Below the pieces are notes generated by a model. That model saw only the letters and a list, made by a program, of their open reading frames with translations, was not told the origin of the DNA and did no database searches. A program made the translations under genes and the position numbers. Source: Nitrobacter hamburgensis X14 (GTDB taxonomy: Bacteria > Pseudomonadota > Alphaproteobacteria > Rhizobiales > Xanthobacteraceae). From it: 32,000 bases of DNA. Within the stretch, counting starts at the first letter, position 1. Every line of letters begins with the position of its first letter. Location of the stretch: positions 866,166 through 898,165 of the forward strand of contig NC_007964.1 in assembly GCF_000013885.1 (NCBI RefSeq), given 5' to 3'. Positions 1-32,000 of the stretch are shown piece after piece.

Positions 1-264
1 ATCGATCGTGCAGCCGGCCTTGCCGATCGCGCAACGTTGCATTTGGGGCCGGGAGCAGACAGTCCGGTCATGGAGAAATCTGGCGGTAAGCGGCCATTCT
101 CCAACCGACCTCATCAAAGACGTCAGAACGCCCGAAACTCGGGCGCCGAAGCGGACATCATAGGATCGAGCTTGTAGATCGTTGTGGTACCTTCCCCACT
201 GGGCCGTGCGGAAGATCGCCTCGTTTGTGAATCGAAGGAACGCGATATCAATCCATGGTGCTGA

Positions 265-2154
265 TTACCGCAAGTCATGCGGTGTTTTGCGCTTAGCCTG
301 AATCCTAGCCACCACGATATGGTACTCCACCTCGGATCCGGCCGGTACCTTTCGCTCCACACTGATCTGCTCGGAAAGGTGTGGTTGATGGCCACTTCGA
401 TCGGTGAGGTCGAGCACCAAGAGGAAACCAAAGCGCACGCCGGTCGTCAGGTAGCCCGTTGCCTGACCAGCATACCGCTTCGCCAGAGCGGCATTGTCGG
501 GCACGTTGTCGTCCTTCTTCACCTCGACGGTCGACTTTACGCCACGGTACTCGATTGCAATGTCAGCGCGGCCGCCACCGGAATCTCTGACTTCGGCTCG
601 GAACGATGGCGCGTCCGACGCCGTGAGGAACCTTAGAAAATCCAGTTGAAGGTCGTGCTCGACCGGCAGATCGGCGCCGCGTCGGAACACGTATTCGCTC
701 GACGGATCGGTGCTCTTGCCGATGTTGGCGCGAAAATCCAGAAACCGCAGGATGAGCGTGCACATGAGTTCTAGCAACGCTCGGGGGTGCTCTCGCTTGT
801 AGTCGGGACTGTCCGAGAGCTTCTCCATGACAGCGGTCCACAGGGCGGCCACCTGCTGATTGCGATCGATACCCACGTCGAGCTGCGCTGCTGTCATTGC
901 GGCAGTAGCTTCGTCGAGGCCGGCGTGTGTGAGGAAATCGACCAGCCGACCTCCGGTCGATTCGTCGAAAGGGCTGCGATGGAGGGCCCCGGCCAGTGAT
1001 TGCTGTACCGTATCGCGCAACTGTCCGACGTTTAGCGCCAGGTCGCTGTCAGCTTTCTCGGCGAGCCACTGATCCAAGGTCTGCAGGTAGTATCGCCGTT
1101 TCCGCAGCGAATGGACGAGTGCCTCCCGTCCAAGAATATCGGCGCCATTGCCATCGGATCGGGAGAACACCTTTTCGCTGGCGAAGAAGATCGAGAGCAG
1201 TTCGTCCTCGATCACGATGGCCGCTTGCAACCAGATGTCCTTCGTAAACGTGTGAGCGATCATGGCCAGTTTGGTGGCCATCGACAGCCAGTGGAAACGC
1301 TCGCGGGATGACGTCCCGAGCCATGATTCCGCAGAGTGACGATCCGTAGCATAGGCCGAGTACTCTATGGCGGCGCGCCGAAGTTTCGGCAAATCGAGTG
1401 AAAGTTCGGAATGCAGCCCCCTGGCCTGCACATCGATCAGGACCGACGTGCAGATCTCATAAAGCGCGGCATCCGAACGCTCTTCGCTCATGGCGAGCGA
1501 ACGGCGAAACCAATCCTGCGCGGCCGCCAACGCCGACGTTAGTGCATCGTAGGTTCTGGCCAGCAATCCTTCCTGTAGCCGATCGAGCCCCAGTTCGAGT
1601 GCGGCCTCGTCCGATGCCGCGTCGACTTCGACCAGCCGAGAGAGAAGGTCCCGGAAATCGTCGTCGGGGTATCGGCGCAGGATGGCGCCAGCAACCTTCG
1701 CGACGTGACGCAGATAGGCGCTGTCGTCGTCCGCCGTGACGTCCAGGAGGTACGACTGCAGGCGCCTTACCAAGCTGGGATCGCCCTGCGCCACGGCCAG
1801 TGCGCCACGTAACGCCTGCGATCGCATCCACCTATGCTCAGACCGGGACTCGAAACGGCTGCGGAAGATCTCCCACGCACCGCGGCCGAGAGCCTGCGGT
1901 ATCGCGGGCAGTTCGTCGAGGCAGTCGACCATTTCGGCAACGGAGGTGGCGTCGTTCTCTCGCTCGAGTATCCGCAGCAACGCGCGCTGAACGGCGGCCG
2001 CGGTCACCCAACCGGTCAGCCAGCAGAACGCGTCGGCGCGTGCGGTTTCGGAAGGCAGGGCCTCGATCGCGGCCAGCAGTTCCTTCTCTTGAGCCGTCCC
2101 CGGATCTGGGATGGGCGTGCCGTCCGTCGTCAGGAGCTCGAATCTGTCTTCCAT
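265..2154 (-). CDS. Large, mostly alpha-helical protein with a C-terminal PD-(D/E)xK (restriction-endonuclease-fold) nuclease-like module. Third gene of the ABC-ATPase operon.
   Basis: 629-aa ORF. The ATG at 2152-2154 lies 11 nt after the ATPase stop (2166) and is preceded by GGTGGGA. I recognise no motif in the N-terminal ~500 aa. The C-terminal ~110 aa shows an E...D...ExK pattern (VEHDLQLDF ... GGGRADIAIEY ... STVEVKKDD). Confidence 0.7.
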   Translation of the reverse strand: MEDRFELLTTDGTPIPDPGTAQEKELLAAIEALPSETARADAFCWLTGWVTAAAVQRALLRILERENDATSVAEMVDCLDELPAIPQALGRGAWEIFRSRFESRSEHRWMRSQALRGALAVAQGDPSLVRRLQSYLLDVTADDDSAYLRHVAKVAGAILRRYPDDDFRDLLSRLVEVDAASDEAALELGLDRLQEGLLARTYDALTSALAAAQDWFRRSLAMSEERSDAALYEICTSVLIDVQARGLHSELSLDLPKLRRAAIEYSAYATDRHSAESWLGTSSRERFHWLSMATKLAMIAHTFTKDIWLQAAIVIEDELLSIFFASEKVFSRSDGNGADILGREALVHSLRKRRYYLQTLDQWLAEKADSDLALNVGQLRDTVQQSLAGALHRSPFDESTGGRLVDFLTHAGLDEATAAMTAAQLDVGIDRNQQVAALWTAVMEKLSDSPDYKREHPRALLELMCTLILRFLDFRANIGKSTDPSSEYVFRRGADLPVEHDLQLDFLRFLTASDAPSFRAEVRDSGGGRADIAIEYRGVKSTVEVKKDDNVPDNAALAKRYAGQATGYLTTGVRFGFLLVLDLTDRSGHQPHLSEQISVERKVPAGSEVEYHIVVARIQAKRKTPHDLR

Positions 2155-2165
2155 CGTCCCACCGG

Positions 2166-4157
2166 TCAGAAAAGGTATTCATCCCCCTTGGCGTGCAGTC
2201 GATGATCGCTAGATACAACCGCCTCCACGGCCTTGCGAGCGATGGTGCCGATAATGACCTGAACGCCTCCGATGTCCTTTGCAGCAGATGAAACGCTATC
2301 GAGCATCTGCTCAAAGTCCTCGTTCACGACCTCTTCCGATGCCGGCGAGTCGATGATCAGCAAGCCAGGATGCCGGCCATGCCCGCGACGCTTGGCCACC
2401 TCCACCGCCGCCAACGAGATGGCGATCTTGATACGCAATTTCTCGCCCATCGTCAGGTTGCTGAAATAGATATCGGCGCCGCCTTGGTGGACCTTCAGCT
2501 TCCCGCCGCCGTCGAGGTGCATGCTGGTGACGTGGGATACACCGAACTTCTTGGCGAGAGACATCACTGAATCGGCGATCTCCGTCAGGACGTCCGACTG
2601 CATAGAGGTCATTAGCGTCTTACTGACTTCGGTAGCGGCGCGGAGGATCTTGAGTTCGCCCTGCGTCTCGGTTTCGTCGTTGGCAGGCGATTGCAGTGAA
2701 GCCACCAGTTCCCGAAGCTGCTGGGTCTGGGCCTCCAGCTGCACCACGACGAGTTCGGGATCCGTCGGCAACGTGGAGATGGCGTCCTGAAGGTTTCGTA
2801 CTCTGCTCATTCCGACGCGGAGCCGTTCGGTCGCGTCCCTTGCTGTCTTCTCGCTGGCTTTGAGCTTGGCCTTGGCGATCTGGAGCGAAGTGGCCAGTTC
2901 CTCCACCAAGGTCTGGGCGTCCTGGATGCGATCGCTGTCCAGATCCTCTTCGTGGACCGGGAGGTCGTTCTTGCACAAGGCGCAGGTATTGCCATCCGAG
3001 TGCTGAACCGCCGTCGCGGCCTTCTCGAACGCCGCCTCGCAGGCGGGGCAGCAAGTCGGGCTGAGCTGACGGAACGAGTATCCTGCCGACCGCTCGTCCT
3101 CAAGCTGCTTGAGCCTTCGACGCGCGTCGTCGTAGCTGGCTGTGACGGACGCGACGGTCGCCGTGTCCGCCTCGAAGGTGACCCGAGCGGTCTCGGCCGC
3201 CTTCCTATCGCTCGCGATCTCCTCGTCGAGCCGCGCCAGTTCTAGCCTTTTTGCGGCGCGGTCATCGGTGCCGCGAGCCTTCGTCGCCTCCGCGAGCTGG
3301 CCCTCAACCTCGATAAGCTTGGCATTGAGCACCGCGCTCACGCCGGACTGATCTGGCCGACCTGACAATCCCTGTTCGATTTGCTTCTGCGCGGTCAACG
3401 CAGCGCTATAAGTAGAGACCCACGGCAATCCGATGAACAGTTGGAGCAGGCGAAGCGGGAGCCCGTCGATGGGTAGGTCACCGAACAGTGCCTTCGGCTC
3501 GATGGAGCTCGACAGGAAGAATGTCGAAGCTATCAGGGGCCAGCCATGGGGATGACCGCCCGTATTCTTGTTGTGGGCGTAGATCACCGGGAAATCGAGC
3601 TCCTCCATCATCAGGTGCTCGGTCTGCGACTTCAGCCCGTCCCCAGCGTCGCCTTCGTAGAGCGTGATCCACTGACCGTCGCTATCGCTCCGGCTCAACG
3701 TGGCTCTGCCCTCCGCCGTCTTCTCCTCGCCGGCGGCCTTGCGCAATTCCAAGCGATGCAGGACGTTGTCGATGCGATACTGGATTTCGATGGCCTCCAG
3801 CCACTTCCAGACGTCGGGCTTCACCCGGCCGGGAAAGTCGCCGCGGATTGCGGCTTGGAGAAGGTTCAGGACGGACGACTTTCCTCGCAGATTGCGCTCA
3901 GACATCACGGCCCAGATGCCAGTTCCCAGGCCCGACCAAGATAGATCGAACAGTCCGTCGCGCTCGGACTCGGCACGAACACCCGTCAACTTGATGCTGT
4001 CGAAGCGAAGGCTCTTGGCACGCGGCGGCGTTGTCTGAGCGCGAATACCATACTTGAGCAGCACGCTTCGAACATTCGACTCTGGACTGGTGCTGTCCTC
4101 AGCGATGGCCTTGATCCAGCCGTACTCGGTTGGCTCGATGGTCCGTTCCTTGCTCAT
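2166..4157 (-). CDS. SMC/Rad50-like ABC ATPase with a long coiled-coil insert and a double-CxxC (zinc-hook-like) apex
   Basis: The ORF-track frame is 2166..4361. I place the start at ATG 4155-4157 (MSKERTIEP) because it overlaps the upstream stop as ATGA (4154-4157). Motifs: Walker-A-like NLRGKSSVLN, signature-like LTMGEKLRI, and Walker B/D-loop GLLIIDSPASEE. Between the head halves is a ~300-aa Ala/Glu/Arg/Leu/Gln-rich insert with CPAC...CALC at its centre. Confidence 0.75.
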   Translation of the reverse strand: MSKERTIEPTEYGWIKAIAEDSTSPESNVRSVLLKYGIRAQTTPPRAKSLRFDSIKLTGVRAESERDGLFDLSWSGLGTGIWAVMSERNLRGKSSVLNLLQAAIRGDFPGRVKPDVWKWLEAIEIQYRIDNVLHRLELRKAAGEEKTAEGRATLSRSDSDGQWITLYEGDAGDGLKSQTEHLMMEELDFPVIYAHNKNTGGHPHGWPLIASTFFLSSSIEPKALFGDLPIDGLPLRLLQLFIGLPWVSTYSAALTAQKQIEQGLSGRPDQSGVSAVLNAKLIEVEGQLAEATKARGTDDRAAKRLELARLDEEIASDRKAAETARVTFEADTATVASVTASYDDARRRLKQLEDERSAGYSFRQLSPTCCPACEAAFEKAATAVQHSDGNTCALCKNDLPVHEEDLDSDRIQDAQTLVEELATSLQIAKAKLKASEKTARDATERLRVGMSRVRNLQDAISTLPTDPELVVVQLEAQTQQLRELVASLQSPANDETETQGELKILRAATEVSKTLMTSMQSDVLTEIADSVMSLAKKFGVSHVTSMHLDGGGKLKVHQGGADIYFSNLTMGEKLRIKIAISLAAVEVAKRRGHGRHPGLLIIDSPASEEVVNEDFEQMLDSVSSAAKDIGGVQVIIGTIARKAVEAVVSSDHRLHAKGDEYLF

Positions 4158-4852
4158 GGTTCCAACCCGACGATCTTGGCTAGACGTTGTTCGACCTGCT
4201 CCCGGACGGTTGGTATCACGTCGCCAGGGATGGTGTTTCCATACTCGGGGTGCTCGTATTGCCATTCCTTCAGGGCAGAACCGCTCTTGCCGCTGGCGAC
4301 CCGCATGACCAACGCCAATCGGTCGCGATACCACGCCAACTCCGGGTGATCCTGAACGCACTTTTCGAGGAACGAGATCGCCTTTGGCGATATTAGATAT
4401 TCGTACCGACGAATCTTGCCGTCATCACCAGCGAGCTTCATGGGTCTGGCTAGGCCATAGTAGCTCAGCATGGCGAGCGCATCCTCGACATTCTGGTAGG
4501 CACCGTGTCGCCAGCGGACCATCCGCACCAGTCTGACGGAAGGCTCGTCATCGAGGAAGATGCGCTGAACCGCCTCCAGCAGCTCGGGATCGCCGGTCTC
4601 CTCATAGAGATCCAGCAGGGCGTCGCCCAAGTAGTCAGGATAACGGACGAGGAAGTCCATGGCCATCAAGCGCTTTTCGGCTCTGAAGACCTTCACGACG
4701 TCCTCGGTGGGCTTGTCGGCGTCTTCGCCACCCGCAACCAATATGAAGAGCAACCGAAGCGCGTCGCGGTGTCGAGAAGTCGGTTCGCGCGCTGCTAGAG
4801 AAGGCGGCGTGTGTTCGCCCTCTGCTCCCTCTCCTTCAACCAAAATATCCAT
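4154..4852 (-). CDS. Small acidic, winged-helix-like partner protein, first gene of the ABC-ATPase operon. The start is uncertain; the ORF-track maximum is 5056.
   Basis: The frame is 4154..5056. I prefer ATG 4850-4852 (MDILVEGEG), because 5055-5225 on the + strand holds a helicase remnant and the 4853-5056 extension is AT-rich and featureless. The stop overlaps the ATPase start. The segment RLMAMDFLVRYPDYL ... YGLARPMKL ... RRYEYLISPKAISFLE looks like a wHTH by eye (inference). Confidence 0.55.
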   Translation of the reverse strand: MDILVEGEGAEGEHTPPSLAAREPTSRHRDALRLLFILVAGGEDADKPTEDVVKVFRAEKRLMAMDFLVRYPDYLGDALLDLYEETGDPELLEAVQRIFLDDEPSVRLVRMVRWRHGAYQNVEDALAMLSYYGLARPMKLAGDDGKIRRYEYLISPKAISFLEKCVQDHPELAWYRDRLALVMRVASGKSGSALKEWQYEHPEYGNTIPGDVIPTVREQVEQRLAKIVGLEP

Positions 4853-5054
4853 ATCAGCAATTGCCCCAATAGCTGCCGGGCCGATGATATTCCAAATGTT
4901 CAGCTTTCGCCAATCTTGGCAGCCTCCACTCTCGATAGAGGAAAGCAGTTTTTTCCTGAGAATCCGGGACGATTTCTTCGGGCGAGCTCGATATAGTGCG
5001 GGCAGCAACTCGGTTAGATGCAATATTATCCACGCCGACCGCGAAGCACTGTGC

Positions 5055-5225
5055 ATGACGGACGAGATACCGCGTCACAACGCATCGGAGAGCGAGGTAC
5101 GCGAAACTCGCCGTCTGTTTTATGTTGGCTTCACCCGTGCACGGTACGAGATCCATCTTATGTTCGGGGAATTCAATCCGTCCCAGTTTGTAACCGAGAT
5201 CGAGGAGCGCCGGTCCGCCTCGTGA
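5055..5225 (+). pseudogene. C-terminal remnant of a UvrD/Rep-type (SF1) helicase
   Basis: The tail of ORF 4659..5225 reads ETRRLFYVGFTRARYEIHLMFGEFNPSQFVTEIEE. This matches helicase motif VI (RRLxYVxxTRA) plus the usual C-terminal tail. Nothing upstream in this frame looks helicase-like. Confidence 0.5.
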
Positions 5226-5477
5226 AAGGCTTCGCCGAAGTCGGCGATTAGCGACTATCAAAATGGGCGATACGCGCAATGTCTGTTCACCGATTCCCGC
5301 CGCCGAAAGCCGACCTTCACTTAACGGCCTTGAAGTCAGTAATCGGACGATTGTCAGCTATCCCAAGTTCCTGCCCCAAAGCCGCCAGTCCGCTTTCCAC
5401 CCATGTCGGAGCTGAAGAGCAACGGCGCTAGGCGCTGGGAGCGGCCATCCAGCATCGCCGATTGACACGCACCCGAT

Positions 5478-5766
5478 TCAGATTTCAGTTCGCTCGGCCA
5501 AGAGCAGCGCATCCTCGACGTCTACACCGAGGTAGCGCACGGTGTTCTCGATCTTGGTATGGCCGAGTAGGATCTGTACAGCGCGCAGATTGCCAGTCGC
5601 CTTGTAGATCATTGATGCTTTCGTTCGTCGCAGCGAGTGAGTGCCATACTCTGCTCGTCGCAGACCAATCGCAGTTACCCATTCATCGACAAGGCGGGCG
5701 TGTTGCCTCGTGCTCATGTGGTGCGCCTGGTTAATCCGGCTCGGGAATGCATGGTCGTCGACTGTA
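5478..5766 (-). pseudogene. Tyrosine recombinase/integrase, C-terminal half, separated from its N-terminal half by an IS21 insertion
   Basis: Contains HSLRRT (HxxR), LLGH and VRY catalytic-type motifs. It joins in frame to 8246..8581 once the IS and one copy of the 7-bp duplication are removed (checked codon by codon). Confidence 0.85.
5760..5766. repeat. IS21 target-site duplication, left copy (GACTGTA)
   Basis: An identical 7-mer lies directly outside both IS21 termini (5760-5766 and 8246-8252). Confidence 0.8.
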
Positions 5767-5768
5767 TG

Positions 5769-6632
5769 TCAATCGGCGCCGAAGTTTGACCCCGTATCGG
5801 CGTCCAAATTTGACCCCTTTGATCGACGGGGTTTAGCGGTAGCGCTCGGTCCGTCGGAGCTGGCCGGGATTGCGGAGACGGAGCGAGCGCGGGTTGTTTG
5901 ATCATCGTCGCGGCTTTTGAAGCGCCAGCTGTCGTTGCCGGTTTCGACGATGTCGCAGTGGTGGGTCAGACGATCGAGCAGCGCGGTGGTCATCTTGGCG
6001 TCGCCGAACACGCTGGGCCATTCGCCGAAGGCGAGATTGGTGGTGACGACGATGGAGGTGCGCTCGTAGAGCCGGCTGACGAGATGGAACAGAAGTTGTC
6101 CGCCGGATTGGGCAAATGGCAGGTAGCCGAGTTCGTCGAGGACGATGAAGTCCATTCGGGTCAGATGCTCGGCGATACGACCCTGGCGTCCGTTGCGGGT
6201 CTCGATCTCGAGACGATTGACGAGGTCGACGACGTTGTAGAAGCGCCCGCGGGCACCGGATCGAATGCAGCTTCGGGCGATGGCGATGGCCAGATGGGTC
6301 TTGCCGGTGCCGGTACCGCCGACCAGAACGGCATTGCGTTGCTGGGCGATGAAGCCACCGCCGGCGAGATCATTGACCAGCGTCTGGTTGATAGGGGTGC
6401 CCTCGAACTGGAAGCCATCGAGATCCTTGGCGAGCGGCAGCTTGGCGATAGTGAGCTGGTATTTGATCGAACGCGCCTGCTTCTCGTTGATCTCGGCATT
6501 GAGCAGGTCGCCGACAATGCGTTGCGGTTCGTGCTGGCGCTTGACGGCGGTCGCCATGATCTCGTCGAAGGCGGCCTTCATGGCATAGAGCTTGAGTTCG
6601 CTCATGAGGTCGAAGAGTTGAGTGCGTTCCAT
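5769..6632 (-). CDS. istB: IS21-family helper ATPase IstB
   Basis: Shows the P-loop [14 protein letters not shown], Walker [10 protein letters not shown], and the typical IstB N-terminus ([12 protein letters not shown]). The start overlaps the istA stop by 1 nt (TGATG, 6630-6634). The C-terminus runs into the terminal repeat. Confidence 0.9.
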
Positions 6633-8131
6633 CAGACCGGTCTCCTGAGGTTGTCGTAACGGGCACAGTCAGCGATCGGCGCATGGCGCAAGGTCAGCGC
6701 CGCCGGGGTGAGGATGTTGGCTGGTGGCGCCGGCTCACGCTGGCGGGCGAGGATGTTGAGAACGACATCGGCGGAATGGACACTGTGGGCGATCGCCTCG
6801 GCACAGGCGGCCTCGACTGCCGGCAGTCCGTCGGTCAGCACCGCGTTGAGGATGTCGACCATCTGCCGATTGCCATCGTCGGCACCGGCGAGCTTGCGCC
6901 GCACACGCTCGATCGCGGCCGGCAGCACCCAGTCCTTGAACGGGGCGCCGTTGCGCAACGCGCCGGGTTTGCGAGCCAGCACCGGCACATAATGCCAGGG
7001 ATCGTAGGTCGTCTCGCCGCGGCCGAATGAACGCGGATGCTCGGCGACGATGCGTCCGTCCTGGCGGATCACGATGCGGTCGGCATAAGCTTGCACTTCG
7101 ACGGGCCGCCCGACGGCGTTGGCCGTAACCGAGTATTTGTTGTTGTCGAAGCGCACCAGGCAGGTCTTCGAGACGGATGCCGGCACGGCATGGAATCCAT
7201 CGAACCGGCCGGCATAGGGAACGAGCTTCGGCCGCTCGGCTTCGAACACTTCCCAGACCGTCTGTTCGGTCAGTTCCGGATGACGGTGCGCCTTGGCGTA
7301 GGCGATGCACTTATCCAGCAGCCAGGCGTTCAACTCGTCGAGGGTTTTGAACCGCAGCCGCGGCGTGAAGAAGCGCTCCCGGACCAGCCCAACCTGGTTC
7401 TCAACCTGGCCCTTCTCCCAGCCTGAGGCCGGCGTGCAGGCGACCGGATCGACCAGGTAATGGCTGCACATCTGCATGAAGCGGCGATTGTAGAGACGCC
7501 CTTTGCCGACGAAGATCGTCTCCACCGCGGTCTTCATATTGTCGTAGATGCCGCGGCCGCAGGTGCCCTTGAACAGAGCGAAGGCCCGGTCGTGGGCGTC
7601 GAACACCATCTCCTGCGTCTCGCGTGGATAGGCGCGAGCGAACAGCATCCGGCTGTGACAGAGCCGGACATGAGCGACCTTCACGATCACCGTCACGCCA
7701 TGCAGCAGGACAACCTCATGGCTCCAGTCGAACTGGTAGGCTTCTCCCGGTGCAAAGCTCAGCGGGACATAGGCCGCCGCCGTCGATTGTCCGCGCTCCT
7801 GGCTCCACCGTCTGGCGTAACGTCGCACCGCATCGTAGCCGCCGTCATAGCCGCGCCCGCGAAGCTCTTCGAAGACCCGGATCAGCGTCAGCTGTTCGCG
7901 AGCGGACTTCGCCGCGTTCGACGCCAGCAATCCGTCGAGATCAGCGGCCCATCGCCCCAGCTTCGGCCGCGGCTGCACCGCACGTTCGTACTCGAATGAG
8001 GTCTCCCCAGACCGCAACACCTTGCGGACCGTGTTCCGCGACACCTTCAGGTCGCGGGCGATCTCCTTGATCGTCTTGCCCTTGATGAAGTGCTCGCGGC
8101 GTATCCGCGCAATCGTCTCCACGATCAGCAT
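6632..8131 (-). CDS. istA: IS21-family transposase IstA
   Basis: Has an N-terminal HTH ([21 protein letters not shown]) and a DDE-type core (YQFDWSH ... [10 protein letters not shown] ... EKGQVEN). I prefer the start at [11 protein letters not shown] (8131). The ORF-track maximum is 8155. Confidence 0.9.
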
Positions 8132-8245
8132 CCCCAACCACCTGCTTCGTTCCAAAGCAGGCAGCGCAACAGACCAACCTATCGGGGGTCAATTTTGGAC
8201 GCCGATCCCCCGGCTCAGGGGGGCAATATTGCAGGCCGAATAACA

Positions 8246-8252
8246 GACTGTA
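8246..8252. repeat. IS21 target-site duplication, right copy (GACTGTA)
   Basis: Identical to 5760-5766 and directly abuts the CA terminus at 8245. Confidence 0.8.
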
Positions 8253-8581
8253 CCGCCGCGCCTCTCGAGCCAGGCTAGGAGACTGGCCCGCACGTCGTTG
8301 GTCAGCTCGAACTGTACGGGGCGGCCCGTCTTCTGCTGGACGACAATCGCACGCATGTGTATTTCCGGCCCAGCGACCAGGTCGCCAATCTTGATTTTGA
8401 CCAAGTCACAGCCGCGTAGCTTGCTGTCGATTGCCAGATCGAAAAGAGCGCGGTCACGAACGCGCCCTTCATGATCGAGGAAGAAGCGAATCGCCCAGAT
8501 TTGTTTTTGTGTGAAAGGCCGCTTCGTGCCAACTGTCTTTACCGGCATTCCAAGCGGCTCGGCCCTGAGTGGCAGGATCAT
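8246..8581 (-). pseudogene. Tyrosine recombinase/integrase, N-terminal half, interrupted by IS21
   Basis: Reads MPVKTVGTKRPFTQKQIWAIRFFL ... DSKLRGCDLVKIKIGDL ... VVQQKTGRPVQFELT. The frame runs ...ERRGGTV up to the duplication (8246-8252) and then continues as DDHAFPSRINQAHHMSTRQ... at 5759 downward. The rejoined protein is about 194 aa if it starts at 8548. Confidence 0.85.
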
Positions 8582-8627
8582 ATTGAGAATAACCCATTTC
8601 AGTTCTCCTTGACCGTGATTGGCCTAT

Positions 8628-8664
8628 GGAGAAACGAAAACGCCCGAGCTACAGCTCGGGGGCG
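8628..8664 (-). terminator. Putative Rho-independent terminator on the minus strand
   Basis: The minus strand reads CCCGAGC-TGTA-GCTCGGG (GC-rich 7-bp stem) followed by CGTTTTCGTTTCTCC. It lies ~230 nt downstream of the operon ending at 8891 and just upstream of the integrase start. Confidence 0.5.
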
Positions 8665-8890
8665 GAAGGAGACGGTCAGCTTATCGACAAAAGGCCTGCC
8701 GAAGCGGACAATTCCTAGGCCCGCACACCGGCGAGTTCGGCCCGAAGCCCTCAGCCCTCATCAGATTGGCCATTTGGCGAACTTCCGCGATCGCCCCAGT
8801 TTTTGACATTCGGCGCTACGGGTCGAACTTTCGAAATGCATTCGTTCGGGACGATCTTCTTCACGCTCTGGTGCATGGGCGACGACTGTC

Positions 8891-10459
8891 TCAGTGCTTG
8901 CTGGCATAGCAAATCAAGTCGAGGAGCCGAAGAAGCGCTGGTCCCCTCGGGGAAAGACGATAGCGCAGCAGCTCGCCACGCTTCTCCAGCCTTGTCGCGA
9001 ATTCCGGCACGGACTTAAGCGCTCGATTGTTGTTGTACTTGCGTACCGCAAATCCCTGGTCCGCAGTCACGGCGGCGATCTCATCGCATGTCGCGGCACG
9101 GCCAATCTTTCGCAGGGCGCGCAGCGAACGATGCAATTCGGATAGGCTCTGGCGTCCATCCGGTAAAGTATCGATTGTGCTGACCAACTCGTCGATACGA
9201 CGGAAGTAGGAACGCACATCGGAGTCATTTCGGACAACGACATCAGCGATCTCATTCGCGACGCGCAGCGCTCCGAAACGCATCTGCTCCTCGTCGAGGC
9301 GGGCAAACTCCCCAAAAGTCCGGGCGTCGCCGGGGCGCGCCCGCTTGACGTGTCGCTCGAAACGGGTACGGGGATCGGCCTCGATCAATACCACCCGCGC
9401 CGCCGGCAGCATCGAACGCAACCGCATGACCTCTTCAACCGTTCGCATGCCAGTTACAATGTTGATGTCGGCGTTCTCCCGCGCGATATAGTCGGCGGCT
9501 CGCTTCGCCACGATGTCCCAACTCCGTTTTTCGAGGAAGGTCATCGCGTCAGCCGAGTTGCTGATTGTGATCCCTTCTTCTTCGGCTATTTGTCGCAGAA
9601 GGGTGCTACCCTCGAGCGCGAAAACTGCCGTGCGCTGCCCCATCAAAAAGTCGCCAAAAGTAGATTTGCCAGCGCATTTATGGCCGATCACGATAAGCAC
9701 GTCGCGCCGATTCAACGGAAGAAGCGAAAGCTGACTTCCAACCTCCCCCTCCGCGTCCGCTGCTTGGCGTACCACATGGTTCCATCGTCCAAGGTTGATA
9801 ATGGCGTTCAGCTCCTCCAGCCGCTCGATTAGCAGTGTAAGAGACTTTACGCGGAAGTCGTATGGGAGCGACTCTTCGAACTCCATTTCACCTAGTCGCC
9901 GGTTAGTCCCCTCGGGGACGAACCATCCATTGAACGTATCTGGCGTGAGCCAAGGATATTGCGGCGAGGTAGTGAATGCCGGTGGGGCCTCTGCAACACA
10001 TCCCGACGTTTCGCCGTGGAAGAAAACCGGCCGCGACAGAGTCGGCAGCCGAAGCGCAATATCGGACTTCACCGTACAACGTCGGTCGCCTCCGCGCAGC
10101 GCGATTTGGCGATCAAGTTCCACAAAACTCGTTTCCGAGAACCACTCCTTAACGCGCGTTCCGGGATAGTCTGTCGCGCCGCTCAGCGCCTCGATTCGCA
10201 GTGACGTATCCTCGACGAACAAGACCGAGCGGCGTTCAAACTCCTGGCTGACCTGCTTCAGTGCCTGGGTGAGTAGCCCCTGTGTGTCGAGGGAATAGTC
10301 TTCGCCATAGGGTTCGTGCTGACTGCGATAATGGGTGAGCTGATACCCACTACGCATGAAGATTAGCCTAGCCTGGATCAGCTTGTCTGCGTTCGAGGTG
10401 TAGAAAAAGATTCTGAGAAGCCGTTGAAACCGGAAGACGTCGCCATATCGAAACCTCAT
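8891..10459 (-). CDS. Three-domain fusion: Ham1/ITPase-like domain, P-loop nucleotide kinase (UPF0200/dNMP-kinase-like) and a C-terminal winged helix
   Basis: The ORF-track frame is 8891..10540. ATG 10457-10459 (MRFRYGD) overlaps the upstream stop as ATGA (10456-10459). N-terminal domain: FFYTSNADKL (TxNxxK), VEDTSLRIEALSGATDYPG (compare DDSGL..aL.G.PG), GETSGCV, and a GEMEFEE...DFR tail. Middle domain: Walker A IGHKCAGKST, then TGMRTVEEV ... VVLIEADPRTRFERHVKRARPGD..TFGEF..LDEEQ..FG ... ADVVVRND. C-terminus: a wHTH-like GRAATCDEIAAVT ... LRYRLSPRG. Confidence 0.75.
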   Translation of the reverse strand: MRFRYGDVFRFQRLLRIFFYTSNADKLIQARLIFMRSGYQLTHYRSQHEPYGEDYSLDTQGLLTQALKQVSQEFERRSVLFVEDTSLRIEALSGATDYPGTRVKEWFSETSFVELDRQIALRGGDRRCTVKSDIALRLPTLSRPVFFHGETSGCVAEAPPAFTTSPQYPWLTPDTFNGWFVPEGTNRRLGEMEFEESLPYDFRVKSLTLLIERLEELNAIINLGRWNHVVRQAADAEGEVGSQLSLLPLNRRDVLIVIGHKCAGKSTFGDFLMGQRTAVFALEGSTLLRQIAEEEGITISNSADAMTFLEKRSWDIVAKRAADYIARENADINIVTGMRTVEEVMRLRSMLPAARVVLIEADPRTRFERHVKRARPGDARTFGEFARLDEEQMRFGALRVANEIADVVVRNDSDVRSYFRRIDELVSTIDTLPDGRQSLSELHRSLRALRKIGRAATCDEIAAVTADQGFAVRKYNNNRALKSVPEFATRLEKRGELLRYRLSPRGPALLRLLDLICYASKH

Positions 10460-11439
10460 GCGGATTCGTCCCGCGAAGCTCTCGCGCCGTGATTCAGACC
10501 GCCATGACATCCTAGCCAACGTGCATTGTGTGCGGCACAAACCGCCCGTAACTCGGCGACAGCACGCGTATCACTGGCTGCGAAGATTACATATACGATT
10601 GGACCCATGCTGCTCATGCCCGCAGCATAGCCCTTTGTGCGAAAGTCCTCCAATAGCTCGATGACATTCTCGCCGCACCGTTCGATCTCAAGATGCTTGA
10701 AGCCCTTGTAGGAAATCGAAGCAAGCGAGGACGCAAGCAGTTTCAAATCCTCAAGACGAAATGCAGGCAGGATCCCGTGATACAGCGACGCCATTGTTTC
10801 AAGCGCATCGTCGGGCGCGATGGGCGCATTCTCTTCAAAGAAGCGCTGCTCTTCCGAGCCGTGCGATAATTCGCCCTTGGGTAGGCACAAGCCGACTCGC
10901 CATGAAGCTGGAAAAGGCAGCCGAAGCATCAGAACGGGTGCTGAGGTGGCCGCTCTCGCACCAGAGGGAAGCAGATGATCGATCTCCTCGGCGGGTCTAC
11001 CCGCGTCCCACAATACGCCGCCCTCAAAGAAACCGTGAATGCCGATGCCCGACGCCCCGCCACGTCCGCTCAGACTTTGCTGCTCAGCCCGATTGCCTGG
11101 AAGCTCAACTAGGTGGTGATATGCTAAGATGACCGCGAGCTTAAGGGCAGTCTTTGTGCCGAGACCAATATGCTGAATCGCGTGACTATGGATGATAGCC
11201 TGAACCCGTCTTTTGCCCGCTTCGGCCAGCGTCTCGAGGAGAGCCGTCAACTCAGACTGGCATGACCTGTCCAAGTCGCTCGCCCCCTCTAACGACATTA
11301 CGGGCGCACACCTTAGTTCAACGTCGGCGGCAATCTTGTCGAGCATGAAGCCGACACCGCCGAATGCGCGGGGCGATGCAAAACCCATATCAGCTAGGGC
11401 AATATGAATGCGCGACCCCGCGCTCACTCGGACAGCCAA
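10456..11439 (-). CDS. GHMP-kinase-superfamily enzyme resembling beta-ribofuranosylaminobenzene 5'-phosphate (beta-RFAP) synthase
   Basis: The ORF-track frame is 10456..11487. I prefer TTG 11437-11439, which has AGGAG 7 nt upstream and lies 4 nt after the upstream stop (11444-11446). Motifs: RIHIALADMGFASPRAFGGVGFML, HIGLGTKTALKLAV and SGRGGASGIGIHGFFEGGVLWDAG. From memory these match the three signature blocks of beta-RFAP synthases. Confidence 0.7.
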   Translation of the reverse strand: MAVRVSAGSRIHIALADMGFASPRAFGGVGFMLDKIAADVELRCAPVMSLEGASDLDRSCQSELTALLETLAEAGKRRVQAIIHSHAIQHIGLGTKTALKLAVILAYHHLVELPGNRAEQQSLSGRGGASGIGIHGFFEGGVLWDAGRPAEEIDHLLPSGARAATSAPVLMLRLPFPASWRVGLCLPKGELSHGSEEQRFFEENAPIAPDDALETMASLYHGILPAFRLEDLKLLASSLASISYKGFKHLEIERCGENVIELLEDFRTKGYAAGMSSMGPIVYVIFAASDTRAVAELRAVCAAHNARWLGCHGGLNHGARASRDESA

Positions 11440-11443
11440 CTGT

Positions 11444-12196
11444 TCACTCCTGCGCTGCCGGCGCGGCAGCTTGCCATGTCGCCTCAAAATGGCTGTCCAA
11501 ATGGTCGAACATGAAACCGCCTCGATGCACGAGGATGGTAGGCGAGTTGCGGCTTCGCTCCGTCATCAAATACGGACCCCAGAAGATCTCGTCATCAATC
11601 CGCAATAGGTTGATCGCAGGAATGGAGCGCATACGGCGCACCTGGAACTTGACGCGATCTATATCTTCATCGGTATCGACGGCTGCTTGGAATGCTTCGA
11701 TGTCGGCGCGAATTTCCCCCCTTGCGCCGCCTTCCTCAAGGTCGCGGTAATCAGCGAGGCTCTGTGCTTTCGTCGGGAAATCTGGATCCAGCATAAGAAC
11801 TCGCACATTGGCCCTACGTGACCACTCTGCGAACTCGCGGGCGTAGTCCTCACGGAAGGACGACAAGCCTAGACCGATCAGGTCGATCCGCTTCGCCGAC
11901 CTGAGACGACGGTCGTATTGTTCCTTGATCCGCACCGAACGATGCGGGAAAACGCTTGAGATGCCGGCACTCGCTATCACCTCAAGCCTGTTCTGCGTCC
12001 GCTCGGTTAAGCGGATGTAGAGGTATAGCGCCATCCCGGCGATACCCGTCGCAAGCAGACCGCCACCCACGCTTTGTGCAAGTGTTGCACCGAACACTCT
12101 TTCACCCTCGGTTGTCATGCAGAGCATGCCCCCGAATACTAGGACCAAATGAACGCCAAGCCACATCAGGCTCGTCGGCGACCACCAAGACCGCAT
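11444..12196 (-). CDS. Two-transmembrane-helix protein with a ~170-aa cytoplasmic domain of unknown function. First gene of the operon and candidate effector.
   Basis: The ORF-track frame is 11444..12238. I prefer ATG 12194-12196 (MRSWW), preceded by GGAAGGGGAGAAA. Hydrophobic segments are LMWLGVHLVLVFGGMLCM and VGGGLLATGIAGMALYLYI. The soluble part (RIDLIGLGLSSF ... VRVLMLDPDFP ... INLLRIDDEIFWGPY) matches no family I can name with confidence. Confidence 0.7.
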   Translation of the reverse strand: MRSWWSPTSLMWLGVHLVLVFGGMLCMTTEGERVFGATLAQSVGGGLLATGIAGMALYLYIRLTERTQNRLEVIASAGISSVFPHRSVRIKEQYDRRLRSAKRIDLIGLGLSSFREDYAREFAEWSRRANVRVLMLDPDFPTKAQSLADYRDLEEGGARGEIRADIEAFQAAVDTDEDIDRVKFQVRRMRSIPAINLLRIDDEIFWGPYLMTERSRNSPTILVHRGGFMFDHLDSHFEATWQAAAPAAQE

Positions 12197-12307
12197 TTTC
12201 TCCCCTTCCACGAGCCCAACAAGGCGAACTGCACACACGTAACGAGCCTGTATCCGCGCTGCGAATCATCGCTAGCTTAAACGGAGTATTTATAGGCGTT
12301 AAACGCT

Positions 12308-12322
12308 TTGATAAAATATCAA
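12308..12322. promoter_or_regulatory. Perfect palindrome TTGATA-aaa-TATCAA in the AT-rich divergent intergenic region (candidate operator or promoter element)
   Basis: Read directly from the sequence. It lies in the AT-rich gap between the minus-strand operon (start 12196) and the plus-strand ThsA-like gene (start 12633). Confidence 0.25.
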
Positions 12323-12632
12323 TCCGACATTCTTTCATAGTAGGCACGTGAGAAACTCAGCTATCAGCCAGAAATAAGCGCGAATGATAGTCTCCCGCCT
12401 TGCTGAATTTTCGGAGCCGTTAGCGGAACGTGGCTTCGTTGCGAAAATGCAGCATAGCTGCCGTTATCGTGGCAATATCGCCGATCAAGCTTCCACGGTC
12501 ATAGGGTCTTGCAAGTCAGCAACGATGCAAGTCGTTCGTGGTTTCGAATTTCACCGCTTCCGACGATCCTTGTGGATGTGTCGTCACAATCCATTGCTGC
12601 AAAAGGCGGTACCCGCCAATCTGGCAGTGGAT

Positions 12633-13496
12633 ATGGCGACTCACCTCATCAAATCTTTGACTGTCGGTTTTCTACGGCGCTGGAAAGCCGGATTAACGCG
12701 GGCCTTTGGTGTGGCCGGAGCGATCTGGCTGGTCACTGAAATAGTGACTCGTGTCTCCAGCTCGGCGAACGATTGGCTGACCGCCAACGGAGACGTTTAC
12801 TTGGGCGGCGTCCTGCTCGCAGGGGCTATGTGGTTTGTCGCCTACTCCTACGAGCAGCGAAAGGTGAAATTTCGAGTTCCGACCACAAACAGCTACATCA
12901 CAATCAAGTTCGGTAACCTATTCGAAGAAAGGTCAGACTGGCTAATTGGCGTTAACGAGTTCTTCGACGGCCGTCTTGGACAAGTGATCGCAAAGACCTC
13001 CGTCCACGGGCAGTTCATCACTAACGTATTCCACGGCGACGAGACGCGATTTCGAGAAGCAGTGACGGCAGCTCTGGCTGGCGTGCCTTGCACATCCACT
13101 GCCAGGATGAACTTGCCAGCGGATTCCTACGAGATTGGCACCACGGCCGTCGTTGCTAACGGGTCACAGAAGGCGTTCCTCGTGGCTATGTCCCGAACCG
13201 ACCTTGTGACGCATAAGGCTGGATCAACGGTGCCCATGCTTTTCGAAGCGATGAAGGGCGCGCTCGAATCAGTAAAGAACTATGGCAACGGCGAACCGCT
13301 GGCGTTGCCGCTAATCGGCAACGGCCTTTCCAGCGTCAACTTAGAGCCGCAACACCTGCTCAGGCTCATCACGCTGGCTTTGGTGGACTTTGGGCGAAAA
13401 GTCAGCTTGCCCAAGCAAGTGACCATCGTGGCACCCGAGGGATGCTTTGAACAGCTCGATATCCGTGAAATCAAGCGAGATTGGATGAAGCGCTAG
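12633..13496 (+). CDS. thsA: ThsA-like protein of type II Thoeris architecture: two TM helices plus a Macro-like domain
   Basis: The ORF-track frame is 12384..13496. I prefer ATG 12633 (MATHLIKS), because the upstream 83 codons are Cys/Arg/His-rich and not protein-like. TM segments are AFGVAGAIWLVTEIV and VYLGGVLLAGAMWFVAY. Macro-like blocks are ITIKFGNLFEERSDWLIGVNEFFD and LALPLIGNGLSSVNLEPQHLL. Confidence 0.6.
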   Translation: MATHLIKSLTVGFLRRWKAGLTRAFGVAGAIWLVTEIVTRVSSSANDWLTANGDVYLGGVLLAGAMWFVAYSYEQRKVKFRVPTTNSYITIKFGNLFEERSDWLIGVNEFFDGRLGQVIAKTSVHGQFITNVFHGDETRFREAVTAALAGVPCTSTARMNLPADSYEIGTTAVVANGSQKAFLVAMSRTDLVTHKAGSTVPMLFEAMKGALESVKNYGNGEPLALPLIGNGLSSVNLEPQHLLRLITLALVDFGRKVSLPKQVTIVAPEGCFEQLDIREIKRDWMKR

Positions 13497-14047
13497 TGGC
13501 TTATCGAAACGGCACCTATATTGCGTTCCACGCAGAGGGTAACTCTGACCCTACCGCGTCAGACATTAGATACTACCGCACGCTGAAGATGTGGCACACC
13601 AACGATAATATCGAATTCAAGTTCGTGAACAGCCACGAGAAGGTCGCCGCCGTGCGGGACACAAGTCAGGCAGCGACTATCAAGCGGAGCCTGAGGGCGA
13701 GACTCGATAATTCAAAAAACATGGTCCTCATCATCGGTCAGCGGACTAGGTTCGATATGGACTTCGTGCCTTATGAGATCGCCTACGCGGTGGACACTTG
13801 TCGCATCCCCATTATCGCTACATATCCGGGGCAATCTGTGATCCGTGTCTCCAACGCGCTGAGGCCGCTGTGGCCCGAGGCGCTGCGGGAGAGGATAGAC
13901 AACGGCGCGGCTAGCGTCATCCATATCCCGTTCAACCAGAAGGCGATTGACGACGCCATCGGCCAGTTCAGTCACAACAAACTCCCGTTCGGCGGAGGGA
14001 TCGGTATCTACAGCGATGACGCCTATAGGTCGTTTGGGCTGCTCTAA
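13481..14047 (+). CDS. thsB: ThsB-like TIR-like domain protein (DUF1863 / MTH538-type TIR)
   Basis: Reads YIAFHAEGNSDP..DIRYY ... NMVLIIGQRTRFDMDFVPYEIAYAVDTCRIPIIATY, which fits the TIR-like pattern with a conserved Glu in (W/F)VxxEI. The track start is TTG 13481. An in-frame GTG at 13496 overlaps the thsA-like TAG (TAGTG) and is an equally good start. Confidence 0.6.
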   Translation: MDEALVAYRNGTYIAFHAEGNSDPTASDIRYYRTLKMWHTNDNIEFKFVNSHEKVAAVRDTSQAATIKRSLRARLDNSKNMVLIIGQRTRFDMDFVPYEIAYAVDTCRIPIIATYPGQSVIRVSNALRPLWPEALRERIDNGAASVIHIPFNQKAIDDAIGQFSHNKLPFGGGIGIYSDDAYRSFGLL

Positions 14048-14337
14048 GGCAATAATGGTCCTTGCTAAGGCTGGAGGCTCATACTGTCCTTATGATCCGC
14101 GGACATCGGCGGCAGATTCCAATAATCGCGACTCTATCCATGGACTTTTAGCTTCCGGCAATCGGCTTAATTGTTCGTGGCGGAGCGCTTCTTCTGGGCG
14201 ATGGTGGGAGGGAGCCCAACGACCATCACAAGGGCTCGACCTACGGCTTCGCGGTCAGCGATGTCTGCTTTTGGGCTGTGGTAAAGACGCCCTTAACGGC
14301 AAACATGGGGCGCAAAGAAGACGTCGATCCCAGGCTC

Positions 14338-15858
14338 TTACTTTTCTGTCGCTTCCCGCTGCTTGGACCACGAGAGCGGTAAGGTTTTAGGGATCGCCAC
14401 CAAAGTTGGCGTGTTTCCCGCTCCTCCCATAATTACTGCTTCTGCGATTGATGGCGATAGAAATGCGAGGCGCAGCTGTTGGCGGATGATCTTGGGATGG
14501 AGTCTGACGTCTTTAGCGAGCGCCTCGATTGAATCGTAGCGACCGGAGGCGAGGTCGTTGAGCCAGGCGTGGGCGCGGACGATCGCCTGGAGAAGCTTGG
14601 GATCGGATTTACTCTGGTCCGTGGGCTCGATGACCGTGGCGGCGTTGGTTTTTGCTACTTTCCAGGGAATCTCGATCGGACGCCCGGCGTAGGCCGGCTT
14701 CATCGCGATCCGGATGTGGTTGGCGTTGATGACGGCGCAGTCGACGCCGTCGAAGATGTCGGATGCAGCAGTGTGGCCGAGGTTGAGCCGCTCCCGAATG
14801 GTTCGCTCGATCAGTTGCTCGATCTCGGTGGCCGGCACCCGCTTGACCGATCCGGCAAGGTGCTTTCGCCCGCGCAACGCCGTGCTGACGTAGAAACGAT
14901 ATCGGACGCCGTTCTTTCTACTGAAAGTCGGACCCATCCGGTTGCCACGATCGTCGAACAGTTTGCCGGCCAGCGGTGCGTTGTTCGCAGATTGGCCCTT
15001 CGGCCGATCGACGGTGTTGGATTTAAGCTGGTCCTGGACGCGAGTGAAGGTGGTGCGGTCCAGGATTGCCTGGTGCTCGCCCTTGAACCATTTGCCGCCG
15101 TGATGAATCTCGCCGAGATAGATGCGGTTTTTCAGGAGGTAGGCGAGGGGGCCATAGGTGAAGGGAATCCCGCCCTGATACTTTTTGACCTCGGTCTTGC
15201 GGCGCTTGGTGACAATCTGCCGCTTGTCGAGCTCGGGGATCAATTTGTTGAGTGATCCTGTCTGCAGATAAAGCTTGAAGATGGTCTGGACGGACTTGGC
15301 TTCGGCCCTGTTAATGGCGAGCTTCCTGTCCTTAATCTCATAGCCGAGCGGCACCGTGCCGCCGGTCCATTTGCCTTTCCTGCGGGAGGCGGCGATCTTG
15401 TCCTTGACCCGTTCCGAGGCGAGCTCTCGCTCGAACTGGGCAAAGGACAACAGCACATTCAGGGTCAAGCGCCCCATCGAGGTCGTGGTATTGAACTGCT
15501 GGGTGATCGCGACGAACGAGATCGAACGGGCATCGAAGGTTTCGACCAGTTTGGCAAAATCGGCCAGCGACCGGGTCAGGCGGTCGATCTTGTAGACCAC
15601 GACCACGTCGACCTTGCCGGCCTCGATATCGGCGAGAAGTCGCCTCACGGCCGGGCGGTCGAGATTGCCGCCGGAATAGGCTGGATCGTCATAGCGGGCG
15701 GCAAGAGCTCGCCAACCCTGGGAGGCCTGACTCTTTATATATGCCTCGCAGGCCTCCCGCTGGGCGTCGAGCGAGTTGAACTCCTGCTCGAGGCCATGCT
15801 CGGTGGATTTGCGGGTATAGATGGCGCAGCGCAAAATGCCTCGGCGGTCAGTCGCCAT
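14338..15858 (-). CDS. Large serine recombinase (resolvase/invertase N-terminal domain plus recombinase domain)
   Basis: Reads AIYTRKSTE ... SLDAQREACEAY ... YDDPAYSGGNLDRPAVRRLL ... VVVVYKIDRLTRSL ... SFAQFERELASERVKDK. I prefer the start at MATDRRG (15858). The ORF-track maximum is 15921. Confidence 0.9.
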   Translation of the reverse strand: MATDRRGILRCAIYTRKSTEHGLEQEFNSLDAQREACEAYIKSQASQGWRALAARYDDPAYSGGNLDRPAVRRLLADIEAGKVDVVVVYKIDRLTRSLADFAKLVETFDARSISFVAITQQFNTTTSMGRLTLNVLLSFAQFERELASERVKDKIAASRRKGKWTGGTVPLGYEIKDRKLAINRAEAKSVQTIFKLYLQTGSLNKLIPELDKRQIVTKRRKTEVKKYQGGIPFTYGPLAYLLKNRIYLGEIHHGGKWFKGEHQAILDRTTFTRVQDQLKSNTVDRPKGQSANNAPLAGKLFDDRGNRMGPTFSRKNGVRYRFYVSTALRGRKHLAGSVKRVPATEIEQLIERTIRERLNLGHTAASDIFDGVDCAVINANHIRIAMKPAYAGRPIEIPWKVAKTNAATVIEPTDQSKSDPKLLQAIVRAHAWLNDLASGRYDSIEALAKDVRLHPKIIRQQLRLAFLSPSIAEAVIMGGAGNTPTLVAIPKTLPLSWSKQREATEK

Positions 15859-16345
15859 TTGACGAGTTCCCCGAACCCGAGGGGGCCGTCGATGATCGCA
15901 ACCCAAAGAAGCGCGGCCCATTCCATCTGGTGCCGGTGATTTTGCAGGCGATCTCGGACAGGCTCGCGTAGGTCTCGCCCTCGAATGCGAATCCCTCCAC
16001 GGTGACCTTCACCCGATAGGTTGCGCCGCGCCAGGTTCGTACCAGCTCCGAGCCGGCCTTGATCCTGCGCGGCAGCTCCAATTTCCCGTTCGGTTTGCTC
16101 CGGGCTGCCTTGACCAGTTGTCTCAATAACCGGCTGCTCTCCTTGGAGAGACCGCCATAGGTGCGCTCCTGAATCCGCTGGGCGATGCTGCGGCGGAGCA
16201 GGTCCGGGCCAAAGGCTTTTGGCGGTTCAGCCCGGAACAGCTCGCGATACCGTATTCTGAGGTTCGCGATCGGCATCGTCGGGAGTTTGGCCAGCTCGGC
16301 TTCGACAACCCTATCGCTGCCGACGAGGCGTGCCGGCCGGATCAT
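15848..16345 (-). CDS. DUF2924-family protein (usual partner of large serine recombinases)
   Basis: Reads LRIRYRELF ... [16 protein letters not shown] ... [12 protein letters not shown] ... [25 protein letters not shown]. Its end overlaps the recombinase start. Confidence 0.8.
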
Positions 16346-16695
16346 GACGACGCGCGACCCTTGATGCGATAGGTCCGGTCACTGCCGTCCTTGCTCGACT
16401 CGACCTTGAGTTTGAGCTTCTTTTTGACGACGCCGGACAGAAAGCCGCGCACGGAATGCGGCTGCCAGCCAGTGGCTTCGGTGATCTCCGGGATCGTGAC
16501 GCCCTTCGGACGCTGGAGCAGGGCAAGTACCGAATCTTGCTTCGAGGGACTGGAGCGGTCCTTCACTCGGAGTGCGGCAACGACGGCCTTGGCCGGCTTG
16601 GTCGCCAATCCCGCTTTGGATTTTGTTTTATAGGTACGGCGTGAACGCGTTTTGGCGGCCTTTGCCGGTTTCGGTTTACGTTTGCTGGCAGACAT
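16342..16695 (-). CDS. DUF3489-family protein
   Basis: Has a Lys-rich N-terminus, then [44 protein letters not shown] ... RTYRI. The start ATG at 16693-16695 is preceded by GAGGAG. Its stop overlaps the DUF2924 start as ATGA (16342-16345). Confidence 0.8.
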
Positions 16696-16791
16696 TTTGA
16701 TCTCCTCTGTCATCGGCACCATCAGGCGGTGCCACTGACACGACCTCGCCGACCCGGGCGAGGGTGGAGAAGTCCGTAAGGTGGCTCGCGG

Positions 16792-17013
16792 CTAGTCCGT
16801 CGCGAGCCGGTTCAGGAGAGAAGCCGCATCATGCAAGCGCCCTGCTTCATAAATGAGCTGCTCAATATCCATGGAGACCTCGAGACCCTCAGTGATACTG
16901 CCTGCGACCGCGCAAGCCTCCGCGGCCTTGGCAATTCGTGCCGCTTCGCTCAGTTTGTTATGGACCTCGGCAATGATGAGTTTGATCGCTGGTTCAATGC
17001 TGGCGCGCTCCAT
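16792..17013 (-). CDS. Small hypothetical protein (73 aa)
   Basis: ATG 17011-17013 is preceded by a strong AAGGAGG. The product is helical and Ala/Glu-rich. No family recognised. Confidence 0.5.
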   Translation of the reverse strand: MERASIEPAIKLIIAEVHNKLSEAARIAKAAEACAVAGSITEGLEVSMDIEQLIYEAGRLHDAASLLNRLATD

Positions 17014-17078
17014 CGGGCCCTCCTTAAAAGTTGGACCCACTACCGCTCTGACGTCGCGCGAAGTCGAGCGGAAACTTG

Positions 17079-17123
17079 ATAATCTTGTGGCGAAGACTGC
17101 GGGCACCGGATCACGATGTGATC
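17079..17123. repeat. Copy A of a 45-bp repeat carrying a GGATCA-n5-TGATC palindrome core
   Basis: ATAATCTTGTGGCGAAGACTGCGGGCACCGGATCACGATGTGATC matches 17751-17795 at 37/45 positions by my count. Confidence 0.6.
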
Positions 17124-17153
17124 GAGGGTGACCAGAGCGCGCGGAAGGTGGGT

Positions 17154-17447
17154 TTATTTCGCCGACGCGCGTCGAGGCTTGGCCGGCGGCTTGCCGGCTA
17201 TAAGGTCTCGCAGCAATCTGACGGGATCAGCTCCAATGGCCCGCACGATCGCAACGAACTCGATAACGTCGATCCGCCGCTCGCCGCCTTCGTACTTGGC
17301 GACAAAGGATTGAGGGCGCTTGAGACGGCGTGCCAGCTCATGCTGGGTCAGGCCAGCCCGCTTGCGGGCAGCGACCATCAGGGCGCAAAAGGCGGCCTGG
17401 TCGGAGGAATGGACGGTCTTGTCGATCCCGCGGGCGGAAGCTGTCAT
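17154..17447 (-). CDS. XRE-family helix-turn-helix transcriptional regulator
   Basis: Reads KRAGLTQHELARRLKRPQSFVAKYEGGERRIDVIEFVAI. I prefer the start at MTASARG (17447). The ORF-track maximum is 17588. Confidence 0.8.
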   Translation of the reverse strand: MTASARGIDKTVHSSDQAAFCALMVAARKRAGLTQHELARRLKRPQSFVAKYEGGERRIDVIEFVAIVRAIGADPVRLLRDLIAGKPPAKPRRASAK

Positions 17448-17750
17448 CGCGCGGGCAAGCTGATCCCGAGACGGGATTATCCCAAAGCTAGAAAAGCTCG
17501 GATTCGTCGTCCAGGCTTCCGGACCTGCGGTGCTAATGGCGTAAATCGATCGTACAGCGCGATTATGTCCGAGGGACTCAATTCGCACTTTTAACGGTGG
17601 TAGCAGTCCGCCGTGCCAAGTGGCGCGTCAGACTATGCCAAGTTGGGCGCGTTCTATTTGGGGGCAACTTCCAGCGTGCACGAGCGTGGTTTGTTTGGAC
17701 GCTTGGAAGGGGCTCCTTCGAAACGCAAGCTGCGGCGGTTATCGCCTGGC

Positions 17751-17802
17751 ATAATCTTATGGCGAAGATTGGAGCCACAGGATCAGGATATGATCCTGTG
17801 GC
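17751..17802. repeat. Copy B of the 45-bp repeat, here forming a perfect 12-bp-stem hairpin
   Basis: GCCACAGGATCA-ggata-TGATCCTGTGGC occupies 17774-17802. It lies 43 nt downstream of the terminase-like stop and ~300 nt upstream of the XRE start. Confidence 0.6.
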
Positions 17803-17844
17803 CAGGCTACACGCTAGTGATAGTCGGTAACATCGCCTGAACGG

Positions 17845-19245
17845 TTACCCGACCCAGGAAAGCGTCTCATCATATCTGGAAGCATTGAACGCGAGTGCCT
17901 GCGTCAAGCTGTCGACCTGGTCATCATGCTTCCCTTGCGGAAATGTAAGCAACTCGGCCTCGAGGTCAGCCAGGAAAGGCGCTTGCTTGGGGAAATAAAC
18001 GTGGCCAGCTTCGAACTTGGCCGCCTGAACGTAGAGGCGCGTGACCTTGTCACGATCGACCGGAATCGGTTGAACGCGGAAGCGCCCTGCCTGTCGGAGT
18101 TCCTGAGCGAGCGCGATGCCTGCGGACGCGTCTTCGATAAGAATGGCTGTCGGATTGTATCTTTCGGCTAAAGCGAGCGTCGACTGACGCAGCTTCGGAT
18201 AGTCAAAGCGACCTCGCGTGACGTCCAATAAATAGTATTTACCCTTATCGACCAGCCAGGTGGTGCACACGGACCAGCTATTTTGCGCGCCCTCCTTGCC
18301 CGCGCAATCCCAACTCTGAATAATCCGTGCGCTGCTCGAGCCTTCGGGAGGGACATCGTAGTAACGAAGCCATCGCCGCTGGATCATCGCGCCGCCCGGC
18401 GGTACAGGGGCTTGTTGATCCTGCGCACTGAACGCTTCCGTCCCCATTTCCCGACGTAGATCCTCCAAAGTGGCCAGGGATTCGTATTTCTCGTGCAGCG
18501 CTTCACCGGCGTGACGCTCGTAGTATCGCGAATCGCCGATTTGAATGCGCTCGTCGACTTCAGCGATGGCCGGAAGACTGAGGACAGTCCACCGATCGGA
18601 GCTCTCGGTGAGGTAGCCGGTCAGGTCGCCAAGATGGACGCGCTGCATGACAACAATGATGGCGCTCTTTTCCTTGTTATCCAGGCGAGACACGAGCGTA
18701 TTGGAAAACCACTGGTTTAATTGATCTCGCAAAGGCTGGGATTGTGCATCCACAGGCTTTTGAGGGTCATCGATGATAAACAGGTCTCCTCCCAGACCTG
18801 TCAGGGCACCCCCGACTGAGCTGGTTTTACGGAAGCCCTGCCCGGAGGTGTAGATGTTGGAGTCAGCAGTCCGCGAGACGATCATTTGCGGGAATGCTCT
18901 GCGATACCAATTCGACATCATGATGGCCCGACAATCGGCCGCATGCTTTGCCGCCAATTCGGCGCCGTAACTTAAGCAAATGATCCGCCGCCTCGGATCG
19001 TGGCCTAAAAGAAAAGCGGGAAACGCCACTGATGTTATGATCGATTTGAGATAGCGAGGCGGCAGATTAATGATGAGCCTGTTGATGTCGCCTCGCCGGA
19101 TCCGCTCAAGCTGATAAGCAATCGCGTCAATGTGGTAGTTCGGAATAAAGGCCGATCCGGGATTTAACGTTCGGACGGAACGATGCACGAAGCTGGCAAA
19201 GTTGCTTCGCAGGATCGCATTGAAGAGGTCGATCTCATTTTTCAT
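17845..19245 (-). CDS. Phage terminase large-subunit-like protein (copy 1)
   Basis: Shows an ATPase-type N-terminus (LIINLPPRYLKS, Walker B DLFIIDDPQKP) and a nuclease-type C-terminus (IIQSWDCA ... ILIEDASAG ... GKHDDQVDSLTQAL). The start overlaps the DUF5681 stop by 11 nt. Confidence 0.8.
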   Translation of the reverse strand: MKNEIDLFNAILRSNFASFVHRSVRTLNPGSAFIPNYHIDAIAYQLERIRRGDINRLIINLPPRYLKSIITSVAFPAFLLGHDPRRRIICLSYGAELAAKHAADCRAIMMSNWYRRAFPQMIVSRTADSNIYTSGQGFRKTSSVGGALTGLGGDLFIIDDPQKPVDAQSQPLRDQLNQWFSNTLVSRLDNKEKSAIIVVMQRVHLGDLTGYLTESSDRWTVLSLPAIAEVDERIQIGDSRYYERHAGEALHEKYESLATLEDLRREMGTEAFSAQDQQAPVPPGGAMIQRRWLRYYDVPPEGSSSARIIQSWDCAGKEGAQNSWSVCTTWLVDKGKYYLLDVTRGRFDYPKLRQSTLALAERYNPTAILIEDASAGIALAQELRQAGRFRVQPIPVDRDKVTRLYVQAAKFEAGHVYFPKQAPFLADLEAELLTFPQGKHDDQVDSLTQALAFNASRYDETLSWVG

Positions 19246-19726
19246 GGTTTTGCCATTCGCTTGTGTTAGTCTCTCCGTTCTTGGCTGCGAAGTCCTGTAA
19301 GAACGCTTCGACGACCGCCTTGTCGTCTGCGCTGAGTTCCGGCGCCTCTTGGGTCATTGAGGTTGCCGCCGCATGGCGGGCCAACAAAAATGCTGCAGTC
19401 TTCGTATTGCCTTTGAGAGAATCCTCAGCGAAGCGGTACAGCATTGCTTCTAAGACGGGAATCTTGCGCGTACCCCCGGGTCCCCTTACACCGACCATGC
19501 GATACAGTACGTCATCGAGCATCTTCGCTTCGCTTTTCCGTCCTCTTGGCCGGCCTCTTGGGTTGCCACTCTGACCGGGCTTGAATTGGTGTTCGACCGG
19601 TGGCTTGCCGTAGCCGACGTCAGGATTCCTGGCTTTGCGCAATATGCGGGCGCGTACCCGTGGCACACGTTTGGTCGGAGACGCCGTGCAGTTACTCCGC
19701 GCGTCGTCATCGCTGCGCTTGCTCAT
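19235..19726 (-). CDS. DUF5681-family protein (small-terminase-like position, copy 1)
   Basis: Reads GYGKPPVEHQFKPGQSGNPRGRPRGRKS followed by a helical tail. Its start overlaps the methyltransferase stop as ATGA (19723-19726). Confidence 0.7.
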   Translation of the reverse strand: MSKRSDDDARSNCTASPTKRVPRVRARILRKARNPDVGYGKPPVEHQFKPGQSGNPRGRPRGRKSEAKMLDDVLYRMVGVRGPGGTRKIPVLEAMLYRFAEDSLKGNTKTAAFLLARHAAATSMTQEAPELSADDKAVVEAFLQDFAAKNGETNTSEWQNHEK

Positions 19727-21033
19727 TTGCCACCTCCATCGGTAGATCGTTTTGCCTCAATCTCGTGGAATGTTAAGCCGCTGGCTTCGAGGATCGCATC
19801 CTGCCCAGTAAATTGCTGCCAACGACGAATCGCGACGTCGACATAGAGCGGGTCGATCTCGATGCCGAAGCCGCGTCGGTCAACCCGTTCGGCAGCAAGG
19901 ATTGTTGTTCCGGATCCCATAAAGGGATCGAGGACAATGTCCCCGCGACGCGAACAATCCTTGATTGCATCCAGGACCAGTCCGACCGGCTTAACGGTCG
20001 GATGGACAGACAAATCATCCATCCGGCCAGCGCGGAATGTGTTTACGCCGGCGTACGTCCAGACGTTTGAACGATTGCGGCCGTGGCGACCTAATTCGAT
20101 GTTATTCTGGTGTGGGGCATCACCGTTTTTAAAAACAAGGATGAGCTCATGTTGTGAGCGATAGAAGCTACCTTGCCCGGCATTGGTCTTGCACCAGACG
20201 GCGACATTCTTGAGCTCGCTGTAGACAGCGTGCCCCGCAGTCAGGGCCTCCGAGAGATGGCGCCAATCTATAAAGACGAAATGGATTGAACCAGGCTTTG
20301 AAAACTCTGAACAGAGCTCCATCCATTGTCGTTGGAAGTTCACAAATTGCTCGGGCGAGAGTTCGCCGGATGCGCGGGCGAATTCCCGATGCTTGATCTT
20401 CCCTCGCCCGACGATCTTGACGATGGAATCGTTGTAGGGTTGATCGGGTATAGCGACCGACGCGAAACAATCTTTCATGAGCGCTTGGTATGCCTTGCGA
20501 CTGCAGGCATCTGCACAAATGAGTCTGTGGTCGCCTAATGTCCAGAGATCACCCTTGCGAGTGATGGCCTCCTTCGCCAGCAGGGGAGCGTCATCTGCTG
20601 GATCGCATTCTCCGTCGACCAGATCGACGAGCAAAGGTTCGATCTCAGCCGCGGAAAATCCGGTTATTTCGATATCGAGATTTATCTCAGGAAGAAGATC
20701 GGAGAGTTCGCCAAGCTCCTTGGCGAGGATTTTGCGGTCCCATCCGGCGTTGGCGGCGATTTTATTGTCCGCCAACATCAAGGCCCGCTTTTCGGTATCG
20801 CTGAGACCGCCGAAGACGATTACCGGAATCTTCTCTAAGCCAAGTTGCCGGGCGGCAAGTAGGCGACCATGCCCTGCCAGAGTAATGAGGTTCTCATCAA
20901 CCAATAGCGGATAGGTCCAGCCAAATCGCGAAATGCTATTTGCGATTTGGCTGATTTGCCTTTTCGAGTGCGTGCGGACGTTACGAGGGTTCGGCTTAAG
21001 AGAGCCGACAGCGATGCATTGGATGTTATGCAT
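19723..21033 (-). CDS. ParB-like nuclease domain fused to an N4/N6 DNA methyltransferase
   Basis: ParB-N motifs: LKPNPRNVRTHSKRQI ... LLVDENLITLAGHGRLLAA. Methyltransferase motifs: IPDQPYN (DPPY-like) and VLDPFMGSGTT (AdoMet motif I). I prefer the start at MHNIQCI (21033), preceded by AGGAG. The ORF-track maximum is 21087. Confidence 0.85.
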   Translation of the reverse strand: MHNIQCIAVGSLKPNPRNVRTHSKRQISQIANSISRFGWTYPLLVDENLITLAGHGRLLAARQLGLEKIPVIVFGGLSDTEKRALMLADNKIAANAGWDRKILAKELGELSDLLPEINLDIEITGFSAAEIEPLLVDLVDGECDPADDAPLLAKEAITRKGDLWTLGDHRLICADACSRKAYQALMKDCFASVAIPDQPYNDSIVKIVGRGKIKHREFARASGELSPEQFVNFQRQWMELCSEFSKPGSIHFVFIDWRHLSEALTAGHAVYSELKNVAVWCKTNAGQGSFYRSQHELILVFKNGDAPHQNNIELGRHGRNRSNVWTYAGVNTFRAGRMDDLSVHPTVKPVGLVLDAIKDCSRRGDIVLDPFMGSGTTILAAERVDRRGFGIEIDPLYVDVAIRRWQQFTGQDAILEASGLTFHEIEAKRSTDGGGK

Positions 21034-21776
21034 ACGACATCTCCTGCCAGCGAACTTCGCGGCCGCGCGCCGCTGTTCGCCAGCCATGGCTGGTCAATAA
21101 TGTTTTGAAAAAGAGATCCTGGCGATCTCGGCGGGCTGCTTTACTGGGTCATTCTCTGCAATGGCCACATAACGGCCTGCCCAGTCGCCTGACCAGCTCA
21201 TGGAGCATAGCCGAGTAATCGCCCAGCCCCAAGGTCCGACGATTCTCGTGAGGGCGATATGAATTAGTGATAGTTCGCGAGCGTAGTCAACATGAATCTA
21301 TTTCGCGGGAATAGGCGTTATGGAACGCCAATGTCGCTCGTTGGTTACTGCGCCACCGACATCTCTAGTCGCCCAATGCCTGGAAAATTCATTGCAGGTC
21401 GGTGGATGTCGATCCCGAGAACAAAGCGACTCTCGGGCAACGGCTCCCAACGTCCGTCGGTGTCGAGTCGGTCGAGGCATAGTATTTCGGCCGACGATCG
21501 TCTATTTGAACAGCGAATTCGCACGCGAGCGTCCGTGCGCGTTGGACCTCATAAGCGTCTAGGATGCCAGGCGACGATGACGCGGCTCCGGCCGCGTTGT
21601 GCGCCGGCGACAAGCTTGTGATCGGGAGTGGAACACGCCACGCGCTCCATATGCGATGGCCTGCACGTCATCGAGGCCGTGATCGATGCCGGCGCTACCT
21701 ACCCTAGGGCAACTGACCTCATACCTCACCGATTGGTCAGGCCAAAATGACTTTTTGTCATAAGGGGCTAGCTTGA

Positions 21777-23276
21777 CTATCGTTCGCCCATGCCTTCGGC
21801 AGGCTGCGGCGCGGCCTTGGCGCGGACCTTCTGCTCGATCTGCTTGCCGGTCGCGGCGTCAACCTTCTTCCAGTAGTCGATGGCGCGGCTGAGTACCGGC
21901 TCCTGCACACCGCCGAGTAGACTGCCGGCGACTTGATCTACGAACTGCGCCCGCTGGGCGTCATTCCAGACCTCGCGCACCATGGTGCCAGGCTGGCTGA
22001 AGTCGTCGTCCTCCTTGTGCAGCGTGTAGGTGCTGCGCACCATCTCGCCGTCGCTCTCCCAGCCGTCGGCAATCGGGCCGGTTTGATCCATCCAGGTGCG
22101 CCCGCCGCTGTTGGTGGCGTAGACTGGCGCGCTGCCGCTATGATCGAAGGCCATCTGGCCGTCGAACATATAGGTGTTGACCGGCACCTTCGGCCGGTTG
22201 ACCGGCAGTTGATGGAAGTTGGTACCGATGCGGTTACGTTGCGCGTCGTTGTAGGCGAAGGCGCGGCCCAGCAGCATCTTGTCCGGCGACAGACCGATGC
22301 CAGGAACCGTGTTGCCCGGCGAGAACGCCGCCTGTTCGATCTGGGCGAAGAAGTTTTCCGGGTTGCGGTTCAGCGTCATGGTGCCAACCCTTTTCAAGGG
22401 GTAGTCGGCGTGCGGCCATACTTTGGTGAGGTCGAACGGGTTGAAGCGATAGTTCTTCGCATCCGCATAAGGCATCACCTGCACCGACAGCGTCCAGCTC
22501 GGATGCTCGCCGCGCTTGATGGCATCGAACAGGTCGCGGCGATGGTAGTCGGCATCGCTGCCGGCCATGGCGGCGGCTTCCGCGTTGTTGAAGAACTTCA
22601 TGCCCTGATTGGTGTGGAAGTGATACTTGACCCAGAATTTCTCGCCCTTGGCGTTGATCCACATATAGGTGTGCGAACCGTAGCCATTCATGTTGCGCCA
22701 GGTGCGCGGCAGGCCGCGCTCGCCCATCACGTACGTAACCTGATGTGCGCTCTCCGGATTATTAGTCCAGAAATCCCACTGCATGTGATTGTCACGCAGG
22801 CCGGAATCCGGCAGCCGCTTCTGGCTGCGGATGAAGTGCGGGAATTTCATCGGATCGCGGATAAAGAACACCGGCGTGTTGTTGCCGACGAGGTCGTAGT
22901 TGCCCTCGCTGGTGTAGAACTTCAGCGAGAAGCCGCGCACGTCGCGCCAGGTATCCGGGCTTCCCATTTCGCCGGCGACTGTGGAGAAACGCGCCAGCAT
23001 CTCGGTCTTCGCACCTTTCTGAAACACCGCGGCCTTGGTGAACGCTGACATCTCCTCGGTGATGTTGAGTTCACCGAATGCGCCGGCACCCTTGGCGTGC
23101 GGCTGCCGCTCCGGCACCTTTTCACGGTTGAAGTGTGCCATCTGCTCGAGGAAATGTACGTCGTGCAGTAGAATCGGACCATTGGGGTTGAGCGTCAGTG
23201 AATTGCGGTCGCTGGCCGCCGGTACGCCGGTGCTCATGGTCGAACCGGTGTTTTGCTTTTTGTGTGAGCTACTCAT
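21777..23276 (-). CDS. katA: Monofunctional haem catalase (small-subunit type, ~499 aa)
   Basis: Reads [32 protein letters not shown] ... RFSTVAGE ... RGFSLKFYT ... [11 protein letters not shown] ... [11 protein letters not shown]. This is unambiguous catalase core sequence. The symbol is generic. Confidence 0.95.
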
Positions 23277-23426
23277 GAAACCACCCTTTTTCTGATTTTA
23301 ATCGCAACCGGACCTCGGTTCCCGCATATTCGGTCAGACTGGCGCAAGTGGATGACAGACAGCTACGAACTCTCTTCGATTCATATTGTAATAGGCAGAT
23401 ATCCAAATTAGGTCTAATCGCTTTAT

Positions 23427-23960
23427 CTAGAGCGTTAGATAAGAAATTCTGATCGAGATGATTTCAGGTGTTTCCGGGATGATCGGCGCCTGACGGATCA
23501 GTTGCCGTGTGTCGGGAGTTCGTCCCGACAGATAACGCATCGTCGCGTCGGCCGCTTCGATCGCCTCGCGCGCGCCAGCGACCCGATGGATGGCGACATT
23601 ATCCATCACAACGATGTCGCCGCGTTTGAGCGTCGGCACCAGGCATTGCTCGACGTAGGCCAAGAAAATCTCTCCGTTCATCGCCCCATTGATAATCATC
23701 GGAGCAGTCATGCCATCACAGCGCAGCCCGGCCACGAAGGTCAGTGTTTTCCAGGCTCCGAAGGGCACGCGCGCAATCTGGTGGCTGATGCATGTTGTCA
23801 CATCATCCAGGAAATCGGGCGGCAGGTGTCGCGCAACATGTCTTTACAACTGAGACTCGATCGGCAACAGGCCGATAACGACAGCGGTGATGCGTCGCCA
23901 GATGTTTGCCGCAGGCTCGGAATCAAGGTGTGAATAGGCGTCGGAGAGTGACCCCTCCCG
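23427..23960 (-). pseudogene. Degraded IS630-family transposase relic
   Basis: ORF 23427..23801 carries the DDE-region pattern WKTLTFVAGLRCDGMTAP ... MNGEIFLAYVEQCLVPTLKRGDIVVMDNVAIH ... AREAIEAA. Upstream the frame (..PPDFLDDVTT..) is shortened and interrupted by stops. There is no intact N-terminal HTH. The upstream limit is approximate. Confidence 0.6.
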
Positions 23961-24299
23961 CGCCGAGCAGATCAATAGCTTAGCGCGCCGATCTGCGTCC
24001 AGACCCCGCGCCGATTAACAGCCGTTTGCGGGCGTCACAGCCCACGGCAGCAGATCGGTGCTTCCCCACGGCTTGCGATGCATTTGCATAGCGGCATGTT
24101 CGATCGTCACATGGCCTCCCGAGCCTCCGCTCACAAATCGAACCGACACGAGATGAGGTAACGCCGCTCACTGCTGCGAGCGCGGCTCGATCCTGATTTA
24201 AAAGCTAAGCCAGTGCGTCGTTCGCGATGCACGGCATCGCGGTTCAGGTGCGGCAACGAAATCGTCATGTCCACATTCAGCGGACGGGTCGCGACCTAG

Positions 24300-24988
24300 C
24301 ACGGGATTGCGAGGGTTGACGATCGGCGGGTGATCAGCGGCATCATCTTCGTTATCAGGAATGGTCTGCGCTGGCGCGATGCACCGCCGGGCTATGGTCC
24401 GTACAAGACGATCTATAACCGGTTCGTGCGCTGGAGCCGGCTTGGCGTCTTCAACAAGATATTTGCTGAACTGGCTCGTAAGGGCGGCGCTCCGAAGCGA
24501 TTAATGATCGACGCCACGCATTTGAAGGCGCACCGTACCGCCGCCAGCCTTTTAAAAAAGGGCCTGTTTCCCGATGTATTGGGCGCACCAAGGGCGGCCT
24601 GAACTCCAAACTGCACGCCGTATGCGACGGTCAAGGCCGCCCCATCATCATGCTGCTCAGCGAGGGCCAGATGAGCGATTACAAAGGCGCGGCCCTGATG
24701 ATCGATGCGCTGCCGCCCGCCAGGCAGTTGCTCGCCGACAAGGGTTACGACGCCGACTGGTTCCGTCAGGCTCTCGCCGCGCGCAGCATCACCGCATGCA
24801 TCCCATCAAAGTCAAACCGCAAAGAGAAAATCGAATATGATCGGGTGCTCTATCGCCAGCGGCACAAAATCGAGAATATGTTCGGAAGGCTCAAGGACTG
24901 GCGACGTATCCATACCCGCTACGATCGGTGTGCTCACACATTCATGTCCGCTATCTGCATCGCAGCAACCATCATCTTCTGGCTCTGA
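24300..24988 (+). pseudogene. 5'-truncated IS5-family (IS427-like) transposase, two frames linked by a -1 frameshift site
   Basis: orfA frame: (H)GIARVDDRRVISGIIFVIRNGLRWRDAPPGYGPYKTIYNRFVRWSRLGVF. orfB frame: IGRTKGGLNSKLHAVCDGQGRPIIMLLSEGQMSDYKGA ... DKGYDADW ... YRQRHKIENMFGRLKDWRRI. An in-frame TAG at 24297-24299 and the absence of the usual ~30 N-terminal residues indicate loss of the left end. Confidence 0.8.
24554..24560 (+). promoter_or_regulatory. A AAA AAG slippery heptamer for programmed -1 ribosomal frameshifting
   Basis: In the orfA zero frame the site reads TTA AAA AAG. A -1 slip gives ...LLKK-GPVSRCIGRTKGGLNSKLHAV..., which joins the 24650..24988 frame without a stop. Confidence 0.6.
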
Positions 24989-25006
24989 TCAATGAGTCCT
25001 GATGGG

Positions 25007-26358
25007 GTGGACGCCCCCTCGACGGCATCGATGTGCCAGAGTGGAAGGTGTTGATCACCACTGAAGGAGGCGTCCGTGACAGAGGTTAGCACGATCGGGT
25101 TGGATTTGGCGAAGTCGGTCTTTCAGGTGCACGGCGCCGATGCGAGCGGCGCGGTCGTGTTCCGCAAGACGCTTCGGCGGGCCAGGGTCCTCGAGTTCTT
25201 CCGCGATCTGCCACGTTGCTTCGTCGCGATGGAGGCATGCGGCGGGGCGCATCATTGGGCTCGCGAGATCGGTCGGTTGGGACATGAGGTGCGGCTCATC
25301 CCACCTATTTACGTCAAACCGTTCGTAAAGCGTCAGAAGAACGATGCGTCCGACGCGGAGGCGATCTGCGAGGCAGCGCAGCGCCCGACGATGCGCTTCG
25401 TCGCGGTGAAGAGCGAGTCGGCCCAGGCAAGCGCCGCAATCTTCCGCACGCGCGATCTACTGGTTCGCCAGCGAACGCAACTGATCAACGCGGTGCGCGG
25501 GCAACTCACCGAGTATGGCCTGGTGGCCGCTAAGGGAACCGCGAACCTGCCGAGGCTGCTGGCATTGGTCGACGAGCCAGGCTCCGATCTGCCGCAGGCC
25601 ACGCGTGCGATGCTCGATGTGCTGATCGGGATGGTAATGATGCTCGCGGAACAGATCAGCGCGCTGGACCGCGAGATCGCCAGGCGGGCCAAGGAAGAAG
25701 ATATGCCTTCGCGGTTGATGACGATACCGGGTGTCGGGCCAATCACGGCGACTGCCATCGCGGCTCTTGCTCCGCCGGTGGAGACGTTCCACAAAGGGCG
25801 CGACTTCGCGGCCTGGCTCGGCCTGACGCCGGTGCAACGATCCACCGGCGGCAGGCAGAAGCTCGGGGCCACATCCAAGATGGGCGAGCGGACCATACGC
25901 CGCCTGCTCATCATTGGTGCCGCCGCACTGGTGCGCCAGACCAGCCGCCGCGAGCCGCCGCCAGGATCATGGTTGGCGCGCATGCTCGCCCGAAAGCCAC
26001 GCATGCTGGTTATTACCGCGCTCGCAAACAAAATGGCGCGAACTGTTTGGGCGCTGCTCGCCCACAACGAAGTTTACCGAGCTCCCGCTGTAGCCGCTAC
26101 GTAAGCGATTAGAGCGTGAGGCTGTCGAAGGAGTAGAGGGCGAAGGCAAGTACGGCGCAACGGTCGACGAGACGGGACAGGCAAAACCAGATAGGTTCAC
26201 TGTGCTGCGAAGCACGCAGTCCTGATATGGAGCCGGTCCGCGAACTCCCATACGGGCCCGCGGCGCATCATCGCCGCATCTAGAGGCCGGACAGATGGCA
26301 GCATCCGACTAGCGCGTCAGAAAGCCAAAATCCCTCTTGCTTTTCCGGGGGCGTCCAC
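25007..26358 (+). mobile_element. IS110-family element, IS1111-like subgroup (limits approximate)
   Basis: A 12-bp perfect inverted repeat, GTGGACGCCCCC (25007-25018) and GGGGGCGTCCAC (26347-26358), brackets the transposase gene. The 5' non-coding end is short (~57 bp after the left repeat) and the 3' non-coding end is long (~240 bp). Confidence 0.7.
25076..26104 (+). CDS. IS110-family (DEDD) transposase
   Basis: Reads IGLDLAKSVFQVHG ... VAMEACGGAHHWAR ... KNDASDAEAICEA ... IPGVGPITATAI ... GRDFAAWLGLTPVQRSTGG. The GTG start is preceded by GAAGGAGG. Confidence 0.9.
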   Translation: MTEVSTIGLDLAKSVFQVHGADASGAVVFRKTLRRARVLEFFRDLPRCFVAMEACGGAHHWAREIGRLGHEVRLIPPIYVKPFVKRQKNDASDAEAICEAAQRPTMRFVAVKSESAQASAAIFRTRDLLVRQRTQLINAVRGQLTEYGLVAAKGTANLPRLLALVDEPGSDLPQATRAMLDVLIGMVMMLAEQISALDREIARRAKEEDMPSRLMTIPGVGPITATAIAALAPPVETFHKGRDFAAWLGLTPVQRSTGGRQKLGATSKMGERTIRRLLIIGAAALVRQTSRREPPPGSWLARMLARKPRMLVITALANKMARTVWALLAHNEVYRAPAVAAT

Positions 26359-26369
26359 AGATGAGCCTA

Positions 26370-27549
26370 GTCAGGTGAACCTAAATTCGTGGCATAAGGT
26401 CTGCTGAGTTTTCTGGCAGAAGTGTTTGACGGAGGCGAGGATTTCGTCAACTGACTTTGTCCATCGATATGGCCTGGGATTTTCATTGTGCCGCTCGATG
26501 AAGGCGCGGATATCTTTTTCCAACTGCTTGGTCGAAGTATGGACGCCGCGGCGGATCTGCTTGCGGGTGAGTTCAGCAAACCAGCGCTCGACCTGATTGA
26601 TCCACGATGGTGATGTTGGCGTGAAGTGCACATGGTAGTGCGGTCGTCGCACCAGCCAGGATTTGATCACAGCAGTTTTGTGAGTGGCGTAGTTGTCCAT
26701 AATGATATGGATATCGAGACCGTCGGGAATGTGAGCGTCGATTTGCTTCAGGAAGTCGAGGAACTCCGCAGCACGATGGCGCTTGTAGCATTTGCCGATC
26801 ACAAATCCGGAAGCAAAATCGAGGGCCGCGAACAGCGATGTTGTGCCGTGGCGGATATAGGAATGCGTCCGGCGTTCCGGAATGCCCGGCATCGTCGGCA
26901 GGACCGGCTGCTTGCGATCAAGCGCTTGTATCTGGCTCTTCTCGTCGACACTGAGCACCAGGGCCCGATTGGGCGGCGACAGATAAAGACCGACGATATC
27001 GCGGACCTTGTCGACAAATAATGGGTCGCTGGAAAGCTTGAATGTCTCCGAACGGTGCGGCTGCAAGCCGAAGGCGTTCCAAATCCGTCGGATCGTCGTG
27101 TGCGAAAAGCCGGTCGCGGTCGCCATCGAACGGATGGACCAGTGCGTGGCGTCGCTCGGCGTGGAGCGGAGCGTGCGTTCGATAATTGCAGCGACCTGAT
27201 CGTCATCAATCGTGCGAGGCCTGCCAGGGCGGGCTTCATCCAAGAGCCCTTCGATGCGCCCCTTCAGAAAGCGCCGACGCCACTTGCCAACTGTATGCTC
27301 ATGGACACCCAGTTCGTGCGCAACGGATTTGCTGGGTATGCCATCCGCGCATCGCAGGATGACGCGGCATCGCTCAGACAAAGAACGCGCCACCCGATGA
27401 CGACGAACCTGCCGTTCGAGATACGCGCGCTCATCCGCGCTGAGGATCAAGGGAGAAACCGGGCGTCCTGCCGCGTTGGCCATAACTGCGCTCCCGCACT
27501 CTTGCGAATGCGGCAGATTATAATGAAACGAACTTCAGTTCCAGGTGAC
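26370..27549 (-). mobile_element. Intact IS630-family insertion sequence with a TA target duplication
   Basis: The terminal inverted repeats are GTCAGGTGAACCTAAATTCGT (26370 onward) and the reverse complement of the right end, GTCACCTGGAACTGAAGTTCGT (ending 27549). TA dinucleotides lie directly outside both ends (26368-26369 and 27550-27551). Confidence 0.8.
26371..27483 (-). CDS. IS630-family transposase
   Basis: Has an N-terminal HTH (GRPVSPLILSADERAYLE ... VHEHTVGKWRRRF ... RPGRPRTI) and a DDE core (LSVDEKSQIQAL ... IIMDNYATHK ... SWINQVERWF). Confidence 0.9.
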   Translation of the reverse strand: MANAAGRPVSPLILSADERAYLERQVRRHRVARSLSERCRVILRCADGIPSKSVAHELGVHEHTVGKWRRRFLKGRIEGLLDEARPGRPRTIDDDQVAAIIERTLRSTPSDATHWSIRSMATATGFSHTTIRRIWNAFGLQPHRSETFKLSSDPLFVDKVRDIVGLYLSPPNRALVLSVDEKSQIQALDRKQPVLPTMPGIPERRTHSYIRHGTTSLFAALDFASGFVIGKCYKRHRAAEFLDFLKQIDAHIPDGLDIHIIMDNYATHKTAVIKSWLVRRPHYHVHFTPTSPSWINQVERWFAELTRKQIRRGVHTSTKQLEKDIRAFIERHNENPRPYRWTKSVDEILASVKHFCQKTQQTLCHEFRFT

Positions 27550-27675
27550 TAGCTAAGGTCCAGTTGCTGCGGAATTCCGCGCCAGCGCTATAATTAGGCG
27601 CTTCGTATTCATGCGCTCTTTCAAGCCAAGTAGCTATGGCTATCTTGGCACAAATGCCGCACGATAACTGAGAGC

Positions 27676-27697
27676 CCGTCGGCTTCGCAGCCGACGG
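27676..27697 (-). terminator. Possible terminator hairpin downstream of cspA
   Basis: CCGTCGGCT-tcgc-AGCCGACGG is a perfect 9-bp stem ~100 nt past the cspA stop. The trailing minus-strand sequence is only weakly T-rich. Confidence 0.3.
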
Positions 27698-27797
27698 ATC
27701 CCATCACACTTCGATAACCTGGAGACCGCCTCCCATGAGAGACGCGCAATCGATCTAGAGGTCCCAGTACATCCGTGGGCATCTCAAATCGGCAGAT

Positions 27798-28007
27798 TTA
27801 ATCGACGCGAAGGTTTTCAGCGCTGGTCTTGCCGCGCATGCTGTCGGTCTTGGCTTCGAACGAAACCTTCTGACCGTCATTGAGGGAGCTCAGACCAGCG
27901 CGTTCGACCGCGCTGATATGAACGAAGATATCCTGTCCGCCACCGTCAGGCTGAATAAAGCCGAAGCCCTTTGTCGCGTTGAACCACTTCACTGTTCCAG
28001 TTGCCAT
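27798..28007 (-). CDS. cspA: Cold-shock protein (CspA family, 69 aa)
   Basis: Reads [34 protein letters not shown], containing the RNP1 and RNP2 motifs. The start ATG at 28005-28007 is preceded by GGAG. The ORF-track N-terminal extension to 28118 is not credible. Confidence 0.95.
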
Positions 28008-28272
28008 TATAATCTCCAAAATGCGCGAAAGCGCGTTCGCTCGCACGGCATCCGTGCAAGCTTGATCCGAGTTCAGCGATGTCTTGGGGAATGGAGCCGG
28101 TTTCGGCGCGGTCAACAAGCCAGAGCGACGGTTCGAACTTGACCTACATATGGTGGCTTAGGGAAAGTACAAGAGCCCGGTCAAACTACGGCACATGTGG
28201 TGTCCTGCGTTATGAGGACAGGTTCGGAACTAATGAATAGCTATTAGACCCGAAAGAGCGCACGTTCACGGA

Positions 28273-28524
28273 ATGTCGCCTCAAACGCAGTTTCTCGTGC
28301 AGGCTTTTAACGCCGCAAAAGACGATCAGTTGAAGCCAGACAGGCTGATCGTGTGTCGATCAGCAGAAGGCGCCCGTCGAACCGCGCAGAGGCTCGCACT
28401 GTCCAGGGCAGGCGTCGTTGCCTTCTCCATAACGTCTGATGATGAAACCGGCGACTATGACGAGGAGCCGACGGTCTTTTATCGGGAAGGACAGATTCCG
28501 GACGAATTCAGTGCGATGCCATGA
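28273..28524 (+). CDS. Small hypothetical protein (83 aa)
   Basis: The composition is protein-like. Its stop overlaps the next start as ATGA (28521-28524). No family recognised. Confidence 0.5.
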   Translation: MSPQTQFLVQAFNAAKDDQLKPDRLIVCRSAEGARRTAQRLALSRAGVVAFSITSDDETGDYDEEPTVFYREGQIPDEFSAMP

Positions 28525-28772
28525 CGGGCGCTCTGTCGGTGCTGTTTTCTGCAAACGGATTACCCGATCTACCGATAATCCTGGTCGAGCCGCATCGAAA
28601 TCGAGAAGGCGTTTGGCGCATCAAATTCTGCTACGCGGATGGTGAGCCACTCTCCATGAGCTCGATTCAGGCATCGGCGCTGGCCTGCGACCTTCATCAA
28701 ATGGGCGAAACCCAGTTGGCCGATGAGATCGATGATGCAGTTAAAAGTGCGAAACGCTACTGCTCGATGTGA
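28521..28772 (+). CDS. Small hypothetical protein (83 aa), translationally coupled to 28273..28524
   Basis: ATGA overlap with the upstream ORF. No family recognised. Confidence 0.45.
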   Translation: MTGALSVLFSANGLPDLPIILVEPHRNREGVWRIKFCYADGEPLSMSSIQASALACDLHQMGETQLADEIDDAVKSAKRYCSM

Positions 28773-28818
28773 GTACGCCTGTTAACCGGACGCGTTTTCA
28801 ACCTAAGAGGAGATCGCC

Positions 28819-28947
28819 GTGTCAAAAAGTAATCGAGAGTCGAAGAAGCCGAAAAAGGAAAAGGCAAAGATCATCGCGGCAACACCAAGTCAAAAGGGCG
28901 CTGTGGCTTGGCAGCCAAACTTCGGTGCGGGCAAAAAGAAACCGTGA
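28819..28947 (+). CDS. Lys-rich 42-aa micro-ORF (below the ORF-track length cutoff)
   Basis: GTG 28819 is preceded by AAGAGGAG (28805-28812). Translation: (M)SKSNRESKKPKKEKAKIIAATPSQKGAVAWQPNFGAGKKKP, with stop TGA at 28945-28947. It competes with the Arg/Ser-rich track ORF 28769..28969 in another frame. Confidence 0.4.
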   Translation: MSKSNRESKKPKKEKAKIIAATPSQKGAVAWQPNFGAGKKKP

Positions 28948-29133
28948 GCCGACAGTTATCAGGGCATGACCGCCATCAAAGTTATCGAACCAGCTTCTTG
29001 CTTCGTTGGCTTGAGTATTCGCCGCTCCCGCTGAAGTGATTGATTCGTCATCGTGACGAGCCCTCCGATCCGCTTCCGGCTGGGATACCTCGATAGGAGG
29101 AGGCTCGCGGACGATGTCCGCGAGCTATCGTCG

Positions 29134-30567
29134 TCAAAGATGCCGGGCCCATTTCATCGAGGTGTCGTATCCGGTGATCTCGTAGGCGAGTGCCTGAGTG
29201 ATACTGTCGACCTAGTCGTTATGCTTGCTCTGCGGAAAGGCGAGCAATTCAGCCAACAAATCCGGCATGAACGACGCCGATCTCGGAAAGAAGACGTGGC
29301 CTGCCTCGAGTTTGTGCGTCTGCACGTATAACCGTGTCACCTTGTCACGTGTGACTGGGACCAGCTCCACGCGGAAACGTCCAGCATCTTTGAGTTCTTG
29401 AGCCAATGCCACGCCGGTTGAGGCATCCTCGATCAGTATTGTGGTCGGCTTGTAGCGTCCCGCCAGTGAGAGCGCTGTTTCGCGTAAGCGGGGATATTCA
29501 TATCGCCCGCGAGTGACGTCGATGAGGTAATAATCCCGCTTGTTGACGACAAGCCAGGTCGTGCACACCGACCAGCTGTTCTGGGCGCCATCCTTCGACG
29601 CGCAGTCCCAGCTCTGAATGATCTCCATATCCCAGGTCCGTTCGGGAAGCACATCATAATGGTGTAGCCATTCGCGCCGGATCATGGCTCCGCCAGGCGG
29701 CACGGGCGATTGTTGGTATTGGGCATCGAAGTGGAATCCCATTTCTCGCCTGATAGTGTTCAGCGTATCAAGGGACTCGTGCTTCGGATGAAGGGCCTCG
29801 CCGGTCCGCCGGAAATGGAATTGCCCGTTCCCGATCGGGATTTGTTCGTCTGCTTCAGCGATCGCGGCAAGGTTCAAAACCGTCCAGCTCTCGGAACTTT
29901 CCTGCAAATATCCGGTCAAATCGTGAAGGTGGACTCGCTGCATAACAATGACAATGGCACCACGTTCTTTGCTATCGAGTCGCGAAATCAGCGTGTTCGA
30001 GAACCATTGATTGAGCTGATCGCGGAGCGGCTGAGATTGCACGTCAACGGGCTTTTGTGGATCGTCGATGATGAAGAGATCGCCGCCAAAGCCGGTGAGG
30101 GCGCCACCTACCGAGGTGGTCTTACGAAATCCGCGCATCGACGTTCGGATATCGGTGGCCGAGGGACGTAGGATCCGCGTCCCCGGGAAGGCAGCGCGAT
30201 ACCAATCGGATTGCATCACGGCCAGGCAACTTTTGGCATGTTCTTCCGCCAGATCGGCACCGTAGCTGATGCAGATAATTCTCCGTCTTGGGTCATGGCC
30301 TAAGACAAACGCGGGAAGCGCAACCGAGCTCATGATCGATTTCAGATTGCGGGGTGGCAGATTGATGATGAGACGGGTGATTTCGCCGCGCCGCACCCGA
30401 TCCAGCTGGTACGCGATCGCGTCGATATGCCAATTGGGCAGGAAATCGTCGCCCGGATTTAACGTCAGCACGCTGCGGTGAAGAAAACTCTGAAAATCAC
30501 CGCGCAACACCGCGCCGAGGGCACACGGATCGTTCAGAAAGGCGTTAAGGGCATCGCGATCAATCAT
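29134..30567 (-). pseudogene. Terminase large-subunit-like protein, copy 2, with an in-frame premature TAG
   Basis: A paralogue of 17845..19245 (LIINLPPRNLKS, DLFIIDDPQKP, IIQSWDCA, ILIEDASTG). The frame stops at TAG 29212-29214 inside the conserved KH(D/N)D-Q-VDS motif. It then continues in frame as VDSITQALAYEITGYDTSMKWARHL to TGA 29134-29136, which matches the copy-1 tail. Confidence 0.75.
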
Positions 30568-30997
30568 CGTTCCCATCCTCATTGTGCGCGGCGGACAAGA
30601 ACTTCTTGGCGTAGGCACCGAGAACGGTCTTGTCGTCCTCTGTGAGCTGTCGATGTTCGGGTTGAGCCGATTTCAACAGAGCCGACCGGTCGAAAAGAAA
30701 GGAAGCAGCTTTCAAATTCTTCTTCTTGACGGCTTCTTCTGCGATACCGCGATAGATGACTTCGCGGAGTGAAATTTTGCGAACACGGTTGCCTTCGCGA
30801 ATCGTCATCATTCGAGACAACAGCTCTTCGAGCATCTGGTTCTCGCTCTTGCGCCCCTTGGGTCGCCCCCTCGGATTGCCGCTTTGGCCCGGTTTAAATC
30901 GGTGCTTACGCGGGGGGCGCCCGTAGCCAACATCACCGATATTCCTGGATTGAGTACCCTTGTGCGGGTGCAGATCGTCGTCATCGTCGGTACTCAT
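30560..30997 (-). CDS. DUF5681-family protein (copy 2)
   Basis: Reads GYGRPPRKHRFKPGQSGNPRGRPKGRKSE and is a paralogue of 19235..19726. The ATG is preceded by GAAGGAGG. Confidence 0.7.
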   Translation of the reverse strand: MSTDDDDDLHPHKGTQSRNIGDVGYGRPPRKHRFKPGQSGNPRGRPKGRKSENQMLEELLSRMMTIREGNRVRKISLREVIYRGIAEEAVKKKNLKAASFLFDRSALLKSAQPEHRQLTEDDKTVLGAYAKKFLSAAHNEDGNDD

Positions 30998-31150
30998 TGC
31001 GGCCTCCTTCTACGAAGACCGGTACGCTCGGTACTCGTCGTGCCAGAGTCATGTGGCACGGGTTTCGAACCGACGCGATGACGCGATGGCTTTTGCGGCG
31101 GAGGTGGAGCAGAACCGTAGTTCTGCGAGCGCCGCGCGGCGCTCACCTCA

Positions 31151-31339
31151 TCAAAGGTTTGGCCTGTTTCCGCAAGAATGGCGTCTTTCCCGGTGAAGGA
31201 GTAGAGTCACCGATTGGCCCGGGCACAGTCCCAGTTCTTTCATACTGGCGGGCGTGACAAGCGAATAGATTGTCGTTTCCGCATCGAACACGATAATGAT
31301 GATGCTGCCGCAGATTGCGTTGCATGCGCTGGTCTTCAT
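31151..31339 (-). CDS. Possible short or degenerate TOBE/Mop-like (molybdate-binding fold) ORF
   Basis: MKTSACNAICGSI... resembles the Mop N-terminus M.ISARN.L.G.V, and ...TPASMKELGLCPGQSVTLL resembles the ..LgL..G..V.a.iK block. However, ~10 residues appear to be missing and the SARN Arg is replaced by Cys. Confidence 0.3.
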   Translation of the reverse strand: MKTSACNAICGSIIIIVFDAETTIYSLVTPASMKELGLCPGQSVTLLLHRERRHSCGNRPNL

Positions 31340-32000
31340 AAGAAATCCCTAGACAAGATCTGATCAAGGCGCCATTCGTTGCTATCGCTACCGGTAAGGC
31401 AGCCCCGAAGACCTCCGCGCGCAGTCAGTGGAATCGTCAGCCGATGCGAAGCGTCCGCCGTAAGCGCCGAGATCGTCCTCGACATCGGCGCCGGCTAGAC
31501 GCGAGCATCGAGCATCGAGCATCGCTGCGCACAGCGCCAAGTCGCTTGGCCTCTCTCCAGGAAAGCCCGCATTCGCCCTTTTCGACGCTGCGCATGTCAT
31601 CATCGCAATCAGCTGAAAAGATTTCGGATCACGCACTGTTGTGATCGCTCTCGGCACTGCCGCTCTCCTCGTCGAAGCGTGAGCTTGGTCGATCAGATCG
31701 TTGTCGTTTCACAGCTTGAATTGTCCCGACGCTTTCAGGATTCAACGCATCGTAAGCGTCTATTCCTGCAGGTCACCCTGAAGGTCGGCGACTGCGAAGG
31801 CGCGGACAGTGAAGCCGTCGGCCGATGCCTCCGGCACGGGAACGACTTGTCAACGATTCGCAACCCCGTAGCGCGAACGCCAGCCTATCGATTGCACTGC
31901 GGCGTGATCGTGCAGATGCAATTCGTGAAAGTCACCTGTGCCTGTTCCTTGATGCCGAAGCCGAGAACGCCGCGATGCCGCTCGACCCCTAGCGGCCGCA

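What the first reader, a model, noticed from the sequence alone, without database searches (positions are those of the whole stretch)
265..5056. Second candidate defence operon: wHTH-like protein, SMC/Rad50-like ABC ATPase and a helical protein with a C-terminal PD-(D/E)xK nuclease module
Seen in sequence:
- The three minus-strand genes are coupled by an ATGA overlap (4154-4157) and an 11-nt gap with an RBS (2155-2165).
- The middle protein has a split ABC head (NLRGKS; LTMGE; LLIIDSP) around a long coiled coil.
- The last protein ends in an E...D...ExK nuclease-like core.

Established knowledge: SMC-like ATPases paired with nucleases and small adaptor proteins form Lamassu, ABC-three-component (ABC-3C), Wadjet and similar DNA-sensing immune systems.

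Inference: this is a member or variant of that class. The ATPase-in-the-middle gene order and the C-terminal placement of the nuclease do not match what I remember for canonical Lamassu (LmuA-C-B) or ABC-3C. I therefore do not assign a name.
Basis: partly seen in the sequence, partly recalled or inferred. Interest (0 to 1): 0.7.

Follow-up and report, generated by a model that had tools for sequence, protein, structure and literature searches.

The report
Lamassu defence operon, nuclease (REase/PDDEXK) subtype
The three genes are an intact copy of Lamassu, a known bacterial anti-phage system, in a nuclease subtype whose Bacillus relatives have already been shown to protect against phages, so the finding is real but ordinary.

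Summary
Three co-directional minus-strand genes are joined by an ATGA overlap and an 11-nt gap. One correction: the first gene starts at 4852 (232 aa), not 5056.

All three proteins match PADLOC Lamassu models nearly end to end:
- LmuC, PDLC03872, 2e-78
- LmuB, PDLC03864, 5e-185
- LmuA, PDLC03853, 3e-156

The same three models are hit by the Bacillus cereus FSL K6-0040 "REase" Lamassu. Millman et al. 2022 verified that system experimentally, and its gene order is also LmuC-LmuB-LmuA.

The same order and LmuA architecture recur in all 46 related genome loci, from alphaproteobacteria to Streptomyces. LmuA relatives form 751 clusters at 50% identity.

The LmuA C-terminal domain keeps an invariant E, GRxD, ExK, QxxxY signature of PD-(D/E)xK nucleases. 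Fold evidence for that domain is only sub-threshold.

Verdict: a known system in a prophage-associated defence island of Nitrobacter hamburgensis X14. Low interest.

The parts
251..4916 (-). Extent of the transferable three-gene Lamassu cassette
   Evidence: blastn to Aquabacter cavernae (L007) and Mesorhizobium (L009, L015) is about 88% identical over window 251/262 to 4867/4916 and stops there.
4884..4913 (-). Promoter-like site (TTGGCG, 18 nt, TATCAT) about 30 nt upstream of the lmuC start
   Evidence: Consensus scan. The number of sites in the region is at chance level, so only the position is suggestive. It lies inside the conserved cassette.
4154..4852 (-). lmuC, small accessory protein, 232 aa (the longest ORF, reaching 5056, is an over-extension)
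   Evidence: PADLOC LmuC PDLC03872, 2.1e-78. Nearly all full-length homologues are about 230 aa (mostly 231-232). 29% identity, E 1e-28, to LmuC of the verified B. cereus FSL K6-0040 system.
2166..4157 (-). lmuB, SMC/Rad50-like ABC ATPase, 663 aa, 'short' Lamassu type
   Evidence: PADLOC LmuB PDLC03864, 5.2e-185 over profile 3-657/657, plus seven weaker LmuB models. Start overlaps the lmuC stop in ATGA.
3876..3902 (-). LmuB Walker A (SERNLRGKS)
   Evidence: S86, N89, G92, K93 and S94 are invariant in A3.
2973..3053 (-). LmuB double CxxC (CCPAC, 18 residues, CALC) at the apex of the coiled coil; putative zinc hook
   Evidence: C369, C370, C373, C392 and C395 are invariant across sequences 34-59% identical. 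Short LmuB proteins with zero, one or two CxxC copies are described in PMC12663957.
2442..2456 (-). LmuB ABC signature motif (LTMGE)
   Evidence: L568, G571 and E572 are invariant.
2346..2363 (-). LmuB Walker B (LLIIDS; Ser in place of the catalytic Glu)
   Evidence: Fits the hhhhD[Q/S/T/E] consensus reported for short Lamassu.
2155..2165 (-). 11-nt intergenic gap with a GGTGGGA ribosome-binding-like stretch before lmuA
670..2154 (-). lmuA N-terminal all-helical region (residues 1-495; the first ~250 are a well-predicted alpha-solenoid); presumed docking and regulatory part
   Evidence: AF2 block-mean pLDDT is 81-97 for residues 11-240 and much lower beyond. Foldseek returns TPR/HEAT-like repeat proteins. 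Profile match to the Bacillus LmuA N-terminal part, hhalign E 1.3e-4, includes the shared E-x-R-x-D-A motif.
265..669 (-). lmuA C-terminal PD-(D/E)xK nuclease domain (residues 496-629, plus stop codon)
   Evidence: E499, D505, G528-R529-x-D531, E544-x-K546 and Q564-xxx-Y568 are invariant in 16 sequences that are 28-76% identical to the window's. Predicted alpha-beta-beta-beta-alpha-beta topology. Sub-threshold Pfam hits to PDDEXK_9, DpnII-MboI, HSDR_N_2, AlwI and Mrr_cat. Sub-threshold Foldseek hits include OkrAI, BamHI, MspJI, XisH and Kpn2I. Whole LmuA matches PADLOC PDLC03853 at 2.9e-156.

Best explanation
This is an intact Lamassu anti-phage/anti-plasmid system of the short-LmuB type. Its LmuA effector carries a PD-(D/E)xK (REase/PDDEXK) nuclease. 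The cassette is lmuC-lmuB-lmuA, carried in a prophage-associated defence island of Nitrobacter hamburgensis X14.

The mechanism below is inferred from work on other Lamassu systems, not shown here:
1. LmuB dimerises through its coiled coil, probably at the double CxxC site.
2. Together with LmuC, it holds LmuA in an inactive state through LmuA's large N-terminal helical region.
3. The LmuB-LmuC heads sense DNA ends or replication intermediates of an invader.
4. LmuA is then released or oligomerised, and its C-terminal nuclease cuts DNA. This kills or arrests the infected cell (abortive infection).

Ser in place of the Walker B catalytic Glu suggests LmuB works as an ATP-binding switch with slow hydrolysis.
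For: Shown here:
- Full-length PADLOC matches to LmuC, LmuB and LmuA, with nothing in Pfam or NCBIfam above threshold.
- The experimentally verified B. cereus FSL K6-0040 REase Lamassu hits the same three models: LmuC 6e-69; LmuB, first 399 aa, 1e-89; and LmuA of a 99%-identical protein, 3e-69 over profile 89-652/655. An Mrr-type Lamassu hits different models.
- Millman Table S7 lists the two Bacillus REase systems as 'Verified', with gene numbers that give the order C-B-A. Table S2 marks both as defending.
- Millman Table S25 shows LmuA_effector_PDDEXK, LmuB_SMC_PDDEXK and LmuC_acc_PDDEXK as consecutive genes with LmuB in the middle.
- C-B-A order and the helical-plus-nuclease LmuA recur in 46 of 46 genome loci, at LmuB identities of 24-91%.
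- Catalytic residues are invariant.
- The cassette travels as a unit: 88% DNA identity across genera with unrelated flanks. It is present on 34 plasmids.
- Neighbours are Thoeris, a serine recombinase, an IS21 and prophage genes.

From the literature:
- The ATPase site, the effector domain and lmuC were all needed for defence in the tested Lamassu systems, and the phenotype was abortive infection.
- The Vibrio Cap4 Lamassu forms an A1B2C1 complex, senses DNA ends and activates LmuA by tetramerisation.
- Short LmuB proteins have Walker B hhhhD[Q/S/T/E] and zero to two CxxC copies.
Against: - No experiment exists on this locus.
- LmuB and LmuC have no sequence-level match to any solved structure, so the mechanism is carried over from distant subtypes.
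- In those subtypes the effector sits at the N-terminus of LmuA and a small C-terminal helical bundle docks it. Here the polarity is reversed and the helical part is about 490 aa, so sequestration and activation may differ.
- Nuclease fold support is sub-threshold. The domain-only AF2 model has pLDDT 53, its best Foldseek E-value is 0.019, and the best Pfam E-value is 0.003.
- The C-terminal domains of the window's family and of the verified Bacillus family align only weakly to each other (hhalign E 0.066). The Bacillus one lacks the ExK lysine.
Confidence: 0.9

Rival explanations
1. It is a Lamassu system, but it clears invader DNA directly rather than by abortive infection. The RecB/Cas4-like nuclease (QxxxY motif) would be recruited to the DNA ends that LmuB senses, and the cell would survive.
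For: The invariant QxxxY motif after ExK is typical of end-processing RecB-family nucleases (established knowledge). Lamassu senses DNA ends. DdmABC also eliminates plasmids.
Against: All Lamassu systems tested so far behave as abortive infection. Nothing in the sequence indicates self/non-self discrimination.
Confidence: 0.15
2. It is a housekeeping SMC-like DNA repair module (SbcCD, Rad50-Mre11, RecN or RecF-like), not an immune system.
For: Weak NCBIfam similarities to Rad50, SbcC, SMC and an archaeal SMC-related protein. Lamassu is proposed to descend from SbcCD.
Against: Those hits score 12-22 bits against cut-offs of 300-1087, and cover only the coiled coil. There is no Mre11/SbcD phosphoesterase partner. 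Distribution is patchy and the cassette moves horizontally, including on plasmids. It sits in a defence island. PADLOC LmuA/B/C matches are full length.
Confidence: 0.02
3. It is a decayed, non-functional copy.
For: The surroundings are heavily rearranged: an IS21 inside an integrase, a UvrD_C remnant abutting the cassette, and further IS elements. Some relatives are frameshifted (L003, L051).
Against: All three window ORFs are full length relative to homologues. Every invariant motif is intact. The translational coupling signals are preserved.
Confidence: 0.05
4. It is another SMC-type defence system, such as Wadjet.
Against: Only Lamassu models appear among the PADLOC hits for the three proteins at E up to 0.01; there are no JetA, JetB, JetC or JetD hits. 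LmuB is 663 aa with a short coiled coil and CxxC motifs rather than a hinge.
Confidence: 0.01

Closest known systems
Lamassu 'REase' systems of Bacillus cereus FSL K6-0040 (SG123) and Bacillus sp. UNCCL81 (SG124), Millman et al. 2022
   Same: Same gene order, LmuC-LmuB-LmuA. Same three PADLOC families (PDLC03872, PDLC03864, PDLC03853). Same LmuA layout, with a long helical N-terminal part and a C-terminal restriction-endonuclease-like domain. LmuB has a CxxC motif. Both were experimentally shown to defend.
   Different: Distant in sequence: LmuC is 29% identical, and LmuB aligns by BLASTP only around the Walker A region. Bacillus LmuA is shorter (563 against 629 aa). Its nuclease core reads G-E-x-D ... 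E-A-L ... K-xxx-Y instead of G-R-x-D ... E-x-K ... Q-xxx-Y.
DefenseFinder Lamassu-Fam, PDDEXK profiles (LmuA_effector_PDDEXK, LmuB_SMC_PDDEXK, LmuC_acc_PDDEXK), for example in Cellulomonas flavigena DSM 20109
   Same: Three consecutive genes with LmuB in the middle and a PD-(D/E)xK effector. Actinobacterial relatives of the window's system (Streptomyces, Embleya) have the same layout and hit the same PADLOC LmuA model at 4e-165.
   Different: The DefenseFinder profiles themselves could not be run here. Their equivalence with PADLOC PDLC03853, 03864 and 03872 is inferred.
Vibrio cholerae DdmABC (type II Lamassu with a Cap4 nuclease), solved by cryo-EM
   Same: Same three roles: effector, small accessory protein and a short SMC-like LmuB with a non-canonical Walker B. 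The presumed logic is the same: sequestered effector, DNA-end sensing, nuclease activation, abortive infection.
   Different: Gene order is A-C-B. The effector (Cap4) is at the N-terminus of LmuA, with a small 5-6-helix C-terminal docking bundle. That LmuB has no CxxC. There is no detectable sequence similarity to the window's proteins in the PDB searches.
SbcCD / Rad50-Mre11
   Same: ABC ATPase with a split head, an antiparallel coiled coil and a CxxC zinc hook, paired with a nuclease. It is the proposed ancestor of Lamassu.
   Different: The coiled coil is much shorter, there is no Mre11/SbcD phosphoesterase, it moves as a defence-island cassette, and scores are far below the family cut-offs.

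Membership tests
Lamassu (Lamassu-Fam / ABC-3C) | LmuB: SMC/Rad50-like ABC ATPase with a split head and a coiled coil | tested here: met
   PADLOC LmuB PDLC03864, 5.2e-185, full length, plus seven other LmuB models. Walker A, signature and Walker B are conserved.
Lamassu (Lamassu-Fam / ABC-3C) | LmuC: small accessory protein encoded next to LmuB | tested here: met
   PADLOC LmuC PDLC03872, 2.1e-78. 29% identity to the LmuC of a verified system. ATGA coupling to lmuB.
Lamassu (Lamassu-Fam / ABC-3C) | LmuA: effector protein combining an enzymatic domain with a non-catalytic domain | tested here: met
   PADLOC LmuA PDLC03853, 2.9e-156, profile 5-653/655. Helical N-terminal part and a C-terminal domain with invariant nuclease residues.
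Lamassu (Lamassu-Fam / ABC-3C) | The three genes are co-conserved as one operon | tested here: met
   46 of 46 loci found through LmuB carry LmuA, and those not cut short by a contig end also carry LmuC, always in the order C-B-A.
Lamassu (Lamassu-Fam / ABC-3C) | [quoted passage not shown] | tested here: not met
   The order is C-B-A and the nuclease is C-terminal. This is not a defining feature: the verified Bacillus REase Lamassu systems and the DefenseFinder PDDEXK example have LmuB in the middle.
Short Lamassu (Haudiquet et al. 2025) | LmuB about 600 aa, Walker B hhhhD[Q/S/T/E], zero to two CxxC copies | tested here: met
   663 aa, LLIIDS, two invariant CxxC motifs, against the criteria. 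No phylogeny was made.
Lamassu REase/PDDEXK subtype | LmuA effector domain has a PD-(D/E)xK (restriction endonuclease-like) fold | tested here: inconclusive
   For: the invariant E, GRxD, ExK, QxxxY signature and the predicted alpha-beta-beta-beta-alpha-beta topology. However, all Pfam and Foldseek hits to REase families are sub-threshold (best E 0.003 and 0.019), and the domain-only model has pLDDT 53.
Lamassu (Lamassu-Fam / ABC-3C) | Protects against phage or plasmids; needs the ATPase site, the effector site and LmuC; abortive infection | not testable with these tools
   Shown for Bacillus and E. coli members only.
Wadjet | JetA (kleisin), JetB (KITE), JetC (hinge SMC) and JetD (Toprim nuclease) | tested here: not met
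   No Jet models among the PADLOC hits at E up to 0.01. CxxC instead of a hinge.
SbcCD / Rad50-Mre11, RecN, RecF | Match to the family model above its cut-off, and an Mre11/SbcD partner for SbcC/Rad50 | tested here: not met
   Rad50 19.4 bits (cut-off 1087), SbcC 16.1 (920), SMC 12.4 (567). No RecN or RecF hit. The neighbouring genes are LmuC and LmuA.

The most novel reading that the evidence does not exclude
In this subtype the polarity of LmuA is reversed. A helical region of about 490 aa comes first and the nuclease last, whereas in the solved Cap4 systems the effector comes first and a small docking bundle last. No structure exists for any member. The large N-terminal alpha-solenoid could therefore be more than a docking handle, for example a second sensor or an autoinhibitory cage. 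The effector might then be activated by a route other than the tetramerisation seen for Cap4-type LmuA.
Probability: 0.2. Interest if true: 0.45.

Novelty: already known. Interest (0 to 1): 0.15.

Why it matters
It adds one more annotated defence system to a Nitrobacter hamburgensis island. All three genes are still labelled 'hypothetical protein' in public records.

It also documents that the REase/PDDEXK Lamassu subtype consistently uses the order LmuC-LmuB-LmuA with a C-terminal nuclease. Review texts generalise Lamassu as having an N-terminal effector and LmuC as the 'middle component', and this subtype departs from that. No structure of this subtype has been solved, so it would be a reasonable target for anyone comparing how different Lamassu effectors are restrained and released. 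Beyond that the finding is routine.

Tried and rejected
- Pfam and NCBIfam on the three proteins gave nothing above threshold.
- Sequence and profile searches of LmuB, LmuC and the nuclease domain against the PDB gave no meaningful hit, so the solved Lamassu structures could not be used as templates.
- Foldseek with the full-length LmuA model returned only generic TPR/HEAT-like repeat proteins, because the helical part dominates.
- The domain-only model of the nuclease came out worse (pLDDT 53) than the same region in the full-length model (block means mostly 72-88 from residue 531). Its Foldseek hits are therefore only suggestive.
- The wHTH claim for LmuC: hhalign against the E. coli SE15 LmuC, which Millman et al. 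label wHTH, found nothing, and Pfam found nothing.
- Nitrobacter was not found in Millman Table S7, but the stored file is truncated, so it is unknown whether this exact locus is listed. The Nitrobacter entries that were found belong to Shango and the ubiquitin-like (ISG15-like, Bil) system.
- The ABC-3C paper (Krishnan et al. 2020) is not held.
- The phrase 'Lamassu-PDDEXK' occurs in no held paper.
- tblastn of the Bacillus LmuA against plasmids gave no hit.
- At first the P. aeruginosa homologue looked like an effector-less LmuA. It is a frameshift, and the nuclease domain follows in another frame.

Full report
**Source and anatomy.** The window comes from the Nitrobacter hamburgensis X14 chromosome; the last gene is Nham_0784, a 100% match. 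Three minus-strand ORFs occupy 265-5056.

- ATGA is shared by the first stop and the second start, at 4154-4157.
- The second gene stops at 2166-2168.
- An 11-nt spacer, CCGGTGGGACG, precedes the third ATG at 2154.

The first gene is over-extended in the longest-ORF reading. Nearly all full-length homologues are about 230 aa (mostly 231-232), and the closest cover the 232-aa form that starts at 4852. The PADLOC profile starts aligning at residue 90 of the long ORF. DNA similarity to the closest relatives ends at 4867-4916. A promoter-like site sits at 4884-4913 (the count of such sites is at chance level, so only its position is suggestive). The cassette is therefore:
- lmuC, 4154-4852
- lmuB, 2166-4157
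- lmuA, 265-2154

**Identification.** PADLOC-DB gives one clear answer:
- Protein 1 = LmuC (PDLC03872, 2.1e-78)
- Protein 2 = LmuB (PDLC03864, 5.2e-185, profile 3-657 of 657, plus seven weaker LmuB models)
- Protein 3 = LmuA (PDLC03853, 2.9e-156, profile 5-653 of 655)

Pfam has nothing above threshold. NCBIfam gives only coiled-coil-level similarity to Rad50, SbcC and SMC, at 12-22 bits against cut-offs of 300-1087. That disposes of the housekeeping RecN/RecF/SbcC alternative.

**Link to experimentally verified systems.** Millman et al. 2022 expanded Lamassu into a family whose LmuA carries different effectors, including PDDEXK and Mrr nucleases. They showed that the ATPase site, the effector domain and lmuC are all required, with an abortive-infection phenotype.

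Their Table S7 lists two 'REase' Lamassu systems as 'Verified': Bacillus cereus FSL K6-0040 and Bacillus sp. UNCCL81. The gene numbers and strands give the transcription order LmuC-LmuB-LmuA. Table S2 marks both constructs, SG123 and SG124, as defending.

The B. cereus proteins were scanned against PADLOC and hit the same three models as the window's proteins:
- LmuC: 6.1e-69
- LmuB, first 399 aa: 1.1e-89
- LmuA, taken from a 99%-identical full-length protein: 3e-69 over profile 89-652 of 655, which includes the C-terminal domain

The E. coli SE15 Mrr-type Lamassu hits different models, PDLC03852 and PDLC03871. The models therefore distinguish subtypes. The window's LmuC is 29% identical (E 1e-28) to the B. 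cereus LmuC. The LmuA N-terminal regions match profile-to-profile (hhalign E 1.3e-4) and share an E-x-R-x-D-A motif. Millman's Table S25 also shows the DefenseFinder labels LmuA_effector_PDDEXK, LmuB_SMC_PDDEXK and LmuC_acc_PDDEXK on three consecutive genes, with LmuB in the middle.

They do depart from how reviews generalise Lamassu: order A-C-B, LmuC as 'middle component', effector at the N-terminus of LmuA.

**Co-conservation.** A scan of one genome per species with an LmuB profile returned 46 loci. They include Rhizobiales, Rhodobacterales, Sphingomonas, Pseudomonas syringae, a Neisseriaceae MAG, Acidocella, Streptomyces and Embleya. LmuB identity ranges from 24% to 91%.

HMMs were built from the window's families and run on all ORFs of these loci. 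Every locus has the order C-B-A. LmuA carries both the helical part and the nuclease part wherever the contig allows. Exceptions are minor:
- a 1.1-kb insertion between lmuB and lmuA in L040
- a split lmuB in L051
- a frameshift between the two LmuA parts in a P. aeruginosa locus

An exhaustive profile search finds LmuA relatives in 751 clusters at 50% identity (521 at E up to 1e-10). Among the best 150 listed, most are 600-700 aa and match across both the helical and the nuclease part. Thirty-four plasmids carry a relative, wherever annotated as 'hypothetical protein'.

The cassette moves as a unit. It is about 88% identical in DNA to cassettes in Aquabacter and Mesorhizobium over 251-4916 only, with unrelated flanks.

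**The parts.**

- *LmuB (663 aa).* It has an N-terminal head with Walker A SERNLRGKS. The coiled-coil arms are each of the order of 100-130 residues and flank an invariant CCPxC...CxLC pair. The C-terminal head carries LTMGE and LLIIDS. The length, the Ser after the Walker B Asp and the two CxxC copies fit the 'short Lamassu' description of Haudiquet et al. 2025. No phylogeny was made.
- *LmuA (629 aa).* AF2 gives a confident alpha-solenoid for roughly the first 250 residues and further helices to about 490. An alpha-beta-beta-beta-alpha-beta module follows. Across 16 C-terminal domains that are 28-76% identical to the window's, the invariant residues are E499, D505, G528-R529-x-D531, E544-x-K546 and Q564-xxx-Y568. 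This is the PD-(D/E)xK signature with the QxxxY motif typical of RecB/Cas4-like nucleases (established knowledge).
- *Independent fold evidence for the nuclease is weak but points one way.* Sub-threshold Pfam hits are PDDEXK_9 (4 of 16 members, best E 0.003), DpnII-MboI, HSDR_N_2, AlwI and Mrr_cat. Sub-threshold Foldseek hits of a low-confidence domain model (pLDDT 53) include OkrAI, BamHI, MspJI, XisH and Kpn2I among the top six. The fold is rated likely, not demonstrated.

**Mechanism (inferred).** This follows the Vibrio Cap4 Lamassu, which forms an A1B2C1 complex, holds LmuA as a sequestered monomer, senses DNA ends and phage replication origins, and releases LmuA to oligomerise. It also follows the genetic requirements.
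1. The LmuB dimer, with LmuC, probably restrains LmuA through its N-terminal helical region.
2. The complex detects invader DNA ends or replication intermediates.
3. It then frees the C-terminal nuclease to cut DNA, most likely at the cost of the cell.

The reversed polarity and the much larger non-catalytic part of LmuA mean the details may differ. That is the only part with some residual novelty.

**Context.** The cassette lies in a rearranged mobile region:
- a UvrD_C remnant abuts it (5058-5225, plus strand)
- an IS21 (5769-8155) splits a tyrosine integrase
- an uncharacterised Ham1/AAA_33/GHMP-like operon follows
- then come a Thoeris ThsA/ThsB pair (12384-14047), a serine recombinase, terminase-like genes, a ParB-methyltransferase and more IS elements

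In Brucella intermedia the same cassette follows a Gabija-like pair. This is typical defence-island company.

**Verdict.** It is already covered by PADLOC and DefenseFinder models and has experimentally verified Bacillus homologues. Interest is low.

Noticed in passing
window 5058-5225 (+): A 55-aa remnant of the C-terminal end of a UvrD-like helicase (Pfam UvrD_C 3e-5, just below the curated cut-off). It lies about 140 nt beyond the end of the conserved Lamassu cassette and is read divergently from it. It looks like a recombination scar.
   Followed up: partly
window 5478-8581 (-): An IS21 element (IstA 6632-8155, IstB 5769-6632) is inserted into a tyrosine integrase gene. The N-terminal part of the integrase (8189-8581) and its C-terminal part (5478-5717) flank the IS.
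   Followed up: partly
window 8891-12238 (-): A three-gene operon: a Ham1-like NTP pyrophosphatase fused to an AAA_33 kinase-like domain (549 aa), a protein with a weak GHMP-kinase C-terminal match (343 aa), and a 264-aa ORF with no family. None has a PADLOC hit. It lies between Lamassu and Thoeris, so it may be an undescribed nucleotide-related defence candidate.
   Followed up: no
window 12384-14047 (+): A Thoeris system: ThsA with a Macro domain (PADLOC 1.6e-93) and a TIR-domain ThsB (2.7e-65).
   Followed up: partly
window 14338-30618: Mobile-element and prophage content: a large serine recombinase with DUF2924, two terminase-large-subunit-like genes (17845-19245 and 29212-30618), a ParB-N6/N4 methyltransferase (19723-21087), a catalase (21777-23276), an IS110 transposase (25076-26104) and a DDE_3 transposase (26371-27483).
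   Followed up: partly
L003 8661-10585 (P. aeruginosa GCA_021598765.1): lmuA is frameshifted exactly between the helical part (508-aa ORF) and the nuclease part (a 113-aa ORF in another frame). In gene calls it therefore looks like an 'effector-less' LmuA. It could be a sequencing error or a real pseudogene.
   Followed up: partly
L040 7959-9068 and L051 5968-7913: An Algihabitans MAG has about 1.1 kb inserted between lmuB and lmuA. In Aliiruegeria haliotis, lmuB is split into two ORFs.
   Followed up: no
L005 1-8662 (Brucella intermedia): The same Lamassu cassette lies directly downstream of an OLD-TOPRIM ATPase and a UvrD helicase (Gabija-like). It is followed by a 216-aa protein that hits the PADLOC candidate family PDC-S31.
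   Followed up: no
P0306 and P0313 (Bacillus LmuA), residues about 440-490: The experimentally verified Bacillus LmuA proteins have G-E-x-D ... E-A-L ... K-xxx-Y where the window's family has G-R-x-D ... E-x-K ... Q-xxx-Y. The catalytic lysine may have moved to the following helix.
   Followed up: partly
window 3977-4157 (LmuB residues 1-60): LmuB has an extension of about 60 residues before the ABC head. It is conserved across the family (W14, I18, A19, L33, P45 and R46 are invariant) and has no assigned function.
   Followed up: no

Follow-up and report, generated by a model that had tools for sequence, protein, structure and literature searches.

On the minus strand of the window, by which we mean the whole 32,000-nucleotide stretch of Nitrobacter hamburgensis X14 DNA that was analysed, three genes occupy positions 8891-12196 and are translationally coupled. 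The TGA of gene 1 (11446-11444) is followed by ACAG and then by the TTG start of gene 2, with AGGAG shortly 5' of this TTG, and the four bases ATGA at 10459-10456 are shared by genes 2 and 3. These positions agree with the close packing described in the initial annotation. The trio and its surroundings comprise the following features.

265-5056: Lamassu (LmuA E 3e-156, LmuB E 7.5e-185, LmuC E 2e-78)
8189-8581: integrase fragment (Phage_integrase E 5e-4), interrupted by IS21
8643-8660, minus strand: terminator-like hairpin and T-tail, ~230 nt 3' of gene 3; 7 pairs (6 G-C), then CGTTTTCGTT
8891-10459, minus strand: gene 3, 522 aa; Ham1/ITPase-like, NMP-kinase-like P-loop and winged helix-turn-helix fusion
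8906-9142, minus strand: C-terminal winged helix-turn-helix of gene 3, residues ~440-518 (H-H-H-beta hairpin-H in the AlphaFold2 model)
9176-9709, minus strand: P-loop NMP-kinase-like domain of gene 3, residues ~251-428
9794-10417, minus strand: Ham1/ITPase domain of gene 3, residues ~15-222
10456-11439, minus strand: gene 2, 327 aa, TTG start at 11439-11437; beta-RFAP synthase / ForT family
11444-12196, minus strand: gene 1, 250 aa, ATG preceded by GGGGAG; two-helix membrane (2TM) and PLD-fold protein
12197-12431, minus strand: 5' non-coding region of the cassette, presumed promoter/regulatory region
12384-14047: ThsA-Macro and ThsB-TIR (type II Thoeris), divergent
14338-15921: serine recombinase

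The trio is flanked by Lamassu on one side and type II Thoeris on the other. Its setting between a broken integrase and a serine recombinase, with an adjoining Thoeris pair, had been pointed out before and was confirmed; Lamassu is a further flanking system beyond those claims. The trio is genuinely but moderately more AT-rich than its neighbours: its genes have a GC3 of 0.60 to 0.66, whereas IS21 reaches 0.77 to 0.81, the serine recombinase 0.75, and the catalase 0.81. Compared with the window, Chelativorans sp. M5D2P16 shows 90.6% DNA identity confined to 8658-12431, a block that includes the 5' non-coding region; a sigma-70 consensus scan of the minus strand gave no matches. As for the terminator proposed 3' of the trio, a hairpin with a T-tail is present at 8660-8643, but it falls outside the conserved unit, and terminator-like sites show no excess across the region (4, versus 3.9 expected from shuffles). 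Since it lies at or just beyond the edge of the conserved unit (8658), the hairpin may belong to the flank.

Predicted folds and active sites of the three proteins

Gene 2 matched the beta-RFAP synthase family model TIGR00144 with 138.5 bits (cut-off, 113.5), while its score against the RFAP-synthase equivalog NF040726 (145) stayed below the cut-off of 328, which sets it apart from beta-RFAP synthase itself. The nearest solved structure is ForT (6YQQ, E 8.4e-47). We therefore assign gene 2, as a prediction, to the GHMP-fold, PRPP-dependent glycoside synthases of the beta-RFAP synthase / ForT family, with which it shares fold and family, as it does with the C-glycoside synthase PyfQ and beta-RFAP (RHP) synthase. 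All nine equivalents of the PRPP-binding, catalytic, and ring-stacking residues of ForT are invariant or at least 90% conserved: R19, H99, T106, R135, and S139 correspond to R10, H90, T97, R126, and S130 in the window, and L24, S174, E211, and K263 to L15, S159, E197, and K248. Gene 2 thus keeps the ForT residues that bind PRPP, the Leu that stacks against the ring, the Lys, and the essential Glu. In contrast, the acceptor pocket carries other residues (S21 to H, T138 to A, and Q266 to E), and gene 2 is not surrounded by an antibiotic or methanopterin gene cluster.

Gene 3 matched the Pfam families Ham1p_like (E 4.5e-11) and AAA_33 (E 3.7e-16), its AlphaFold2 model (pLDDT 83) shows three domains, and the same fusion was found in 345 homologue clusters. 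Foldseek matched the first domain to PH1917, MJ0226, ITPA, and KomB. Its conserved residues include the TSNxxK motif (T21, S22, N23, and K26), E49/E53, E83-D84-T85-S86, R126, and D201-F202-R203. Because E83-D84 is invariant, the domain is probably an enzyme; with the catalytic Asp (D84) kept, unlike in KomB, this role appears more likely than that of a sensor. The loop of the base pocket carries an insert of ~12 residues (YPWLTP), an alteration that makes a specialised substrate more plausible than the bulk NTP pool. In the kinase domain, G259, C262, G264, K265, and T267 of the Walker A motif (GHKCAGKST) are invariant, and the lid arginines R366, R369, R373, and R375 are present. This domain matched 3LW7/3H0K (E 1e-16) and, by Foldseek, the AMP-bound adenylate-kinase-related protein SSO1041 (TM 0.90). 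Invariant residues of the winged helix are R473, Y475, N476, N478, R479, A480, L481, K482, and P485, and the pattern recurs in a distant clade linked to methyltransferases (KNNVSRYFNQ...YRLS). The AlphaFold and Foldseek comparisons bore out the Ham1-kinase-winged-helix architecture of gene 3.

The two N-terminal hydrophobic helices expected of gene 1 are present (residues ~7-26 and 37-60), but the protein is more than 2TM: it has a conserved PLD-fold domain without HKD, joined to a killing module that is swappable. The soluble, cytoplasmic domain (residues ~78-245) carries isoleucine/asparagine at the HKD His/Lys positions. Gene 1 (AlphaFold2 pLDDT 89.9) has no match in Pfam, NCBIfam, or PADLOC profiles. 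Its top Foldseek matches are non-catalytic PLD-like domains (TrmBL2/TrmB effector domain, FAM83 DUF1669, and MITD1); the PLD nucleases SauUSI, Zucchini, and NgoAVII come next, and BfiI is only a weak match. Invariant residues include R86, Y94, R97, D105, R132, R151-D152-x-E154-E155, N196, D201, and S215-R216-N217. In its fold the domain is similar to pseudo-PLD domains that bind ligands, among them the sugar-binding domain of TrmB (Foldseek), and we propose gene 1 as a candidate ligand-sensing effector. With so many invariant charged residues, the domain could instead be an enzyme. The distant clade has a different PLD-like loop, with the RDxEE motif absent and the His kept, and may therefore act differently. 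The domain also occurs outside this system, since an HTH-PLD-like relative (P0449) does not adjoin the synthase.

Distribution and variation of the cassette

Homologous loci were sought by a scan of 185,579 species genomes, and the 80 best loci were compared, with neighbour genes called by a simple longest-ORF rule. In ~50 of these best 80 loci the order PLD-like gene, synthase, Ham1-kinase is kept, and the genes mostly overlap by a few bases. The block is thus conserved across phyla, in line with its proposed coherence as a unit. It occurs in ~50 genomes of ~10 phyla (Alpha-, Beta-, and Gammaproteobacteria, Actinomycetota, Acidobacteriota, Chloroflexota, Bacteroidota, Verrucomicrobiota, Myxococcota, and Campylobacterota) and also on Rhizobium plasmids. 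Flanks vary between loci; outside the cassette, methyltransferases aside, only integrases recur. Among the neighbours of related cassettes are restriction systems (MmeI-type and type I) and a NACHT ATPase. These patterns suggest a self-contained, horizontally transferred unit. The surroundings of homologues are mobile or defence contexts, as anticipated, rather than methanopterin or folate operons; no methanopterin, folate, or acceptor-biosynthesis gene lies near the cassette in any locus compared, and the true RFAP synthases of archaea are found without both partner genes. The gene content of the trio has no PADLOC 2.0 model and no match in the literature searched, which agrees with the earlier statement that no named defence system has it.

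The PLD-like domain is combined with a series of other modules: a patatin phospholipase (P0414) matching the PADLOC CBASS phospholipase effector (E 3.8e-67), bSEFIR/TIR (P0424, E 3.5e-42; also P0439 and P0494), a dCMP/MafB19-type deaminase (P0417), a metallophosphoesterase (P0445), a nucleotidyl cyclase (P0400), DUF4062 (P0412), GT4-conflict (P0476), and an alpha/beta-hydrolase (loci L028 and L052). On 10 of 10 contigs of judgeable length, the fusion gene adjoins a gene 2 homologue and/or a Ham1-kinase or kinase gene. A constant PLD-like domain with a swappable killing module gives the signalling reading its strongest support.

The enzymes are displaced as well. L067 has NUDIX in place of Ham1 and a PfkB kinase in place of the P-loop kinase; L087 and L094 combine the synthase and P-loop kinase with a pyruvate-kinase-like gene, and L094 has a CYTH gene nearby and no Ham1. 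Ham1 is also missing from variants L087, L091, and L092, and in P0446 the 2TM-PLD-like protein is fused to a kinase. From this pattern, the constant need is for synthase, kinase, and PLD-like domain, the triphosphate hydrolase being optional. Such an enzyme set points to a nucleoside polyphosphate as its likely product.

A proposed nucleotide messenger and its alternatives

We lean, if only slightly, towards reading the trio as a defence system that signals through a non-canonical nucleotide derived from PRPP. Gene 2 would join PRPP to a planar aromatic or heteroaromatic carboxylate, giving a non-canonical, probably C-linked, ribonucleoside 5'-monophosphate. This monophosphate would be phosphorylated by the kinase domain of gene 3, and the triphosphate step may fall to the host nucleoside-diphosphate kinase or, in some variants, to the pyruvate-kinase-like gene. 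The phosphorylated nucleotide would bind the PLD-fold domain of gene 1, whose two-helix module would damage the membrane, so that the infected cell stops growing or dies. Ham1, with its catalytic residues intact, would convert triphosphate to monophosphate, keeping the system quiet without infection and resetting it afterwards. Candidates for infection sensing are the winged helix, the supply of acceptor substrate, and inhibition of Ham1; the operonic DNA methyltransferase of many relatives suggests that DNA methylation status may feed into activation. The model is supported by the mobile unit, the defence context, the swapping of effectors and enzymes, the intact active sites, the PLD-like fold, and the Kongming precedent. 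Against it stand the lack of an acceptor-making gene in the three-gene cassette and the presence of a kinase and an NTP pyrophosphatase on a single polypeptide, resembling a futile cycle unless regulated. The frequent operonic methyltransferases also count against it, hinting at a DNA-level step outside the model.

These methyltransferases, seen at loci elsewhere, were outside what the initial annotation could see. They lie just 5' on the same strand, frequently with an overlap into the first gene. In the distant clade this holds for 18 of 18 judgeable loci, all with a D12-like family of their own (DPPY). In the close clade it holds for 10 of 27 loci, and the enzymes belong to at least four families (two D12 types, N6_N4, and C5). 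The deaminase variant L086 has an N6_N4 methyltransferase, and on Rhizobium plasmids the block is annotated as 'DNA adenine methylase - hypothetical - RFAP synthase family - NTP pyrophosphatase'. All this, together with a swapping of methyltransferase families typical of restriction-modification logic, would fit a cassette acting as the 'restriction' arm restrained by host DNA methylation and triggered by unmethylated invading DNA, recognised perhaps via the winged helix of gene 3. BREX and DISARM are likewise methylation-linked and have no classical nuclease, as do many cassette relatives, which have a methyltransferase and no evident nuclease; DISARM carries a PLD-family protein. Their other components are not shared, however, and no methyltransferase adjoins the cassette in the window or in its closest relatives (L001, L005 to L007, L013, and L017). 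Moreover, a recognisable nuclease site is missing from every component, HKD being absent from the PLD-like domain, none of the fused membrane, lipase, TIR, and deaminase modules cuts DNA, and the recognition helix is highly conserved, unlike a sequence-specificity determinant. We consider this explanation rather unlikely, although it could also serve as the sensing part of the signalling model.

Prokaryotic viperins are found in defence islands paired with adjacent nucleotide kinases. The trio similarly combines a nucleotide-modifying enzyme with a nucleotide kinase in defence islands, but has no radical-SAM enzyme. By the same logic, the product of synthase and kinase, a C-nucleoside triphosphate, would poison phage polymerases directly, with Ham1 guarding the host pool and the membrane protein as an accessory. 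The kinase, the pyruvate-kinase-like gene, and the alternative hydrolases (Ham1/NUDIX; CYTH in one variant) suit NTP-analogue metabolism, and ForT-family enzymes yield C-nucleotides such as the formycin precursor, C-nucleosides being antiviral (PMC8183095). Left unexplained are the universal retention of the PLD-like domain and its fusions to patatin of the CBASS type, bSEFIR/TIR, and a deaminase, all of them classic suicide effectors. The universal effector-type partner argues for signalling over direct chain termination, and we judge direct poisoning unlikely.

That the cassette is not a defence system at all, but a mobile metabolic or natural-product module for C-nucleoside/cofactor-like synthesis, salvage, or nucleotide-pool cleaning, seems to us quite improbable. 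All three enzyme folds are metabolic in origin, NCBI/JGI annotate RFAP synthase family, NTP pyrophosphatase, and dephospho-CoA kinase, and nucleoside-antibiotic pathways include NUDIX and phosphatase tailoring steps. The absence of methanopterin, folate, and acceptor-biosynthesis genes near every locus contradicts it, as do the variable flanks with integrases, transposases, restriction systems, Lamassu, and Thoeris, the partners (patatin, TIR, deaminase, and GT4-conflict fusions and DNA methyltransferases), and the sporadic distribution over phyla. Finally, defence by depleting NAD+, dNTPs, or ATP is well established, and the synthase and Ham1 both consume central nucleotide precursors. But abortive infection without a messenger, in which activation would use up PRPP and the acceptor (e.g., p-aminobenzoate) through the synthase and purine NTPs through Ham1 and so starve phage replication, is very improbable: it leaves no role for the kinase domain or the PLD-like effector protein, Ham1 is dispensable in L087, L091, and L092, and its altered base pocket suggests a special substrate.

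The signalling model has parallels in known messenger systems. Kongming (KomA adenosine deaminase, KomB HAM1-like, and KomC SIR2) is, like the trio, a three-gene nucleotide-metabolism operon of defence islands, and uses a non-canonical NTP, dITP, as immune messenger (PMC13454610; bioRxiv 10.1101/2024.12.20.629578). KomB shares the Ham1 fold with gene 3 (Foldseek E ~1e-10), but in the defensive HAM1 of Kongming the catalytic Asp is replaced by His and the protein serves as sensor (bioRxiv 10.1101/2024.12.20.629578), whereas in the trio E83-D84 is invariant and the proposed sensor is the PLD-fold domain. Production of dITP requires an NMP kinase and host NDK, while the trio itself encodes a kinase. 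It has neither deaminase nor SIR2, and its nucleotide would be built from PRPP, whereas Kongming modifies dATP. CBASS and Pycsar share the plan of a signal-making enzyme and an effector in which the sensor domain stays constant while the killing module can be exchanged; CBASS phospholipase effectors are close homologues of the P0414 patatin, and the 2TM effectors are alike in kind. However, the trio lacks a CD-NTase, pyrimidine cyclase, SAVED, STING, or Cap4-type sensor, and its signal enzyme would be a GHMP-fold PRPP-dependent synthase, with no cyclic nucleotide predicted. In type II Thoeris (ThsB TIR and ThsA 2TM-Macro), 2TM is also joined to a ligand-binding domain and the messenger contains ribose, as proposed here. 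TIR and Macro are absent from the window trio, which occurs without Thoeris in relatives (e.g., L001) and is thus an independent system. CBASS, Thoeris, and Kongming have no counterpart of the operonic DNA methyltransferases of relatives. If the signalling model is true, the cassette would be an anti-phage (anti-mobile-element) signalling system missing from PADLOC 2.0 and the searched literature.

The trio, its surroundings and its distribution

The trio belongs to a defence island built on mosaic mobile DNA, in which the three genes lie between the remains of an integrase and a divergent Thoeris system.

Features of the trio and its surroundings in the window
265-5056, minus strand: complete Lamassu system (LmuA 265-2154, LmuB 2166-4361, LmuC 4154-5056)
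5769-8155: IS21 (IstB 5769-6632, IstA 6632-8155), inserted into a tyrosine integrase
8189-8581: tyrosine integrase remnant, a 130-aa fragment that is all that remains of the gene interrupted by IS21
8660-8643, minus strand: terminator-like hairpin from a terminator-like scan
10459..8891, minus strand: gene 3, 522 aa, ATGA overlap with gene 2
11439..10456, minus strand: gene 2, 327 aa, TTG start 4 nt past the TGA of gene 1, AGGAG upstream
12196..11444, minus strand: gene 1, 250 aa, ATG start, GGGGAG ahead of the ATG
12384-14047, divergent from the trio: type II Thoeris (ThsA 2TM-Macro, ThsB TIR)

The coordinates and gene junctions that the initial annotation had assigned to the trio proved correct. 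It had also placed a likely terminator downstream, and the hairpin at 8660-8643 was indeed found, but terminator-like sites in the scan were not above shuffle expectation. The GC content at third codon positions was 0.60 to 0.66 in the trio, compared to 0.77 to 0.81 in IS21 and 0.75 in the serine recombinase. Gene 2 is 100% identical to an N. hamburgensis X14 "sugar kinase-like protein".

The Lamassu genes were recognized by PADLOC (E-values of 3e-156 for LmuA, 7.5e-185 for LmuB, and 2e-78 for LmuC), and a Pfam search gave no match in any of these three window proteins. To the right of Thoeris lies a large serine recombinase, followed farther right by terminase, ParB-methyltransferase, and transposase genes. 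The regions 17845-21087 and 29212-30618 look like prophage or GTA remnants, with two large-terminase genes and a DUF5681 gene.

To see how far the trio is conserved, we searched 185,579 species, each represented by one genome, with a gene 2 profile and obtained 80 loci. A Ham1 homologue directly followed the synthase in 50 of them and was the Ham1-kinase fusion in 46, and the PLD-like gene preceded the synthase wherever the contig and simple ORF calling let it be seen. Hosts of the cassette belong to about ten phyla, and the cassette is also present on Rhizobium plasmids. Outside the cassette, the only recurrent neighbours were DNA methyltransferases and integrases; when 131 neighbour proteins were aligned with PADLOC, the best 25 were filled by redundant methyltransferase models, so that the comparison was informative for methyltransferases only. 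In Sphingomonas citricola (locus L003), the cassette is flanked by an MmeI-type restriction-modification enzyme and a NACHT/AAA protein of 1,334 aa whose N terminus is weakly REase-TIR-like (flanking regions 5376-8831 and 12784-16788), another defence-island setting.

In Chelativorans, DNA identity to the window was 90.6% over positions 8658 to 12431 and ended on both sides. These limits thus define a transferred unit that is independent of Thoeris. That the trio is part of Thoeris was rejected because relatives occur without Thoeris and the DNA homology ends before thsA. The first ~50 nt of the listed thsA ORF lie inside the cassette DNA, as the Chelativorans homology reaches 12431. The PADLOC match to ThsA starts at residue 88 of this ORF, and the true thsA start is therefore probably near 12633.

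A phage origin, or a role in a phage DNA-hypermodification pathway, was rejected by a survey of phage genomes: none of 50,697 GenBank phages contained a gene 2 homologue, and the whole trio appeared, as cargo, on a single IMG/VR contig.

The two enzymes of the cassette

Gene 2 passed TIGR00144, the broader family model (138.5 bits; cut-off, 113.5), and failed the beta-RFAP synthase equivalog NF040726 by a wide margin (145.4 bits; cut-off, 328). No methanopterin or methanofuran genes were found in the window or adjoining the cassette in ~50 loci, and archaeal and other genuine RFAP-synthase loci were without both partner genes.

The nearest solved structure to gene 2 is ForT (E = 8.4e-47), which acts as a PRPP-dependent C-glycoside synthase in the formycin pathway. 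Mutagenesis of ForT showed R19, T106, and R135 to be essential for PRPP binding and E211 for catalysis, and its contacts with the aromatic carboxylate are made by K263, S174, and L24 (PMC8183095, PMC9832568). The PRPP-binding R19, T106, and R135 and the pyrophosphate loop His of ForT correspond to R10, T97, R126, and H90 of gene 2. Similarly, the essential Glu (E211), the Lys (K263), the carboxylate-binding Ser (S174), and the ring-stacking Leu (L24) correspond to E197, K248, S159, and L15. Each of these gene 2 residues is either invariant across the family or conserved at 90% or more. The ForT residues for the aminopyrazole dicarboxylate (S21, T138, and Q266) were not kept, and gene 2 has H12, A129, and E251 instead. 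Since the PRPP-binding and catalytic residues are retained and the acceptor-specific positions changed, we infer that gene 2 carries out the same type of reaction as ForT on a different acceptor. No formycin-type biosynthetic gene cluster was found around gene 2.

The AlphaFold2 model of gene 3 (pLDDT 83) comprises three domains. The first has an ITPase fold (PF01725, 43.4 bits against a cut-off of 22.5), and Foldseek matched it to PH1917 (TM 0.85) and also to KomB. Its motifs TSNxxK and E83-D84, the latter containing the catalytic Asp (D84), are invariant. However, this Ham1 domain failed TIGR00042, the housekeeping RdgB/ITPA equivalog (25 bits; cut-off, 145), and its base pocket is remodelled, with FNGWF ... 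DFR and a 12-residue insert in place of the canonical hypoxanthine pocket FGYDP ... SHR. The second domain is an NMP-kinase-like P-loop domain, closest to AMP-bound SSO1041 (TM 0.90; sequence E = 1e-16). The third is modelled as a winged helix, for which a sequence search against the PDB gave no match. In a profile-profile comparison, the C-terminal domains of the window clade and of the distant, methyltransferase-linked clade aligned in register (E = 0.021), suggesting that they are likely homologous. The Ham1-kinase fusion family as a whole amounts to 345 clusters at 90% identity.

The PLD-like domain and its interchangeable partners

Gene 1 matched no Pfam, NCBIfam, or PADLOC family, and its sequence search against the PDB returned only noise (E > 0.4). 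In its structural model (pLDDT 89.9), two membrane helices are joined to a PLD-fold domain. The best structural matches were non-catalytic PLD-like proteins, namely, the TrmBL2/TrmB effector domain, FAM83, and MITD1. Among PLD-fold proteins, Foldseek matched SauUSI, Zucchini, PLD2, and PssA (E = 6e-4 to 8e-3) and, more weakly, NgoAVII (1.5e-2). The catalytic motif HxK(x)4D ... GSxN is absent from gene 1, which reads A-I-N-L-L-R-I-D ... G-P-Y-L; with both His and Lys missing, a PLD nuclease was rejected for the window clade. In the distant clade, the PLD-like protein retains a His where the HKD motif would lie, has no Lys, and is without the RDxEE loop found invariantly in the window clade. This distant four-gene clade may have another mode of action, possibly one in which the PLD-like protein is catalytically active.

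A search of 1.84 billion representative proteins with the gene 1 profile matched 1,696 representatives, 430 of them with an E-value of 1e-10 or lower. According to Pfam and PADLOC labels, many of these relatives share only the PLD-like domain, which stands behind a different N-terminal module.

N-terminal modules joined to the PLD-like domain (P-numbers, relatives of this domain; L-numbers, related loci)
Patatin: P0414 (CBASS phospholipase effector, E = 3.8e-67)
bSEFIR/TIR: P0424 (E = 3.5e-42), P0439, P0494
dCMP/MafB19 deaminase: P0417
Metallophosphoesterase: P0445
Nucleotidyl cyclase: P0400
DUF4062: P0412
GT4-conflict: P0476
Alpha/beta-hydrolase: L028, L052, P0452

The fusion gene adjoined a gene 2 homologue, a Ham1-kinase or kinase gene, or both in 10 of the 10 contigs that were long enough (the P0452 contig was left out). 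By analogy with CBASS and Thoeris, such swapping of modules is the pattern of a putative sensor domain that stays constant while the killing modules it drives are exchanged.

The enzymes vary as well. A Plantactinospora operon has NUDIX in place of Ham1 and PfkB in place of the P-loop kinase. Two further loci (L087 and L094) have the order effector-PLD-like gene, synthase, small P-loop kinase, and pyruvate-kinase-like barrel (PF00224), and L094 additionally has a CYTH gene, with a ribonucleotide reductase nearby. In one variant, the kinase is fused to the PLD-like protein. Because enzymes are displaced by non-homologous equivalents, the constant core consists of synthase, kinase, and PLD-like domain, the triphosphate hydrolase being optional, and from this core we propose that the active molecule is a non-canonical nucleotide in phosphorylated form. 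A pyruvate-kinase-like enzyme is unusual in a conflict operon and would fit a kinase step from diphosphate to triphosphate.

Two other arrangements were observed. An XRE-type HTH is joined to the same PLD-like domain in P0449 (locus L093) and in P0453. The former has an NB-ARC/TPR STAND protein and an HEPN_Apea gene as neighbours and no synthase nearby, suggesting that the PLD-like domain may have a broader sensing or regulatory role in conflict loci. Additionally, two loci from Peregrinibacteria (L025 and L026) and one from Dormibacterota (L027) combine a synthase homologue with a protein-kinase-like/choline-kinase-like gene, a lone P-loop kinase, or both. Neither Ham1 nor a recognized PLD-like gene was found in these three loci, which may represent further variants of the cassette or a different pathway.

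Methyltransferases, known systems and the proposed pathway

The distant clade shares about 30% identity (related loci L031-L078 and the Rhizobium plasmids L081 and L082). Its four-gene operon opens, in 18 of 18 judgeable loci, with a D12-like adenine methyltransferase of ~375 aa that has an intact DPPY motif. In the window's own clade, a methyltransferase lies directly upstream in 10 of 27 loci. Across both clades, the methyltransferase types are two D12, one N6_N4, and one C5. A pure messenger model leaves this association unexplained, which is the main reason for keeping, as an unlikely rival, a system gated by methylation; no cognate DNA methyltransferase stands next to the window copy. Methylation gating may also provide the sensing step within that messenger mechanism. 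Relatives of the trio, unlike the window copy, often carry their own methyltransferase. The ParB-N6_N4 DNA methyltransferase at 19723-21087, ~8 kb from the trio, is an orphan of phage type.

The trio shares a Ham1 domain with Kongming. However, Kongming pairs it with the adenosine deaminase KomA and the SIR2 protein KomC, and neither domain occurs in the trio or its relatives. Furthermore, the catalytic Asp of the defensive HAM1 of Kongming is replaced by His (bioRxiv 10.1101/2024.12.20.629578), so that this sensor has lost a residue that the trio keeps as D84. Kongming was rejected on these grounds. CBASS, Pycsar, and Thoeris were likewise rejected, since none of their signal synthases is present: neither a CD-NTase nor a pyrimidine cyclase was matched in the trio by PADLOC or Pfam, the CBASS-like part is the effector module of one variant only (P0414, patatin), and the ThsB TIR and ThsA Macro proteins of type II Thoeris are encoded by the neighbouring genes at 12384-14047, not by the trio.

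No family in PADLOC-DB 2.0.0 matched any of the three proteins at E-values up to 0.1. We found no description of the cassette in the literature searched (RFAP synthase, GHMP, Ham1, PRPP, and defence), which excluded most subscription journals; one mention of GHMP in the conflict-systems literature concerned mevalonate kinase.

The initial annotation had taken the trio for a candidate undescribed immune system based on a nucleotide or ribosyl metabolite, with the 2TM protein as executor. Sequence, structure prediction, and comparative genomics, from which we inferred all mechanistic steps, support and sharpen this interpretation. Its context and architecture make the trio a candidate anti-phage defence system. 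Its operating logic resembles that of known messenger-based abortive-infection systems, yet each of its components would be new to immunity, as would the proposed chemistry. We tentatively propose, as a reading slightly short of an even chance, that the cassette represents an unrecognized and widespread immune signalling family. In this family, a ForT-like GHMP-fold synthase would make the second messenger, a non-canonical ribonucleoside di- or triphosphate derived from PRPP and probably C-linked. A pseudo-PLD domain would sense it and drive at least nine alternative effector modules, with gating by DNA methylation in many lineages.

Purification of the putative ligand could be followed with simple biochemical read-outs from the patatin and TIR variants. 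If confirmed, the proposal would add a new messenger chemistry, the transfer of a ribosyl group from PRPP to an aromatic acid, unlike nucleotide cyclization, NAD cleavage, or base deamination. A natural C-nucleotide could emerge, belonging to a class of compounds whose antiviral pharmacology is known. A catalytically dead PLD fold would be a new sensor domain in bacterial immunity, and DNA methylation might be linked to messenger-based abortive infection. Many non-methanogen bacterial proteins annotated as "beta-RFAP synthase family" or "non-canonical purine NTP pyrophosphatase" would thereby gain a physiological role.
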